NCBI GenBank assembly: GCA_050014195.1
Contig: JBEKDT010000013.1
Coordinates: 1-64,000 of the forward strand
Direction of reading: 5' to 3'
From: Desulfomonilia bacterium
GTDB lineage: Bacteria > Desulfobacterota > Desulfomonilia > UBA1062
Length of the DNA: 64,000 nt
Shown one piece after another: positions 1 to 64,000 of the stretch. Position 1 is the stretch's first letter; each line of letters begins with the position of its first letter. Under the pieces are notes generated by a model. That model was not told the origin of the DNA, searched no databases, and was given only the letters and a program-made list of their open reading frames with translations. A program made the translations under genes and the position numbers.

Positions 1-1
1 C

Positions 2-1639
2 CTCGCCCATGGGGCCAAACGGATGGCTCAAAAAAAGGTCATTGTCAAACGGCTCGCCTCGATTGAAAACTTCGGCAGCATGAACGTGATCTGCTCCGAT
101 AAAACCGGCACCCTGACCGAAGGGGTTGTACACCTGCAATCCGCCCTTGATATTGATGGCGTTCCCAGTGATAAAGTCCATCTCTATGCTTATCTCAACG
201 CCTTTTATGAAACAGGCTTTACCAACCCGATCGATGAAGCCATCCGCAGCAATCGCCAATTTGACCTGTCCGGGTACCGGAAGCAGGATGAAATCCCGTA
301 TGATTTTTTCCGTAAACGTTTAAGTATCCTGGTTTCACATGATGATACGCATCTGATGGTGACCAAAGGTGCGCTCTCAAATGTGCTTGCCGTCTGTTCA
401 TCGATAGAAACCGAAGGAGGAGAAATCATCGAGATTACTGCAGCGCGGGGCCGAATTCAGCAACACTTTGAGGAATTCAGTAGTAAGGGTCTGCGAACGC
501 TGGGCGTCGCTTATAAGAATATGGGGGCTGACTCACGCATAAGCAAAGACCACGAAGCAGGCATGACGTTTTCAGGATTCCTTGTCCTTTTTGATCCGCC
601 CAAGCCCAATATTATCGAGACCATTACCAATCTGAAAAACCTCGGTGTTTCCCTGAAGATCATAACGGGAGACAACCACCTTGTAGCAGCCAACGTCAGT
701 GGGCAGATGGGATTATCGAAGACAGGGATCATTACTGGTCCGGAGCTCAGTCAGTTGAGCGATGCCGCGCTCCTCAAACGTGTGGCTGACGTGGATGTCT
801 TTGCCGAAATCGAACCCAATCAGAAAGAGCGCATCATCCTCGCGCTGAGAAAAGCCGGTAATGTGGTGGGTTATATGGGAGACGGCATCAATGATGCCTC
901 GGCACTCCATGTTGCCGATGTCGGCATTTCCGTCGATAGCGCTGTTGATGTTGCCAAAGATGCGGCTGATATCGTTTTACTCGAAAAGGATCTGGGCGTT
1001 CTTGTTGAGGGTGTGCGCGCAGGCAGGACGACGTTTGCAAACACGCTCAAGTATGTGTTCATGGCGACTAGTGCCAATTTCGGAAACATGTTCAGCATGG
1101 CCGGAGCATCCCTCTTCCTGCCGTTCCTCCCCTTACTGCCCAAACAGATATTGCTCACCAATCTCATGACCGATTTCCCTGAGATGACCATCGCTTCCGA
1201 CAGGGTGGATAACGAAATGGTTGATCATCCCCGGCGCTGGGACATTAAGGCAATCCGCGAGTTTATGTTTACCTTCGGAATAGTGAGCTCGGTGTTTGAC
1301 TATCTCACCTTTGGTGTTTTGTTATTCATCCTCCATGCTAACCCGAAGGAATTCAGGGCAGGATGGTTTGTGGAGTCTGTCATATCAGCAGCGCTCATTG
1401 TACTTGTTGTCCGTACAAGGAGGCCTTTTTTTAAAAGCATGCCTGGGAAATATCTCTTGATGGCAACGCTGTTAATTGTTGTCATGACGCTTATAGTACC
1501 ATTTACGCCGCTTGGTGATATTTTTGGATTTACCCGGCTGCCGATTTCATTCCTTATGATAGTAGGCTTAATTACGATATGTTACATTATAACAGCGGAA
1601 ATAACGAAGAAGATTTTCTATAAGAAGGTGAAATTTTAA
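2..1639 (+). CDS. mgtA: Magnesium-translocating P-type ATPase (5' end outside window)
   Basis: DKTGTLT phosphorylation motif, TGDN, GDGIND, SANFGNMFSM and QILLTNLMTD segments typical of MgtA/B; reading frame open from the window edge (LAHGAKRMAQ...). Confidence 0.9.
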   Translation, partial: LAHGAKRMAQKKVIVKRLASIENFGSMNVICSDKTGTLTEGVVHLQSALDIDGVPSDKVHLYAYLNAFYETGFTNPIDEAIRSNRQFDLSGYRKQDEIPYDFFRKRLSILVSHDDTHLMVTKGALSNVLAVCSSIETEGGEIIEITAARGRIQQHFEEFSSKGLRTLGVAYKNMGADSRISKDHEAGMTFSGFLVLFDPPKPNIIETITNLKNLGVSLKIITGDNHLVAANVSGQMGLSKTGIITGPELSQLSDAALLKRVADVDVFAEIEPNQKERIILALRKAGNVVGYMGDGINDASALHVADVGISVDSAVDVAKDAADIVLLEKDLGVLVEGVRAGRTTFANTLKYVFMATSANFGNMFSMAGASLFLPFLPLLPKQILLTNLMTDFPEMTIASDRVDNEMVDHPRRWDIKAIREFMFTFGIVSSVFDYLTFGVLLFILHANPKEFRAGWFVESVISAALIVLVVRTRRPFFKSMPGKYLLMATLLIVVMTLIVPFTPLGDIFGFTRLPISFLMIVGLITICYIITAEITKKIFYKKVKF

Positions 1640-1830
1640 AGGGGTAGTATTTGATATCAAAAACTGTAAATAAATACCATTTTATGTAAATATATTTCCA
1701 TTTTTTTCAATAATTTATCTTTTATTTTTACGAGTAATAATGGCACGTACGATGTCGAAGGAAATCTTATTACGCCATCCAATGGAAACGGTCCGTTAAT
1801 CGTTTCAGGTGGCTCTGTAACTGGAATAGG

Positions 1831-2152
1831 TATAGCAGCGCAGTAACTATTAATCACATCATCAGCCAAGATCCTCCTGCTGGAACATCAGTTCCAGTTG
1901 GTTCCTCGGTTGTTTTCATAACCTCACTTGGGCCACAGCCGATACCCATGGTGACGGTTCCTAGACATTGCGGGCATGACGACAGCAAATGCCAAGGCTG
2001 CGGTCATAGCGGCCGGCCTTACTGCGGGGGGTGTTTCAAATAACCACAGCACCACCGTGCCTGCCGGGAGTGTGATCAGCACTTCACCTGCTGCGGGAGC
2101 ATCAGTGGCACAGGGGACTGCTGTTTCGTTTAACGTTTCCATCGGTAAATAG
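1831..2152 (+). pseudogene. Frameshifted remnant of a tandem PASTA-domain protein
   Basis: Manual translation: YSSAVTINHIISQDPPAGTSVPVGSSVVFITSLGP...VTVP, one extra base at 1963, then DIAGMTTANAKAAVIAAGLTAGGVSNNHSTTVPAGSVISTSPAAGASVAQGTAVSFNVSIGK*; no start codon or RBS. Confidence 0.7.
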
Positions 2153-2365
2153 CAAAAGGTAGCAGAAGGAAAGTGGGCGGTGGGCCTAAGAGGTCAGCTG
2201 CCCATTGTATTCTTGCAGATGGTCTAAGTTTTTTCAGAGTAGAGATTCCTGCGATAGATGAGTGCTTTTGAAATCACTGAAAACCAATGATCTCGTGATA
2301 AGATATATGTAAATGATCACATCATGTCAGAGTGCCGATCCTCGCATGTAATCTACACATTGGTC

Positions 2366-4462
2366 CTATTTACTAATGATTAGTTTCCTATAATAATCTG
2401 TCCCTCTTATATTTTCGAGGTCAGGATCTGTCTTAATAATATTCCACTTCTTGAATCCCTTATCTATAGCCAGGTTAAGAGAAGTGGTTGCATCATCCTT
2501 TCTTCCCTGTTTCGAGTAGATACATGCTATGTTATAATAAACATCCGGATCAGTTGGATAAAGCTGCGCCATCTTCTGTAATATTGAAAGGGCATTCTCG
2601 TAATCACCACTTTCTGCATACTGAATGGCAAGTGCATACAGGACCTCTGCTGAACCAGGCCTGATAGATAGAGCCTTTTTATAATGGTCGATAGCATCCT
2701 TTTTGTTTCCCTTGTTCCTGTACATTTCAGCCAGTCTGTAATGGAGGTCATAGTTCTGGGAATCAGTCTTGAGCATTTCATTAATCGAAGCTATGACATT
2801 ATTAATACCTCTCTGTTTCGCAAGAGCAATCTGGATATAGTCATTAGCTTGGGTATTCCGAGGGTCTAATTGTAAAGCTTTCTTAAATTCCAAAACTGCT
2901 TCATCCACTATTCCAAGTTCATAGAGTGCATAACCAAGCCGGAAATGTGTATCATTGAAGTTTGGATCTATTTGGAGTATTTTTCTGAATTGATTTATTG
3001 CTTCCTGAAAATTCCTTTGTTTAGTAAGCCCGAGACCTAAAGTATAGCGGGCAAATATATAGTTGGGCATTAAATCCAGGGCTGCTTGGGCGTGATATAT
3101 TGCTCCTTGAATATCATTATTGTTGTAGAGAGCACCAGATAAATTTGAATGTGCAAGATAGTTATCTTTTTGTACATTAAGTGCATGACTAAATAACGTA
3201 ATACTGTCTTTCCAGTACCCCACCTGCACCCAAGTTCTCCACATCAGAACCGGGATAATCACAACAAAGAAAAATATTAGGATGTACTTTTCAATTTGCC
3301 ATCTCTTGACGAGAGATGTAACACCCCAAGTAAGCATTATGAATATTCCGATAAGTGAAATGTAAGTATATCTATCCGCCATGGATTGGGATCCTACCTG
3401 GACAATACCAATGACTGGAACGAGGGTTCCCAGATACCAAAGCCATCCCACCAGAAGATATGGAAATTGTCTTGTAAATCTAAACGTGAATAGCGTGATA
3501 AGTACTAACAAGAGAGAGGATCCAACTACAAGCAGCGAACTGAATGTTCCGGGATATGTATAAAATACCGATAGGTTAATTGGCCAGAACATCTTCAAGA
3601 GATAGCCAATATATGCGGTGGATGCATTTGCAATCCTACTACCAATCGGATAAATATCCGAGCTGCCCAATGCCCCGCCGCTCTTCTGTGCAAGAAATGT
3701 TATGATGCATGACATCCCTGCAAGAACAAAGAGTGGGATTTTCTCCCATAAAAGAGAACTGACCCTATCCCAATGAATGTCAGTTAATATGCTCCTTATA
3801 TTTTGAGGAAAAACACCAGTCTCAGAATTGTCAAACTCTATCCGTTGGATAGGCCAGAAATCTAAGAGAAGTAAAATAAATGGAAGTGTTACAAGCATGG
3901 GCTTGGCCATAAGACCCAGGATATACAGTGTGATCACGAGGAGATATTTTAGGGCTCCATGCTGCTCAACATACCAAGTGTAACTCCATATAGTGAGCAT
4001 AAAGAAAAAAGTACTCAAGACATCTTTGCGTTCAGCTATCCAGGCAACCGACTCCACATGAAGAGGATGGATAGCAAACAATGCTGCTACAACAGCACAC
4101 TTCCATTTTTCACCTGTCATTCGAAAGAAAATGAAAAACAATAGCAACGAATTGGCAATATGGAGAAAGACATTAGTAAGGTGATGCATCCCAGGGTTCA
4201 TATTGAAGAATTCCACATCGAGCATGTGTGAAAGCCAGGTGAGAGGATGCCAGTTGCTGGCATATCCGATAGAAGTAAAGGCCCATCGCATGCTATCGAG
4301 AGTAATCCCTTTTTCGACCATGGGATTATTTATTACATACTGAGGGTCATCATAACCGTTAAACTCAAAATTTATTACCTGGTAGTAAATAGCGAAAATA
4401 GAAACTATAAAAAATGTGACTATGAGAATTTGAGAACATAATCTTTTTGAATTTATTTTCAT
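2366..4462 (-). CDS. TMTC-like GT-C membrane glycosyltransferase with C-terminal TPR repeats
   Basis: YDDPQYV, WHPLTWLSHMLD and HPLHVESVAWIAERKDVLS motifs, many TM helices, then TPRs. Confidence 0.8.
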   Translation of the reverse strand: MKINSKRLCSQILIVTFFIVSIFAIYYQVINFEFNGYDDPQYVINNPMVEKGITLDSMRWAFTSIGYASNWHPLTWLSHMLDVEFFNMNPGMHHLTNVFLHIANSLLLFFIFFRMTGEKWKCAVVAALFAIHPLHVESVAWIAERKDVLSTFFFMLTIWSYTWYVEQHGALKYLLVITLYILGLMAKPMLVTLPFILLLLDFWPIQRIEFDNSETGVFPQNIRSILTDIHWDRVSSLLWEKIPLFVLAGMSCIITFLAQKSGGALGSSDIYPIGSRIANASTAYIGYLLKMFWPINLSVFYTYPGTFSSLLVVGSSLLLVLITLFTFRFTRQFPYLLVGWLWYLGTLVPVIGIVQVGSQSMADRYTYISLIGIFIMLTWGVTSLVKRWQIEKYILIFFFVVIIPVLMWRTWVQVGYWKDSITLFSHALNVQKDNYLAHSNLSGALYNNNDIQGAIYHAQAALDLMPNYIFARYTLGLGLTKQRNFQEAINQFRKILQIDPNFNDTHFRLGYALYELGIVDEAVLEFKKALQLDPRNTQANDYIQIALAKQRGINNVIASINEMLKTDSQNYDLHYRLAEMYRNKGNKKDAIDHYKKALSIRPGSAEVLYALAIQYAESGDYENALSILQKMAQLYPTDPDVYYNIACIYSKQGRKDDATTSLNLAIDKGFKKWNIIKTDPDLENIRGTDYYRKLIISK

Positions 4463-4852
4463 GATATCTTATAAATAATATCTGTATTCAATAGTTATGA
4501 CAACTATTTTATCCACCAACCTATTCACCTGGAGTGAAGATTACTGCAATAAATAAGCGCTGTCCTTTAACTCTGAAACATGAACATCTTGCATCAAGAT
4601 CTATGCTGCACAGGTGATAAGCTTAGTCCGTGTAGTATAGCACGATAGCTACACCTTAACTTGCCGGCCAAGAAGTATCTAACCATCATCATGCTCTTTC
4701 AAGTTGAAAGTATGCCTGAGTCAAATGAGACGAAAGTAATAACAAAAGTGACCCAAAAACTAACACAGTGACACCAATAAGGCCCGAATCAAAGCACAAG
4801 AAGATGCTAGAAAATGGGATGAAATGACCTATAACAAATTGAAAATATTAAC

Positions 4853-4950
4853 TGGCGGAAGCGCATGGGAATCGAACCCACCCGGGACGCTCGTCGCACC
4901 CCACAACCGGATTTGAAGTCCGGGGGACCCACCAGGACCCGTCCGCTTCC
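4853..4950 (-). tRNA. selC: tRNA-Sec (anticodon TCA)
   Basis: Reverse complement GGAAGCG...GGACTTCAAATCC...long variable arm...GGGTTCGATTCCC...CGCTTCCGCCA; 98 nt, TCA anticodon, encoded CCA. Confidence 0.97.
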
Positions 4951-5142
4951 AAAAACCAGGATAACACAATATGACAGATATGACCAATGATGCGTCTGTA
5001 ATTTCCGCTATGCCCAAGCGGATGTGTTTTCATGGTGCTGGGGAAGGGTTTTGCAGAGATATTCAAATGAGTTCTGTGCTCAATTATCCGGGCCACATTT
5101 TGTATCTTGACAGCTAAGATCTAAGCTGTATTTGATGATTCC

Positions 5143-5682
5143 ATGATAATCAGGCTGCTCGTCTGCTTCGTAGTTTCTATCCTTGTGCACCTTCTGATCA
5201 TAATCCAGCCGCTTCATTTTACAACAGAACCGACAGAGGTTCTGGGTCGCACATCAGCCGTTCCTGTCAGTCTGGTGGATATTCCTCAACAGCTTGAAAG
5301 CCTTAGTGATGTGAAGATTACACCAAACATACCGGATTCTTCTTCAATGAACAAAAATGATGGAGAGGGCGTGAGTTTTGTGGCTGAGGGAGGAGTTGGG
5401 GCGGCCTATATCAGTAAGCTCAAGGTCAAGATATTCCGTTTCTGGCAGTATCCACAGGCTGCCATTCAGAAGGGGGAGCAGGGGAATGTGTCGGTCGTAT
5501 TCGTGCTTAACGACAAGGGCGTGGTTGTGGACATGGGTGTTCTTGCCAGCTCCGGTTCTTACACCCTCGATTCAGCCGCAATGGCTGCCGTTGAGCAGGC
5601 AGGCCCCTTTGGGGCTTTTACCAAAGACATCAAAGACAAGAATCTAAAGATCACCGGGCACTTCCGTTATGTCCTTGATTGA
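5143..5682 (+). CDS. TonB-family energy transducer (N-terminal TM + TonB_C)
   Basis: N-terminal TM with SxxxH; WQYPQAAIQKGEQGNV and SSGSYTLDSAAMAAVEQAGPF TonB_C motifs. Confidence 0.85.
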   Translation: MIIRLLVCFVVSILVHLLIIIQPLHFTTEPTEVLGRTSAVPVSLVDIPQQLESLSDVKITPNIPDSSSMNKNDGEGVSFVAEGGVGAAYISKLKVKIFRFWQYPQAAIQKGEQGNVSVVFVLNDKGVVVDMGVLASSGSYTLDSAAMAAVEQAGPFGAFTKDIKDKNLKITGHFRYVLD

Positions 5683-5873
5683 GGTGTTTCTGTAAAGGAC
5701 ATTTTATTACTTAAAGCAGACATTTAGGATTATGATATAGGTACCGAAAAACATCGTTTATCGTTCTTCCATGAATAACTGCAGATGTAGCTCGCTGTTG
5801 TGTGCTTCCAAGTGAGAATGTACGGTCTCTTGGGTCTTGCATCTCGGCCTTCAAAGGACTAAAGAGCTAAGGT

Positions 5874-6650
5874 ATGCGGTTTTTGCTTACGAATGATGAT
5901 GGGATCTACGCACAGGGGCTTGCAGCCATTAAACAGGAGCTGGAAAAGATAGGCGAGGTAGTGGTGATTGCACCAGTTACGGAGCAGTCGGCCGTGGGGC
6001 ATACCATTACTATCTCCGATCCGTTGAAGGTCATTCCTATCCACCGTTCAGGTGAGTTTTACGGCCACGGCATTACGGGTTCTCCTGCGGACTGCGTAAA
6101 GCTGGGTATCTCGAGCATCCTGGAACAGCCGCCCGATGTGGTGGTCTCAGGCATTAATAGGGGAGAGAATGTCGGTATCAACGTGCTTTATTCCGGCACG
6201 GTTTCGGCAGCCACCGAGGCCCTCATCCTCGGCTACACCGGGATAGCACTGTCGGTGGACAATTTCATGAATCCGGACTATCAAGCTGCCAGCATCTTTG
6301 GTGCACGTCTTGCCATGAAGTATGCACAGCGGAAAAATCCCTTGCCGTTTGCCCTTAATGTGAACTGCCCCTCATGCCCTTTGCATGAGATTAGGGGGGT
6401 CAGAATTACCAGGCAGGGTGATTCCCGGATCGTGGATGAGTTTGTCCGGCGTGAGAGCCCCCGTGGTACGACCTACTATTGGCAGGCCGGTTTGACACGG
6501 ATCATTGATGAGGGCGAGGATACCGATGCCGTGTGCCTAAGGAACAGGATGATCTCGATCACACCGATCCACTACCGGCTTGGTGCAAACTGGATCAGCC
6601 AAGATGACCTGAATCAGGCCTATCTGGAGAATCTGCTCCATGGAGCTTGA
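5874..6650 (+). CDS. surE: 5'/3'-nucleotidase SurE
   Basis: LLTNDDG, GSPADCV, SGINRGENVG, YSGTVSAA motifs. Confidence 0.97.
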   Translation: MRFLLTNDDGIYAQGLAAIKQELEKIGEVVVIAPVTEQSAVGHTITISDPLKVIPIHRSGEFYGHGITGSPADCVKLGISSILEQPPDVVVSGINRGENVGINVLYSGTVSAATEALILGYTGIALSVDNFMNPDYQAASIFGARLAMKYAQRKNPLPFALNVNCPSCPLHEIRGVRITRQGDSRIVDEFVRRESPRGTTYYWQAGLTRIIDEGEDTDAVCLRNRMISITPIHYRLGANWISQDDLNQAYLENLLHGA

Positions 6651-7329
6651 GCATATCGAGGCATACTTGGGTTATGCCTTTGCGAACAGGGATCTCTTGA
6701 GGGAAGCCCTCACGCACACCACGTATGTCAATGAGCACAAGGAACTCGGTCTCAGGGACAATCAGCGCCTTGAGTTCCTGGGGGACACGGTGATCAACTC
6801 AATAATCACGGCCAGACTCTTCCTCTTGTTCACTGATGAGAAAGAGGGGCCGCTCACCAAGAAGCGGGCGGAGCTCATCAGCGAAGGCGCGCTCTCCAAG
6901 ATTGCGCGCCACCTGGGCATCGGCAAATACCTGTATCTGGGCAAGGGGGAAGAGATGGATGGCGGCCGGAAGAAGCCGTCCCTGCTGGCAGATGCCTATG
7001 AGGCCCTTGTTGGAGCTATCTTCCTCGACTGCTCGTATGAGAAGACCGCCCGGGTCGTACAAAGGCACTATGAAGATGCCCTCGGTACCTTTGAGGAAAT
7101 ATCCATTACCGATTACAAGAGCCTGCTGCTTGAGTTCTGCCAGTCACAATTCAAGGCATTGCCCAAGATTATTGTGATTCATGAACAGGGCCCGGAGCAT
7201 GATAAGGAATTTGATGTAAGTGTCATGCTTAAGGATAAGGTTGTCGGTTCGGGAAAAGGGAAAAACAAAAAACAGGCAGCGCAGCTCGCATGCAAGGAGG
7301 CATTGAGATTGCTGGATTATCCCCTGTAG
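6640..7329 (+). CDS. rnc: Ribonuclease III
   Basis: NQRLEFLGD signature, ADAYEALVGAIFLD, C-terminal dsRBD (GPEHDKEF...GKNKKQAAQ). Confidence 0.97.
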   Translation: MELEHIEAYLGYAFANRDLLREALTHTTYVNEHKELGLRDNQRLEFLGDTVINSIITARLFLLFTDEKEGPLTKKRAELISEGALSKIARHLGIGKYLYLGKGEEMDGGRKKPSLLADAYEALVGAIFLDCSYEKTARVVQRHYEDALGTFEEISITDYKSLLLEFCQSQFKALPKIIVIHEQGPEHDKEFDVSVMLKDKVVGSGKGKNKKQAAQLACKEALRLLDYPL

Positions 7330-8333
7330 TCATCCCTGTCTTTGTAACGAACCTGGGATGTGCCCATCGGTGCGTTTTCTGCGACCAGGGTCAGTTCGCC
7401 CCCCCCATGCCGCCCGGGGATGTTGCGGCGCACGTAGATAAATTCATCGCGCACTGCAGGCAGGGTAGCGCGCGGAGGCGTATACTCGGGTTTTACGGAG
7501 GGTCTTTCACCGGCATGAAAGACGGCCTGCTTGAAGGCTACCTTGATGCGACACGCGGCTTGATTACTCAGGGACGTATCCATGCAGCCAAGGCCTCCAC
7601 ACGTCCTGACATGGTTTCAAAGCATACCTTGTGCCGCCTGTATGAAGCAGGGTTCGAGGAGTTGGAGATCGGCATCCAGTCTATGGACGATTCCGTGCTT
7701 GAGGCAAGTTCAAGGGAGCATACGAGAGTTGATGTAATCCGTGCCTGTGCCCTGGTGAAAGAATCGGGAATGAGGCTGGGCGTCCAAATCATGCCGGGGC
7801 TTCCCGGCGAGGACATCCGGAGCTTCAAGCAAACGGTTGCTGACGTGATAAAGCTTAAGCCTGACACTGCACGGATATACCCGACAGTGGTGCTTGCAGA
7901 CACCAGGCTTGAAGAGCTCTACCTTTCGGGGAAATATTTGCCGCTTTCTCTTGATGAGGCAGTGAGGCGGGCCTTGTATGCTTCAATCATGCTGGAAGGT
8001 GAAGGTTGTACTATCTTGCGCATGGGTCTTCCTCCATCACCGGGGTTAAAGATCATTGCCGGGCCTTATCATGAATCGTTCGGGTTTCTTGTAAGGTCCT
8101 TAGGGTATTGCATGATGGCACAGCAGATAGTGGATGAGCTTGGCACGGGCTGTGAGCTCTCTGTCCATTCAAGAGCCATCCCAGAGCTTATCGGATATCG
8201 GCGCAGCACCTTGAAAGCGCTCAGATTTTCATTCAGTTTTGATGACACTTTACCGAGGGGATATATCAGGGCATATGTGTCAAGAGAAAGTGCTTGTATA
8301 CAACTACAGGATATTTTAGAGTATATTCTATGA
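7290..8333 (+). CDS. Elp3/YhcC-like radical SAM protein
   Basis: CAHRCVFC cluster motif, FYGGSFT, STRPD, ELEIGIQS, RIYPTVV; start codon uncertain. Confidence 0.85.
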   Translation: MQGGIEIAGLSPVVIPVFVTNLGCAHRCVFCDQGQFAPPMPPGDVAAHVDKFIAHCRQGSARRRILGFYGGSFTGMKDGLLEGYLDATRGLITQGRIHAAKASTRPDMVSKHTLCRLYEAGFEELEIGIQSMDDSVLEASSREHTRVDVIRACALVKESGMRLGVQIMPGLPGEDIRSFKQTVADVIKLKPDTARIYPTVVLADTRLEELYLSGKYLPLSLDEAVRRALYASIMLEGEGCTILRMGLPPSPGLKIIAGPYHESFGFLVRSLGYCMMAQQIVDELGTGCELSVHSRAIPELIGYRRSTLKALRFSFSFDDTLPRGYIRAYVSRESACIQLQDILEYIL

Positions 8334-10765
8334 AATCACTTATTGTTGATGTGAACACCATTCCGGTCCTTCCGGAGATTGCCGATGCCGTGATCAGAAT
8401 GGCACTTGATGAGGAAGTTTCTACCGTTAAGATTGCACGCCTTATCGAGAAAGACCAGGCATTGACCGCACGCATCCTTTCTTTATCGAACTCCAGTTTC
8501 TACAAACGGTCACGCCAGATCTACACGGTCAGGGATGCAGTAGTGGCTGTCGGTGTGGAGGCGGTCAGGTCGTTGGCCTTGGGCTTGTGCATTCTCAATT
8601 TGTTTCCTAAAAGGAATAACTCTGCGATCGATTGCAAAGAGTTTTGGAGACATTGCATGGGTTGCGCCATATATGCCGAGGCAATGATGGAGAAGATTTC
8701 TCCACAACTTGGGGGGAAAGCCTTTTGTGCAGGGCTGCTCCACGATATAGGCAAACTGGTGCTCGACCTGACGAACCATGAGGAATATGCGTCCGTCATT
8801 GAAAAGGCCCGTGATGGGACCCGTCCGCTGGACGAAATTGAAAAGGAGATGCTCGGGATCACCCATGCAGATGTGGGCCATGATGTGGTCGCGCACTGGA
8901 AGCTGCCAAGTCTGTATGAGGAGTCCATCTGGTGCCATCATGCACCGGTGCAGGTCATCGATGATGACCAGTTCAAGATTTCAGGCGTCATCAATATCGC
9001 CAATACGTTAGCCCATATGACCGGCATCGGCTCCTCGGGCAATACCTATCCCCAGCAAGTCACCATATCGCTCCTTAAGAAATTCTCTCTGAGCACCGAG
9101 GTCTTGGATGGCCTGATGGAGAGCGTGCCGAAACAGATCGATATGATCTGCGAGGAGATCGGAATCGGGAAACCGACTGAAGGCCTTTTTGGCTTGGTGA
9201 ACAGGGCCAGCATTCGACTTTCTGAGATCTCCGTCAAACTCCAGCAGCAGAGCACGCAATCAAACGTTGCAAGAAAACGCTCCGAGATCCTGCTCCAGCT
9301 CTTAAAGGAGCTGAACAACACATCCAAGATTTCAGACGCACTTGCGAGGGCATCCGAGACGATGTTTCATGCAGGATTGATCAAGGGTTTCCTCGGAGGC
9401 TTCAAGTTGGGTGACCATAACCTGGTATTTGAACACAGGGATGAGGGCTCGCCCAGATTCATCAAGGTGGGTGATAATGAGGTCAAGTCCATGGTGCTCG
9501 ATGGGGGCTATTCTGCAGGTATGAACCTCCCCTGGGGCGTGTTTGTCCACCTCGACCTCTGTGACCCTGAGATCGGTGATGATCAGGAGTTCATTTCCTC
9601 GCTGATAGGTGCGGTAGCCTCCTCCTTGCGGCGTATCCATGCTGAAACCTCACTCCAACAGGAAAAGACCCTGCTTAGACAGGCCTTAAAGACCGCATCA
9701 CAAGAGAAGCAAAAGGCCGAAGACCTGATGCACCTGAACAAAGAACTCATGGATGCATCAACCTTTGGACTATGTCTCGTGGATGAGAAAAATAAGGTCC
9801 TCATCGAGAATGCAATGTCCTTGGAGGTCAGAGAACTTTTAGGCATTGCAGACAAGGATTTGCTCAATGCACTTGATGTCTCAGGCACCCTTAGTGCCGC
9901 GCAGCTCAAAGATGCCCTTGCTTTAAGGTATGCAAAAGATTTGACCTGGAGCCTTAACGGTCGGTCTTTCCGAATCACCGTGCGACCGGTACAGGTAAAC
10001 AACTGGGCCTTGCTTGCCCTTTGGGACATCACCGGTGAAATCGAGGAGCAAAAGCGGACCCTGGCCTTTGCCAAGATGTCTGTCGTGGGAAGCCTTGCCG
10101 CGTCCATGGCACACAACATGAAGAGCCCGCTGGGTGCAATCCACGGGTTTGCCAGCATCATACGGGATGATATCAAACATGACAAGATGAGGGTCCTCAG
10201 AGGTAACGAAGAAGACCAGGATCTGCCTGACATGCTCGGCAATATCATCACTGCCTCCGAGAACCTGTTGAAGATCGTCAACCAACTCTTGAGTTTTACC
10301 CGGAAATGGGAAAGCTCGGAAGATGAGGTAGGTCTTGAGGGCTTTGTCGAGGGAATATTCCAGCTGATCGGCGCTCAGGCGAATGCATCCGGGGTGGCGC
10401 TTGTCAAGGACGTCCAGCCGATACAGGTGCGCATGAAGGCCGATGCCATAGAGCAGGTTATTATTAATCTACTGATGAATGCCATTAATGCATCTTCAAA
10501 AGGATCACAAATCCTGGTAAGGGTGCATCGGAGCAAGGGCGGAATAGAATTCTCGGTGGTCGATCACGGCATCGGCATGGACAATGATCAGGTAAAGAAG
10601 ATATTCGACCCACTGTATACGGCATGGCCGCTTAAGACAGGTATGGGCCTCGGACTTTCACTGGCAAAAGAGATCGTCGATTCCCTGGGGGGTATGATTC
10701 GTGTGAGCTCCAAACTTGCAGAAGGCTCTACTTTCACGGTATGGATCCCGGAAGGTAAGGGGTAA
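8330..10765 (+). CDS. HDOD-domain sensor histidine kinase
   Basis: N-terminal HDOD (DQALTARIL, GLLHDIGK, HADVG, WKLP); H-box MAHNMKSP, N-box NLLMNA, DHGIGM, GMGLGLS; ATGA overlap with the upstream stop. Confidence 0.88.
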   Translation: MKSLIVDVNTIPVLPEIADAVIRMALDEEVSTVKIARLIEKDQALTARILSLSNSSFYKRSRQIYTVRDAVVAVGVEAVRSLALGLCILNLFPKRNNSAIDCKEFWRHCMGCAIYAEAMMEKISPQLGGKAFCAGLLHDIGKLVLDLTNHEEYASVIEKARDGTRPLDEIEKEMLGITHADVGHDVVAHWKLPSLYEESIWCHHAPVQVIDDDQFKISGVINIANTLAHMTGIGSSGNTYPQQVTISLLKKFSLSTEVLDGLMESVPKQIDMICEEIGIGKPTEGLFGLVNRASIRLSEISVKLQQQSTQSNVARKRSEILLQLLKELNNTSKISDALARASETMFHAGLIKGFLGGFKLGDHNLVFEHRDEGSPRFIKVGDNEVKSMVLDGGYSAGMNLPWGVFVHLDLCDPEIGDDQEFISSLIGAVASSLRRIHAETSLQQEKTLLRQALKTASQEKQKAEDLMHLNKELMDASTFGLCLVDEKNKVLIENAMSLEVRELLGIADKDLLNALDVSGTLSAAQLKDALALRYAKDLTWSLNGRSFRITVRPVQVNNWALLALWDITGEIEEQKRTLAFAKMSVVGSLAASMAHNMKSPLGAIHGFASIIRDDIKHDKMRVLRGNEEDQDLPDMLGNIITASENLLKIVNQLLSFTRKWESSEDEVGLEGFVEGIFQLIGAQANASGVALVKDVQPIQVRMKADAIEQVIINLLMNAINASSKGSQILVRVHRSKGGIEFSVVDHGIGMDNDQVKKIFDPLYTAWPLKTGMGLGLSLAKEIVDSLGGMIRVSSKLAEGSTFTVWIPEGKG

Positions 10766-13512
10766 TGATGGAACATAAGATTTTAATTGTCGAAGACGAC
10801 CTTGTTTTCAGGAACTACCTCTACCAGGTCCTTAAATATGACTATGACGTTACTGCTGTTCCTGGCCCGCTGGAGGCCATAGAGGCCATAAAACAGAGTC
10901 CCTACAGCCTCTTGATCACAGACCTCAGGATGCCCGATATGGATGGGAGGGCACTGGTCGAAAAGGTGCATGGCGAGCTCGATGCATCAATAATGGTGAT
11001 TGTGATTACGGCCTTTGAGGATGACTGGCCCATGGATATCGCCATGTCATCGAACGTCTTCAGGTACCTCCGCAAAGGCGCCTTTCTGCCGAGCGAGCTC
11101 AAGCAAAACGTGGAAAAGGCCCTTGAAGTGAGAGGCTCTATAGTGAGCCTTAATGAGTATAAAAGACGGGCGGACATCTCGGAGACCCTCTATAAGGACG
11201 TATTCGACAACTCAACCGATGCACTTTTTGTTACCGATATCGACCTAAGGCCGTTGGCGGCGAACAAGCGTTTTGAGGAGATGTGCGGATACAGCCTTGA
11301 TGAACTCAAGGACAAGACGCTCTTTGACATGATCTCCCATGATGATCGTGATCAGGCCCGGCAGGCCTTTAATGCCCAGATTCGTGGAGAAGGCCCGGGC
11401 TCTGTCAAGGTTAATCTGTTGCTTCGTGATGGTGTAAAACGCCATGTGAAGGTATGGGCCAGGCTTGTCAAAGATATAAGGGGCATGGAGAATGCCGTCT
11501 TCTGTATTGCCCGGGACGTGGACCGGGACCTTGAGGCCCGACAAAAAGGGGATGCCGCCTTACAAGTGCTTCATAGGGAGATAAAAGAAAAGACACATGC
11601 CGTTCAGGTCTTGGAAAGAAAGCTGAGCAAACTCACCGAGCATGCAAAAGACATGATCATATGGCTCGATGGCGATTGCAGGTGCGAATATATCAACGCC
11701 GAGGCATTGAGGATATTCGGGCACTCATCCACGGCACTATTAGGTAAAGAGCTCCCATGGCGGGATATCATTCACCCTGAAGATCAGGATCTCATAAAAA
11801 AGATCAAGGACCTTGCCGAGGATCGGGTAATCCGCGATGAAGGGGAGGTACGGGTTTATTCCGGTTCACGCGCCCTGCACCATCTATCCTACAGGGTCTT
11901 CATGGAATATGCCGAAGACGGCAAGCGCTTAGGTGTCGGCATCGTGGCTGAGGATATCACCCAGCAGAAACTGGCCGAGCAGGAGCTCAAAAACGCAAAC
12001 CGTAAGATCCAGGAATTCAACGAACGCCTTTCGAACGGTGTCAGCCAGAAGATCAAGGCCCTTCGGGAGAGCGAGGAACGCTATAAGAATATTGTGGAGG
12101 ACTCGAGCGACATTATCTTCTCGCTGGATGGTGATGCAAGGATTCTTTACATGAACAGGAAGGGGCTCCAGATGTTGGGGATGAGCCTTGAGAAAGTCTA
12201 TGGTCTCCATTGCAGCTCTTTCATCGCAGACGAGGCATCTGAGAAGAAGCTTCGAGAGATCATCAGCATAATGGACAGCAGTGATTATCATGAGCCCTTT
12301 GACCTTGCCATCGACACACCATCATCAGGTCGCAAGATCTACCGGGCCGATCTGGTGAAGATAGGTGAGAAGAACAGGCACGAGACCGTGTGCGTTGCAA
12401 AAGACATAAGCGAGGACATCGCCAAGAAAAAGAGGCTTCAGCTTCTTGCCAATATTGAGCATTACAGCGCGGATGCCATCATCGGACTTGATGGGAACGG
12501 AGGGATACTCTCCTGGAATCAGGGTGCACAGATGATGTTCGGCTGGAAAGAAGAGGAGATCATCGGCAAGTTCCTGTTCATCATGGTGCCCGATAATGAT
12601 ATCAAAGAAGCCGAAGGCATGCTCCATGAGGTCAGGTCCAAGGGGCTTGTCAAGGATCACGAGGCCAAGTTGAGAACAAAGACTGACCGGATCTTGGATG
12701 TGGGCATCACCATGACCACCCTGCGTGACGAGGCTGATGAGATATCAGGCTTCTCCGCCATCATAATGGACCATACCGAGAAGAAGAGGATGGAGGCGGC
12801 ACTCATTCAGACAGAGCGGCTTGCCGCGATGGGCAAGCTGTCGGCAAGCATCGCACATGAAATTAATAACCCGCTCTATGGCATAAGGAGTTGTTTAAAT
12901 CATGTCCTGAATGCCGAGAAGGGGAATGTTGATAACCAGTTCGTCAAGCTTGCCATCAAGGAAACCGACCGTATAGCGGATCTGATCCGCAACATGAAGA
13001 CCTTCTACCAGCCGCACGAGGGGAAGGTCCAGAGCGTGGACATCCATGAGGTGCTGCGCGAGGTATTCATCCTCAACAGAAAATACCTGGAAGAAAATAT
13101 GGTTAAGCTTGTCTTCAATCCTGCACGTTCGTTCTCTATTGAATGCATGCCTGAACAGATCAAGCAGGTCTTTATCAACATTATCGCCAATGCTGTAGAG
13201 GCAATGCCCGAAGGTGGGGAGCTTCATGTGGAGACGCACGAATCGGAAGACAGCCAGGAGATCAGGGTATCTTTCCGCGATACCGGGGTTGGAATTGCAC
13301 GGGATGATCTCCCTTTGATATTCGACATGTTCTATTCCAAAAAACCCATGGTCAAAGGGGTAGGGCTCGGGCTCTCGGTGAGCTATGGTATCGTAAAACG
13401 CCACGGCGGTACCATGGAGGTGGCCAGCGAGGAGGGCAAATGGACGACAGTAACCGTGACACTGCCCGTAAAGCCGCCTATCGCCCGGCAGATGCAGCTT
13501 GATCTGAAGTAG
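10765..13512 (+). CDS. Hybrid sensor kinase REC-PAS(x4)-HisKA-HATPase
   Basis: ILIVEDD...LITDLRMPDMDG receiver, four PAS-like segments, IAHEINNPL H-box, DTGVGI, GVGLGLS. Confidence 0.9.
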   Translation: MMEHKILIVEDDLVFRNYLYQVLKYDYDVTAVPGPLEAIEAIKQSPYSLLITDLRMPDMDGRALVEKVHGELDASIMVIVITAFEDDWPMDIAMSSNVFRYLRKGAFLPSELKQNVEKALEVRGSIVSLNEYKRRADISETLYKDVFDNSTDALFVTDIDLRPLAANKRFEEMCGYSLDELKDKTLFDMISHDDRDQARQAFNAQIRGEGPGSVKVNLLLRDGVKRHVKVWARLVKDIRGMENAVFCIARDVDRDLEARQKGDAALQVLHREIKEKTHAVQVLERKLSKLTEHAKDMIIWLDGDCRCEYINAEALRIFGHSSTALLGKELPWRDIIHPEDQDLIKKIKDLAEDRVIRDEGEVRVYSGSRALHHLSYRVFMEYAEDGKRLGVGIVAEDITQQKLAEQELKNANRKIQEFNERLSNGVSQKIKALRESEERYKNIVEDSSDIIFSLDGDARILYMNRKGLQMLGMSLEKVYGLHCSSFIADEASEKKLREIISIMDSSDYHEPFDLAIDTPSSGRKIYRADLVKIGEKNRHETVCVAKDISEDIAKKKRLQLLANIEHYSADAIIGLDGNGGILSWNQGAQMMFGWKEEEIIGKFLFIMVPDNDIKEAEGMLHEVRSKGLVKDHEAKLRTKTDRILDVGITMTTLRDEADEISGFSAIIMDHTEKKRMEAALIQTERLAAMGKLSASIAHEINNPLYGIRSCLNHVLNAEKGNVDNQFVKLAIKETDRIADLIRNMKTFYQPHEGKVQSVDIHEVLREVFILNRKYLEENMVKLVFNPARSFSIECMPEQIKQVFINIIANAVEAMPEGGELHVETHESEDSQEIRVSFRDTGVGIARDDLPLIFDMFYSKKPMVKGVGLGLSVSYGIVKRHGGTMEVASEEGKWTTVTVTLPVKPPIARQMQLDLK

Positions 13513-13513
13513 C

Positions 13514-14395
13514 ATGACTTCAGGCTTCACCTCGGGGTACGTCACCATCATCGGAAGGCCGAACGTCGGTAAATCCACATTCCTGAACCGTGTGCTCGAG
13601 GCCAAGCTTTCCATAACCACCAGCAAGCCCCAGACTACGCGTGACCGAATCCTCGGGATATGGAATGCACCAATGGTCCAGGTCATCTTCTTGGATACGC
13701 CCGGAATACACGTCTCGGATAAGGCTCTGAACCGTTACATGCTGGACAAGGCTGTAAGAACCATCGCAGATGCGGACCTTGTACTTGTCATGGCGGATCA
13801 CCTGGATACGAAAGAAAAGCTTGAGGAGGTGGTTGGCTTTATCACCGGGGAAGGTAAAGAGGCAATCCTGGTAATCAACAAGGCCGATCTCCTGAGTGAA
13901 GCTTCAGCAGCATTAAAGCTCCGGGAACTGGGGCAGGTCTTCCGGTTCAGCTTCCAGTGCTGCATCTCCTCGACAAATGGGACAGGCATTGATGTACTTT
14001 TAGATGAGATCAAAAAACGTCTCCCTGAAGGGCCCCAGTATTATCCCGACGACATGATCACCGATGCACCAGAGCGGTTCTTGTGCAAGGAACTCATCAG
14101 GGAGAAGGTCTTCACCCTCACCCGCAAAGAGATACCTTATGCAGTGGCAGTGGAGATTGAAGATTTCCGTGAGGAAGAGCCTGTGTACATCAGGGCTGTC
14201 ATCCATGTGGAGAGGCAGTCTCAAAAAGCTATAGTAATCGGGTCTCAAGGCAAAATGCTCAGGGAGATCGGCACACAGGCAAGATTTGAGATCGAGCAGC
14301 TTTTAGAGCGCAAGGTCTTTCTCGATCTTTTTGTGCGTGTCACCAAGGACTGGTCAAAGGATCCCAAGGCGTTAAGGGAACTGGGGTATCTATAA
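13514..14395 (+). CDS. era: GTPase Era
   Basis: GRPNVGKST, KPQTTR, DTPG, NKAD, KH domain with EIPYAVAV and VIGSQG. Confidence 0.97.
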   Translation: MTSGFTSGYVTIIGRPNVGKSTFLNRVLEAKLSITTSKPQTTRDRILGIWNAPMVQVIFLDTPGIHVSDKALNRYMLDKAVRTIADADLVLVMADHLDTKEKLEEVVGFITGEGKEAILVINKADLLSEASAALKLRELGQVFRFSFQCCISSTNGTGIDVLLDEIKKRLPEGPQYYPDDMITDAPERFLCKELIREKVFTLTRKEIPYAVAVEIEDFREEEPVYIRAVIHVERQSQKAIVIGSQGKMLREIGTQARFEIEQLLERKVFLDLFVRVTKDWSKDPKALRELGYL

Positions 14396-15711
14396 TGCCT
14401 GTTGTCGCCATCGTGGGCAGGCCCAATGTAGGCAAATCGACCCTCTTCAACCTCCTCATCGGAGAGCGGCGCGCCATAGTCGGGCCTCAGCGGGGCATAA
14501 CCCGGGACAGGATATACGGCAGGTGGCCGGTAGATGAGGATCTGGAAGTGGACCTGGTTGATACGGGCGGGTTTGACACCATTGGTGATATCCCCTTTTC
14601 CTGCCCGGTGCGTGAACAGACCCTCCTTGCCATTGAGGATGCCGATCTGATCCTCTGCCTTTTTGATGCCAAGTCACCCCCCACACCCGATGATATAGAG
14701 CTGGTGAATCTTCTGCGGAAGACTTCTGCCCAGGTGGTCTACATTGCCAACAAGGTTGATGATCCTAACATTCAATATACCTCTGCTTCGCTGTATGAAC
14801 TGGGGATCGATGAGCCCATAGAGGTATCTTCTCTCAATAGGAAAGGTATATCGGAACTGAAGGAAGCAGTGAGGAAACGCTTGGGCCCTCAGGCGATATT
14901 ACCCGTGGAGATTCAAACGGACGCAGTCCGTGTGAGCATCTTGGGCAGGCCCAATGTGGGCAAATCACTCCTCTTAAACAAGATAATCGGCGAGGACAGG
15001 GCTATTGTATCCCCGGAGGCCGGTACCACCCGGGATTATGTGGATATCTCTGTGGAGCGCACCGGTAAACAATATATTTTTGTGGATACCGCGGGTATTC
15101 GAAGAAAGTCACGAATTGAAGACAGCATCGAGCGGTTCAGTGTCATGAGGTCCCTTCAGAACATAAACATGTCACATGTATGCCTGCTGCTCGTTGACCC
15201 GCAGGAAGGACTCACCGACCAGGACAAGCGCCTGTGCGGTATAATCATAGAACACGGCAGGGCCTTTGTGCTGGTGGTGAACAAGTGCGACCTGATGAAC
15301 GATGCCGGGCTGAAGAATGTTAGGGAGAATATCAGACATTCCCTCAGGTTCATGCCCGATGCCCACCTGGCATACACCTCGGCCTTGACGGGCAAGAATG
15401 TCGATGGGCTCTATCCACTTATTGATACACTCTTTGCAAAGACTACGAGCAGGGTCTCCACAGGCATCCTCAACCGTCTCTTAAGTGACATAACCGATTC
15501 TCACACCCCGCCGATGATAAGGCACAGGCCTCTCAAACTTTACTATATCACCCAGACCGGCATCGTGCCTCCGCGATTTCAGGTCGTGGTAAATTACCCT
15601 GATTCCGTACCCGCGACATATTCACGGTTCCTGGCCCACTCCATCAAAAAGGCATGCGGCATGGAGGGTATACCCATAACACTTTCCTTTGCAGGGAGGA
15701 AAAAGGTGTAA
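14395..15711 (+). CDS. der: Ribosome biogenesis GTPase Der (EngA)
   Basis: Two tandem G domains (GRPNVGKS twice, DTGG/DTAG, NKVD/NKCD) plus KH-like C-terminus. Confidence 0.97.
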   Translation: MPVVAIVGRPNVGKSTLFNLLIGERRAIVGPQRGITRDRIYGRWPVDEDLEVDLVDTGGFDTIGDIPFSCPVREQTLLAIEDADLILCLFDAKSPPTPDDIELVNLLRKTSAQVVYIANKVDDPNIQYTSASLYELGIDEPIEVSSLNRKGISELKEAVRKRLGPQAILPVEIQTDAVRVSILGRPNVGKSLLLNKIIGEDRAIVSPEAGTTRDYVDISVERTGKQYIFVDTAGIRRKSRIEDSIERFSVMRSLQNINMSHVCLLLVDPQEGLTDQDKRLCGIIIEHGRAFVLVVNKCDLMNDAGLKNVRENIRHSLRFMPDAHLAYTSALTGKNVDGLYPLIDTLFAKTTSRVSTGILNRLLSDITDSHTPPMIRHRPLKLYYITQTGIVPPRFQVVVNYPDSVPATYSRFLAHSIKKACGMEGIPITLSFAGRKKV

Positions 15712-15791
15712 ATGTTTCTTTGATGTTATTCTCAAGGTAGAGAAAGATGCATACGATAAGTGATCTTTGGAATATCAACAAGGAGGGTTAT

Positions 15792-16571
15792 ATGAAAAGT
15801 ATCAAGATATATATAACAATATATGTACTGGCCCTTGTCTTCATGAGTGGTACGGCATCAGCTATCGGATTTGAGATGTCTGTCGGAGCCTGGAACCAGG
15901 ACCCCCGGGGAAATCTTTCGTATAAGGCCCTTTCAGCGTTAGACAGCCTGAGCATCAAGGATGATTTAAAATACAGTGACGTAACAAAAGTTTTCGGCCG
16001 GATGAAGATTGAGATACCATTGGTCCCTAATATCTATCTCATGGCCACACCGATGGAATTCAGCGGCAAAGGGAGTAAAGATGTAACGTTCGAATTCGGG
16101 AACAAGACATTCAAGGCAAATACCCCATTCACTTCAGAACTCAGACTCAATCACTATGATATTGGCTTGTATTACGGGATACCCCTGCTCAAAAAGGCAA
16201 CTGCAGGATTCTTGAACATCGATATAGGGCTCGATGCGAGGATTATTGACTTCAAGGCCCAAATAACCGGCAAGGATCCAACAGACCTGAGCGTTACGCA
16301 ATCAAAAGCTCTTACGCTTGCTATCCCGATGCTCTTTATGGGTGTACAGGTGAAACCGACAAAGTGGCTTGCTGCTGAAGGAGAAGTGCGAGCTATAACC
16401 TATGCGGGGAATTATTTTTATGACACTATTGGGCGGGTGAAGGTAAAACCGCTTGGTCCTGTATTCGCCTCCGCTGGATACAGATACGAAAAAGTCAAAA
16501 TTGATACAAATGATGTACTGGCCGAGGTAAACTTCGGTGGTCCTTTCGGTGAGGTCGGATTCGAATTTTAA
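15792..16571 (+). CDS. Outer-membrane beta-barrel protein (TIGR04219-like)
   Basis: RBS AGGAGG, signal peptide, PLVPNIYL and D-x-GLYY motifs, amphipathic strands, terminal F. Confidence 0.7.
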   Translation: MKSIKIYITIYVLALVFMSGTASAIGFEMSVGAWNQDPRGNLSYKALSALDSLSIKDDLKYSDVTKVFGRMKIEIPLVPNIYLMATPMEFSGKGSKDVTFEFGNKTFKANTPFTSELRLNHYDIGLYYGIPLLKKATAGFLNIDIGLDARIIDFKAQITGKDPTDLSVTQSKALTLAIPMLFMGVQVKPTKWLAAEGEVRAITYAGNYFYDTIGRVKVKPLGPVFASAGYRYEKVKIDTNDVLAEVNFGGPFGEVGFEF

Positions 16572-16921
16572 CAAGAGGTTTTCTCCGCGTTCAACTGAGT
16601 ATAGGGAGGAAGATTTCATAACTGTATAAAATCTCCTTGACTTACTTATAGATATGTGATTCTATAAATAGAAACAAGCTGATCTTGTGGATCATTACAG
16701 GGCCGATTCAGTGAAAATACAAATTGAGCGTGTAGTGAAATGCGTGATGGTGATTTTTGTATTTATATGATGGTACTTAAGCAGTGGTCCTTTCAAGCTA
16801 TCAGGACACCTATTCACCCTCACCAAAAAGAGTTGATGATCGTCTGCCAGCTCAGTCCGGATAGATGAGAGAAGGTTTATAACATACACGGGTAATAAAA
16901 GAATATTATGGAGGATTGTGC

Positions 16922-18304
16922 ATGAAAGTTTTTCTTCGAGAAGATGAGATCCCAAGACAATGGTACAACCTGGCAGCTGATTTGCCGACGCCCTTGCTGC
17001 CGCCTCTCGGCCCTGATGGCAACCCAGTCAGCCCGGATGCCCTTACACCGGTTTTCCCCATGAACCTTATCGAACAGGAAGTGAGCCAGCAGCGGTGGAT
17101 CGACATCCCCGAGGGTATTATCGAACTCCTGTATCAATGGAGACCAACACCGCTGCAAAGGGCCGTATATCTCGAAAAGGCGCTCAAGACACCGGCCAAG
17201 ATCTATTTTAAAAATGAAGGCGTTTCTCCGGCCGGCAGCCATAAACCGAATACCGCTATTCCCCAGGCCTGGTATAACAAACAGTTCGGTATTGAAAAGA
17301 TCTGCACCGAAACCGGTGCCGGGCAGTGGGGGAGCGCACTGTCATATGCATGCGCCCTGATCGGTCTGAAGTGCAAGGTTTTTATGGTCCGGATCAGCTT
17401 CGAGCAGAAGCCTTTCCGGAAGCTTATGATGAATGTGTGGGGAGCGGAATGTGTTGCAAGTCCCTCCACCCTGACTCAGGCAGGCCGTGATGTCCTTGCC
17501 AAGGACCCGGACACGCCGGGCAGCTTAGGCATTGCCATCAGCGAGGCCGTTGAAGCGGCAGTCACCGACCCGACCGGGAAGACAAGATATTCCCTTGGGA
17601 GCGTACTGAACCATGTTATGCTCCACCAGACCATTATCGGTCTTGAGGCCAAGAAACAGCTTGAAAAGATCAATGAAAAAAAGGTGGATGTGGTCATCGC
17701 GTGCGCCGGCGGCGGGAGCAATTTTGCCGGTATCTCATTCCCCTTTGTGCTGGACAAAATCAATGGGGCTCAGATCGACATTATCCCGGTAGAGCCTTCG
17801 TCCTGTCCTACGTTGACACGGGCGCCTTTTGCTTACGACCACGGGGATGTCGCCAAGATGACCCCGTTGCTGCCCATGCACTCCTTAGGCCATGAATTCG
17901 TGTCGCCACCCATTCACGCAGGAGGATTACGGTATCACGGTATGGCACCCCTTGTCAGCGCTGCAGCTGTCGAGGGGCTGATCACACCGCGGGCCGTGAA
18001 TCAGCTCAAGTGCTATGAGAGTGCAATGCTATGGGCAAGGACCGAAGGGTTTATCCCCGCCCCTGAAACAGCTCATGCCATTGCAGCAGTGATCGATGAA
18101 GCGATCAAGGCAAGAGAAGAGGGCAAGGAGAAGGTCATTCTCTTTAACTGGAGCGGGCATGGACTCATGGACCTCAAGGGTTACGAGAGCTACATGGAGG
18201 GAAAGCTCATGGATTATCCGTTACCTGAAGAAGAGCTCCAGAGGTCCATCAAATCCCTCAATGGCCTTCCGAAACCCAAAGTCGCAAAAACAGGGAAATG
18301 GTAA
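16922..18304 (+). CDS. trpB2: TrpB-like PLP enzyme (TrpB2)
   Basis: [50 protein letters not shown]; no trpA nearby. Confidence 0.93.
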
Positions 18305-18564
18305 GGAAAACGAAGTCACCCTATGACGACTATACGGCCAGGTGTCCGATGCTCGGGCACCTGGTCTCATTCACCTACTGCATGGCACCTGGGTCTACTT
18401 TGCCATGTCGCAAGGTCCTCGACTGCTGGCACGAACGTATCGACATTACAGCCTATCTGAGCGAAATCCTCACACCCAAGGAGATTGAAGCCATTACCGC
18501 CACTCCCAAACCGAAGGTTACACAGCTTCTGGAATTGATACAGAAGGCAAAGGGAAATAAGTGA
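18298..18564 (+). CDS. Small Cys-rich hypothetical protein (possible metal binding)
   Basis: RCPMLGH-x5-YC-x7-PC-x4-DCW; overlaps the trpB2 stop. Confidence 0.65.
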
Positions 18565-18653
18565 CCGATGGGCAGTAACCCGGGAATCGACTTAAGGTTA
18601 ATAGCACAGGGCTAATAGAGAAAACTATTTGCATTGTGCCGTACACCTTGTGC

Positions 18654-19958
18654 CTAAAAGATATCTATCAATACCTCAAGGGCATCAGATATCATATCCG
18701 GGGTCAATGAGAGAAAGCGCAGGCTGTCTTTGAATGGCGCGGTATCAATATGCTCAATCTCGAATCCTGGAAGGAACTTCTGGGCAATGGCATCGGCAAC
18801 GTAGACAAGGTGGACAAGATCCTTGTTTTTCATGGCCTTGTCAGGATTATGATGGAACAATATAACATCTTTTATCACTTCCGGGAGTTTCCAGCTTTCA
18901 GCAAGATGAAGACCTGCGAGGTTGTGATCTATGCCAAAGATTTTTTGCTCGAGGATACTCGAGTCTTCTCCACGGGCCAACAGGATACGGTAGAAAAGGG
19001 GTTGGACACGGGCCATAAACTGGTCAAGCACGACCTTGCCGATATCATGGAGAAGACCTGCTGTATAGGCAAGATCAGGCCTGATCTTGTTATGTACTCT
19101 CGAGAGCTTCTCACTGAGCCGCGCCGTTGCAATGGCATGATAGAATAGCCCGCCGCGCATCAGTGAATATCCCTTCTCAAAGCCCATAAGGAGTTTTTCT
19201 GCCTGTGCTGTAATGACCAACTGGAGCAGGGTCTTACTCCCGAGGATTATGATAGCCTCATCAATGGTCTCTATCTTCCTCGATATCCCAAGGTATGAGG
19301 AATTGCACAATTTAAGGACCTCAGCCGTCAGGACTTGATCTCTCCGTATCTCGGTAGCAATGGTTGAGATTCCGGTCATTTCATCAGAGATCATGCTTGC
19401 AATGCCCAGAGCAATCTGCGGGACCGGCTGAAGATCCTCGATGATTTTGCCGATCTCAGCGAGTGCCGGCATGGCAGAAGGCTGTGCCTTCATTTTATGC
19501 GGCTCTTGAATGACGGGCTCTATAGTACACTTGGCCTTGTCTATGTCCAGCATGATACAAAATCCGATCATTCCGCTTGCTTCAAGGAATCTGATCGGAA
19601 TGTTGTTTTCCTTAAGGATCTTGAGCGTGATTTCTAGGGTTCTGCCGCCGATGTTAAGCGCAAGGTCTTGGTGAGAGCTCGGGTCGATGAGCGCTCCACC
19701 GGAAATATAGGCTGAAAGGTCTTCCTTTCCAGCACCCTCCTCAGAGAGTGAATTAAGGAACAGAGGTATGCCTGAGCTTGCATAATAGGTAAACTGGGTT
19801 TCAGGGATGTCACATAACGGCTCAGGCAGTAAGATATGGATCATGCCGCCTATATGCCGTTTGGCATCAACAATGGCAACACCGACACAGGACCCGAGAT
19901 AGGCCTTCATCTGGCCCGATCTCCTAATCTCCATACCGCCGCTTGGTATGATGGTCAT
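18654..19958 (-). CDS. CheD-HDOD fusion protein
   Basis: LGSCVGV...GGMIHILLP (CheD catalytic Cys/His) followed by HDOD (DQVLTAEVL, AGLLHDIGK, SWKLP). Confidence 0.88.
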   Translation of the reverse strand: MTIIPSGGMEIRRSGQMKAYLGSCVGVAIVDAKRHIGGMIHILLPEPLCDIPETQFTYYASSGIPLFLNSLSEEGAGKEDLSAYISGGALIDPSSHQDLALNIGGRTLEITLKILKENNIPIRFLEASGMIGFCIMLDIDKAKCTIEPVIQEPHKMKAQPSAMPALAEIGKIIEDLQPVPQIALGIASMISDEMTGISTIATEIRRDQVLTAEVLKLCNSSYLGISRKIETIDEAIIILGSKTLLQLVITAQAEKLLMGFEKGYSLMRGGLFYHAIATARLSEKLSRVHNKIRPDLAYTAGLLHDIGKVVLDQFMARVQPLFYRILLARGEDSSILEQKIFGIDHNLAGLHLAESWKLPEVIKDVILFHHNPDKAMKNKDLVHLVYVADAIAQKFLPGFEIEHIDTAPFKDSLRFLSLTPDMISDALEVLIDIF

Positions 19959-20150
19959 GTATGAATCGGCCTCCTGTTTGCCTCTTAAGCGAGCAACCCC
20001 TTCAGTAGTGTATTCTTATGCAGAACCATTTTACAGATATAATCGGTTGTGACCGGATGCAATATAAACAATCATTCAGGCATAATTATTTATATGATCG
20101 AAAATGTTTTTATATATTTTTTCATGAAGAGGCCGATTCTTAAATGGGTA

Positions 20151-21032
20151 TTACGGCCACGAATAGAATCCTCCCTTATTCTCTCCTTTTCTCCGGTACA
20201 CGACAACAGTGGGGGATTTTGTTTGAGAAAGCGATTCCATAGTCTTCATGGCATCCTCGTAGTAACCCACCTGATCGATGAGATGATATTTCATGCCGGT
20301 TGAAGCAGTCATTACCCGGCCATCCTCGATGATAGCAAGGTCTTCGGGTTTCACCGGTCTGATGGTCTTTACCTTGGTAATAAAATCCTGACTGAATTCT
20401 GTAACGATCCCCTCCAGGATGGCCTTGTCACCCTTGTTCATATCGCGCAATAGAGTGCCGGAGTCCTTGAGCTTTCCCGAGGTTAATGTCTGGTTTTTGA
20501 TGCCAAGTTTATCCATGAGCCCTTCCAGACTGATGGATGGCAGCAGCACACCCACATTACCCACTACTGCAGAGGGTAGGGCTACGATGTGATCTGCGGC
20601 CAGGGCCACCATATAAGCGCCTGACGTGCCCTGGCCTGTTATACAAGCTACGATTGGAATCTTGCGGGACTCCTTGAAGTCTTTGATCTCTCTGAAAACC
20701 AGATCGGATGCCGTTACACCCCCGCCGGGTGAATCGATCTTGAGCAGTATACCCTTAATGGCCTTATCCTGGCTTGCCATCTCCAGGACCCCATCCATTC
20801 TTTCGAGGGTTCCCTGCCTGGGTATGAAGCTGTCCCTTATGGTAGTAGTTGTGATAATGCCAAGCACCTCAACTACAAGGATCTTGTCTTTTGATCCTTC
20901 TTTCAGTACTCGCTCCTCATAGGGCTGGAACTGCATGAAACTCCCCAGGTCAAACGAGACGAATGCGCACCCCTGAAGAATAAGCAGGCTGCTTAGGACT
21001 GAAACGTATTGTATGGCTTTTACCTTATCCAT
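20151..21032 (-). CDS. sppA: Signal peptide peptidase SppA (S49), probable lipoprotein
   Basis: IDSPGGGV, SGAYMVALAAD, SGKLKD, DGRVMT; lipobox LQGC; RBS GGAGGTG. Confidence 0.9.
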   Translation of the reverse strand: MDKVKAIQYVSVLSSLLILQGCAFVSFDLGSFMQFQPYEERVLKEGSKDKILVVEVLGIITTTTIRDSFIPRQGTLERMDGVLEMASQDKAIKGILLKIDSPGGGVTASDLVFREIKDFKESRKIPIVACITGQGTSGAYMVALAADHIVALPSAVVGNVGVLLPSISLEGLMDKLGIKNQTLTSGKLKDSGTLLRDMNKGDKAILEGIVTEFSQDFITKVKTIRPVKPEDLAIIEDGRVMTASTGMKYHLIDQVGYYEDAMKTMESLSQTKSPTVVVYRRKGENKGGFYSWP

Positions 21033-22419
21033 TACGGATCTCACCTCCCACAATGATTTCAGGAATGAGTAGGGTAGGTTGGGCATCGGCTATTGGAACA
21101 CCCTGGCCGTCTTTTCCACATGTACCGATTCCATAACCAAGGTCACTACCCACCAACTCTATTGAATTCAGGATTTTAGGACCGTTCCCTATGAGAGTTG
21201 CCCCCCTGATGGATTCACCCACGGTCCCGTTTTCAATTAGGTATCCTTCGGAAACGTTAAAGACAAAGTCACCAGTCACGGTGTTCACCTGGCCGCCGCC
21301 CATCTTCTTCACGAAGATCCCTGTATGGACTTTTTTGATGATATCCTCCGGGTCCAGGGTTCCCGGCTGGATCATGGTATTGGACATGCGTGGTATGGGC
21401 CTGTGACGATAGGATTCCCTCCTGGCATTCCCGGTGAGCGGCAACCCGAGCTTGGAAGCGGTGATAAGGTCGGTCATAAACCCTTTGAGGATGCCACGCT
21501 CCACCAAGACCGTCCGTTCGGTCGGGCTGCCTTCGTCATCGCAGCCCATGCTGCCGCGTAGGCCCTTTATGGTGCCATCGTCGATCACGGTAACAGCCGG
21601 TGATGCTACCTGTTGGCCGATCTTGCCGGAGTAGACCGAAAGACCTTCTCCGGCAAGGTCTGCTTCAAGGCCGTGTCCGATAGCCTCGTGCACCATTGTG
21701 CCGCCTGCATCGCTCGAGAGAACGACCGGCATGGTACCGGCAGGAGCCCGTCTTGCCGTTATAGTTTTCAATGCCCTGCTGATGGCCCTTTGGGCAATTT
21801 CTTCAGGAGGGATCTCTTTAAGCAGTTCAAACCCTCGCGCACCCCCGACGGGTTCATAACCGGTCTCCATGAGTGAATCCCTGGCAACGATCCCCTGGAC
21901 GACAAAGATCATGGATTCGCGGGAGTCTTCAGCCATGAACCCCAAAGAGTTTGCAATGAAGACGCTCCTTGAACCGTCTCCATACATAACCTTGACCTGC
22001 ATTACCGAGTTGTCCATTCCCCATGCAATTGCTTCGGCCTTCCGGACGAGAGCGATCTTTTCTTGGGCATCAACCGTCACCGGGTCGATTTTCATGAGGA
22101 CTACCGAGGCAGATGGTCTCTTCATCAGCGATATGGAACCTGAGAAGCCCCCGGCCTTCACTGCCGAGGCTACGGTATCGGCCAGCTCATCCAGCGAAGA
22201 TGCATCATTTGTATAGGCATAGGCGGACCGCCCCCCCATAACAACCCTCAAGCCAATCCCTGACTCATCGGTAATCAGGAATTTCTCTATCTTATGCGCC
22301 TCACAGATGATGGATGTACCCTTTCTCTGCTCGATGTAGAGCTCGGCAAAGTCACCACCATTGGCCAGAGACCTTTTCAACAGCCGTTCACAGTCGATAT
22401 CTCTTATCTTTATCTCCAC
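21025..22419 (-). CDS. tldD: TldD metalloprotease
   Basis: HEAIGHGLEAD, DDEG, TGNARRES, PIPRMSNT, CGKDGQ. Confidence 0.93.
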   Translation of the reverse strand: MEIKIRDIDCERLLKRSLANGGDFAELYIEQRKGTSIICEAHKIEKFLITDESGIGLRVVMGGRSAYAYTNDASSLDELADTVASAVKAGGFSGSISLMKRPSASVVLMKIDPVTVDAQEKIALVRKAEAIAWGMDNSVMQVKVMYGDGSRSVFIANSLGFMAEDSRESMIFVVQGIVARDSLMETGYEPVGGARGFELLKEIPPEEIAQRAISRALKTITARRAPAGTMPVVLSSDAGGTMVHEAIGHGLEADLAGEGLSVYSGKIGQQVASPAVTVIDDGTIKGLRGSMGCDDEGSPTERTVLVERGILKGFMTDLITASKLGLPLTGNARRESYRHRPIPRMSNTMIQPGTLDPEDIIKKVHTGIFVKKMGGGQVNTVTGDFVFNVSEGYLIENGTVGESIRGATLIGNGPKILNSIELVGSDLGYGIGTCGKDGQGVPIADAQPTLLIPEIIVGGEIRNG

Positions 22420-22874
22420 GATTTCACCTCTCTTGCCGCCTCCCTCTGGATATCCCTTTCCTTGATGGCCTCTTTTTTACTATGGGCGCGCCGGCCTTTT
22501 GCAAGTCCCAGCTCCACCTTGATGCGATTGCCCTTGAGGTAAAGGCTTAAAGGGATCAAGGTGAGTCCCTTTTCTTTTACCTTCGCGGAAAGCCTGATGA
22601 TCTCTCGTCTGTGCAGGAGAAGTTTTCTCGGCCTGGTGGGATCATAATTGAAAATGGATGCTTGTGCATATGGGCTGATATGGAAATTATTCAGAAATAC
22701 TTCCGCGCCTCTTACCTGGGCATAGCTGTCTTTGATGTTTCCCCCGCCGTTTCTGAGTGACTTGACCTCAGGCCCACCGAGCACAATACCTGTTTCGATG
22801 GTCTCGATGATTTCATAAGAATACCTGGCGGTCTTATTGAGGCACAGGTTCTTTTTGGCTTCAGGGTCCTTCAT
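22410..22874 (-). CDS. smpB: SsrA-binding protein
   Basis: NKTARYSY, GIVLGGPEVKSLR, RKLLLHRREI, GLTLIPL, basic tail. Confidence 0.97.
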   Translation of the reverse strand: MKDPEAKKNLCLNKTARYSYEIIETIETGIVLGGPEVKSLRNGGGNIKDSYAQVRGAEVFLNNFHISPYAQASIFNYDPTRPRKLLLHRREIIRLSAKVKEKGLTLIPLSLYLKGNRIKVELGLAKGRRAHSKKEAIKERDIQREAAREVKSWR

Positions 22875-22910
22875 CGATAATGCCTCTTTTCAAGGGTGAT
22901 CAGAGGGGTA

Positions 22911-24683
22911 TCAGGCGAGCTCAAAGATGTCGTGAGCATTTTCCATTATTTCTTTGCTCATGAATTCATAAATTTCGGCAGCGGTTTTCATCTCAAAGAT
23001 GTGGCTCACGATGCCCTTACACTTCTCAATACTGATCTTCCGGGCCATCTCTTTTACGTGGGAAATGGCAAAGGCATTTGTTGAGAGCGAATCAATACCC
23101 ATACCTAAAAGGATAGGGGTATAGATCTCTCGCCCGGCCATCTCACCGCACATGGACACCGGGATGCCTGCGTTATGCGCGGCATCGATGGTGAATTGGA
23201 TAAGACGCAGCACACCAGGATGCAGAGGTTCATAGAGGTAGTTCACATATTCATTTCCGCGGTCGATGGCGATAGAGTACTGTATGAGGTCGTTTGTGCC
23301 GAGGCTGAAAAAATCCACCTCTTTTGCAAAGATATCCGCGATGATCGCTGCAGATGGGACTTCGATCATGATCCCTACCCGGATATTCTCGTCAAAGGGG
23401 ATGCCGTCTTTTTTCAGGCTCAGTTTGGTATCTTCGAGGATCTCCTTGGCCTTTGCAAGTTCTTCCATGCCGGAGATCATGGGGAACATGATGGAGGTGT
23501 TGCCATAGTGACTCGCCCTGAGAATGCCTCTCAGCTGTGTCTTGAAGATATCCACCTCCTTGAGGCACAGCCTAATGGCACGCAACCCCATGACAGGGTT
23601 TCTCTCGCTGATGATCCTGCTCAAGCTGGAGTAGAATTTATCTCCTCCAAGATCCAGGGTGCGGATGATGGTATTGAAGGGAGAGACTGTCTCCACAACT
23701 GTCTTGTATGCCTCGAAATGGTCTTCCTCGGTTGGGATTTCCTTGCGGATGAGGTACAGGAATTCCGTCCGGTACAGGCCGATTCCTTCTGCCCCGTGAT
23801 CAAGGACGGTCTTTACCTCTTCCTTGAACTCAAGGTTACCCTTGACCTTTATATATTTGCCGTCCTTGGTAATAGCAGGTTCCTTGGCCTTTTCCTTCAA
23901 CTTCAGTTCAAGGCTCAGGTAGGACCTTGCCCTGTTCTGATATTCATGGACCTGGGACTCAGAAGGGTTGACGATGACGACCCCGGAGATACCGTCAAGG
24001 ATCAGGTTGTCTCCCGGATTGATAACGGATGATGCGTTCTCAAGGCCCACGACTGCCGGTATCTCGAGTGAGTGGGCGATGATGGCCGTGTGTGAGGTAA
24101 GGCCACCAACATCGGTCGCAAAACCCAGCACTTTGTTCTTGTTGAGCATGGCGGTATCTGCAGGAGACAAATCGTGTGCTACGACGATGCTGTTATCGAG
24201 GAGATGAAACCCGCTGGTCATTTTTCCGATAAGGTTTCGCAGCAGACGTTCGCCGACAAATGTAGTATCGGTTACCCTGCTTTTGATATAGTCGTCATCA
24301 ATAGCCTCAAACGCTTGCTCTATTTCTTGGATGGCAATTTTCAAGGCCCACTCTGCATTAATATAATCTTCGGAGATGAGTTGTTTCACCCGGTCAATGA
24401 GGGCCGGGTCCTTCAGCATGAGGAGGTGGGTCTCAAGGATGAGAGAATGTTCCTTTATAACATTATGCGACTCCAGAATACGAATAGCCTCGCCGATTTG
24501 CTTCTGGGAAAGGACCGTGGCATCATCAAAACGCTTTAGTTCATCTTCCACCCGGTCTTCGGAAACACGAAGCTTTGGATACCGCTCGATTTTTTTCGTA
24601 TCTATGACAACCGCTTGACCGATGGCAATACCTGCTGATGCAGGAACGCCGTGGAGGATATGGACCTGTTGTTGTGACATCAT
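22911..24683 (-). CDS. ptsI: PEP-protein phosphotransferase (PTS enzyme I)
   Basis: GGLTSHTAII, GIGLYRTEF, RTLDLGGDK, MIEVPSAA, SLGTNDLIQY, CGEMAG. Confidence 0.96.
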   Translation of the reverse strand: MMSQQQVHILHGVPASAGIAIGQAVVIDTKKIERYPKLRVSEDRVEDELKRFDDATVLSQKQIGEAIRILESHNVIKEHSLILETHLLMLKDPALIDRVKQLISEDYINAEWALKIAIQEIEQAFEAIDDDYIKSRVTDTTFVGERLLRNLIGKMTSGFHLLDNSIVVAHDLSPADTAMLNKNKVLGFATDVGGLTSHTAIIAHSLEIPAVVGLENASSVINPGDNLILDGISGVVIVNPSESQVHEYQNRARSYLSLELKLKEKAKEPAITKDGKYIKVKGNLEFKEEVKTVLDHGAEGIGLYRTEFLYLIRKEIPTEEDHFEAYKTVVETVSPFNTIIRTLDLGGDKFYSSLSRIISERNPVMGLRAIRLCLKEVDIFKTQLRGILRASHYGNTSIMFPMISGMEELAKAKEILEDTKLSLKKDGIPFDENIRVGIMIEVPSAAIIADIFAKEVDFFSLGTNDLIQYSIAIDRGNEYVNYLYEPLHPGVLRLIQFTIDAAHNAGIPVSMCGEMAGREIYTPILLGMGIDSLSTNAFAISHVKEMARKISIEKCKGIVSHIFEMKTAAEIYEFMSKEIMENAHDIFELA

Positions 24684-24946
24684 CGTTCTCCGAATCCGTC
24701 TTTTACCAAAGATATAAGTGATTTAATGGCATCCTCTTCGTCATTGCCATCTGTGCGGATGATGATCTTGGATCCTTTCACTGCAGCAATAGTGAGCAGT
24801 TCCATAATGCTTTTCCCATTCACCTTCATATGATCTTTTATCACCTCTACTTTTGAGGAAAATCCCGAGGCCTGCTTGGAGAATAATGCAGCTGATCGGG
24901 CGTGCATACCAAGTTTATTCACTATGGTGACATGCTCTTCTTTCAT
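24680..24946 (-). CDS. ptsH: Phosphocarrier protein HPr
   Basis: GMHARSAA (His15) and NGKSIM (Ser46) motifs; start placed at MKEEHV. Confidence 0.95.
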   Translation of the reverse strand: MKEEHVTIVNKLGMHARSAALFSKQASGFSSKVEVIKDHMKVNGKSIMELLTIAAVKGSKIIIRTDGNDEEDAIKSLISLVKDGFGER

Positions 24947-25692
24947 CGTAACATAGTCCATAACATGGATAGTGTAAATACTCCATATACTAACCAGAAT
25001 ATGTTCACGCGCAGTTTTATGAGGAATATGCTTATGACAAAGATGAAGAGTCCGGCTATGTGAGCATGGCCATCTCCGATCCATTTTGGTGCAAGGCAGA
25101 GAACAACTCCGGAGAGAAATGGGATTAAGAGGGAAATATGCATGGAAAAGTCAATGGAGAGTATGTGTCCCAGCGCGAGGGCGCCTTGTGACCCATATCG
25201 GTATCCCTGATAAAAGCCCCTTGCCATAATCCATATGTGCACGGAATCATAAAGAACAAGGGCAATGAAAAGCCCCCAAAGCTGATCCGTTATGGCTGAA
25301 ATCAGGAGTGCCAGGGCCAGGATGGGTTTCAGTGTGGCCCAGAAAAAGGTATCACCAATAGCCGCAAGGGACCCGGTCAGTGAGGGGCTGATCTTTTCAA
25401 CCAGCTCTTCATTCCCTTGTTTGTGAAGGTGGAGAAAGACCCCGATTGCAGTTGGGGCCATGTATGGCTGGGTGTTGAAGAATGAAATGTAGTGCTTAAT
25501 AGCCTCAGGCAGTCTCTCGGGTATTAGGTATTTGAGACCGGGGAGAATTGCATGGGTGAACCCGATGTTCTGCATTCCTTTGAAATTCCAAGCAGCCTGA
25601 ATAAATAAGGATCTCCATAGAATGGCTAGGGCTACCCGTATCGGAATTTTCACAATAAGAGCATCAGTAGCATAGTCGACCTGGTGCGTCAA
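24943..25692 (-). CDS. PTS mannose/fructose/sorbose family IID component
   Basis: QAAWNFKGMQNIGF, FFNTQP, GSLAAIGDTFFW. Confidence 0.88.
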   Translation of the reverse strand: MTHQVDYATDALIVKIPIRVALAILWRSLFIQAAWNFKGMQNIGFTHAILPGLKYLIPERLPEAIKHYISFFNTQPYMAPTAIGVFLHLHKQGNEELVEKISPSLTGSLAAIGDTFFWATLKPILALALLISAITDQLWGLFIALVLYDSVHIWIMARGFYQGYRYGSQGALALGHILSIDFSMHISLLIPFLSGVVLCLAPKWIGDGHAHIAGLFIFVISIFLIKLRVNIFWLVYGVFTLSMLWTMLR

Positions 25693-25775
25693 TAATTACA
25701 GTGAAGACGGGATCTTAGCGAAAAGATCTGTGAAGCTTTTGTGGTCTGTGAAGATAAGAGATATGGTGGCAGGCA

Positions 25776-26429
25776 TTATCGTGATGATCCGACACCGATC
25801 CGACTGCAATAGGTGATGAGCTTACATCGTGAGCAATGTGGGCTCACAGGGGCACATATATACTGGCCATAGGGTACCAGGTAGTTGTTGATGTCCTTCC
25901 AGTATTTTTTTGGAAGGATCTCCCGGAGCTTCATCTCGGTATCATCCGGTGTTTTGGTTGAAACATATCCCCAGCGGTTCGTTATCCTATGGACATGCGT
26001 ATCTACACAGATGCCAAGTTCATCAAAGCCGAGGATCATGACAAGGTTTGCCGTCTTTCTTCCGACCCCGGGGAGTGATAAGAGATCATTGAAATCTCGG
26101 GGAACCATGCCATGATGTTTCTTAATAATGATCTTAGATGTTTCCTTGATGTTCTTGGCCTTTGTTTTATAAAAGCCGACTGGAAAGATGGCCTTTTCAA
26201 TGGCTTCCAGCGGCAGATGAGATATTTCTTCAGGGGATGAAGCAATGGCGGTCAACCTCCTAAATGCATGTTCGGTTGTGGCATCCTTAGTCCTCAAAGA
26301 GAGCATAGTGGAGATGAGTACCTTGAATGGGTTCTTATCCCGCGCAACCCTGCCGACTACGGGTTCCTGTAATTTGTCTATCTCAAGCGAGAGGACTTTG
26401 AAGACTTCGTCGATTACATCATTTGTCAT
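25776..26429 (-). CDS. nth: Endonuclease III
   Basis: LPGVGRKTANLV HhH, VDTHVHR, C-x6-C-x2-C-x5-C 4Fe-4S motif. Confidence 0.95.
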   Translation of the reverse strand: MTNDVIDEVFKVLSLEIDKLQEPVVGRVARDKNPFKVLISTMLSLRTKDATTEHAFRRLTAIASSPEEISHLPLEAIEKAIFPVGFYKTKAKNIKETSKIIIKKHHGMVPRDFNDLLSLPGVGRKTANLVMILGFDELGICVDTHVHRITNRWGYVSTKTPDDTEMKLREILPKKYWKDINNYLVPYGQYICAPVSPHCSRCKLITYCSRIGVGSSR

Positions 26430-26841
26430 GGCTGAAAGTCGTTATTAGCCTTTCACAGCAAAATCAAATGGTATCCAATAAAAAATCCAAGGCAGAAACG
26501 AAGCATAAAAATCTGTCTCTTTACTCTGAGAGGAGGAGTCCACACCTCTAGTGAAGGTATGAGTATATCAAGTTGGGGGTGTTTTGTCGAGGCCGGTAAA
26601 TAGTTTGCTTTTCAAGAGTACACCTGGAAGGTCTGGTCACTATTGAAAGTCTAAAGGAATGAACTTTGCGTGACAATGGAAACCATTGATGGTAATGAGA
26701 TTTCATTATTGACTAACTGACTGTGAATATGCGATAAAATAATATTGTGGGGTTGGTTAACAGAGAAGGGGAGATTTAAATCATGATAGTTCGTGGCCAA
26801 TTCGGGTATCACCTATTGATTTAAGTAGGGAGAATGGACAC

Positions 26842-29277
26842 ATGAGAAGGATTAAATATGTATTAACTCTGGTTCTTGTGATTTTCATTTCCTTTTTTAT
26901 GATCTCCTGTTCGGGTGGTGGCGGATCGGGTCATAAGGTTGGCAGTGAATCCATAGACAATCCAGGGGCATCTGTGGATGCGTTGGGATTTCAGGATTCT
27001 AACCCGATTGAGCTTCAAATTCAGACGACATCGGGTGAGTCTGTACCAGCGTACAATGGACAATATATTGAACCAGGCAATAAGCGGTTTACTGTCACTA
27101 TACAGGGAGATACATCCAATATTGACAAAGTTTTTCTCAGTGATGGCAGTACGTATCAAGTTGAAGCAATAAAACAAGGTGATACTTATCAAGCTGATTT
27201 CACTATTAATAACAAAAGATTATATTCAAGTGTACTTGTGCAGGCAATTAATAAAAATCAACTGGCATCTAAAGAAAAAATCGCATTCAAGACCATCGAT
27301 GATGTTTTTGGTGATAAACTCATCCTTAATGGAGTCGGCGTACTCATTTCCAAGGATTTACTTGATGGGAGTCGTGATCTCTTGGCATCATTGCTCGATA
27401 AATTAGTGGGAGAAGCCTTTAAGAATATATTAACTCAGAATTCAAGCACTATATCGAGCCTAAGCTATGGAGATAATGATGCCAATTCCCTTGGTATTGA
27501 AGTTAACACCTTTGAACCTGTACACAATGATGCCTACCCAACTGCCATAATGCATCTCACGTTCACGATACCTAAGGTGAATCTGACAGCAGTAAATCTC
27601 TATGGTCAGAATCTCATAACTACGAGTAATAATGATCTCATGGTAGATATGTATATCGCCCTTAAAGATCAAGAGAGTGATGGCAAGCGTGGTTTGGTTT
27701 TCGACTTTTTAGGAACCCCGCAAGTTTCTTTCCAGAATGATTTCTTCATGAGATCTGTCATAGAGGAAAAAATTGCTTCCGGCCTTCAGGTTATCGATCG
27801 TTCTCCCCTCGTGGCCGATATCCAGTCCATTTTTAGTTATTTTGTTAATCAGTTGCCGTTAAGCATTACGGTTAATAATTCCAATGTTGATATTGCTTCC
27901 TTGTTTGACGACCAAAACATGGATCTCTCGAAATATCTTTTTATAGATCTCTATGGGATCCCAGAGGATACATCTTCAAATGTCCTTGCCCTAGGTGCAG
28001 GTTTATATATTGAAGAAAAAAACTCGGTACAGACAAGTACCCTTCAAAATCAATCCGGGGGAAGCTCTAATCTCAATGGAATAATTATTAATCTCTGCCA
28101 GCTCATGGTAGATAAGGCCTTTGATAACATTAAGTCGCAATATTATGGGCTGATTACCAAGCTAACCTATGGCGACAATAATTCGCAGGTATCTGATATT
28201 GTTATAAATTCCCTTTCTATTCAGGATATCGGCAATCCAAATACAAAAAGTGTTCAGGCAAGTTTCACCATCAAAGATGTAGACCTCAATGCAATCTCCC
28301 TTTTCGGTTTTTCTCTCATAAACACTACGGATAATGATCTCACAATAAATGCAACATTCCTCATCACATTTTCGAGCAATTCGGGCGGAAACATGCTCAC
28401 TCTAAATGTTCAGGATGTTGCATCAGTCAGCTTCAAAGATTACTTTTTAGGGAAACTTGTAGTTGAGGCTCTAGCACAGGATAATATTCAGAATCTGGAA
28501 AATCTTTCCACAAGTATCGGTAGTATCCTGGCTTCAATATCACTTGCTATAGATACCTCTGACAATGGATCTCAAGGTCTCGATTTTCCTAATGTCCCAG
28601 GCATACTCTCATCATATGTCTGGGACTTGAGCCTGCCAACTGGAGATAGTCTGAGCCTGGTAATCTCACAAGACAATATAAACTGGATTTTATCTCAGCT
28701 TTTTACAAGTGGATTCCAGTGGAATATCTATCAAATATTAAGTCCTATTTTAGGCAAAGATTTTCCTGGGTTCATTAGTAATCAGAGCGATACGCAGGAA
28801 ACCATGATGAGTTTCAGCGTCCCGCCCGTGTTAGATCTTCGTTCTTCCCAGGTAAGAATAGAGGTTGATGGCATAAACTTAGAATATCTTCTTAATGGTC
28901 AACCCCAGTGGCAGGCATCGGTCGATCTTGATCTTATCTTTGATGTGAAAGTAGAAAACAATGAGCTTGCGTTCTATATCAGTTCAATACCTGAAAATTG
29001 TCATTTTCTTGTGATGAAGGATAATACTGGGAAACTGGGTGTATTTGATCACTCCAACCTTGTGAATGACATCATCGATCAATTGCCTGTGATGCTTGGA
29101 AATTCTCCCGGTGGCCCTGTTTTCACTGTCAGCCTTAATGCGTTTAACCCGCTTATCGTTTTCAATAGTTTGGGGAATCCCATTACGGTATCCGCTGGAG
29201 ATGGGTTTCTCTATATAGATATTAATGCACTGGATGTAGATCTCTCATGGCTAAAGGATTTTGTGGCTGACATTTAA
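26842..29277 (+). CDS. Large lipoprotein with a duplicated internal module (possible BPI/TULIP-like lipid-binding fold)
   Basis: Lipobox-like MISC followed by SGGGGS; repeated LSYGDND/LTYGDNN...VNLTAVNLYG/VDLNAISLFG...NNDL/DNDL module. Confidence 0.6.
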   Translation: MRRIKYVLTLVLVIFISFFMISCSGGGGSGHKVGSESIDNPGASVDALGFQDSNPIELQIQTTSGESVPAYNGQYIEPGNKRFTVTIQGDTSNIDKVFLSDGSTYQVEAIKQGDTYQADFTINNKRLYSSVLVQAINKNQLASKEKIAFKTIDDVFGDKLILNGVGVLISKDLLDGSRDLLASLLDKLVGEAFKNILTQNSSTISSLSYGDNDANSLGIEVNTFEPVHNDAYPTAIMHLTFTIPKVNLTAVNLYGQNLITTSNNDLMVDMYIALKDQESDGKRGLVFDFLGTPQVSFQNDFFMRSVIEEKIASGLQVIDRSPLVADIQSIFSYFVNQLPLSITVNNSNVDIASLFDDQNMDLSKYLFIDLYGIPEDTSSNVLALGAGLYIEEKNSVQTSTLQNQSGGSSNLNGIIINLCQLMVDKAFDNIKSQYYGLITKLTYGDNNSQVSDIVINSLSIQDIGNPNTKSVQASFTIKDVDLNAISLFGFSLINTTDNDLTINATFLITFSSNSGGNMLTLNVQDVASVSFKDYFLGKLVVEALAQDNIQNLENLSTSIGSILASISLAIDTSDNGSQGLDFPNVPGILSSYVWDLSLPTGDSLSLVISQDNINWILSQLFTSGFQWNIYQILSPILGKDFPGFISNQSDTQETMMSFSVPPVLDLRSSQVRIEVDGINLEYLLNGQPQWQASVDLDLIFDVKVENNELAFYISSIPENCHFLVMKDNTGKLGVFDHSNLVNDIIDQLPVMLGNSPGGPVFTVSLNAFNPLIVFNSLGNPITVSAGDGFLYIDINALDVDLSWLKDFVADI

Positions 29278-29405
29278 CAATTACCTTTGGGTAGGGTATA
29301 GGAAAGTTTGGAATGAATCATCATAATTTGTTGCAGTGAAATTTTTTAATTATGGAACTTGCTAAAGAAGGTACCACTAAAAAGAGCTAAAGGGAGGCCC
29401 ATTAA

Positions 29406-30194
29406 ATGAAATGCACGTGTTATGGTTATGCAATCATTGTTTTTTTTGCCTTGTCTTTGACTTATTCAATACCAGCTCAATCTGCTGATATGACGGCTTA
29501 TCAGATCGTTAAAAAATCCGAAGATCTCCTGGATCAAGCAAAGGACAGTAAAGCAGATATGCTCATGATTCTGGTGAATAATAAGGGACAGAAGAGGGAG
29601 AGGACCCTCAACGCGTTCGTGAAGCGTTATGGAAACAACAAATCGAAATCAATAGTTTTCTTCAGCTCTCCTACTGATGTCAAAGGAACGAGCTTTCTTG
29701 TATGGACCAATGAAAAGAAGGAAGACAAGCAGTGGCTTTATCTTCCGGCCCTCCAGCGAGTCAGGCAGATCAGTCCAAGCGGCAAAGGGGAGAGCTTTAT
29801 GGGCACAGAGCTCACCTTCTTTGATATGGGAAGCCAAGATATTGATGATTATACCTACAACCTTATCAAAGATGAAACCGTGAAGGGGGAGTTGTGTTAT
29901 GTGATTGAAGCCACACCCAAGAAAGTAGAATTCTATAGTAAAGTCATTCTGTGGATCAGGAAGGAAAATTTCATACCTTCCAAGGCTGATTTCTATGACA
30001 CTAAAGGACAATATCAGAAGCAAGGCATCTTTGAAAATGTAAAAAATATCAAGGGGATCAACACACCCACCCATATTGAGATGCACAATGTACAGAATGG
30101 AAGGGCCACAATGATTGAGTTAAGCAACATCTTGTATGACTCGGGCCTGAAAGAGGATATCTTCACCGAGAGATATATGACAAGGGGAAACTAA
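29406..30194 (+). CDS. Outer-membrane lipoprotein-sorting protein (LolA-like)
   Basis: FSSPTDVKGTSFL, QWLYLPALQRVRQI, SFMGTELTFFD, FTERYM; signal peptide. Confidence 0.88.
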   Translation: MKCTCYGYAIIVFFALSLTYSIPAQSADMTAYQIVKKSEDLLDQAKDSKADMLMILVNNKGQKRERTLNAFVKRYGNNKSKSIVFFSSPTDVKGTSFLVWTNEKKEDKQWLYLPALQRVRQISPSGKGESFMGTELTFFDMGSQDIDDYTYNLIKDETVKGELCYVIEATPKKVEFYSKVILWIRKENFIPSKADFYDTKGQYQKQGIFENVKNIKGINTPTHIEMHNVQNGRATMIELSNILYDSGLKEDIFTERYMTRGN

Positions 30195-30197
30195 TCT

Positions 30198-31709
30198 TTG
30201 AGATTTATTGGGGCAGTCCTGATAGCGCTTCTTTGGATAGGTCTGACATCCCTGAAAACAGAAGCTTTTCAATACGAAGGGGACAAAGGAAAGCTCAGCC
30301 TTACAGGATATCTTGAGGGAAAGGCTGTTTACGCCTTTGACGGGGATACACCCGAAGAGAATCCATCAGTGGAACTTGGGCTGGAGCTGAAAGCAAGCTC
30401 AGCTTCATGGTTATCAACGAAGATCTTTTTGCAAGCTGTTGATGATGGCAAGGTTATTAATCCCAAAAATAAGGCCCTGTTTAACCAATTTGATCGGATA
30501 TACCAGGACAAGAATCCATACGTGAATATCAATGAGGCATATCTTGATATCTACACCGGAAAGGTCGATTTTCGCCTGGGCGTGCAGAAGTTTGCATGGG
30601 GAAGACTCGACGAGATAAACCCTACGGATAATCTGAATACCATGGACCTCACTGAGGGGGGAACCAACGATGAGATCGAGCGCAAGATCGGGGTACCCTC
30701 ATTAAAGATTAATATGTATTCAGATTTAGCGAATGTGGAACTTGGATGGGTGCCGGTGTATGTACCGTATCGACTCCCCCAGCCGGATGAGAGGTGGTTT
30801 CCCAAGGTTTTGAAACCGCCTGAGATCATTAAAACAGACACATTGGTTGGGGATATTCCTGTGAACACCATATATCAGGATATCGATCTGCCTCCTGATA
30901 CAGTGGGGAATTCTGAAATGGGGGTCAGGGTTTCAAAGTATATCGGAGGGTGGGACATATCATGCAGCTATTTTACAGGATATGATACTTTGCCTTTGAT
31001 GGATGCCCCTGTTGACCTTACCGTGAAATTGCTTAACCCTCTAGCATTGGATTACCAGATCAATGCTCAGGTGACAATGGTGCCCGAGATACACAGGATG
31101 GATGTATTCGGCTTTGATTTCACAACCACCATGAGTTCATTCACCATTCGAGGCGAGTATGCATATTTCAAAAATAAGTATTACAATCAGAAGCTCGATC
31201 CCGTGCTCGAACAGCTGGTGACCAAGGCAAGGCAAGACGAAATCTATAAAGATTTCATAGTCAAGTATCTTGCTTCCGGGGGGAGAGACAATGTCCAAGT
31301 ATACCATATTGATCCACATATCCCTATCCAGGAAGATTCGATGAAATACGGTCTCGGTCTGGATTACATCCATGGGGACACAAGTGTGAGCATACAGTGC
31401 ATCCAGGAGTTCATCCCCAATTACGATGAGGACAAGCCGGTGTATTTTAATAAAAATGGCGTAGATACCATGCTGACATTCTTGTTCAAGCAGTTCTTTC
31501 TGCAAAACACCATGGAATTCAATATGAGGGCTGCCTATGACATTGAGTTCCAGGATGTTATCATCAAGCCGTCACTTAAGTATAACTTTACGGATAATCT
31601 TCAGGGAACCATAGGTGTCTTATTTATCAGCAGTAAGTATAATGACTCTCTCTTGGGGCAGTTCGATGACAATGACGAGATATTCGCCAAGCTGAGGTGT
31701 GCCTTTTAG
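30198..31709 (+). CDS. Outer-membrane beta-barrel protein (DUF1302-like)
   Basis: Signal peptide, EAYLD...FRLGVQKFAWGRLDEINPTD, C-terminal GQFDDNDEIFAKLRCAF. Confidence 0.7.
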   Translation: MRFIGAVLIALLWIGLTSLKTEAFQYEGDKGKLSLTGYLEGKAVYAFDGDTPEENPSVELGLELKASSASWLSTKIFLQAVDDGKVINPKNKALFNQFDRIYQDKNPYVNINEAYLDIYTGKVDFRLGVQKFAWGRLDEINPTDNLNTMDLTEGGTNDEIERKIGVPSLKINMYSDLANVELGWVPVYVPYRLPQPDERWFPKVLKPPEIIKTDTLVGDIPVNTIYQDIDLPPDTVGNSEMGVRVSKYIGGWDISCSYFTGYDTLPLMDAPVDLTVKLLNPLALDYQINAQVTMVPEIHRMDVFGFDFTTTMSSFTIRGEYAYFKNKYYNQKLDPVLEQLVTKARQDEIYKDFIVKYLASGGRDNVQVYHIDPHIPIQEDSMKYGLGLDYIHGDTSVSIQCIQEFIPNYDEDKPVYFNKNGVDTMLTFLFKQFFLQNTMEFNMRAAYDIEFQDVIIKPSLKYNFTDNLQGTIGVLFISSKYNDSLLGQFDDNDEIFAKLRCAF

Positions 31710-31778
31710 GAGATATAAACCGGGTCAGTCAGACTCTCTTCTGGTCATTGGGATTCATGATCCATATGACGAAGGGCA

Positions 31779-34700
31779 TCAAGCCAAGGTCAGGAGATAA
31801 GACCTGAGGTTCGTTTTGGATTTCTTCAGGCCCAGCTTGTCACGAATGTTGTTCCGATGAAATTCTATGGCCCGTTCGGATATGTTCAGGATTTCAGCAA
31901 TCTCCTTTGTGGATTTACCCTCCCTGATCAGATTGGCTACCTGGATCTCTGTAGGGGTGAGATTGAGATATTGAGAAGAGAGCTTTTTTAGGAATGGCGA
32001 AATGATGTCGTTGAGGTTCGATTCCAATATTTCGACGTATGCCCCCTGCTTTTCGTCAAGATTACCCAGTTTCAATTTATCCAGATAGGGGAGGGCAAGC
32101 TCTTTTATGTTTGAGAGCACCTTCTCCTCAAGCTCATTCTTGTCCTGTTCGCCGCGCTTGAGAAGAACCTTCAGCGCGGTATTCGCTTCTTCGAGGTGAA
32201 GCGATTCAAGTCTTAACTCTTCTTCTTTCTGCAAGAGGCTTTGCTCTGCCTGCTTGCGTTCTTCGATCTCCTTTTTAAGCCTGATATTTGCTTTAACCAG
32301 CTCCTCTGTCCTTTCTTCCACCCGCTGCTCAAGGCTCTCATATGCCCTCTGGAGCTTCTGTTCGGTGATCTTGCGCTCTGTGATATCAACGAAAGAACAC
32401 ATAAGGCAGATCGGTTTGCCGTCATCATTATTCACCATACTGGCAGTGATCTGCAAGGCGATGGGCTTGCCGTCCTTTCTGACTGCTATAATCTCGCCGA
32501 ACCAATCCCCTTTCTCAAGGACGGAATGAAAAATCATATCCGCCTCATTCTTCGATTGGGCAAAACTCAAGGCTGATTTGCCAAGAACTTCTGATACGTC
32601 ATTTCCACCCCAGAGACGCATGAAAGAATTGTTGACATAAGTGATGTTACCATTGAGATCGCCGATTGCGATCCCGTTGATAGAGGATGCAATGGCAAAG
32701 TCCTTGATCTTGAGTTCCTCCTCCATGTGCTTGCGCTCTGTGATATCCACGAAAGAATCCATACCGTAGATGGGTTCACCTTTTTCATTGCGTACCATGT
32801 TAACGGAGAGGTGGATGGTAATGGGTGAGCCGTCTTTCCGGTAACCTGATACCTCACCGGCCCAGCCTCCCTTCTCCCAGACAGTCTGATAGATCTCCAA
32901 TGCCTCTTCTTGTGATTTGGCAAGGTTGAATGCAGATGTGCCGATTACCTCCGATGCATCATCGGCACCCCACATCTTAACTGCTGCATCGTTCACATAG
33001 ATGATATTACCTTCAACATCGGTAATACCGATGCCGACTATAGATGATGCAATAGCAAGATCCTTGATCCTGAGATCTTCCTCCATACGCTTGCGTTCGG
33101 TAACATCAACAAAGGAATCCATCAAACAGATCGGCTCGCCCTTTTCATTTCGCACAAGGCTCGCCGAGATGTGTACGGTTATGGGAGATCCGTCCTTCCT
33201 GTAGCCTGAAGCCTCGCCTGACCAGCTCCCTTTTTCAAAGATGGTCCTATAAATCTCGAGCGCCTCTTCCTCTGACTGAGCTAAGCTGAGCGCAGAGGTA
33301 CCGAGTACCTCTGCGGCATCTTCTGCCCCCCACATCTTAACTGCGGCGTTGTTCACATAAATAATGTTTCCTTCAAGATCACTGATCCCGATCCCATCGA
33401 TGGAAGATGCAATGGCAAAGTCTTTTATCCTGAATTCTTCCTCCATGCGTTTGCGTTCGGTAAGATCAACAAAGGAATCCATCATACAGATGGGCTCACC
33501 CTTTTCATTACGCACAAGGCTTGCGGTGAGATGTACTGTAATGGAGGACCCGTCCTTCCGGTACCCTGAAACCTCACCGGACCAACTTCCCTTTTCAAGG
33601 ACTGTCTGGTAGATCTCAATGGCCTCCTTTTCCGACTGGGCCAAGCTGAGTGCAGAGGTGCCGATCACCTCTGATATATTTTCTGCACCCCACATCTTGC
33701 GTGCAGCCTCATTGACATAGATGATGTTGCCTGCAAGGTCGCTGATGCCTATTCCATCGATAGAGGAAGCAATAGCGAAGTCTTTGACCTTGAGTTCTTC
33801 CTCCATTCGTTTGCGATCCGTTATGTCTACGAAGGAATCCATAGTGCAGATGGGTTCGCCTTTATCGTTGTGCACCAGGCTTGCGGTGAGGTGAACCGTG
33901 ATGGGGGAGCCATCTTTTCTTCTCCCAGTTATCTCACCTGACCATCCGCCCTTTTCCATGAATTCTTCAAACACCTTGAGTGCCTCTTCCTGGGAATCAG
34001 CGAATTCCAGGGCCGACATCCCGAGGACCTCGGAAGGATTATCCGCTCCCCACATCCTGAGGGCAGCCTCATTCATATAGATAATATTCCCCTCCAGATC
34101 ACCGAAGCCGATTCCATCGAGAGAGGAGGCTATAGCACTGTCTTTGATCCTCAGCTCGTTCTCAATACGCTTACGATCGGAGATATCGAGAAAGGAGCAC
34201 ATCAGGTTTATGGGTTCACCTTTTTCATTTCGCACGAGGCTTGCTGAAAGATGTACGGTAATCGGGGAACCGTCCATGATTTTACCGGTAATTTCTCCTG
34301 TCCAATAGCCTTGCTCATTGACAATATTCATGACCCGAATGGCCTCTTCCTCTGATTGAGCAAAAACGGTTATAGGTTTGCCCAGGATGTCAGCCGGGTT
34401 ATCTGTGCCCCACATCTTCAGCGCAGCTTTATTTACATAGGTGACATTTCCCTGGAGATCACCGATTGCTATTCCGTTGATGGATGATGCAATGGCGCTT
34501 TCTTTTATGCGGAGCTCTTCTTCGATATGCTTGCGGTCTGTTATATCAATAAAGGAGCACATCATACAGGTGGGCGTATCTGCCTCGTCGCGTACAAGGA
34601 ATGCAGACAGGAGAACGGTAATGGGCAAGCCATTCTTTCGTCTTCCAATGATCTCGCCTGACCACTCACCTTTTTCAAGAACGGTATGCATTATATTAAT

Positions 34701-34946
34701 CGCTTCCTGTTCTGACTGGGCAAAAACCGTAGCCGACTTGCCGATGATCTCGGATGGATCGTCAGTTCCCCACATCTTGAGGGCGGCATTATTCACATAA
34801 GTGACCACACCGTCGAGGCCGCCGATGGCGATACCATTTATGGAAGAAGCGATGGCATAGTCCTTGATGCGCGGGCCATCTTTATGAAATGATCTCTCGC
34901 TACCATTCATCAGTGAAATCTCTTTGGACGTTGATTCCTCAGCCAT
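31779..34946 (-). CDS. Seven-PAS LuxR-type transcriptional regulator
   Basis: Seven tandem 120-aa PAS/PAC repeats, coiled coil, C-terminal LTPTEIQVANLIREGKSTKEIAEILNIS...HRNNIRDKLG HTH; RBS GGAGGA before MAEEST. Confidence 0.92.
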   Translation of the reverse strand: MAEESTSKEISLMNGSERSFHKDGPRIKDYAIASSINGIAIGGLDGVVTYVNNAALKMWGTDDPSEIIGKSATVFAQSEQEAINIMHTVLEKGEWSGEIIGRRKNGLPITVLLSAFLVRDEADTPTCMMCSFIDITDRKHIEEELRIKESAIASSINGIAIGDLQGNVTYVNKAALKMWGTDNPADILGKPITVFAQSEEEAIRVMNIVNEQGYWTGEITGKIMDGSPITVHLSASLVRNEKGEPINLMCSFLDISDRKRIENELRIKDSAIASSLDGIGFGDLEGNIIYMNEAALRMWGADNPSEVLGMSALEFADSQEEALKVFEEFMEKGGWSGEITGRRKDGSPITVHLTASLVHNDKGEPICTMDSFVDITDRKRMEEELKVKDFAIASSIDGIGISDLAGNIIYVNEAARKMWGAENISEVIGTSALSLAQSEKEAIEIYQTVLEKGSWSGEVSGYRKDGSSITVHLTASLVRNEKGEPICMMDSFVDLTERKRMEEEFRIKDFAIASSIDGIGISDLEGNIIYVNNAAVKMWGAEDAAEVLGTSALSLAQSEEEALEIYRTIFEKGSWSGEASGYRKDGSPITVHISASLVRNEKGEPICLMDSFVDVTERKRMEEDLRIKDLAIASSIVGIGITDVEGNIIYVNDAAVKMWGADDASEVIGTSAFNLAKSQEEALEIYQTVWEKGGWAGEVSGYRKDGSPITIHLSVNMVRNEKGEPIYGMDSFVDITERKHMEEELKIKDFAIASSINGIAIGDLNGNITYVNNSFMRLWGGNDVSEVLGKSALSFAQSKNEADMIFHSVLEKGDWFGEIIAVRKDGKPIALQITASMVNNDDGKPICLMCSFVDITERKITEQKLQRAYESLEQRVEERTEELVKANIRLKKEIEERKQAEQSLLQKEEELRLESLHLEEANTALKVLLKRGEQDKNELEEKVLSNIKELALPYLDKLKLGNLDEKQGAYVEILESNLNDIISPFLKKLSSQYLNLTPTEIQVANLIREGKSTKEIAEILNISERAIEFHRNNIRDKLGLKKSKTNLRSYLLTLA
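32370..34870 (-). repeat. Intragenic tandem repeat, 7 x 360 nt (PAS units)
   Basis: Equivalent junction sequence recurs at 32701, 33061, 33421, 33781, 34141, 34501 and 34861. Confidence 0.95.
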
Positions 34947-35131
34947 CAGTTTGTCCTCCGGGAAAAAGATACTATCTTTTCTTTTAACGAAACTCCATAT
35001 ACCTCTATAAATAGATTTTATTCTAAGTTGATATATACACAACAACTTGGAGATATGGGAAGTTTAACTTGAAGTTATGAAAGAAATCAGTTGTCTTACC
35101 CGATACCCTACGGCTGATTACCATATTCTTA

Positions 35132-36208
35132 TCAAAATGGCATGACAAGACCGACAGCAAAGTTTGCCACGAACACCTCGCTAAAGACTCCAACATGTTT
35201 GGGGTTCTCATAGCTATATGTGGTGACGTCATTACCGCCGATTGTTGGGGGGTTTGGGGTTGTTGCAATAGAGATCTGAAGGATCGGGTCGAATGTCTTC
35301 AGGTCATACCAGGTAGTACTCGCCTCTGCTACAAATTTAAGATTATTATATATTGGGACAGACATACCGCCAAGTAATTGCAGCAGCATGCCATTGACTG
35401 TCTGAGAATTATTCAGAGTGATTAAGTAATCAGGGCCTGCAAAATATTTATTTATTAGGTCCTTGCTGTCCGAGTGACGGGTTGCTATGCAGTACCCAAG
35501 GCCTCCACCCAAATAGGGACTGATCTTCCCGATTTGATCGAATTTGTACAGGGCGTTTAATGTGACAGGGAATATATAGAAGTCAGTGTGTACGTCGATC
35601 TGTTTCAGTGATTCGGAACTGGTGATCTGGTATACCCCTCCGCTACTGTACCCTATCCCAAGATTTTCCGCAGGCAAATCTTCGGCGTTAATAGTGGTTT
35701 GGCCTGCCTGGCCATAGTTACCTGGAGACCATTCCTCTGAGGCAACTTGAACGGATTTCCTGTCGCCCTTTATTGACCAATCGCCGGTAAGCATCATTGC
35801 ACCGAGACTAACACTTAGTGATAAATTTTCATCGATCTTTTGCCCAACACCGATTGATACGGATCCACCATAATTAAGGAATTCACGGAAAGTTCTGTCA
35901 AGGAGCGGTACAGCCACCCCGGTTTTCACAAAATAGAACATATTTTTTTCTTGAACAGTAGCCGCAAGAGCTTGATGAGATGGGTCAACCGTCTCGACCT
36001 GAGCTACCATAGTCCGGCTGTCTTTATCTTTGTGATCAATGGAGGTTGGTAATAAGGTATTACCGAGTGCATCAGTTGCTGGAGGCTGACCTATTGAGAT
36101 TGTTTGGCCATGCTGAGTTGCCGGGGTCGGTTGATCACCCTCTGATGCGGAAACAACCTGAGTTGAGGCTAAAATTAAAAATATTACAAATATGAGTTTT
36201 CTCTTCAT
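35132..36208 (-). CDS. Outer-membrane beta-barrel protein (OmpW/OmpA-TM-like, long loops)
   Basis: Signal peptide MKRKLIF...VVSA, IFPVTLNALYKF...SPYLGGGLGY, terminal F. Confidence 0.7.
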   Translation of the reverse strand: MKRKLIFVIFLILASTQVVSASEGDQPTPATQHGQTISIGQPPATDALGNTLLPTSIDHKDKDSRTMVAQVETVDPSHQALAATVQEKNMFYFVKTGVAVPLLDRTFREFLNYGGSVSIGVGQKIDENLSLSVSLGAMMLTGDWSIKGDRKSVQVASEEWSPGNYGQAGQTTINAEDLPAENLGIGYSSGGVYQITSSESLKQIDVHTDFYIFPVTLNALYKFDQIGKISPYLGGGLGYCIATRHSDSKDLINKYFAGPDYLITLNNSQTVNGMLLQLLGGMSVPIYNNLKFVAEASTTWYDLKTFDPILQISIATTPNPPTIGGNDVTTYSYENPKHVGVFSEVFVANFAVGLVMPF

Positions 36209-36640
36209 TCCCGAGACTCCAGAGTCTTGCACAGTCATTTCAATACCTTATATGGAATTATCGTTTATTATTATAATATACCACTAAAATTTATAGCAAA
36301 ATATGAGTATCTGTTAATGCATAGTTTTTTCATAGCAAAAAATATTCCTTAAATATGCATTTATAATTCATTGATATTGCGGTGATTATCTTATGATACT
36401 ATTACCTATTCATAACTGTAGGGAAAGTATATCCCTTATCAGGGAAAAACATTTCACACTCGGCACCCTGCCTAAAGAGGGTTTATGTTGACAAAAGACC
36501 AAGACTAAGGTCTTTAATGTCTTCAAATAAAGTTGTTCATATTATAAGAGAAAGAATTACTATGAAAACCTAACTGCGTAAATATGGAAATGAGTCTTCT
36601 TAAAAACTACACCATGCCGGGGCATACAGAAGGATCGTTT

Positions 36641-37105
36641 ATGAAATTATATAAGTGGCCTGTTCGATTTATTATTATTGTGTTAGGATTATCGGTTTGT
36701 TTATATATTTTTTGGCCTAACGTAACGTTAGCTACAGGACAAAACCTCAACCCGAGAGAACCTTTTCATACATCATTTTTAATTCAAAACAAATCAATTT
36801 ATCCGATCTATGATGTTAAATGTGATTTTATATTTAATACTATTGAGGATGATAACCATCATGTATTCAGCAAATTGTCGGCCAATATCGATACGATGAA
36901 TTTAGAAAGTCTGGGCCGAACAGAAAGCAGGCCGATCATTTTCAAAGTGGCAATTAACGGGTTGGAAAAGGGCATACAAGGAGCTCATATTACTTTATTG
37001 TTATCATACAAATTACCAGTTATCGGCATAAAAATTTCAAAAATTATTCCTTTCACCGTTGAAAGAACCTCTACAAATACATACGAATGGTCCGAAAGCC
37101 ATTGA
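36641..37105 (+). CDS. Hypothetical membrane-anchored protein
   Basis: ORF with N-terminal hydrophobic helix; AAGGA upstream of MKLYKW. Confidence 0.5.
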   Translation: MKLYKWPVRFIIIVLGLSVCLYIFWPNVTLATGQNLNPREPFHTSFLIQNKSIYPIYDVKCDFIFNTIEDDNHHVFSKLSANIDTMNLESLGRTESRPIIFKVAINGLEKGIQGAHITLLLSYKLPVIGIKISKIIPFTVERTSTNTYEWSESH

Positions 37106-37216
37106 TGCTCATTACAAATTAGCTGTATTATAGATTTTGCTTGGTATGATGGTTTTGATTCTGTTAAACAATGGAGACGTTTCCTTGATAATATCTCTCA
37201 AAAAGGAGGGACTGAT

Positions 37217-38107
37217 ATGATAAAAGGTGGAAATAACAAAAGGTTCCTCGCTGTTTTTATTGTCTCTCTGCTCCTTATTGCAGGGTGCAGTTCAAGTAAT
37301 GGTACTGCGAACATTACCAACCCATATGAAACACAAGATGCTTCTGGTGTATGGCTGGGATATATAGGCAATGCTTTTGTTATAGGCATCATTACAACGG
37401 ATGATAATGAAAATTATTCGGGACGCTTTATGGGCCAATATAATGAAAGCAAAGTATTCACGCAATTTTTAACCCCGGATGGGTCTTATCTGACACAAAC
37501 ACCTGAGACGGCTATCTATACGGGAACTCTTGAAGAATGTGTATGGGACACTACTGGCCCTGATTACTACAATAAATTGCCACTTCAGACACTATCAATA
37601 TTAAGCAGTGTATCTGCGAAAAGTGTTTTTGGAGGGCCGCTTTTCAGTTCAGCAGTATATAATGAACAACCTTATATTCCAGAGCAAATACAGACAGGAG
37701 AATTGATATTATATTATAACACCACCTATGATCTATCGCCGAATGTCAACAATCTTTCTGGGCAGTGGGAAATAACGAATATATTAACGAAAGGTAATAC
37801 CCTAATCTTAACAATAACACCCGATACGGCAGGTACTAATGGGACAACGCATATTTCGGGTAGTGACACGAAGGGTAATCAATTCGACGGGACAATTACT
37901 ATTCATGTTACCCCGGTGCCTCATAACATATATGATGTGAGCCTCAAGATGAATAACAGTATTGACCTCACCGGCCTTGTCACGTATGTACTGGAAGAAA
38001 CATCGGCAGGAGAAGGAATATCACTCCCACAAAAGACACTTGTTATCGGTGCAACAGACAAGGATAAGAACTATTCCTTAAGCGGACTTGCAAATAAAAA
38101 GGAGTAA
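37217..38107 (+). CDS. Hypothetical lipoprotein
   Basis: RBS AGGAGG, lipobox IAGC, Thr/Asn/Gly-rich beta-type body (SGVWLG, LSGQWE). Confidence 0.7.
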   Translation: MIKGGNNKRFLAVFIVSLLLIAGCSSSNGTANITNPYETQDASGVWLGYIGNAFVIGIITTDDNENYSGRFMGQYNESKVFTQFLTPDGSYLTQTPETAIYTGTLEECVWDTTGPDYYNKLPLQTLSILSSVSAKSVFGGPLFSSAVYNEQPYIPEQIQTGELILYYNTTYDLSPNVNNLSGQWEITNILTKGNTLILTITPDTAGTNGTTHISGSDTKGNQFDGTITIHVTPVPHNIYDVSLKMNNSIDLTGLVTYVLEETSAGEGISLPQKTLVIGATDKDKNYSLSGLANKKE

Positions 38108-38148
38108 AATCAATCGGTGAGCAGAAGGTATCATCATAATGTAAAATA

Positions 38149-38328
38149 TATAGGGTATCTCTAAAAATTGATGATCTCGAAAAAGAATGAGCGATCTCAT
38201 CCTCAGTGTCATTCCCGCGGAAGCTTCGAATCCAGTTATTTTGAGTAGTTCTGGACCTCCGCTTTCGCGGGGGTGACAATAAAAATAAATTCGTATGAAA
38301 TCCCCTGCATTTTTAGAGGTACCTTATA
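38149..38328. repeat. REP/MITE-like element, copy 1 (palindromic core 38207-38278)
   Basis: Core GTCATTCCCGCGGAAGC...CCGCTTTCGCGGGGGTGACA inside 20-bp outer inverted repeats TATAGGGTATCTCTAAAAAT / ATTTTTAGAGGTACCTTATA (2 mismatches). Confidence 0.8.
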
Positions 38329-38472
38329 GTGATTCAGTATGGTTGAAAGCCCGTGGTATCCGTGGAATGATGACCGGTTATAAGTAAAATATTTTTTGGA
38401 ACCCAGGTCACGTTAGTTGAAAAACTTTTCTCTGAAGCATGGCAATTTCTTTCCACTTTTCTTCGGCAGGAA

Positions 38473-38485
38473 CAATGCATTGATT
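38473..38485 (-). promoter_or_regulatory. IHF-binding site
   Basis: Minus strand AATCAATGCATTG matches WATCAANNNNTTR, about 30 bp upstream of the sigma54 -24 box. Confidence 0.6.
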
Positions 38486-38515
38486 ATAACTAATTGAAAT
38501 ATAGATATTATTATA

Positions 38516-38531
38516 TGGCAAGCTTATTGCT
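38516..38531 (+). promoter_or_regulatory. Sigma54 (RpoN) -24/-12 promoter
   Basis: TGGCAAGCTTATTGCT matches TGGCAC-N5-TTGCW with one mismatch and exact spacing. Confidence 0.8.
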
Positions 38532-38584
38532 ATTATCAAAGGCGTATGACTATCAGACACCTTTTGGGCCTGTGGGTTTATAAG

Positions 38585-39268
38585 ATGAATTGGAATAAGT
38601 GGATTAGAGGTTTCTTGACACTTATTCTTTCCATGGTTGTGATGATCATGTTATCCGCGCCCCTTTATGCTGATGTGAACGTCCAGGATCTGGAAATGGG
38701 GACCCACGATTATATCATTGACAAACAGCAGTCATTTAATTGTTCCATGGTCCAGATGAGTGATAATGAGCTTTCCGACGTGACTGCCGCCGGTTTTTCC
38801 AGTTTCACGTGGGATAATAGTATCCCAGATATTAGTGTCGCCACGGCATATCTCAATATCCAGACGAGCACGTTCACTGAGATCCAATCCCTTAAGATGG
38901 GTTATCATAATAGTGGCTGGGATGAAGACTGGACGAATGTTTCGCTTGGTTCATCAACGCAGGATCTTGTTTGCAAAGGGTTCACTATTCAGGCTAGTTT
39001 CTCAAACCTCACCGATCCGGCAACGAGAACACTCAACAGCCTCACAGTTGGCACCCCTTCGATGACCGGCCCCATCAGTGCCTACTTCAATTCGTTTACC
39101 GGGCATATAGGGAACGGTACAGATACAGGAGGGGTCGACTATACCCGGACAGACCTCTCAAGCTCCGGCACCGTCGTGAGGACGATCTATAGTAACAGTG
39201 ATAAGTTCTATATACAGCTTTCAAGCACAGGTTGGTTGTTTTACTGGAGAAATGGTACGCTCAATTGA
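38585..39268 (+). CDS. Secreted DUF6160/FilA-like protein 1 (divergent)
   Basis: Signal peptide (PLYA), MVQMSDNELSDVTAAG motif, Ser/Thr-rich beta composition; start chosen downstream of the sigma54 promoter. Confidence 0.65.
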   Translation: MNWNKWIRGFLTLILSMVVMIMLSAPLYADVNVQDLEMGTHDYIIDKQQSFNCSMVQMSDNELSDVTAAGFSSFTWDNSIPDISVATAYLNIQTSTFTEIQSLKMGYHNSGWDEDWTNVSLGSSTQDLVCKGFTIQASFSNLTDPATRTLNSLTVGTPSMTGPISAYFNSFTGHIGNGTDTGGVDYTRTDLSSSGTVVRTIYSNSDKFYIQLSSTGWLFYWRNGTLN

Positions 39269-39526
39269 GAAAGGCTTATAAAGAAGTTATGAAGACACAC
39301 AGGGCACTTACACTTAAAGTATGTAAATGCGATTCAATCGGGAGAGGGAGGTCTTTGCAGTGATTCTCCCAGCCCTGTGCATTTTATAAGGAAGGAAAAA
39401 TCGAAAAGGGGGTGATGCTTGGGTAGTAGGACTAAGTAGGACTAACCAATACAGACCAACAGGAAAAAAGGAAATGCATTAACAATGACGCAACTAAGAA
39501 AAAATAAAAAATGGAGGCAAAACGTT

Positions 39527-40756
39527 ATGAAGAGAGTATTGACTATTCTGGCTATTCTTCTCCTGCCCCTTTCCGTATGGGCAATGACCCCTGTCACTGA
39601 TTCCGACCTTTCCAATGTGACAGGCCAGGCTGGCGTGAGTATCAACCAGGATGTTATGATGAACATCCATATGGACGTCATGGCATGGGGTGATACTGAT
39701 GGCCTCGGTTTAGCAGGCATCGGCACCACTTCTGCACTTAAAACCGGTCTCAACCCATGGACCGACGTTACCACGGGCGGTTACATTGGTATCAAAGGCT
39801 TTGACATGGCTCTGAGGATAAAGGCACGTACCACTGATACATACGGTGCAGCCACTGGTTCAGACACGAACGCTGTTTATGGTGTTTATAACCCAACCAG
39901 TTATCCCGGCCTCAAGCCTCTGACCATCGATGTTGCGACTACGACTGCCGCCCAGGATCCCAACCTCTATGGCGCCGGCGTGACCTTTGTTCGCATCGGT
40001 CTTGGTTCCATGGAAATCGACGTGAGCGCAATGTCGTTTGATATCGGCCTCAGCTCACATGCTGGCGTTACTGCCACCAATGCCCCGACTCTTAATCAGA
40101 TTCTCGGCACCGTATCAATGGGTAACATCGGCATCTTCATCAGCCCCTACAGCTATGTTGACATCTACAATGGCGCCAGAGGAACAGGTTCTGGTGTAAC
40201 CTTCGGCATCCACTTCCAGATCGATCAGTTCAACATGGACTATATCTCATGGGGTGACAAGGATGGCTTTACCAACGTCGACACAAGCGATAATGCTGGT
40301 ATGCTACCAGGCTACACCAATACTAATCCGTTCCCCTGGGCCGCAGCAACTAAGGGCGGTTATATAGGGCTTGGCACGCTTAGGGTTGGTGGACCGATCA
40401 CGATCACAGGCACCGTGAATATTGACGTGGGTACTGTGACAACCGGTTACTATGCCTCGGCTGCCGCTATTCTGACCGGTGGTACAATAACAAATGTGCC
40501 GATGGTCCACATTACATTCGGGAATATGTCTGCTGCTGCTGGCGGACCCGCAGCGGGCCCAGCTTATGCTAACGGTGTAGGCCTTGAGGTGAATGTCCCC
40601 TCGATTATGGCAAACATAGCCCTTAGCGACACAGCAAATTTACTGAATAATTTTACTGGTTCCGTGCCGTCTGCAAATGTGTTGGGTGACATCTACATCA
40701 GCAACTTTAATTTCAAGATTATTAAAGGCAGCTGGGTAGACATCTTTGCCCACTAG
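39527..40756 (+). CDS. Secreted DUF6160/FilA-like protein 2 (probable major subunit, two internal repeats)
   Basis: RBS GGAGG, signal peptide VWA|MTPVTDSDLSNVTGQAGVSI, Gly/Thr/Asn-rich, ends LGDIYI...VDIFAH. Confidence 0.75.
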   Translation: MKRVLTILAILLLPLSVWAMTPVTDSDLSNVTGQAGVSINQDVMMNIHMDVMAWGDTDGLGLAGIGTTSALKTGLNPWTDVTTGGYIGIKGFDMALRIKARTTDTYGAATGSDTNAVYGVYNPTSYPGLKPLTIDVATTTAAQDPNLYGAGVTFVRIGLGSMEIDVSAMSFDIGLSSHAGVTATNAPTLNQILGTVSMGNIGIFISPYSYVDIYNGARGTGSGVTFGIHFQIDQFNMDYISWGDKDGFTNVDTSDNAGMLPGYTNTNPFPWAAATKGGYIGLGTLRVGGPITITGTVNIDVGTVTTGYYASAAAILTGGTITNVPMVHITFGNMSAAAGGPAAGPAYANGVGLEVNVPSIMANIALSDTANLLNNFTGSVPSANVLGDIYISNFNFKIIKGSWVDIFAH

Positions 40757-40768
40757 TTGATTACTTGC

Positions 40769-40810
40769 GAGGAAACAGGGGGGCTTTGTCTCCCCTGTTC
40801 CTCCTTTTAT
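40769..40810 (+). terminator. Intrinsic terminator / stabilising hairpin after subunit 2
   Basis: GAGGAAACAGGGG...CCCCTGTTCCTC stem followed by CTTTTATT. Confidence 0.75.
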
Positions 40811-40859
40811 TGATATGGAATGAAATGAGGATAAAGCGGAGGGATAATAAAAGGACATT

Positions 40860-41738
40860 ATGAAAAAAAACATTCTCCTATTTCTCGCAATCCTGATGCT
40901 GCCGGTTACCGCAGGTGCCATGACGCCTATCAGCGATCACGAGCTTTCGAATGTGACAGGCCAGGCCGGGGTGAGTATCAGCATGGATGTTATGATGAAC
41001 AGCACCTTTGGTTCATTCAAGTTTTCAGACACCGACAACGATCCTGTAAACTGGATCGAGTTCAACAACATAACAATCACAAGCCGATGGGAAACACTTC
41101 AGGGCAGCCCCCCAATTACCTTAGATATAGCTACCGGGAACAACATAGATAATACCGAGAGGACATGGGTTAACCTGGTTTTATCTCAGTATTCGCAGCC
41201 TGAAACATGGGATATCGGTAATTTCGTTTTCGTCAACCAGGACATCGGCAATCTCCAACTTGAAAATATGATGATGGCAGAGCCTGCTGTTTTGCGTTTC
41301 TCCGCGCATCCCGGCGTTGGAACATCAGGACTGGAATTTGAGTATTTGAGCAGTTGGATGGCCCAGGATATTTCCTATAATTATAATACATCTGGGGGCA
41401 ATCTCCAACTATCCGGCATACATTTTGCGGCATCAGCGAGCAGCCCCACCGATGACCCGAGCAATCCTTCTACCTGGCAGTTCACCGGATCGTTCCGCGT
41501 GGGAGATCTAATGGGAGGTAACATCCCTGTTGACAGCACCAACGCCTCTGTTCCTAACCCTGCAACCTTTGATGTAGGCACCACTTCAGACGGGTATACA
41601 TCCGTGTATCTTAATCTTCCGCTCAAGGGTACGATCAGGGTTGCGGATGTACAGTTCGGAGGTCAAGATCTCGGTCCTATCGCCATTGACGGTATTGTTG
41701 CGCACCATCTTTTTGTAAAGATCGGTGGAGCTAACTGA
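40860..41738 (+). CDS. Secreted DUF6160/FilA-like protein 3
   Basis: Signal peptide AGA|MTPISDHELSNVTGQAGVSISMDVMMN, near-identical to the N-terminus of protein 2. Confidence 0.75.
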   Translation: MKKNILLFLAILMLPVTAGAMTPISDHELSNVTGQAGVSISMDVMMNSTFGSFKFSDTDNDPVNWIEFNNITITSRWETLQGSPPITLDIATGNNIDNTERTWVNLVLSQYSQPETWDIGNFVFVNQDIGNLQLENMMMAEPAVLRFSAHPGVGTSGLEFEYLSSWMAQDISYNYNTSGGNLQLSGIHFAASASSPTDDPSNPSTWQFTGSFRVGDLMGGNIPVDSTNASVPNPATFDVGTTSDGYTSVYLNLPLKGTIRVADVQFGGQDLGPIAIDGIVAHHLFVKIGGAN

Positions 41739-41758
41739 CCATTCATTAGTCAGACCTG

Positions 41759-42523
41759 ATGCCTATTGTTATCGGCTTTTTTATCATATTGACTTTCCTT
41801 GGAACCATGTATCCCCTCAGAGACATTCCCAAGGGAGACATGCAGATTTTTCCCCATATGGCCGGGATAGAGAACCTCCCGCTTAGATATAATGTACAAC
41901 CATTTACTGAAGAATTCAATTTCAAGAATGTTGTGAAACAGCAATATGATTATAGCTGTGGCTCCGCTGCCCTTGCCACGCTTCTCAACTATTACCTTGG
42001 GGAGCAATTCAGCGAGCAGCAGGTAATTCAGGGCCTCATGCACTATGGCGATGCCGAGAAAATCCAGGAGCGAAGGGCGTTCTCACTGCTCGATATGAAA
42101 CGTTTTTGTGAGGTGCTCGGGTATAAAGCTGAAGGGTATAAAGCGGATCTCGATGATCTCAAGGCCTTACATAAGTCTGCAATTGTCCCCATAGAATTAA
42201 CAGGATACAAACATTTCGTCGTATTCCGCGGCTTCTATAAAGACCACATTTTTTTTGCAGATCCATACAGAGGCAATTCAAGCTTTACTATTGATAAATT
42301 TCTTGAGATATGGAGCCAGAATGTCATCTTCGTTGTATCGAGTGAGACCGTGCAGACGAATGCCCTTCGGTTGAAGAACGAAGACTTGCGAATCATCGAC
42401 TATGACTTCACAAAAGATGCAATAGCACAAATACCCATTCCCCAAACCATCACGGAGCAGCAGCGATTGATCGAATCTCTGGGCGGGAAAGTATTTAAGA
42501 CCCAAAATGGGAATGTATATTGA
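41759..42523 (+). CDS. Stand-alone C39 cysteine peptidase (FapD/FilB-like)
   Basis: QQYDYSCGSAALATLL (Cys), FSLLDMK, YKHFVV (His), ADP (Asp); N-terminal hydrophobic anchor; no ABC domain. Confidence 0.9.
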   Translation: MPIVIGFFIILTFLGTMYPLRDIPKGDMQIFPHMAGIENLPLRYNVQPFTEEFNFKNVVKQQYDYSCGSAALATLLNYYLGEQFSEQQVIQGLMHYGDAEKIQERRAFSLLDMKRFCEVLGYKAEGYKADLDDLKALHKSAIVPIELTGYKHFVVFRGFYKDHIFFADPYRGNSSFTIDKFLEIWSQNVIFVVSSETVQTNALRLKNEDLRIIDYDFTKDAIAQIPIPQTITEQQRLIESLGGKVFKTQNGNVY

Positions 42524-42611
42524 CGACACTTGATATTGTAAGATTAACGCTTTGTATTCGCAATTAAATAATGTATTAAATAAAATATTCATACTATGCG
42601 AGGGTCTATCA

Positions 42612-43679
42612 GTGAGACAAGCTTTGTTAGTAGGACTGATGGTCATGTTCATAATGGGTTCAAGCAGGGTTTTATATGCAGATGATCAGCCAAAGAATGA
42701 TAACTCCCAACAGGAGCTGCTTGATCGGATAGATACGCTGGAAAAGGAGCTGCAAAAGCTCGAGGAGGAAGGCAAGGCAAGAAAGAGCCTGGAAGTCACC
42801 GAAGAGGAAAAGGGTGAGAAAGAAAAAGAGGTGCTGGAGGCAGTAAGCAGGGAATATACCCTTTCGGCCAAAGGCACCTTGTCAATAGATTATGGTCTCA
42901 ATTATTCCTATTCCCCGAGTGAAACTATTTATACTACGGCACAGGCGCTCCAGTTGCAACGTGCTGTAAATCATACTATTACAAATTCCATTTACACCTC
43001 ATACAGTTTTCTGGACAACCTCACGACAAGCCTTAGCCTGCCCATTGTTTACCGTTATGACAAGGTGGGGACAGACCAAAGCCTTAGTGAAACAGATATC
43101 GGAGATATATCATTTGGGTTTGCCTTCCAACTCCCCCATCAGCTTAAAATACCTGGAGGTATTACTAGCACCTACAGCTTTGGCGCCGCATTTCCCACAG
43201 GCCGGAGCCCATACAAAATCAACCCGAATACCGAGCTCTCTACAGGTAGCGGAGAGTACTCGTATTCATTAGGGGGCAGCTTCAGCAAACAGATTGATCC
43301 TGTAGTTGTATTCTGGAGCCTTGGAATAGGATACCCATTAGGTCTCAAGAATCTCAATTACAAGATATCGGACACGTACACATTGGTTAAAGTAGACCCC
43401 CCACTTTCCTATAGTCTCAGCATGGGTATGGGGTATGCTCTATCATATGCCAACTCCATCAATATGTCATTCTCTTACGCATATGCACAATCAACAAAAC
43501 TGACCTATAAGGAATTAACATCACCTGTTAAAACGGGAGACAGTGTTTCTGCTTCATTTGGAGTGGGTATGGGCTTTATGGTTACACCCAAGACGACTGT
43601 ATCGGTCTCGCTTGCATACAGTCTGGTAAGTGCAGGGTTCTCGTTGTCCACCAGAATACCTTTTGATTTTGTGTTGTGA
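42612..43679 (+). CDS. OM transporter barrel with N-terminal coiled coil (FapF/FilC-like)
   Basis: Signal peptide, QQELLDRIDTLEKELQKLEEE coiled coil, IGDISFG, PTGRSPY...LSTGSG, IDPVVVF, C-terminal RIPFDF. Confidence 0.75.
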   Translation: MRQALLVGLMVMFIMGSSRVLYADDQPKNDNSQQELLDRIDTLEKELQKLEEEGKARKSLEVTEEEKGEKEKEVLEAVSREYTLSAKGTLSIDYGLNYSYSPSETIYTTAQALQLQRAVNHTITNSIYTSYSFLDNLTTSLSLPIVYRYDKVGTDQSLSETDIGDISFGFAFQLPHQLKIPGGITSTYSFGAAFPTGRSPYKINPNTELSTGSGEYSYSLGGSFSKQIDPVVVFWSLGIGYPLGLKNLNYKISDTYTLVKVDPPLSYSLSMGMGYALSYANSINMSFSYAYAQSTKLTYKELTSPVKTGDSVSASFGVGMGFMVTPKTTVSVSLAYSLVSAGFSLSTRIPFDFVL

Positions 43680-43692
43680 GGAGGTTAGTCAG

Positions 43693-45390
43693 ATGAAGAG
43701 ATTCCGCTTTACCTTCCTTTTCATCCTGATTTTAATGACATATTTACCTTCCACACTGTTTGCAGCCCTGTACGAACAGCTTGCCATCTCGGCCCTTGGC
43801 GGCTCCATGGGCAATGCTGTGACCGCATATCCGGAAGAAGCCGGTGCTTTGTCTATACATTACAACCCGGCAGGACTTGCGGATATCCCGGGTACGCGTT
43901 TTGATAACGGTCTTGGGATAGTCGAAACTTATCGACAGGTTACCTTTCATCAGGCCATCGACCCCATTACAGGCAAGCCCTGGGCACCGTTCGGTCAGAA
44001 TAACATTCCTGGGTTCAATAATGGGGTAGATCCGCTTAACGGTGTGAAAGCCAAGCAGTCAAGCGGATTTATGATTGTACCTTATATTGATTTTGATTTG
44101 CCATATCTTATAACACCCTCTATGGGCATCTCATATAAGCCGCCTGAGCCGCAATACTCCCGATGGACCTTTGGGTTTGGTCAGTTTGCTCCCTTTGGGG
44201 CAGGGCTCAAGAACTCAGCAAACAGTCCGTTGAGCTTCTTGGGCCAGGAGGCCTGGTTTGTGAGGATGAGCTTCATAACACCTGCTGTTGCCTATAAGCT
44301 TTCTGATACTGTCTCAATAGGGGCATCGGTGGGGGTTGGTCCGTCAATGTTCATGCTCGAGACAAATTTAAGGACCCCCAACACCATGGTCGCACTGACC
44401 GGTGCCCTTGGAAATGCGACGAAAGGTCTCGAGATCCCGGTGGTATCCGAGCTCACATTACCACCGCCCTGGTTCAACGGCGGAATGACACCATATACAC
44501 CCCAGGGTCATCTCATGCTGCAAGTGGAAGACTATATCACCACCTCTTACAACTTAGGTATTCTCTGGAAACCCTACGATTGGTTCTCCTTTGGGGCATG
44601 TTACCAGAGCGAGTCCGAAGCCAATATGACAGGAACTTTCAAGTTATCATACGGTTACCAATTCCGCAGGACGGTTGACTGGTTTGGCAGATCACCTCTG
44701 ACGATTGTTACAGCAGCCATTTTTGACTTGCCGACCCAGTCGGTACCTTACCAGGCAGGTAACGCCTCCATGGACCTGACTTGGCCGGCCCGCCTCCAGA
44801 TGGGCATAATGCTCAATCCCATTAAACAGGTGAAATTTACTTGTGATGCAAACTGGACAGACTGGGCCGTGCAGCCGGATTGGAAGTTCGTTTTTGATCA
44901 AAAGATCCAACTCTACCGTTTCGCTCGGATGCTTGGGTATCGGTATTCAACTGATACCCAGGTAATAACGCAAGACTTTAAGGACACCTGGAACTTGAGT
45001 TATGGCTGTGAGCTCAAGCCCGATGCAAAGCACACACTGCGTTTCGGGTATGACGCACGGCCGACGTCAGTCAGGAACAATCTCTTCGGGCCTTTGCCCT
45101 TCTCGGATATCACGATCTACTCTGCAGGCCTCGGGATCGTGGTAGATGACAAGCCCAAGCCCAAACCGCGGAACTTCAATGAACGCTTGCAACAGCTCAA
45201 TAATCCAAATGAAATAAACATTACGGTGAGTTACATAAAACTTGCTGATAAGACCGTCTTGAGCAACACCAGTAAAAACCTCAACTCCACGACTTTCACC
45301 GACATTGTTTATAATCCCTATTCAGGGCTCGATTGGACTCAGAAGATGCACCTATGGTGGTTTTCAATAGATCAGGTTTTCAAGTGGTAG
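43693..45390 (+). CDS. OmpP1/FadL-family OM protein (FilD-like)
   Basis: RBS GAGGAGG, signal peptide, SMGNAVTA...SIHYNPAGL, APFGAG, TPAVAYKLSDTVSIG, terminal W. Confidence 0.8.
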   Translation: MKRFRFTFLFILILMTYLPSTLFAALYEQLAISALGGSMGNAVTAYPEEAGALSIHYNPAGLADIPGTRFDNGLGIVETYRQVTFHQAIDPITGKPWAPFGQNNIPGFNNGVDPLNGVKAKQSSGFMIVPYIDFDLPYLITPSMGISYKPPEPQYSRWTFGFGQFAPFGAGLKNSANSPLSFLGQEAWFVRMSFITPAVAYKLSDTVSIGASVGVGPSMFMLETNLRTPNTMVALTGALGNATKGLEIPVVSELTLPPPWFNGGMTPYTPQGHLMLQVEDYITTSYNLGILWKPYDWFSFGACYQSESEANMTGTFKLSYGYQFRRTVDWFGRSPLTIVTAAIFDLPTQSVPYQAGNASMDLTWPARLQMGIMLNPIKQVKFTCDANWTDWAVQPDWKFVFDQKIQLYRFARMLGYRYSTDTQVITQDFKDTWNLSYGCELKPDAKHTLRFGYDARPTSVRNNLFGPLPFSDITIYSAGLGIVVDDKPKPKPRNFNERLQQLNNPNEINITVSYIKLADKTVLSNTSKNLNSTTFTDIVYNPYSGLDWTQKMHLWWFSIDQVFKW

Positions 45391-45458
45391 ATTGAATTTA
45401 GATATAAGGTTCATCACCGTAAAGCATACTCGGATCATTGAGGAGCACACAGAGGGAT

Positions 45459-45668
45459 TTCTCACCACGAAGGACACGAAGCATCAATTTGATGAACTCT
45501 CGACCCGGGTCATTGGCTGTGCCATCGAGGTACATCATATTCTAAATGAAGTTGGCAGGTGTTAAGACCGGCCTGCTGATCAACTTCAATGTGAAAGTGC
45601 TTCGGACGGGTGTTAAGCGTTTTGTCCTATGATCTTCTTCGTGCTCTTCGTGTCCTTCGTGGTGAGAA
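45459..45668 (+). pseudogene. Internally deleted GxxExxY gene flanked by 23-bp inverted repeats
   Basis: FDELSTRVIGCAIEVHHIL (N-terminus) joined out of frame to MKLAGVKTGLLINFNVKVLRTGVKRFVL* (C-terminus); perfect IR TTCTCACCACGAAGGACACGAAG at 45459-45481 and 45646-45668. Confidence 0.8.
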
Positions 45669-45795
45669 CAATAGGTTGGGAAAGGATGCAAACCATATTT
45701 CATGAGCTTGCTTCACAATAGCAAAACCTGTATAGGATAAATTGATCGTTATATCTGGTCATACTGAACTATCTGAGAAAAGGAGAAGGTCCAGC

Positions 45796-47304
45796 ATGAA
45801 AATTTCAATACACTATCTGGTTATAATCTGTGTATTTCTCTTTATGGTAAACGGGCCGGGCTTTGCGGCCGATAACACGATAATCAAAGAAGATGTATAT
45901 GTTGTTATAAAACCGATTCCGGGGTTTGGAATATATGCCAATTCAATGGTCCCTAGTCCCGATTCCAATCATTTGGCATGCGTTGCAAAGAAAGGGGATA
46001 AATATTGCACTATCTACGATGGAAAACCACTTACACTTTATGATTCGATTGCGAAAGGTACACCTACCTTCAGTCTTGATTCTGAACACATGTTATATAA
46101 AGCAAAAAAAAGGAATAAATGGGTAGTTAATCTAGATTCTAAAGAAGGAAAAACATACGCTGAGATCGGGATACCGTTTTTTACCCCCGATTGTAAACGG
46201 GTATATTATGTGGTTGAGGATTTGGGAAAACAATTTGTAGTCTTGGATGGGAAAGAGGGTGCCAAATATGATGGCATACCTCAAGAAAGGAACCTCACAT
46301 TCAGTCCGGATTCCAAACACATTGCTTATGCAGCATTTAAAAATAAGAAAATGATCGTTGTGTCGGACGGGAAGGAAGGGACGAGTTATGACCAGGTGTC
46401 TTCACCCCGCTTTAGTCCTGATTCAAAGGTATTAGTCTATCCTGCAGAGAAGAGTAAGAAGTGGCTTTTTGTAAAGAATGGAGTGGAGGATGGGAAGCAG
46501 TATGATACGATCGGCACATACACTTTTAGCCTTGATTCATCACATTTTGCATACTCTGCTAAAAAAGGTGACAAAAAATTCATGGTGCTTGACGGGAAAG
46601 AAGGGATTCCGTTCGATGATGTTGCAATGCCCATATTCAGTCCCGACTCTAAACAGCTGGCCTATCTCGGGATAGAAAATAAAAAATGGTTCATGGTATT
46701 CAACAATGAAAAAGGAAAGCCATATGATGAAATAAAAGACCTTAGCTTCAGCAGGGACTCGCTGCACCACAGCCTGACAGTAAGAAAAGGAAACAAGTGG
46801 TCCATTATTTCTGATGGCAAAGTAGGACCGAATTATGATGATATCGCTTTGCCGCTATATACCACTGATTCCAAACATCTGATTTATCTCACGAGTAACA
46901 ATAAAAAGGGGAGGATTGTTTTTGATGGGAAAGAAAGTCAACCGTATGATGTAGTATCACTCGTCGTATTCAGCAAAGACTCTCAACATATGATGTACAT
47001 GGCTAAAAAAGATGAGAAATGGTTTATCGTAAAGGATGGAAAAGAATCGGCCCACTATGATGGGGTTGCACTCCCTACATTCAGTCCTGATTCAAAGCAC
47101 TATGCATTTATCTGTTTGAAAAAAGGTGTATGGTCTATAGTATGTGACGGAGTGGAGGGGAAAGCGGAATTTGCCGGCTTCCTTAAAGACTCAAGTATCG
47201 AATTTGATTCGCCAACGCATATTCATATTCTTGCAATGCAGGTGGCGTCAGGAGGCACAACCCCTGAACTTAAATTTGTCAAGCTTACAGTAGATATAAA
47301 ATAG
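45796..47304 (+). CDS. Secreted beta-propeller repeat protein (PD40/TolB-like)
   Basis: RBS AGGAG, signal peptide, about 11 repeats of ~37 aa, FSPDSKH-x-AY-x-A-x-K...DGKEG-x2-YD. Confidence 0.8.
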   Translation: MKISIHYLVIICVFLFMVNGPGFAADNTIIKEDVYVVIKPIPGFGIYANSMVPSPDSNHLACVAKKGDKYCTIYDGKPLTLYDSIAKGTPTFSLDSEHMLYKAKKRNKWVVNLDSKEGKTYAEIGIPFFTPDCKRVYYVVEDLGKQFVVLDGKEGAKYDGIPQERNLTFSPDSKHIAYAAFKNKKMIVVSDGKEGTSYDQVSSPRFSPDSKVLVYPAEKSKKWLFVKNGVEDGKQYDTIGTYTFSLDSSHFAYSAKKGDKKFMVLDGKEGIPFDDVAMPIFSPDSKQLAYLGIENKKWFMVFNNEKGKPYDEIKDLSFSRDSLHHSLTVRKGNKWSIISDGKVGPNYDDIALPLYTTDSKHLIYLTSNNKKGRIVFDGKESQPYDVVSLVVFSKDSQHMMYMAKKDEKWFIVKDGKESAHYDGVALPTFSPDSKHYAFICLKKGVWSIVCDGVEGKAEFAGFLKDSSIEFDSPTHIHILAMQVASGGTTPELKFVKLTVDIK

Positions 47305-47343
47305 AAACAGCTCCGATCTGGTCGCATAATTTTACATTACTCT

Positions 47344-47467
47344 AGAGGCAATTGCAAAACTTAAAAAAGGTGTCACCCCCGCGAAAGCGGGGGTCCAGAA
47401 GTTTTTGAAAAGACTGGATTCGAAGCTTCCGCGGGAATGACGATCTTGGTCTTTTGCAATCGGCTCT
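47344..47467. repeat. REP/MITE-like element, copy 2 (core 47371-47441, inverted relative to copy 1)
   Basis: TGTCACCCCCGCGAAAGCGGGGGTCCAG...CTGGATTCGAAGCTTCCGCGGGAATGAC within outer IR AGAGGCAATTGCAAAA / TTTTGCAATCGGCTCT. Confidence 0.8.
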
Positions 47468-47531
47468 TTATATTATTCAATATTATATAAAACGGAGCAA
47501 TACTATATTTTATTATATACCAACTATAAAG

Positions 47532-49835
47532 ATGCGCAGTTATCGTTTTAGTACCCTATTATTTCTTATTTTTCTTGCTATTGTAGTTCTTGCTACAATT
47601 GCTCTTAGATATGCAGAACCTATAAATGATGGAGATATCTGGTTTCACCTCGCATATGGCAGATATTTTATTGAACATCATACCTTGACGGTAGATCATT
47701 CCATTTTCAGCTGGACCCCTGCTAAAAGCCATTGGATATATTGTGCATGGATACCCCAGACCATTTTTTATCTGCTCTATGAAACATGCGGATTCTCTAG
47801 TCTATATGCATTGCGGTATCTGGTCATTATCACGTTTCTATTTTTTGTATTTTTAATAGCAGGAAAGAATCGGGCTAAATTTTTACCATACATCTTGCTC
47901 ATATGCCTTATAGGCTTACTGATGGCTCCTGCAGGTCTGCGCATCAAGGCTGATCTCTTTTCATTTTTATTCATGACCACCCTTGTATTCCTGTGGTTCA
48001 GATTCAAGATCAACCCTGATAAAAGCTGGCCTGTTCTTTATTTGTTGCCAGTGCTGTTCTTGTTCTGGGTGAATTCCCATCCTGGTTTCATCTTCGGGGC
48101 AATATTTCTCAGTCTTGTCTTTACAGGAGAGATTATTAATCGACTTGCCGGATCATCAGAAAAAATCCATCAGAAGATCTTGATCCATTTATTCATCGCC
48201 TGTGTTTTAAGCATGGTTTCAGTCTTTATAACCCCTTATGGATGGGAATATCCGATTTCTCTGGTAAATGAGCTTATTTTCAATTCAAAAGCTTTTTCCA
48301 GGGATATCCGGTCAATCGCTGAATATCAGTCTATCTTTTTACCCCAAGCATCTCATTTTCACTTCATCGATTACCTCACGGCTTCATCGGTCGTGCTTGC
48401 AATGCTTTTACTTGCCCAACTGAAAAGACATCGCATCGATTGGGGGGTTTTGCTTGTAACCGCCTTCTTCATGATCCTTTATATGAAATACATGAGATTA
48501 ACCTATTACTGGGCAATTATCTTTGTATTTTTAGCAAGTTACTTAGCAAGACAGGTTTACCAGAATGATCCAGGACCTTTAATAAAAAAACCGCTGAAAA
48601 TTGCAATCCATGGCATTACCTTTATTCTTTTGCTATTTTTTGCCGTGCGAGCGCAATATGAAACTTTCTGCGCCCCAACTATTGGATTTAACCCTAATTA
48701 TATAAGCCCAGAATCAGAAGCAGGCTATATACGCCAGAACTTCCCACATATGCTCATGGGGAATGATTACTATTGTGGCTCTTATCTTCTTTGGTCACTA
48801 TGGCCCACAAAAAAAGTATTCATTGATGCACGATATTTTCCCTATAGTGAATGGTATGATGAAGCACATAAATTCGAAGGTAGTAAAGATAAAGCCACAA
48901 TAGAATCTCTATTAAAAAAGTATAAATGCGATCTATGGTGCCTCTCCTATTATACGCCGGTACTCCAATATTTCATTACATCGCCGGATTGGAGGCTTGT
49001 TTACTATGGGCCTTCAGCCTGCATTTTCCTGTCAAATAGAGTAGATATATCTCAACAAACCCGTTCCGTTGCTGAATCTATATCTAAAGTCGGCATATAT
49101 CAGGCCTATCTTATCACCATGTTTGCATTACGAGTAGGTGATCTTGAAGTTGCGAATAATATCGTGAAGGCAATGAAGCCAAATCCGATTTGTCCCTTGC
49201 AGGCTAGTTGGGCAATTAATGCCAAGCTCAATGTCGGCGATAACCTTCTCAACCAAGGGAAATATTATGATGCTATCGGAGTTTACTCTGATGCTATCAT
49301 GCAAGTTCAGCAGCATCCTTTACTCAGTCATCTTTGGGGCCATGACTTTTATACTGATCTTGTCATGATTCACCAGAATCTTGGCAATTCACTTATGAAG
49401 GTAAATCAAATTGGTGAGGCAATCAAGCAGTACAATCAGGCCTTGAAAATAAAACCCGACCTTGCCACTGCCCAAAGTAATCTTGCTCTTGCAATGGCTC
49501 AGATGACAAAGATTGATGAATCCATATCAAAGCTCGAATACATCTTAAAAAACAATCCCTATCCTCTGAAGATACTTAACTCTTTGGCTGTATATTATTC
49601 AATGAAGGGACAATACGATAGAAGTATAGATTATTTAATGAAAGAGCTAAACATAACCCCCGAGAACCCTGGGGTCTATTATAATTTAGCATGTATATAC
49701 TCCAGACAGAATAGATTGGAGGAGTCAAAAATATTTCTGGATAAGGCTATCAAGAAAGGTTTCAATGATTGGGATATGCTGAAAAAAGATCATGATCTGG
49801 ACAACTTGAGGAATACAACAAACTATAAAAACTAA
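47532..49835 (+). CDS. Polytopic membrane protein, putative GT-C glycosyltransferase, with C-terminal TPRs
   Basis: DGDIWFHLAYGRY, WVNSHPGF, ITPYGW, VFIDAR motifs; TPR tail. Confidence 0.7.
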   Translation: MRSYRFSTLLFLIFLAIVVLATIALRYAEPINDGDIWFHLAYGRYFIEHHTLTVDHSIFSWTPAKSHWIYCAWIPQTIFYLLYETCGFSSLYALRYLVIITFLFFVFLIAGKNRAKFLPYILLICLIGLLMAPAGLRIKADLFSFLFMTTLVFLWFRFKINPDKSWPVLYLLPVLFLFWVNSHPGFIFGAIFLSLVFTGEIINRLAGSSEKIHQKILIHLFIACVLSMVSVFITPYGWEYPISLVNELIFNSKAFSRDIRSIAEYQSIFLPQASHFHFIDYLTASSVVLAMLLLAQLKRHRIDWGVLLVTAFFMILYMKYMRLTYYWAIIFVFLASYLARQVYQNDPGPLIKKPLKIAIHGITFILLLFFAVRAQYETFCAPTIGFNPNYISPESEAGYIRQNFPHMLMGNDYYCGSYLLWSLWPTKKVFIDARYFPYSEWYDEAHKFEGSKDKATIESLLKKYKCDLWCLSYYTPVLQYFITSPDWRLVYYGPSACIFLSNRVDISQQTRSVAESISKVGIYQAYLITMFALRVGDLEVANNIVKAMKPNPICPLQASWAINAKLNVGDNLLNQGKYYDAIGVYSDAIMQVQQHPLLSHLWGHDFYTDLVMIHQNLGNSLMKVNQIGEAIKQYNQALKIKPDLATAQSNLALAMAQMTKIDESISKLEYILKNNPYPLKILNSLAVYYSMKGQYDRSIDYLMKELNITPENPGVYYNLACIYSRQNRLEESKIFLDKAIKKGFNDWDMLKKDHDLDNLRNTTNYKN

Positions 49836-49870
49836 ACGACCCTCGCCTTCCAGGAGAGGGTCGTTTAGTT
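49830..49870. terminator. Bidirectional terminator between convergent genes
   Basis: AACTAAACGACCCTC...GAGGGTCGTTTAGTT 15-bp perfect stem. Confidence 0.8.
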
Positions 49871-49887
49871 AAAGTGCAGAATAAATT

Positions 49888-50958
49888 TTAGGTTTCTTGT
49901 CTTGCAATGCTCACCCAGAATAATCTTTTTTCGAGCAGATTATACAAGACCCATGCAATAAATATGGACAAGGAAAAGGATATAAGTGAAAAAATTGTAA
50001 GCCCTAAATATGGATGATCGATCATCATCCCTGCTCTGTTAAATATCGACTTCATAGGGTGCATAACAAAGGTATGTACGAGGAAAAAACTGTAGCTTAT
50101 ATTGCCAAGGAATATCATTACTGCATTATTAAAATTCGTGTTAATAGCCCATAAAAAGAAGACATACGCAAATACAGAAGAAGGAAAGATTAACAGTTCA
50201 TGGTTGGGCGCATAGCTGAAAATGCCAAGAGATAGCATGGAAAGCATTACCATGAGTGATATAATTCCTACCCAGGGATTAATCTTCTGCCGTGGGGTAT
50301 AATATACCAATATCCCCACAATGAAATATATAAACCTTGGAAACTGATAAATAAGAAGGGATACGATAAACAACAGTAAGGTCATCTGGACATAATATAT
50401 CCATGATTGCTTTCTGGTATTATAAGCCCTGTAAACAAGTCCCCATAAAATATAGAACATAAATATATAGCTTATGCACCATGCAACCGGTATCGCAATA
50501 GGAAAATCAAAGACACCAGGAAGCAGCAGAAGATTTATAAAAAGGCCCTTAAGCCATCCTGCTAATGAAACCTTACTCAACCAACTATGATCGGTAATAG
50601 GCCCTATAGAAAATATGAAGATGAGCATGGTAAGGTAAACGGGATAGATTCTCGCTATCCTTCTCCGTAAATAAAAGAAAAGGCCGCTTGACCTCTTTAT
50701 ACTTCCTACAGCAAGATACCCTGCAATGATGAAGAATATATCTACACCTGCGGCTCCACTCCCGAAAATGTAATAGAGCCAATAGCTTGAGGGTAAAAGG
50801 TTTGACCATACTCCAGTTGTACCAGCTCCATAGATATGGAACAGAAAAATAATGAGTATTGCAAACCCCCTCCAAAATTGAATTGAATTATTCATAATGC
50901 CTTTATATTGAGGTTTTGGACGAGAGTCTATATCCTGATATCTTTGCATATTCCGCAT
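49888..50958 (-). CDS. Acyltransferase-3 (OafA-like) O-acyltransferase
   Basis: SIQFWRGFAIL..FH, GVDIFFIIAGYL, RRRIARIYP, GNISYSFFLVH, LLEK; start may be 50895. Confidence 0.88.
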   Translation of the reverse strand: MRNMQRYQDIDSRPKPQYKGIMNNSIQFWRGFAILIIFLFHIYGAGTTGVWSNLLPSSYWLYYIFGSGAAGVDIFFIIAGYLAVGSIKRSSGLFFYLRRRIARIYPVYLTMLIFIFSIGPITDHSWLSKVSLAGWLKGLFINLLLLPGVFDFPIAIPVAWCISYIFMFYILWGLVYRAYNTRKQSWIYYVQMTLLLFIVSLLIYQFPRFIYFIVGILVYYTPRQKINPWVGIISLMVMLSMLSLGIFSYAPNHELLIFPSSVFAYVFFLWAINTNFNNAVMIFLGNISYSFFLVHTFVMHPMKSIFNRAGMMIDHPYLGLTIFSLISFSLSIFIAWVLYNLLEKRLFWVSIARQET

Positions 50959-51201
50959 TTAAGATCGGGCCAAATATTTCAGGGTTATTTTTCATTCAAA
51001 ACTCTTGGATATGAGCTGTAGTAGCTCCGATCCGATCTGACAGAGTGTATCCTTTTAGTTCTCCTCTTGGTAACAGTTCAGTCCCCATTCTCAAGGCGGA
51101 TGAGTGAGGGCGCACCTGGGGGACGTCCATAAGCAATTAAGTTCTGAGCTTTTTACTTACATCAACAAATCTCATTTGAAAAGAGTAGTTAACTCAAATT
51201 A

Positions 51202-52365
51202 TCAATGTGTTGAGAAAATCGTTTTAAGTCTGATTTGCCATTTTCCGTTAGTAGTATAGCGGTCTCTTAATTTTTCATATATGAAATCTAAACACATAGG
51301 AATCGTTATACCTAAGGTTAAATAGGCAATCCACCAATAATGTTGTGATGTGATAACAGGAAATTTAGCCAAATAGATTAAAGGTTCTTTTTTATATAAT
51401 ACATAAAACAGATTTACTGCTTTGAAAGCAACAAACTGAAGAGCCATTATAGAAAGACTCCTCCGCCCTATATCTGAAAATAGGTTGGCAACATACTTAT
51501 ATCTTTGAATAATATTAGCCAAATACAGATTTACATATATGCCTGTAAAAGAACCTACAATAAAAACTAGTGGATTATTTAAGTTTCGATATACTAAAGC
51601 CAAGTATACGCTGCCATATTTATTGCAAGTATAAATTAATAGAAAAAAACTGATAACAGCAGGAAACCAGTGAATATATTTATTAAGATCTAGTCTCTTA
51701 AGGATATAACCAGCATAAAATACAAGCAAAGTTATAAATGCAACAAGTAAATGAAAATGATCACACCAATGATACTTTTCATGATCTAAATAGTAACCTA
51801 TAATGAATGCAAATAATACGACCCATGGAATAATATTGAGGTTATATCTTTTATTGATTTTAACATTAATAATTGATAAGATTAAAAACATAATATTAAC
51901 AACAAACAATGCAACCAAAAACCACAGAGCACCCACTAATGGCTCACCACTATGAAACACCATTATGCCTATAAATTTATAGAAAAACTTAAAGCAGTTA
52001 TACTTGTATACTCCCTCCGCATATCCATATAGATGAAGATTGTATAATATATTATGAAGAATGAGAAAAATAACATTATAAATCCAGTATGGGAAAAGAA
52101 GCCTTTTACATTTCTTTATTATAAACTCTCTTGGTTTATATGTATATTTATCTTCAAATAGATATCCGGAAACAAAAAAGAACAAAGACAAATGATACAT
52201 GTATAGATATGGTCCTATCGGTGTTCCAATATGACCAATAACAATAGCTATAATTCCTAAACCTTTTAAGATATCCCAATAATTGTTTCTATTCATATGA
52301 GCATTATACATATAAAAAGATTCACCTTTTGCAGGATAATACCATTCCTTTGAAATCGATATCAT
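51202..52365 (-). CDS. Acyltransferase-3 family O-acetyltransferase
   Basis: DILKGLGIIAIVIGH, FFFVSGY, KKCKRLLFPY, LWFLVALF, IGRRSLSI; very AT-rich; start may be 52296. Confidence 0.88.
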   Translation of the reverse strand: MISISKEWYYPAKGESFYMYNAHMNRNNYWDILKGLGIIAIVIGHIGTPIGPYLYMYHLSLFFFVSGYLFEDKYTYKPREFIIKKCKRLLFPYWIYNVIFLILHNILYNLHLYGYAEGVYKYNCFKFFYKFIGIMVFHSGEPLVGALWFLVALFVVNIMFLILSIINVKINKRYNLNIIPWVVLFAFIIGYYLDHEKYHWCDHFHLLVAFITLLVFYAGYILKRLDLNKYIHWFPAVISFFLLIYTCNKYGSVYLALVYRNLNNPLVFIVGSFTGIYVNLYLANIIQRYKYVANLFSDIGRRSLSIMALQFVAFKAVNLFYVLYKKEPLIYLAKFPVITSQHYWWIAYLTLGITIPMCLDFIYEKLRDRYTTNGKWQIRLKTIFSTH

Positions 52366-52508
52366 TTCTTGGGTAATGCATTTTACAGATAATATTTATG
52401 GACAAATCGTTCATTCATGGATGCTTGGATGGTTGACTGTAAATCACATTATCATTTATTGTACTATCTCTTATTAAAGAATAAAATGCAAAGTGAGAGG
52501 AAGATGTA

Positions 52509-53429
52509 ATGCAGAAGGAATTTTACTACGATGACAACCCTGAATGCAAGTTGTGGGATAACATGTGGGCATCCAGGACTATTGAACAGGAACTGGAAGC
52601 TTGTAGTATGGAGACCCCTCCCAGGGAATTATTTTTGAAGTATCTCACAAAGAAAGATAAGATTGTAGAGGCCGGGTGCGGGTTTGCAAAGTGGGTGATT
52701 TATCTGCATAGGCGCGGGTTTGACATTATAGGCATAGACAACAATGAGTTCGCAATATCCAAGCTGAAAGAGTTCGATGCATCGCTTCAGGTGGAAGTGG
52801 GAGACATACTGAATATCAAGTATCCTGACAACTATTTTGATGCGTACATATCAATGGGGGTGATTGAACACTTTGAAGAAGGGCCGCATGCGGCATTGAA
52901 TGAGGCATACCGGCTGCTGAAGCCGGGCGGTTTGGTCTTTGTATCAGTGCCGACGGTAAATACTATCAGGAGATTCTACAGACGGCCTGTCCGCAATGCT
53001 CTGAACATGTTTCTCAGATCCCTCATAATAGTCAAGAAAGGTTGGTCAGAATCCAAATCTAAAGCATGTATTGATGCGATTGATAATTTACTTCCCGAAA
53101 AGGTGAAAAATAACTTATTAGGAAGGAAAGATATATATTACCATTTCACCGAGTACCGGTATACGAAGGATGAGCTGGAGAATTTTTTGAGACAGTCCGG
53201 ATTTGAAATAATAAAAACCATACCTCATGACTTCTATGAATCCAATGACCATGCGATCGGGTTGTGGTTGGACTTTCCTTTTTTAAGGAATTTCAAGGGG
53301 GGGGCAAATTTCAGGCTCAATCCCATTGGGAAAGTATTTTCGCGAGTTCTAGACAGTATATCCCCATGGATTGCCTGTGCCAGTGTCATATGTGTAGCCA
53401 GGTCATTGAAGAATGCCCAGCCAAGATGA
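52509..53429 (+). CDS. Class I SAM-dependent methyltransferase
   Basis: VEAGCG, GIDN, FDAYISMGVIEH, RLLKPGG. Confidence 0.9.
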   Translation: MQKEFYYDDNPECKLWDNMWASRTIEQELEACSMETPPRELFLKYLTKKDKIVEAGCGFAKWVIYLHRRGFDIIGIDNNEFAISKLKEFDASLQVEVGDILNIKYPDNYFDAYISMGVIEHFEEGPHAALNEAYRLLKPGGLVFVSVPTVNTIRRFYRRPVRNALNMFLRSLIIVKKGWSESKSKACIDAIDNLLPEKVKNNLLGRKDIYYHFTEYRYTKDELENFLRQSGFEIIKTIPHDFYESNDHAIGLWLDFPFLRNFKGGANFRLNPIGKVFSRVLDSISPWIACASVICVARSLKNAQPR

Positions 53430-53507
53430 ACTTCAACCCTGCCTAATGAAGGACAAAACTAATCTCCAGTCGCTGTAATAGTTTGATTGGAAAAGTGTTA
53501 GTCAATT

Positions 53508-56474
53508 ATGAATAAGTTCTTGCTCAAAAGGAAAATCAAGGCACTCCTAAGGCGGTTCTTAAAGGGTGTTAGTCAATATTCGACTATCCTATGGATAGGA
53601 CCACTCTCTATTCGAATTAATCGTTCCAGGAAAATCTGCTCTACGATAGCGAGCATGAACGGGGGTTGGTTGCATGGAATCAGGAAGGCACTGGAGATTG
53701 TCCTTACTGAAGGACTTGCAGGAATAGGCCCGTACATACTGAATGTCAAGATGCAAATACTGAAACAAAGTCTGGAGCCTCATTTCGGCAGACATTACAG
53801 AGAGGTTTATCACTCTGAAGCTGATTTTCTCTCTCATCCACCAGGGAAAATCGGTATATGTATCCGGTTAGGTCAAATGGAAATACTTGATGCGATGCTT
53901 GGATCTTTATCAGATGTGCCTTTTGAATACGACTTATATATAGCTGTTCCAGATAGGAAATCTAAATCTATAGCAAAAGGTAAACTGAATAAATTAATAA
54001 AGATCAAAAAGCTAAGGATATCAATCGTACCAGACCAGGCAAAAGATACAGTGCCCATGCTTCTGACATTTGCAAAAAGTATCCGGAACAATGATTTTAT
54101 TTGTCATATTCATACAACTGATTCATCACATGAAGTCAAAGGGCAGATTGACTGGCTAAATCATGCAGCAGATTATCTCTTGGGGTCGCAAAAGAATATT
54201 ATTAACATCTTCAAAATATTCGAAGATCATCCTGAGGTCGGGCTCATATACCCGGAGCCTTATCGGGACATGCCATATTGGAAGTATACCTGGCTTTCGA
54301 ATACCAAAGCAGCCGGGTTACTATTCAGCAGATTGGGGATGCATGCAGATTTTACTGGTTATACTGATTTTCCTGTAGGATCGATATTCTGGGCAAGGGT
54401 CAAAGCAATTGAACCATTGCTAAGCACGGGTTTAGCCGATAAAGATTTTTCCAGAGAAATGGAAAAAGCTGATGGAACTTTCGTCCATACAATGGAAAGA
54501 TCACTGGTCCATGTTCTCAGAAGCAGGGGGATGTCATTCAGCGAGATCAATCCTGAAAATAATTGTTACAGAATAAATTTTGGCTCAAAGAATCTATGGC
54601 AGTATTGGAACAAGAGCAGTGAAGAGCTTTGTAAAGCCATGGATAAGTTTGAAGTCATTTCATTTGACATATTCGATACGTTGATAACCAGGCCGGTGCT
54701 TGTCCCTGATACAGCGTTCGAGATTGTGGGGATTACAATCAACAAAAGTCTCATGTTGAAACTCGACTATGTCAAATGCAGGAAGCAGGCTGAATTCCGT
54801 ATCAGGATTAACAATGATTTCACCGGCGATTGTTCCATCGATGACATCTATGAAGAGTTCCGGAAAACAACCGGACTATCCGAGGCACAGTGCGAAGCGA
54901 TAAAGAAGATCGAGATACAAAATGAGATCGATCTCTGCACCCCGAGAGAAGAAATGATCGACATATTCAATTATGCAAGATCAAAAGGTAAACGAATAGT
55001 ACTAATCTCTGACATATATCTGAGAACACAAGACATCGAGGCAATGCTGTCAAAATGCGGAATCAGCGGCTATGATAAGATCCTTTTGTCTTCAGAATTG
55101 AATAAAAGAAAAGATACGGGCGAATTATGGGACTATTACAAGCACTGGATCAATACTCCCGGCTGCCTGCACATCGGAGACAATGAGTACTCCGACCAAT
55201 GTCTTGCAGCAGCTAGGGGGTTGGCCTGTTATCACGTGATGTCAGGCAGAAACATGTTTTATAACATTCATCTCGGGAATGGTTTTCACGGAAAATTTCA
55301 TGATGGAATCCATAGTGGAGATTCAGCCAGTGTAGGCACAATTATTTCGAAAGAGTTCAACAGCCCGTTTGCTTTGCATTTAACAGACGGGAGATATGCA
55401 ATAAATAGTTTAAAGAAACTAGGATACGTAATATTCGGGCCGATATTCATTACATTCATCACATGGCTTATCAGAAATGTCATGAATGATAAAAGAGATC
55501 TGCTGCTGTTCTTGGCCAGGGAAGGGTATGTCTTCGAGAAGTTTTATAATACGATAATTAAGAGCTATGGCCGCTATAACATTCCTTTCACCAAGATTGA
55601 CAGTAGATATCTTTTAGCTTCCAGGAGGGCTGTTTCTGTTGCTTCAATTATGAAAGAGGATGATATTCTGGATTTGATAGAAGCACCCTACAAGGGGACG
55701 GTTTCAAATCTGTTAGTTTCAAGATTCGGAATAACCAACGATAATACTCTTGATGGAAGCGAGAGTATTTCTTTGCCTGAGGATTACGGGAAAGTTAAGG
55801 ATATAATCGGGTTATATAAGGGTGAGATACTGCGGAACGCAAAAAGTGAAAGAGATAATTATATAAGCTATTGCCGGGAGCTGGGCTTGTTCAAATATGA
55901 CAATATTGCAGTAGTTGATCTGGGATATTCAGGCTCCATGCAGTATTATCTTTCGAAAATAATAAGCAAGCCCACTATCGGCTATTATTTTATGACGAGA
56001 AGCGACACTTTAAAAGGCATTCGATATGAAGGCAACTTGATGAAGGAATGTTTCAGTAATATTGATAAAGATGCCAACCACAGCATTAATACCATTTATG
56101 CCTTTATACTCATATTTGAAGGTTTGCTGACTTCTCCGGCCGGCCAATTCATAAAATTCAACTACGACAATGATGTGCTGAAACCGATATTCGACACGCC
56201 CGGGCATTCACAAAAAGTATTTGATTCATTAAATCAGATATATGAAGGGACCCTGGATTTTATGGAAGACATGGTGAAGTATCACGGCAACTATTTATTA
56301 GACCTCACATTCACACAAAAAATAACACAATTCATGTTGGAACATATAATGCTGGAGCACAACACAATTTCAGATGAAATAAAGAGTCTGTTTGCTGTCG
56401 AAGACAAGTATTGTTCTGATGGTGATATTTCGGTCTTTGACTATTATGCAAAATACTATGGTAAGACTGGATGA
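53508..56474 (+). CDS. RgpF-like domain + HAD phosphatase + PRTase-like domain (putative ribofuranosyltransferase)
   Basis: FPVGSIFWAR and DGTFVHTMER (RgpF-like); SFDIFDTL and HIGDN (HAD); FLAREG and VVDLGYSGSMQ (PRTase-like). Confidence 0.75.
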   Translation: MNKFLLKRKIKALLRRFLKGVSQYSTILWIGPLSIRINRSRKICSTIASMNGGWLHGIRKALEIVLTEGLAGIGPYILNVKMQILKQSLEPHFGRHYREVYHSEADFLSHPPGKIGICIRLGQMEILDAMLGSLSDVPFEYDLYIAVPDRKSKSIAKGKLNKLIKIKKLRISIVPDQAKDTVPMLLTFAKSIRNNDFICHIHTTDSSHEVKGQIDWLNHAADYLLGSQKNIINIFKIFEDHPEVGLIYPEPYRDMPYWKYTWLSNTKAAGLLFSRLGMHADFTGYTDFPVGSIFWARVKAIEPLLSTGLADKDFSREMEKADGTFVHTMERSLVHVLRSRGMSFSEINPENNCYRINFGSKNLWQYWNKSSEELCKAMDKFEVISFDIFDTLITRPVLVPDTAFEIVGITINKSLMLKLDYVKCRKQAEFRIRINNDFTGDCSIDDIYEEFRKTTGLSEAQCEAIKKIEIQNEIDLCTPREEMIDIFNYARSKGKRIVLISDIYLRTQDIEAMLSKCGISGYDKILLSSELNKRKDTGELWDYYKHWINTPGCLHIGDNEYSDQCLAAARGLACYHVMSGRNMFYNIHLGNGFHGKFHDGIHSGDSASVGTIISKEFNSPFALHLTDGRYAINSLKKLGYVIFGPIFITFITWLIRNVMNDKRDLLLFLAREGYVFEKFYNTIIKSYGRYNIPFTKIDSRYLLASRRAVSVASIMKEDDILDLIEAPYKGTVSNLLVSRFGITNDNTLDGSESISLPEDYGKVKDIIGLYKGEILRNAKSERDNYISYCRELGLFKYDNIAVVDLGYSGSMQYYLSKIISKPTIGYYFMTRSDTLKGIRYEGNLMKECFSNIDKDANHSINTIYAFILIFEGLLTSPAGQFIKFNYDNDVLKPIFDTPGHSQKVFDSLNQIYEGTLDFMEDMVKYHGNYLLDLTFTQKITQFMLEHIMLEHNTISDEIKSLFAVEDKYCSDGDISVFDYYAKYYGKTG

Positions 56475-56518
56475 ATGTATCAGATTGTGATGTGCTGAAA
56501 TTATCTGTTAAAAAGAGC

Positions 56519-57397
56519 TCAATGGTCATTTGGTCTCGGGATGAACACATAGTTGAATACATTCTGTGAGGCCCCTTTATTGGCAAGCGAGTTTTTAAAA
56601 CCTGCGGGAGTAATAAGGCTGTTATCTTTGTTTGCCAGTCGTACTTCATAATTATGTTGCCAGAACAGATCGAACGTGGCTTCATAATTCGGATTCCGCC
56701 CACCTGGACAAAATAAGCTCTGATTCACTTCTATGAACCAGGTAGGGCGTGGGTGCATGGTTAAGGTTTCCTCAGCACCCCTCAATACATCGAACTCTGC
56801 ACCTTCCACATCGATCTTTATGAACAGCTTTTTCCCCTGGAACCGATCACCGAGGATATTATCCAATGTGTTGACAGGAATAATCTGTTTGAATCTTTCG
56901 GAATAACCTGCCCAACCTTTGACCAGAGAAGCGCAGAGACCTGAAGCACCATATAATGTCAGCATGCCAGGCTTGCTGCTTAATCCTATAGGAAAAACCT
57001 CTGCATCCGTCCAGCCGTTGTTGCTTAAGTTGGCATAAAGGCATTCGAGGTTCTGCCATTGTGGCTCAACTGCAATGACATGTTTCCCAAGGGACAGGGC
57101 AACACAGGAATAATATCCGATGTTGGCCCCGACATCCACGAATACATCGGCAGTGTTCAAATGGTTTCTGATTATATCCAGCTCATCACTCTCGAATTTC
57201 CCCTTTAACATTAACCGGTGTTCCTTATAGTTTTTTGATACCAAGTCAAACCCGAAGGGTGTTGATGCTTTTATTTTTGATTTAAAAACATATGTATACA
57301 TAAAGTCAGAAAAGATATGTATTTTCCATCGCGTCGATAAGCGGAGATTATTTATATATGAAAACAGCCTGAAACGCTTCAATATTGACTTAATCAC
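56519..57397 (-). CDS. FkbM-family methyltransferase
   Basis: FVDVGANIGYYS, IAVEP, IKIDVEGAE. Confidence 0.92.
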   Translation of the reverse strand: MIKSILKRFRLFSYINNLRLSTRWKIHIFSDFMYTYVFKSKIKASTPFGFDLVSKNYKEHRLMLKGKFESDELDIIRNHLNTADVFVDVGANIGYYSCVALSLGKHVIAVEPQWQNLECLYANLSNNGWTDAEVFPIGLSSKPGMLTLYGASGLCASLVKGWAGYSERFKQIIPVNTLDNILGDRFQGKKLFIKIDVEGAEFDVLRGAEETLTMHPRPTWFIEVNQSLFCPGGRNPNYEATFDLFWQHNYEVRLANKDNSLITPAGFKNSLANKGASQNVFNYVFIPRPNDH

Positions 57398-57533
57398 AAT
57401 AACGTCCCTCAGAGGATTTTAAACTTATTCTGGTTTCTATACTCCGTATAGACAGGTGTAGTAAAGAAACTGCTCTATCCAGGGCTTTAATAATAGGATC
57501 AACAGCAGAAGTAATCGCCTGAAAGCCTCATAT

Positions 57534-58406
57534 TCAAGGCTGTTCAACTGCCTTATGTATGAAGACCATCTTCTGTGTAATAATCATTTTCGAAAATTTT
57601 GATTTGACTGAGGGCTTACCCCTTGTGAGATCACCTGCCCCTTGTTCATCGATTAACTGTTTGACAAACCCCACCATCCCATAACCGTGTGATTCAAATG
57701 GAACTTTGAGTAAAAGATTATAAGGGGGAAGCAACCCTGATCTTATTGCTGCTGGGTTTATTTTATAGAGAATTTTGCTCAAAATTAAAAAGATTATTTT
57801 TGTTATCATATTGAAGAGGTGCATCAGTCCAGATCGTTTACCGGAAAATATTCTTCTTTCAATTATAAGAGGAATCTTTATTAAAAAGTTAATGCGGGGC
57901 CGCAAGCCTGATCGCAGTTTTGATAGAAGTCCTTCTTTCAGTTTATAATTTTTCCCATCCGCACAAAAGTCAAAATAACCGGTTATCCAATCTTCTATGA
58001 CAAATATGCCACCAGGCTTCAAATGATTATCAAAGAGATGCCAGAACGACTGTTTTGTATACTCTCCAATATGAGATGCATCGTCAATGATGATGTCAAA
58101 ACCTCCCGGAGTCATCTTGGTGGCAACTTCTGATAAGAACACTGTATCAGTCTGACTGCCCTCGAAGAGGGATATCCGTTCTTCCTGGGGGAAGTCTTTC
58201 GGGACGTTAATATCAATACCTACGATAGTCCCTTTTGGGAAGTAGTCTCTCCATAACAAGAGTGATTCTCCCTTATAAATACCAAGCTCGAGAAGCTTTA
58301 TATTTTCATTAACCCACGGTTCAAGAACTTGATCATAGTCTTCCATAAGTCGGCTTGAAATTTTATCGGAATTATATTTTTCCAAGGTCAGCTGCTTGCT
58401 TCGCAT
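57534..58406 (-). CDS. Class I SAM O-methyltransferase (MycE/TylE-like sugar methyltransferase)
   Basis: LLELGIYKGESLLLWRDYFP, GIDI, FDIIIDDASH, LKPGGIFVIED. Confidence 0.8.
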   Translation of the reverse strand: MRSKQLTLEKYNSDKISSRLMEDYDQVLEPWVNENIKLLELGIYKGESLLLWRDYFPKGTIVGIDINVPKDFPQEERISLFEGSQTDTVFLSEVATKMTPGGFDIIIDDASHIGEYTKQSFWHLFDNHLKPGGIFVIEDWITGYFDFCADGKNYKLKEGLLSKLRSGLRPRINFLIKIPLIIERRIFSGKRSGLMHLFNMITKIIFLILSKILYKINPAAIRSGLLPPYNLLLKVPFESHGYGMVGFVKQLIDEQGAGDLTRGKPSVKSKFSKMIITQKMVFIHKAVEQP

Positions 58407-58504
58407 CTTTAAAACCCCCTTCTAGGAATAGATCTAAATTTTCATAATAAAAGTTAATAAAAATAAACATCATGAGTATATCATTAAAAGGCATATGATT
58501 TCAT

Positions 58505-59341
58505 TTAATCTTTTCTCCAATACCTGCCGGTCCAGTCAATTTCCTTTATCTCAGAAACTATCCCGTTCTCCGTTCTAAAATCATCTACCGCTTTTCTGCA
58601 TCTGCCTATGCAACCATAATCGTCAATGATACAGAATCCACCTTTGGAGAGTTTTGGATACAGATTTGTAAGGGCATCCATGGTGGAGCTGTACATATCA
58701 CCATCAAGCCTGAGGACTGCAAGTTTGTCTATGAGTGCGTTTGGAAGTGTATCTTTGAACCATCCCTTCAGGAAAACAACCTGGTTATCAAGGAGGCCAT
58801 ATTTTTTGAAGTTGTCTTCGACATCCTTCTGAGCCACTGAAAAGTATTTCATTGTGTACATCTCATCACCTTTATCATCAAGATATCTCTCTGTATCCGG
58901 CTTCGGCAATCCTTCGAAAGAATCTGCCACATAGACTTTGCGGTCATTCACTCCATAGGCTGCAAGAACAGCACGCATAAATATGCAGGCTCCACCCCTC
59001 CACACACCTGTTTCAATCAGGTCGCCTTCTATCTTTTCTCTTATCGCTGTCTCAATACAGAATTGTATATTATCAAGGCGCTTTATTCCGATCATCGTAT
59101 CAGCATATCCTGGGTATGAAATAGTTCCATCTATTCTTTGAGATTGAGTATACGAAATTTCATGGACAAGTATCAGTTGTTTCAATTTGAGGATCCGATG
59201 AACAGTGGATAAGATCATTCTCATGATCGGGTTCAACCTGCTGTTGTAGAAAGAAAGAGGCCTTGGCGGTTCAGGCCATAAGGTAAAGGCAAGGGTCTTT
59301 TTCATTAAGTCCAGATAGAGTTCCGCAGGTGTTTTTTCCAT
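58505..59341 (-). CDS. TylF/MycF/NovP-family sugar O-methyltransferase
   Basis: TMIG..RLDNI, ETGVWRGG, ADSFEGLP, KGWFKDTL, LRLDGDMYSST, IIDDY. Confidence 0.95.
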   Translation of the reverse strand: MEKTPAELYLDLMKKTLAFTLWPEPPRPLSFYNSRLNPIMRMILSTVHRILKLKQLILVHEISYTQSQRIDGTISYPGYADTMIGIKRLDNIQFCIETAIREKIEGDLIETGVWRGGACIFMRAVLAAYGVNDRKVYVADSFEGLPKPDTERYLDDKGDEMYTMKYFSVAQKDVEDNFKKYGLLDNQVVFLKGWFKDTLPNALIDKLAVLRLDGDMYSSTMDALTNLYPKLSKGGFCIIDDYGCIGRCRKAVDDFRTENGIVSEIKEIDWTGRYWRKD

Positions 59342-59367
59342 TATAGTTTCCTTATGAATTAAAAAGG

Positions 59368-60150
59368 TTACTGCTTCAGACTCCTTAGTTTCCCGATCAG
59401 GTGAATGATGATAGGAGGAACAAAGAGCCTTAAGATATTAAGTATTGATGACTTATCTATCCTCATCATGGTTCGTTTCGGATAATCTGTATATACAGGG
59501 ATGGCATTGGAAGATATCCGTTTCAGATAACCCTTGGGGTTCCAGGTTATAAAAAAGTGTTCTCTGTCCCTATCGATCATGAAATCCTCATTTTCAGCTA
59601 TGAAAGTCGTAATCGCTTCATAAGGGCCTGGATCCGGTCCATGATCGAGCCCGTGATGGATGATGCTGTCTTCGACTATGAGATAGTCCCCGGGCTTAAT
59701 GAATGTTGAGTATGCTCGTAATACGTTTAACGTATTGTCATATGTGTGTGAGCTGTCTTCGATCACCAGAACCCTCTCTTCATTTGAAATAATCTTCTTT
59801 ACATCATCAAGCCTTTGACACGCATCTCCTTCGATCAGAGTTATTCTGGGATGGTTTTTTATAAATTCCGGTACCGTTTCATGAGATAGGTCGAGACCGA
59901 TAACCCTGCCTTTGCCGAGCAGGTCACAAAGATGTGCCAGGAACAGGGTGCTCCCGCCATTGAAGTTGCCGATTTCAATTATTACATCAGGCTGGGTTTC
60001 GTATATAATCTCCTGATAAACCCATGAATCCATGGGGCTCTTCATCGTCCATACGCCGAAATATTTTGTTTTCCCCAGTATACCATTACCGATGATTTGA
60101 AGGATGTTGCGCAGAGGTACAGCCAGGCCATCTTCCATATATTGAGCCAT
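59368..60150 (-). CDS. CmcI-family (rhamnosyl) O-methyltransferase
   Basis: KSPMD..VYQEII...PDVIIEIG..GGS, VIEDSSHT, GDYLIVED, TWNPKGYLKR. Confidence 0.9.
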   Translation of the reverse strand: MAQYMEDGLAVPLRNILQIIGNGILGKTKYFGVWTMKSPMDSWVYQEIIYETQPDVIIEIGNFNGGSTLFLAHLCDLLGKGRVIGLDLSHETVPEFIKNHPRITLIEGDACQRLDDVKKIISNEERVLVIEDSSHTYDNTLNVLRAYSTFIKPGDYLIVEDSIIHHGLDHGPDPGPYEAITTFIAENEDFMIDRDREHFFITWNPKGYLKRISSNAIPVYTDYPKRTMMRIDKSSILNILRLFVPPIIIHLIGKLRSLKQ

Positions 60151-60295
60151 GCTTATGATCTCCTTTTACCTAATGATCAGGAAGCCAATTGGAAATGTGT
60201 ATATTCTATCAATTGATTGTATGAGGATAAATTCCTGGTTATTCTTGAATCGAGTAGTTTAAGATATTCTCAGATACTGATGAGAAGCCAGCCTA

Positions 60296-61309
60296 TTAAC
60301 ATTGGTCCTTTAAAAACTTTACTTGAAGTCCTCTGGCTATAATGTAGAATTGAATCAGATTCGGAGAAAATCCCGGCTGGCGGACCTTGAGAAATAACAT
60401 GAGGTTAAGGGTTTTCAGTACCCCACCTTTTTGAAGGGTATCAATAAAACTGTTCAGGTAGGGCGGGACATCACAGGAAAGGTCTATCAGGCGCTGTTTC
60501 AGTGCCTTTGCCTGATGATGGAGTTGCACCAGTATTCTTACAATCCAGTCAGTGTTCAATTGGATTCTTCTGGAAGCTTTTATAATTGTTTGAATAATCC
60601 CTTCTATATTTAAAATGAAAAGGGGGCGCGCCCTTCCCGTGACATTGTTTTCGTGCTGCCTGTAGAGGACTGTGGCTTCGGGTATGAATAGAATCTTCCC
60701 AATGCTTGCTGCAATCATGGCAATCCAGCCGTCATGGTTCATTAGGACATCAGGGAAGGGGAGGCTTTTCTTTATTAAAAGCCTGTTGCAGAGCATCGTA
60801 CAGCCTGAAACATAATTCTGTACCAACAGGGTCTTCAGGGGGTCGATATCACTATGTTTCCAACGCTTTACTATCATGTGGGAAGGGGCAATAACATGGT
60901 TCTCTTCATCAATGAGGCTAAGGTCGCTATGGACCAGCAAGGGAATATCCGGGCCGTACTTCTCCTCAGCCATTCTCATTCTCCGGCAACACGCCTCGAG
61001 CTTATCATGGAGCCAGATGTCGTCCTGGTCGGAAAATGCTACATAATCACCAGTGCAGAGGCTTGCTGCCTGTGAGAAATTTTTTATGAGGCCAAGTGTT
61101 TTCTCATTCCGGAAGATTCTCACCGGGAATGGCGCCGTTTTCGAGAATTCTTCCAATATATCAACTGTCGAGTCAGAAGAGGCATCGTCACAAGCAACCA
61201 GCTCATAGGGAGGCAATGTCTGCCTCACATAGCTTTCCAGCTGTTCTTTTAAATATCTTTCACCCTTATAGGTGGCTAGTGCAATGGATATCCTCGGATG
61301 TATGCTCAT
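60296..61309 (-). CDS. GT2 glycosyltransferase (rhamnosyltransferase-like)
   Basis: LATYKGERYLKEQLES, DDASSD, FSDQDDIW, VSGCTM, HDGWI, LYRQHENN. Confidence 0.9.
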   Translation of the reverse strand: MSIHPRISIALATYKGERYLKEQLESYVRQTLPPYELVACDDASSDSTVDILEEFSKTAPFPVRIFRNEKTLGLIKNFSQAASLCTGDYVAFSDQDDIWLHDKLEACCRRMRMAEEKYGPDIPLLVHSDLSLIDEENHVIAPSHMIVKRWKHSDIDPLKTLLVQNYVSGCTMLCNRLLIKKSLPFPDVLMNHDGWIAMIAASIGKILFIPEATVLYRQHENNVTGRARPLFILNIEGIIQTIIKASRRIQLNTDWIVRILVQLHHQAKALKQRLIDLSCDVPPYLNSFIDTLQKGGVLKTLNLMLFLKVRQPGFSPNLIQFYIIARGLQVKFLKDQC

Positions 61310-61361
61310 AGTTATTTCGTTTACATTCTTTTCAATACATTACTCAACTCATATTAATAGG

Positions 61362-62720
61362 TTATCTTGATCGATCGCCGTAGAATCTGGCTATATAGAG
61401 CATGTCACACAAAACATGCAGTACATAAGCTGCTGCCATTGCCAGGCTCAAGCCGATAGCTCCATAAAGCGGTACCAGAAAATACGATGCCGTGATTGAT
61501 GTTATTGCCCAGACCGCGGCTGTCGCAACCAAGAACCACATTTTCCCTATACTAAGTATGGCAACCCCGACAAAATTATCGATCACAATAATGACAGCAG
61601 AAAAAGACATGAACATCAATACGTACTTGCCGGACAAAAACCCAGCTCCATAAATCTTCATGATAAAGGGCGATGCCACCGCTATCGCTATTGCAACCCC
61701 CAGGGCGCTTATTCCAATCAATATAATACTATACCAGAATGTTTTCAGATATTGAATGCGCTGTTTTGTGCCATGGAAGTCCGAGAGCATAGGCAGGGCA
61801 ATTGCATTCAGGCATTGCGGAATGAAAAATATCACCTTTTGCCAGGAACCTGCAACGCCGAAGATTCCCATTTCCGCATACCCTTTTGGTATATTGACAA
61901 GCATTGCCATGCAGGCCCAGTTTGCCGGGGTGAACATAACACCTCCCAGCACAGCCGGCAGACTGAATTCAAGCAGGATGTACAGCTCCTTGGTGCAGCC
62001 GGTAAAGCGAATGGGCACACCAGCTTCCCGCGCCGCCTTATGGATCTCTATATTGCTGATGATACAGCCCACGGCCCCGGAAATGACATATCCTACAACT
62101 GCCCCGGGCAAGCCGAAAAAATAGACCCCTCCGACAAGGAGGGGGAACAAGAGCACTCCGTTCAGGATAGTTATCCAAGCGATGGTTCGAAATGCCTCAA
62201 GGCCTGCAAGGGTACCCATCTGGACGCTGCTGAAGGCACCGAAAAATATAATACCGGCTCCAATGCGCATGAGGTTTGCAAGGTGCGGGGCGGCAAGTGT
62301 CCTTTCAGCAAGCCAGGGTGCAGCAGGGATAAGGGCACCAATCATCAGGACCGCTGATCCTGCTGCCAGCAGATAGAAAAGTGCAATGATTCGCCCTGCC
62401 TTGGCCGGGTCATTTTTTCGGAATTCCGCTACATGTTTAATCGACGTCATTCCAATGCCGAAGAAAGCGAACATGTTGAACAGGCCGACAGTGCTTATGA
62501 CCATACCGTACTCGCCGAGAAGCTCTTTGCCGAGCAACCGCGCCACAAAGATCGATGAGATCATGGTAAGGGCCTGGGGTATCCCGGTGCCGATCATGGA
62601 CCAGAATGCCCCATGGGCGATTCGATATCCGACCGGGGAGGTGCTCCTGTTGTCCCAGTAGTACCGCAGGGGGGCAGGCATAAGTTTATCTGCTATTTTA
62701 CCAAAATCCAATTTCTTCAT
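61362..62720 (-). CDS. wzx: Oligosaccharide flippase (Wzx/MOP family)
   Basis: About 12 TM helices, VARLLGKELLGEYG, LVPLYGAIG. Confidence 0.85.
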   Translation of the reverse strand: MKKLDFGKIADKLMPAPLRYYWDNRSTSPVGYRIAHGAFWSMIGTGIPQALTMISSIFVARLLGKELLGEYGMVISTVGLFNMFAFFGIGMTSIKHVAEFRKNDPAKAGRIIALFYLLAAGSAVLMIGALIPAAPWLAERTLAAPHLANLMRIGAGIIFFGAFSSVQMGTLAGLEAFRTIAWITILNGVLLFPLLVGGVYFFGLPGAVVGYVISGAVGCIISNIEIHKAAREAGVPIRFTGCTKELYILLEFSLPAVLGGVMFTPANWACMAMLVNIPKGYAEMGIFGVAGSWQKVIFFIPQCLNAIALPMLSDFHGTKQRIQYLKTFWYSIILIGISALGVAIAIAVASPFIMKIYGAGFLSGKYVLMFMSFSAVIIVIDNFVGVAILSIGKMWFLVATAAVWAITSITASYFLVPLYGAIGLSLAMAAAYVLHVLCDMLYIARFYGDRSR

Positions 62721-62799
62721 TGGGTCGCTAGTAAAACTTAGAAGTTGATACCATACTCAGTTTGTGGGATTGGAGAGATGATGCCTGCTCGACCGGTTA

Positions 62800-63663
62800 T
62801 TATTGATTGAAATGAGATGTCCTGCCTGTTAAACCGTCAAAGACACCACGAAGGGCAAAGGTAGCTATATATACTCCACGGATCACATGTATACCCGCAT
62901 AATGTATCAGGATATGTGCCATGACCATAGGCATGTATCTCAGATTATATTTTTTTGAAAGCAGCACCAGATTCCTGCTTGCATAGTACCACAATGCTTT
63001 GCCTGGTATACTTGGCACGATATAGTGGGTTACCAGCTTGTCGGAAAAGGTGCAGAGCCGGTAGTTTGTTTTTTTTCTTACCCTGAGCCCGAACTCAATA
63101 TCCTCATGATACATGATATAGTTCTCATCGAAAGATCCTATCCTGTCGAACACATCCTTCCTGTAGAAAGCCGCGGTGCCTGCTATAAACTCAACTGTGC
63201 GCACCCCTTGGAAGTCATCATGAAGGTTGTGTGGCACCCCACGCACATAGCGTCCACCGGTGAACCAGTTTTTTCCGGATTGATCCACCACAATACAGGT
63301 GACCCCGCCGATGGAGCTGTCTGAGTCCAGGATCTCCACATTCCTCTGGACGAACGTGCTCTCCACCCCGGTGTCGCTGTTGAGGAAGCATAGATATTCT
63401 CCTTTTGCCAATTTTATCCCCCTGTTGCAGGTCTTCACAAAGCGCAGGTTAACCTCATTGTGAACCAGTTTCATGTAGGGTCTATCCTTGATATATTCCT
63501 GCACAAATGAGATCGTTTCCTTGTCCGGTGTACAGTCGTCTATGATAATGACCTCAAAGTCTTTGTAGGTCTGGTTATCTAATGTGGGGAAGAGCCTCTG
63601 CAGGCATTCCTTCTGATTGTAGTGTGGGATTATGATGCTGACCTTGACCTTCTTATCTCCCAT
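62800..63663 (-). CDS. GT2 glycosyltransferase
   Basis: VSIIIPHYN, IIDDCT, FLNSD, GSFDENYIMYHEDIEFGLR. Confidence 0.9.
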   Translation of the reverse strand: MGDKKVKVSIIIPHYNQKECLQRLFPTLDNQTYKDFEVIIIDDCTPDKETISFVQEYIKDRPYMKLVHNEVNLRFVKTCNRGIKLAKGEYLCFLNSDTGVESTFVQRNVEILDSDSSIGGVTCIVVDQSGKNWFTGGRYVRGVPHNLHDDFQGVRTVEFIAGTAAFYRKDVFDRIGSFDENYIMYHEDIEFGLRVRKKTNYRLCTFSDKLVTHYIVPSIPGKALWYYASRNLVLLSKKYNLRYMPMVMAHILIHYAGIHVIRGVYIATFALRGVFDGLTGRTSHFNQ

Positions 63664-63725
63664 TCCTGCCTCCGATTATGGCGTATATTAATATTGAGAT
63701 AGGGGCATAATGTTGGCTAAGTATA

Positions 63726-64000
63726 TTAAACCTTGAGCGCTCCGATACCGTCCATATACCGTTTCAGCCCATCCTGCCAATCGGGCATGAGGTCTTTGCC
63801 CAGGGCCTTCAACCCAGCGTTCTCGAGGACCGAGTACTTTGGCCTTGGTACCTTCATCGGAAACTCATCCGGACCTGCGATCGACAGCTTTATCTGAATA
63901 CCCGACAGTTCGAAGATCTTAGCTGCGAACCTGTACCACGAGCAGCTCCCCTGCGCTGTAGCGTGATAGAGGCCGTATGTGTCCATATCGGTCATGGCAA
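63726..64000 (-). CDS. rfbD: dTDP-4-dehydrorhamnose reductase, C-terminal part (5' end outside window)
   Basis: YGLYHAT..G.CSWY.FA, PRPKYSVL, PDWQDGL. Confidence 0.85.
   Translation of the reverse strand, partial: AMTDMDTYGLYHATAQGSCSWYRFAAKIFELSGIQIKLSIAGPDEFPMKVPRPKYSVLENAGLKALGKDLMPDWQDGLKRYMDGIGALKV

Follow-up and report, generated by a model that had tools for sequence, protein, structure and literature searches.

The locus described here, from the genome of an anaerobic bacterium of deltaproteobacterial type, appears, on balance, to encode a Fil-type system related to Fap that secretes and assembles β-rich surface subunits and would depend on two successive leaders. By sequence comparison it is a distant variant of the named Fil system, which is itself putative.

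Organization of the locus

The window is the whole 64,000-nucleotide stretch of DNA that was analyzed. The initial annotation placed six co-oriented genes at positions 38585–45390, and the open reading frames (ORFs) agree, all six lying on the + strand. A seventh gene, for a PD40 propeller, probably belongs to the locus as well; that annotation omitted it. Ten proteins from the window were scanned against Pfam and NCBIfam at E≤0.1. The features are as follows.

38516..38530, + strand: TGGCA-N6-TTGC, a -24/-12 element of sigma-54 type and putative promoter, located 55 bp before the S1 start
38585..39268, + strand: S1, a 227-aa secreted subunit in a class of its own, with signal peptide, pro-stretch of about 25 residues, leader and predicted all-β mature domain
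39527..40756, + strand: S2, a 409-aa FilA-like DUF6160 subunit with signal peptide, leader, two internally duplicated modules and C-terminal ...VDIFAH (longest ORF from 39485)
40774..40799, + strand: 10-bp G+C-rich stem-loop, terminator- or attenuator-like, 18 nt past the S2 stop
40860..41738, + strand: S3, a DUF6160 subunit of 292 aa that belongs to a second class, with leader and conserved C-terminal block GPxAIDGI
41759..42523, + strand: FilB/FapD-like stand-alone C39 cysteine peptidase with N-terminal hydrophobic anchor, identified by profile matches
42552..43679, + strand: FilC/FapF-like outer membrane barrel with N-terminal coiled coil, identified by profile matches; start codon uncertain
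43693..45390, + strand: FilD-like outer membrane barrel of the FadL/OmpP1 family, identified by profile matches (ORF from 43630)
45796..47304, + strand: PD40/TolB-like β-propeller protein with signal peptide, a probable periplasmic accessory component (ORF from 45742)

Transcription probably starts at the sigma-54-type promoter before S1. The sequence TGGCA-N6-TTGC, which follows the sigma-54 -24/-12 consensus, occurs twice in the 64-kb window, where 0.72 occurrences are expected, a number that is not significant alone. The two nearest related loci (L002 and L003) have the element at the same position before S1, and neither it nor the roughly 45 bp on its upstream side varies among them. Hairpin strength differs among the subunit genes, with a minimum free energy of −23.4 kcal/mol after S2 versus −5.6 after S1 and −4.5 after S3. 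Hairpins of −20 kcal/mol or lower follow 52% of 88 subunit genes versus 3% of 79 FilB genes. The strong hairpin after S2 fits the expectation for a major subunit, and S2 is the probable holder of that role.

The peptidase and the two barrels

The peptidase matches Peptidase_C39 in Pfam (PF03412; 69.3 bits, 3.7e-19, cut-off 22), and in NCBIfam it matches FilB (1.1e-62, 211.9 bits versus a cut-off of 475) and FapD (4.6e-37, 127.4 bits versus an equivalog cut-off of 330). An alignment of 15 peptidases has Cys67, His152 and Asp168 unchanged in every one, which together with the Pfam match bears out the proposal of a stand-alone C39 peptidase with an intact Cys-His-Asp triad. Its gene is the sole copy in the genome. 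The coiled-coil barrel matches FilC (1.2e-44, 153.2 bits versus 630) and FapF (3.4e-13, 49.2 bits versus an equivalog cut-off of 700) in NCBIfam and Phenol_MetA_deg in Pfam (5.5e-4), and its residues 175–372 match the FapF structure 5o67 in the PDB (E 1.2e-7). The FadL-like barrel matches Toluene_X in Pfam (PF03349; 116.6 bits, 1.3e-33, cut-off 29.7) and, in NCBIfam, FilD (1.6e-72, 244.5 bits versus 970) and the PorV/PorQ family (6.2e-6, 26 bits versus 90). The profile matches show the three machinery genes to be homologous to FilB/FapD, FilC/FapF and FilD/FadL; since the FilB, FilC and FilD matches all fall under their cut-offs, each is a distant homologue and not an equivalog. The PD40 propeller matches PD40 in Pfam (1.1e-10) and TmcD_fam (2e-37) and TolB (1.7e-8) in NCBIfam, the latter two being repeat-driven, and has one other paralogous locus only in the genome.

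The Toluene_X and Phenol_MetA_deg matches would also suit a very different function, in which the two barrels (COG4313/Phenol_MetA_deg and FadL) take up hydrophobic compounds and S1–S3 are outer membrane β-barrels merely encoded alongside. A review also names an uptake channel as the closest structure to FapF. However, a catalytically intact C39 peptidase always adjoins these genes, and according to that review no report had placed a C39 peptidase alongside COG4313 uptake pores. This explanation is taken up again below with the subunits.

Distribution and relationship to the Acinetobacter fil operon

The initial annotation regarded the locus as a candidate novel system. That claim does not stand, because NCBIfam and Pfam already have names for the family and its distribution is wide: FilB-like proteins number 6068, and a FilB relative occurs in 593 species genomes. 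Among 80 related loci that were fetched (31 deltaproteobacterial, 49 gammaproteobacterial), the order FilB-FilC-FilD is kept in 72; of the eight exceptions, four are truncated at a contig end. Subunit genes and a peptidase gene occur with no adjoining FilC or FilD in L011, L016, L018 and L026. The PD40 gene is syntenic in 14 of the 31 deltaproteobacterial loci and in none of the 49 gammaproteobacterial ones. It follows FilD in some loci; in L009, L014 and L015 it separates the subunit genes from FilB; and in L005 and L010 it is on the opposite strand.

The window resembles the Acinetobacter fil operon (filABCDEF) in its succession of DUF6160 subunit, C39 peptidase, FapF-like barrel and FadL-like barrel, and the best NCBIfam matches of the three machinery proteins are FilB, FilC and FilD (the models are NF050077–NF050080 for FilA–D, NF033645 for FilE and NF050081 for FilF). 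The Fil/Fap assignment and the subunit-C39-barrel-FadL-like order of the initial annotation are thus upheld by profile searches and by the survey of gene order. The differences from Acinetobacter are considerable. The window proteins score far under the FilA–D cut-offs (35/220, 212/475, 153/630 and 245/970), as do those of the Pseudomonas locus L025 (42, 293, 320 and 531 bits); the window has three subunit classes where Acinetobacter has a single FilA; it adds the PD40 propeller gene; and phylum and lifestyle differ. Searches with the FilE and FilF models yielded nothing at E≤0.01, either in this 100% complete genome or in control genomes. NCBIfam gives the "pilus" label of Fil only as putative, and papers on the Acinetobacter proteins likewise describe them only as a "putative pilus assembly" system; an experiment demonstrating cleavage, export or a filament did not come up for this family.

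A second leader behind the signal peptide

The three subunits share a leader that follows the signal peptide, namely MVQMSDNELSDVTAAG in S1 (residues 55–70), MTPVTDSDLSNVTGQAG in S2 and MTPISDHELSNVTGQAG in S3 (residues 21–37). The common motif is xxD-x-E-L-x-x-V-T-G-Q-x-G, and its hydrophobic residues are spaced as in double-glycine leaders. A logo built on 94 domains in 89 ORFs has M/L/I/V at position -12 (89%), L/M at -7 (92%) and V/I at -4 (84%), with spacings of 5 and 3 residues, followed by T (71%), G (70%) or A (25%), Q (77%) and, two residues further, G (94%). Leader-bearing ORFs are found in 58 of the 80 loci (25/31 deltaproteobacterial, 33/49 gammaproteobacterial). Genome-wide, the leader HMM matches only 5 of 13542 ORFs, namely S2 and S3 together with three DUF6160 orphans. 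Several orphan S2-like copies are present elsewhere in the genome.

Canonical double-glycine leaders, as in PCAT and bacteriocin ABC exporters, carry G-G, G-A or G-S at positions -2/-1 and hydrophobic residues at -4, -7 and -12. The likeness to them consists in the C39 family of the peptidase, the E-L-x-x-V/I-x-G core and the -12, -7, -4 spacing. In the canonical register, however, the leader has G (70%) or A (25%) at -2 and Q (77%) at -1, and not one of the three canonical pairs; at -1, Fil has Q and FapE has K/R in place of G, A or S. The Fil leader also lies behind a Sec signal peptide and is predicted to undergo periplasmic cleavage by a free peptidase, the cargo is a β protein of 150–400 residues, and there is no ABC transporter in the window system. 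Rouse et al. (2017) quote the motif "lv-x-GG-kag-y-ga".

A complex of peptidase residues 45–215 with S3 residues 20–80 was modeled and scored 0.67, versus 0.01 for the best of three controls. The mark applied to this score is passed by 116 of 157 solved complexes and by 2 of 215 mismatched pairs, counts that hold only roughly because our own alignments were used for the complex model. Contacts agree between runs to at least 59%, and the partner pLDDT is at least 45 (45–47, so that the partner's fold is uncertain). The predicted interface comprises S3 residues 20–24, 26 and 29–37 and peptidase residues that include 65, 67–68 and 150–153. Solved C39-leader complexes exist, and the passing score may therefore reflect mere likeness to them. 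The conserved leader looks like the target of the system's C39 peptidase, and the proposal of protease maturation gains support from this conservation and from the docking model, which places the leader on the active site. Such docking also argues against the uptake explanation.

The subunits

Glycine, threonine, serine and asparagine make up 35–39% of S1–S3 versus 20–32% of other proteins; with the signal peptides, this confirms the description of these proteins as exported and Gly/Thr/Asn/Ser-rich. DUF6160 (PF19657, cut-off 27) is matched by S2 (44.3 bits, 2.3e-11) and S3 (65.4 bits, 5.7e-18), so that the suggested HMMER searches with DUF6160, Peptidase_C39 and Toluene_X all gave matches above the Pfam cut-offs. 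FilA (cut-off 220) is matched by S2 (9.9e-9, 35 bits) and S3 (22 bits), and the ESM Atlas clusters closest to S2 are FilA/DUF6160 (0.94–0.96). The two halves of S2 are related to each other (E 8e-6). S1 has no Pfam or NCBIfam match. Its family comprises 96 representatives at E≤1e-3; genes of this family occur in 14 of the 31 deltaproteobacterial loci and in none of the 49 gammaproteobacterial loci.

The three subunits had been called paralogous. S2 and S3 are 56% identical over their first 59 residues only; S1 and the S3 family have the signal peptide and leader alone in common (hhalign probability 96%, E 4.9e-9, 45 columns); and S1 has no BLASTP match to S2. These comparisons bear out the common N-terminal motif, whereas homology of the mature domains is unsupported. 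Although the subunits otherwise diverge, they keep two strands, one at the N-terminal side that follows the leader and one at the C-terminus that ends in [AG]-His. FilA/S2-type subunits terminate in [AG]-His, and the last residue is His in 54 of 88 leader ORFs (31 as GH, 17 as AH).

The AlphaFold2 models of S1 and S3 are confident and have no clear PDB match. The S1 model has a pLDDT of 87.4, with most blocks of residues 70–227 above 95, and that of S3 is an all-β meander (pLDDT 82.5, pTM 0.72). Neither has a Foldseek match at E≤1e-3. The best VIA Z is 5.2 for S1. For S3 the best VIA matches are outer membrane barrels (Z 8.7–8.3, rmsd about 7 Å, 168 aligned), headed by the NalP translocator (Z 8.7, rmsd 7.0 Å), values within the tool's range for models without a true match. 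In an ESM feature search, a "porin family" cluster was among the top three matches of S1 (0.91). Given these likenesses to barrels and porins, S1 and S3 may be membrane-embedded, and the S3 matches are what the uptake explanation would predict. That explanation is nevertheless very improbable: Foldseek found no barrel for either model at E≤1e-3, and the subunits end in His, Pro or Asn, not in the aromatic residue that serves as the C-terminal barrel-assembly signal.

The same machinery might instead deliver products that are not filaments. These would be leader-processed exoproteins, present as surface monomers or small oligomers (adhesins, matrix proteins or a surface coat) that are released or anchored by the FadL-like barrel. 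The mature domains of S1–S3 have no detectable homology to one another, as in leader-plus-cargo systems, the S1 and S3 models are predicted compact β domains, and the pilus label of Fil is a putative one. Against this, divergent subunits retain the N-terminal strand behind the leader as well as an [AG]-His strand that is strictly C-terminal, the genome has several orphan S2-like copies, and the combination of one hairpin-followed gene with minor genes resembles pilus operons. We regard non-filament products as unlikely, although they are the most credible of the alternatives.

Comparison with Fap and other systems

Pseudomonas Fap (fapABCDEF) has in common with the window a periplasmic stand-alone C39 peptidase, a coiled-coil 12-stranded barrel, and a leader motif behind the signal peptide that FapE shares with the window subunits. 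In FapE the motif [DE]x[DE]Lxx[LVI]xG directly follows the signal peptide in three of three fap operons (background 22 of 13542 ORFs), and with hhalign both subunit profiles select exactly this stretch. Rouse et al. (2017) detected no peptides belonging to the ~70 N-terminal residues of FapE, which they name as the likeliest FapD target. The leader is on every window subunit, whereas in Fap it is seen in FapE; when two fap loci were searched with the leader HMM, none of their 84 ORFs, among them FapB and FapC, matched at E≤10. The window also differs in its additional FadL-like barrel.

The FapD-like and FapF-like proteins and the leader shared with FapE could point to a functional amyloid, with subunits exported unfolded to form cross-β fibrils. 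FapA, FapB, FapC and FapE, however, have no family match at E≤0.1 among the ten proteins scanned, with models that detect the true fap operon L094. No imperfect N/Q repeats were remarked in the first reading of the sequence, and the subunits are predicted to be folded, the AlphaFold2 models being confident globular β folds rather than disordered or amyloid-repeat chains. True Fap and Fil-like loci moreover coexist as separate systems in three of five Pseudomonas genomes. An amyloid is thus improbable, if slightly less so than an uptake function.

PorV, a FadL-family shuttle of the type IX secretion system, offers an analogy only: a FadL-type barrel is encoded with a protein exporter, and the weak PorV/PorQ match is repeated in the FilD-like barrel of L025 (1.1e-8). 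The window match is 26 bits against 90, and no other type IX parts are among the scanned proteins. Type IV pilin, usher and chaperone domains have no Pfam or NCBIfam family match at E≤0.1 in the ten proteins, consistent with the reported absence of such motifs.

Proposed mechanism and implications

In the Fil-type system favored here, S1, S2 and S3 would traverse the inner membrane via Sec. The membrane-anchored periplasmic C39 peptidase would then recognize the leader by its hydrophobic residues at -12, -7 and -4 and the following G-Q, and would cleave within or right behind T-G-Q-A-G. The matured subunit, probably still unfolded, would pass through a trimeric FapF-like barrel. From analogy and synteny, the FadL-like barrel may be an acceptor or anchor in the manner of PorV, and the PD40 propeller may serve in the periplasm as a holdase or adaptor. 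Once outside the cell, the subunits would fold to open β-sheets and associate through two strands, the newly created N-terminal one (G-V-S-I...) and the C-terminal one with its final [AG]-His, with S2 as major subunit and S1 and S3 as minor ones. We infer that the products form a filament.

More tentatively, and with less confidence than in the assignment itself, Fil and Fap may represent one widespread outer membrane export pathway. To enter it, a protein would need a second leader, double-glycine-like but non-canonical (D-x-E-L-x-x-V/L-x-G-x), which lies behind the Sec signal and which a free C39 peptidase removes in the periplasm. The matured Fil subunits would have folds that lack a solved counterpart and would polymerize head to tail via the unmasked N-terminal strand and the [AG]-His C-terminal strand into a new class of β-sheet surface fiber, of which the deltaproteobacterial version would have three subunit classes and a PD40 propeller.

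Gene content and family assignment of the locus

The six co-oriented ORFs that the initial annotation had placed at 38585..45390 are all present, and the family matches support the locus as a distant variant of the Fil system, with three subunits and a PD40 gene, and as a relative of the Pseudomonas Fap system. The genes and nearby elements are as follows.

Features of the Fil-like locus (bits, Pfam; E-values, NCBIfam)
38516-38530: TGGCA-N6-TTGC element, putative promoter, 55 bp before the S1 start
38585-39268, +: S1, subunit with signal peptide; without a Pfam family
39527 (likely start; ORF from 39485) to 40756, +: S2, subunit with signal peptide; DUF6160 44.3 bits, FilA 9.9e-9
40774-40799: hairpin behind S2, 10-bp stem, -23.4 kcal/mol
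40860-41738, +: S3, subunit with signal peptide; DUF6160 65.4 bits
41759-42523, +: FilB-like C39 peptidase, 254 aa; Peptidase_C39 69.3 bits, FilB 1.1e-62, FapD 4.6e-37
42552-43679, +: FilC-like barrel protein (FapF-like, coiled-coil), 375 aa; FilC 1.2e-44, FapF 3.4e-13
43693-45390, +: FilD-like barrel protein (FadL-like), 565 aa; Toluene_X/FadL 116.6 bits, FilD 1.6e-72
45796-47304, +: PD40/TolB-like propeller with signal peptide (PD40 gene), next gene downstream of the FadL-like barrel gene

The proposed Fil/Fap-like assignment holds. FilB and FilC are the best NCBIfam matches of the peptidase and the 375-aa barrel, FapD and FapF are the second-best, FilD is the best for the 565-aa barrel, and the solved FapF structure 5o67 is matched by the 375-aa barrel at E 1.2e-7. 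All Fil/Fap NCBIfam scores are far under the curated cut-offs, so the window proteins are distant homologues and not equivalogs. The catalytic triad described as intact (Cys67, His152 and Asp168) is invariant in 15 of 15 aligned relatives of the peptidase, and the G+T+S+N content of S1-S3, 35-39%, agrees with their description as Gly/Thr/Asn/Ser-rich. As for the claim of a novel system, what stands is the distant variant with three subunits and a PD40 gene; Fil is already named and its relatives are common. The name FilA was reportedly first given to the subunit of the thick pili of Acinetobacter BD413. Models of FilE and FilF found no match in the window's genome, in a search without a positive control, and an Rfam scan over 35000-48000 gave nothing at E≤0.1.

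The TGGCA-N6-TTGC element occurs twice in the window against 0.72 expected, a count that is not significant alone. Together with about 45 bp upstream, it is invariant at the same position in the two nearest loci from other genomes (L002 and L003), the peptidase of L003 being only 53% identical to that of the window. Upstream of the locus lie genes for an OmpW/beta-barrel-like protein (35132-36238, -, 368 aa), a membrane protein (36584-37105, 173 aa) and a lipoprotein with an LIAGC lipobox (37217-38107, 296 aa); the OmpW-like and lipoprotein genes have the same place in L002 and L003 only. A 1088-aa regulator is encoded 3.5 kb upstream (31779-35045, -); it consists of some eight PAS-type repeats in tandem, with a LuxR-type HTH at the C-terminus. 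A LuxR/MalT-type regulator likewise precedes the Fil-like locus of a Pseudomonas genome (L025).

Distribution, gene order and the PD40 component

Relatives of the FilB-like peptidase number 6068 at E≤1e-3 in the protein collection, and a scan of species genomes found at least 593 stretches encoding one. Of 401 genomes sampled from the window's phylum, 37 contain a FilB-like match at E≤1e-30; the gene is single copy in the window's genome. The best 80 of the at least 593 stretches were compared. They comprise 31 loci of deltaproteobacterial type (Smithella, Syntrophaceae, Desulfobacteraceae, Geobacteraceae and Desulfoluna) and 49 from Gammaproteobacteria (Pseudomonas, Marinobacter, Oleiphilaceae, Kistimonas and others). 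The order subunit-C39-barrel-FadL-like proposed for the locus is borne out by this survey, in which consecutive FilB-FilC-FilD genes are kept in 72 of the 80 best loci. Four of the other eight stop at a contig edge, and four (L011, L016, L018 and L026, of Syntrophaceae/Smithella type) have unrelated downstream genes. These four have the C39 peptidase and as many as five leader-bearing subunit genes in tandem, and in L016 purL-like, RmuC and histidine kinase genes take the expected FilC/FilD place. The barrel genes of these four may lie at other sites of their genomes.

Among the best 80 loci, a PD40 gene accompanies 14 of the 31 deltaproteobacterial loci versus none of the 49 gammaproteobacterial ones. 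It follows FilD in some loci, lies between the subunits and FilB in L009, L014 and L015, and has the reverse orientation in L005 and L010. Because of this synteny, and because the window's genome has only one other paralogous PD40 locus, the propeller is counted as a probable seventh component. S1-family genes are likewise found in 14 of the 31 deltaproteobacterial loci and in none of the 49 gammaproteobacterial loci, which have one short FilA-like subunit each. Behind the PD40 gene, 47454-49835 (+) encodes a protein of 793 aa that has many membrane helices in its N-terminal part and TPR-like repeats in its C-terminal part. The product of the gene after FilD in L025 (10409-11560) has 383 aa, a MalM domain (8.5e-27) and DUF4124; it has no match to the FilE/FilF models and is not a PD40 protein.

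A leader shared by the subunits

The claim of three paralogous subunits with a common N-terminal motif holds for the motif; the bodies of S1-S3 are without detectable similarity. In BLASTP, S2 and S3 are 56% identical across their first 59 residues and unrelated beyond, and S1 does not match S2. Profile comparison links the S1 family (48 sequences) to the S3 family (28 sequences) with a probability of 96% and an E-value of 4.9e-9, in a match confined to the signal peptide and the residues that follow it; the latter are here termed the leader. In the window's S1 and its nearest relatives about 25 additional residues separate signal peptide and leader.

An HMM of the leader, iterated on the loci, collected 94 domains from 89 ORFs. 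Behind the signal peptidase site its logo has M, L, I or V (89%) and, two residues on, D (65%) or E (13%). Three positions after that stands L (77%) or M (15%), and after three more V (55%) or I (29%). The core reads T (71%), G (70%) or A (25%), Q (77%), A/D/E, G (94%); after it come I/V, S, I (78%) and, further on, Y/W, x, D (80%), x, D (70%). Between the three hydrophobic positions the distances are 5 and 3 residues. Double-glycine leaders have hydrophobic residues at positions -12, -7 and -4; the Fil-type leader is alike in this spacing and has, in that register, G at -2 and Q at -1.

The leader HMM is specific: of the 13542 ORFs in the whole genome with at least 70 aa it matches 5, namely S2, S3 and three orphan DUF6160 genes. 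The orphans (C12:141476-141892, C2:119918-120538 and C22:29237-29815) lie on other contigs, far from the single FilBCD locus, and have the same signal peptide and leader. Two (138 and 206 aa) are short S2-like copies matching the N-terminal module of S2, and the third has 192 aa and the C-terminus ...VSVTAH. Perhaps the three encode spare or variant subunits, or else are remnants.

Model of the peptidase with the leader

Peptidase residues 45-215 and S3 residues 20-80, each with its own alignment, were modelled as a complex. The complex score is 0.67, and the best of three controls reached 0.01. In the tool's calibration 116 of 157 solved complexes attained the score mark, as did 2 of 215 mismatched pairs; these counts are only rough here because own alignments were supplied. 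At least 59% of contacts agree across runs, with a partner pLDDT of at least 45. The S3 side of the modelled interface (residues 20-24, 26 and 29-37) is exactly the leader. The peptidase side (residues 65, 67-68, 105-114, 125-129, 150-153 and 186-191) includes the catalytic Cys67 and His152. C39 domains have already been solved together with leader peptides, and the result is therefore taken as likeness to a C39 leader and not as proof of cutting: to the model, the S3 stretch looks like such a leader, while cleavage itself is beyond its output, from which the scissile bond is not readable.

Subunit folds, C-termini and the major subunit

AF2 models, calculated with alignments, suggest that S3 (pLDDT 82.5, pTM 0.72) is an up-and-down beta meander of roughly 20 strands and that S1 is also well defined (pLDDT 87.4; residues 70-227 mostly >95). 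Foldseek found nothing at E≤1e-3 in the PDB for either model, and none among viral structures for S3. In the wider VIA-align comparison the best matches of S3 are outer-membrane barrels (NalP translocator, Z 8.7, rmsd 7.0 Å, 168 aligned; CymA and BrkA, Z 8.3), and that of S1 is LptD (Z 5.2). Z-scores of 7-8 are typical of models without a true match, and matches of this kind (Z 8.7 at about 7 Å; Z 5.2) are too weak to name either fold. A cave 'pilus-like-alpha' entry (9xfv; probability 0.20, Z 3.4) was weak and so was dropped as a relative of the subunits. The S3 profile matched PDB sequences only at VacA p55 (E 0.0031), treated as compositional, and the S1 profile gave nothing under E 0.06. 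The models are read as curved antiparallel sheets without a clear solved counterpart.

That S1-S3 are ordinary outer-membrane barrel proteins is a possible alternative, which the barrel matches of S3 would favour at scores inside the range of unmatched models. The barrel-assembly signal is a C-terminal aromatic residue, however, and the subunits lack it; they also carry the leader, and their association with the peptidase is constant across loci. These three features argue against ordinary outer-membrane proteins.

Their C-termini fall into classes. Among 88 leader-bearing ORFs, 54 end in His (GH in 31, AH in 17) behind an alternating hydrophobic strand. They make up the FilA/S2 class, to which the window's S2 belongs with its C-terminal ...VDIFAH. 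Twelve of the 88, of the S3 class, end in Pro and have the block F-G-P-x-A-I-D-G-I-x-V-H-R-L; the window's S3 ends in ...KIGGAN. Strong 3' hairpins are far commoner at subunit than at machinery genes.

Best hairpins after genes of the compared loci
Subunit genes: n = 88; median -21.3 kcal/mol; 52% at ≤-20
FilB genes: n = 79; median -11.7 kcal/mol; 3% at ≤-20
FilC genes: n = 72; median -15.1 kcal/mol; 17% at ≤-20
FilD genes: n = 67; median -16.0 kcal/mol; 25% at ≤-20

The hairpin behind S2 is the only strong one among the window's locus genes. S2 also consists of two copies of one module (...W-G-D-x-D-G ... G-G-Y-I-G...), related to each other at E 8e-6. The hairpin, the duplication and the orphan S2-like copies together point to S2 as the major subunit. 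In L002 the region matching S2 is two separate ORFs.

Relationship to Fap

Of five Pseudomonas genomes with a Fil-like locus that were searched, three also have a true FapD (above the cut-off), so Fap and Fil-like are separate, parallel systems. The genomes with both a fap operon and a Fil-like locus are G401, G402 and G404, those of L050, L025 and L063. In all three fap operons compared (L093, L103 and L094, the last a complete fapABCDEF operon by NCBIfam), a regular expression finds [DE]x[DE]Lxx[LVI]xG directly behind the FapE signal peptide, for example ...SDQELSQLRGRY....

FapE genes with the leader-like motif
L093:5422-6171, +
L094:3744-4538, -
L103:3091-3846, -

The three FapE are orthologues, so the motif counts as one family-level observation; its background in the window's genome is 22 of 13542 ORFs (residues 15-70). 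Both subunit profiles pick the same stretch of FapE in hhalign (14 columns, P about 0.008), and the leader HMM finds nothing in the fap loci at E≤10. The resemblance, from the regular expression and these 14 columns, is suggestive and would fit FapE as a substrate of FapD. The passages on processing in Rouse et al. (2017, PMC5557850) note that Fap proteins are without a canonical C39 sequence and that no peptides were seen from the first ~70 residues of FapE, and call the FapD target unclear with FapE the likeliest candidate. The corresponding part of a 2018 review (PMC6173800) agrees and reports that homologues of fapD and fapF are also found side by side in five other phyla; a 2026 preprint gives the role of FapD only as 'precursor processing'. 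No statement of a leader common to Fil subunits and FapE was found in the literature searched on Fil, DUF6160 and FilA pili.

Proposed mechanism and significance

Homology, gene order and the shared leader support the overall interpretation of the locus as a Fil/Fap-like secretion-assembly system, its product being a putative filament. From the parts list and the motifs we infer a route of cleavage, export and filament formation. The subunits would be exported by Sec, and the C39 peptidase would remove the leader in the periplasm. The FapF-like barrel would then serve as the passage, with the FadL-like barrel assisting, and the conserved terminal strands would join the subunits head-to-tail.

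The literature names the Fil system but gives it no mechanism, and searches on FilA-FilD/FilF, DUF6160 and Acinetobacter pili found no mechanistic paper. A leader that is common to Fil-type subunits and, suggestively, FapE, and that is modelled on the catalytic Cys and His, offers one testable handle on both the FapD target and the Fil mechanism. The system is common, with a FilB relative in at least 593 species genomes and in 37 of the 401 sampled from the window's phylum. Since the PDB holds no counterpart of the confidently predicted subunit folds, the structure of a fibre, once solved, would probably establish a new type of surface appendage in bacteria, that of environmental anaerobes as well as of Pseudomonas, Marinobacter and Acinetobacter.
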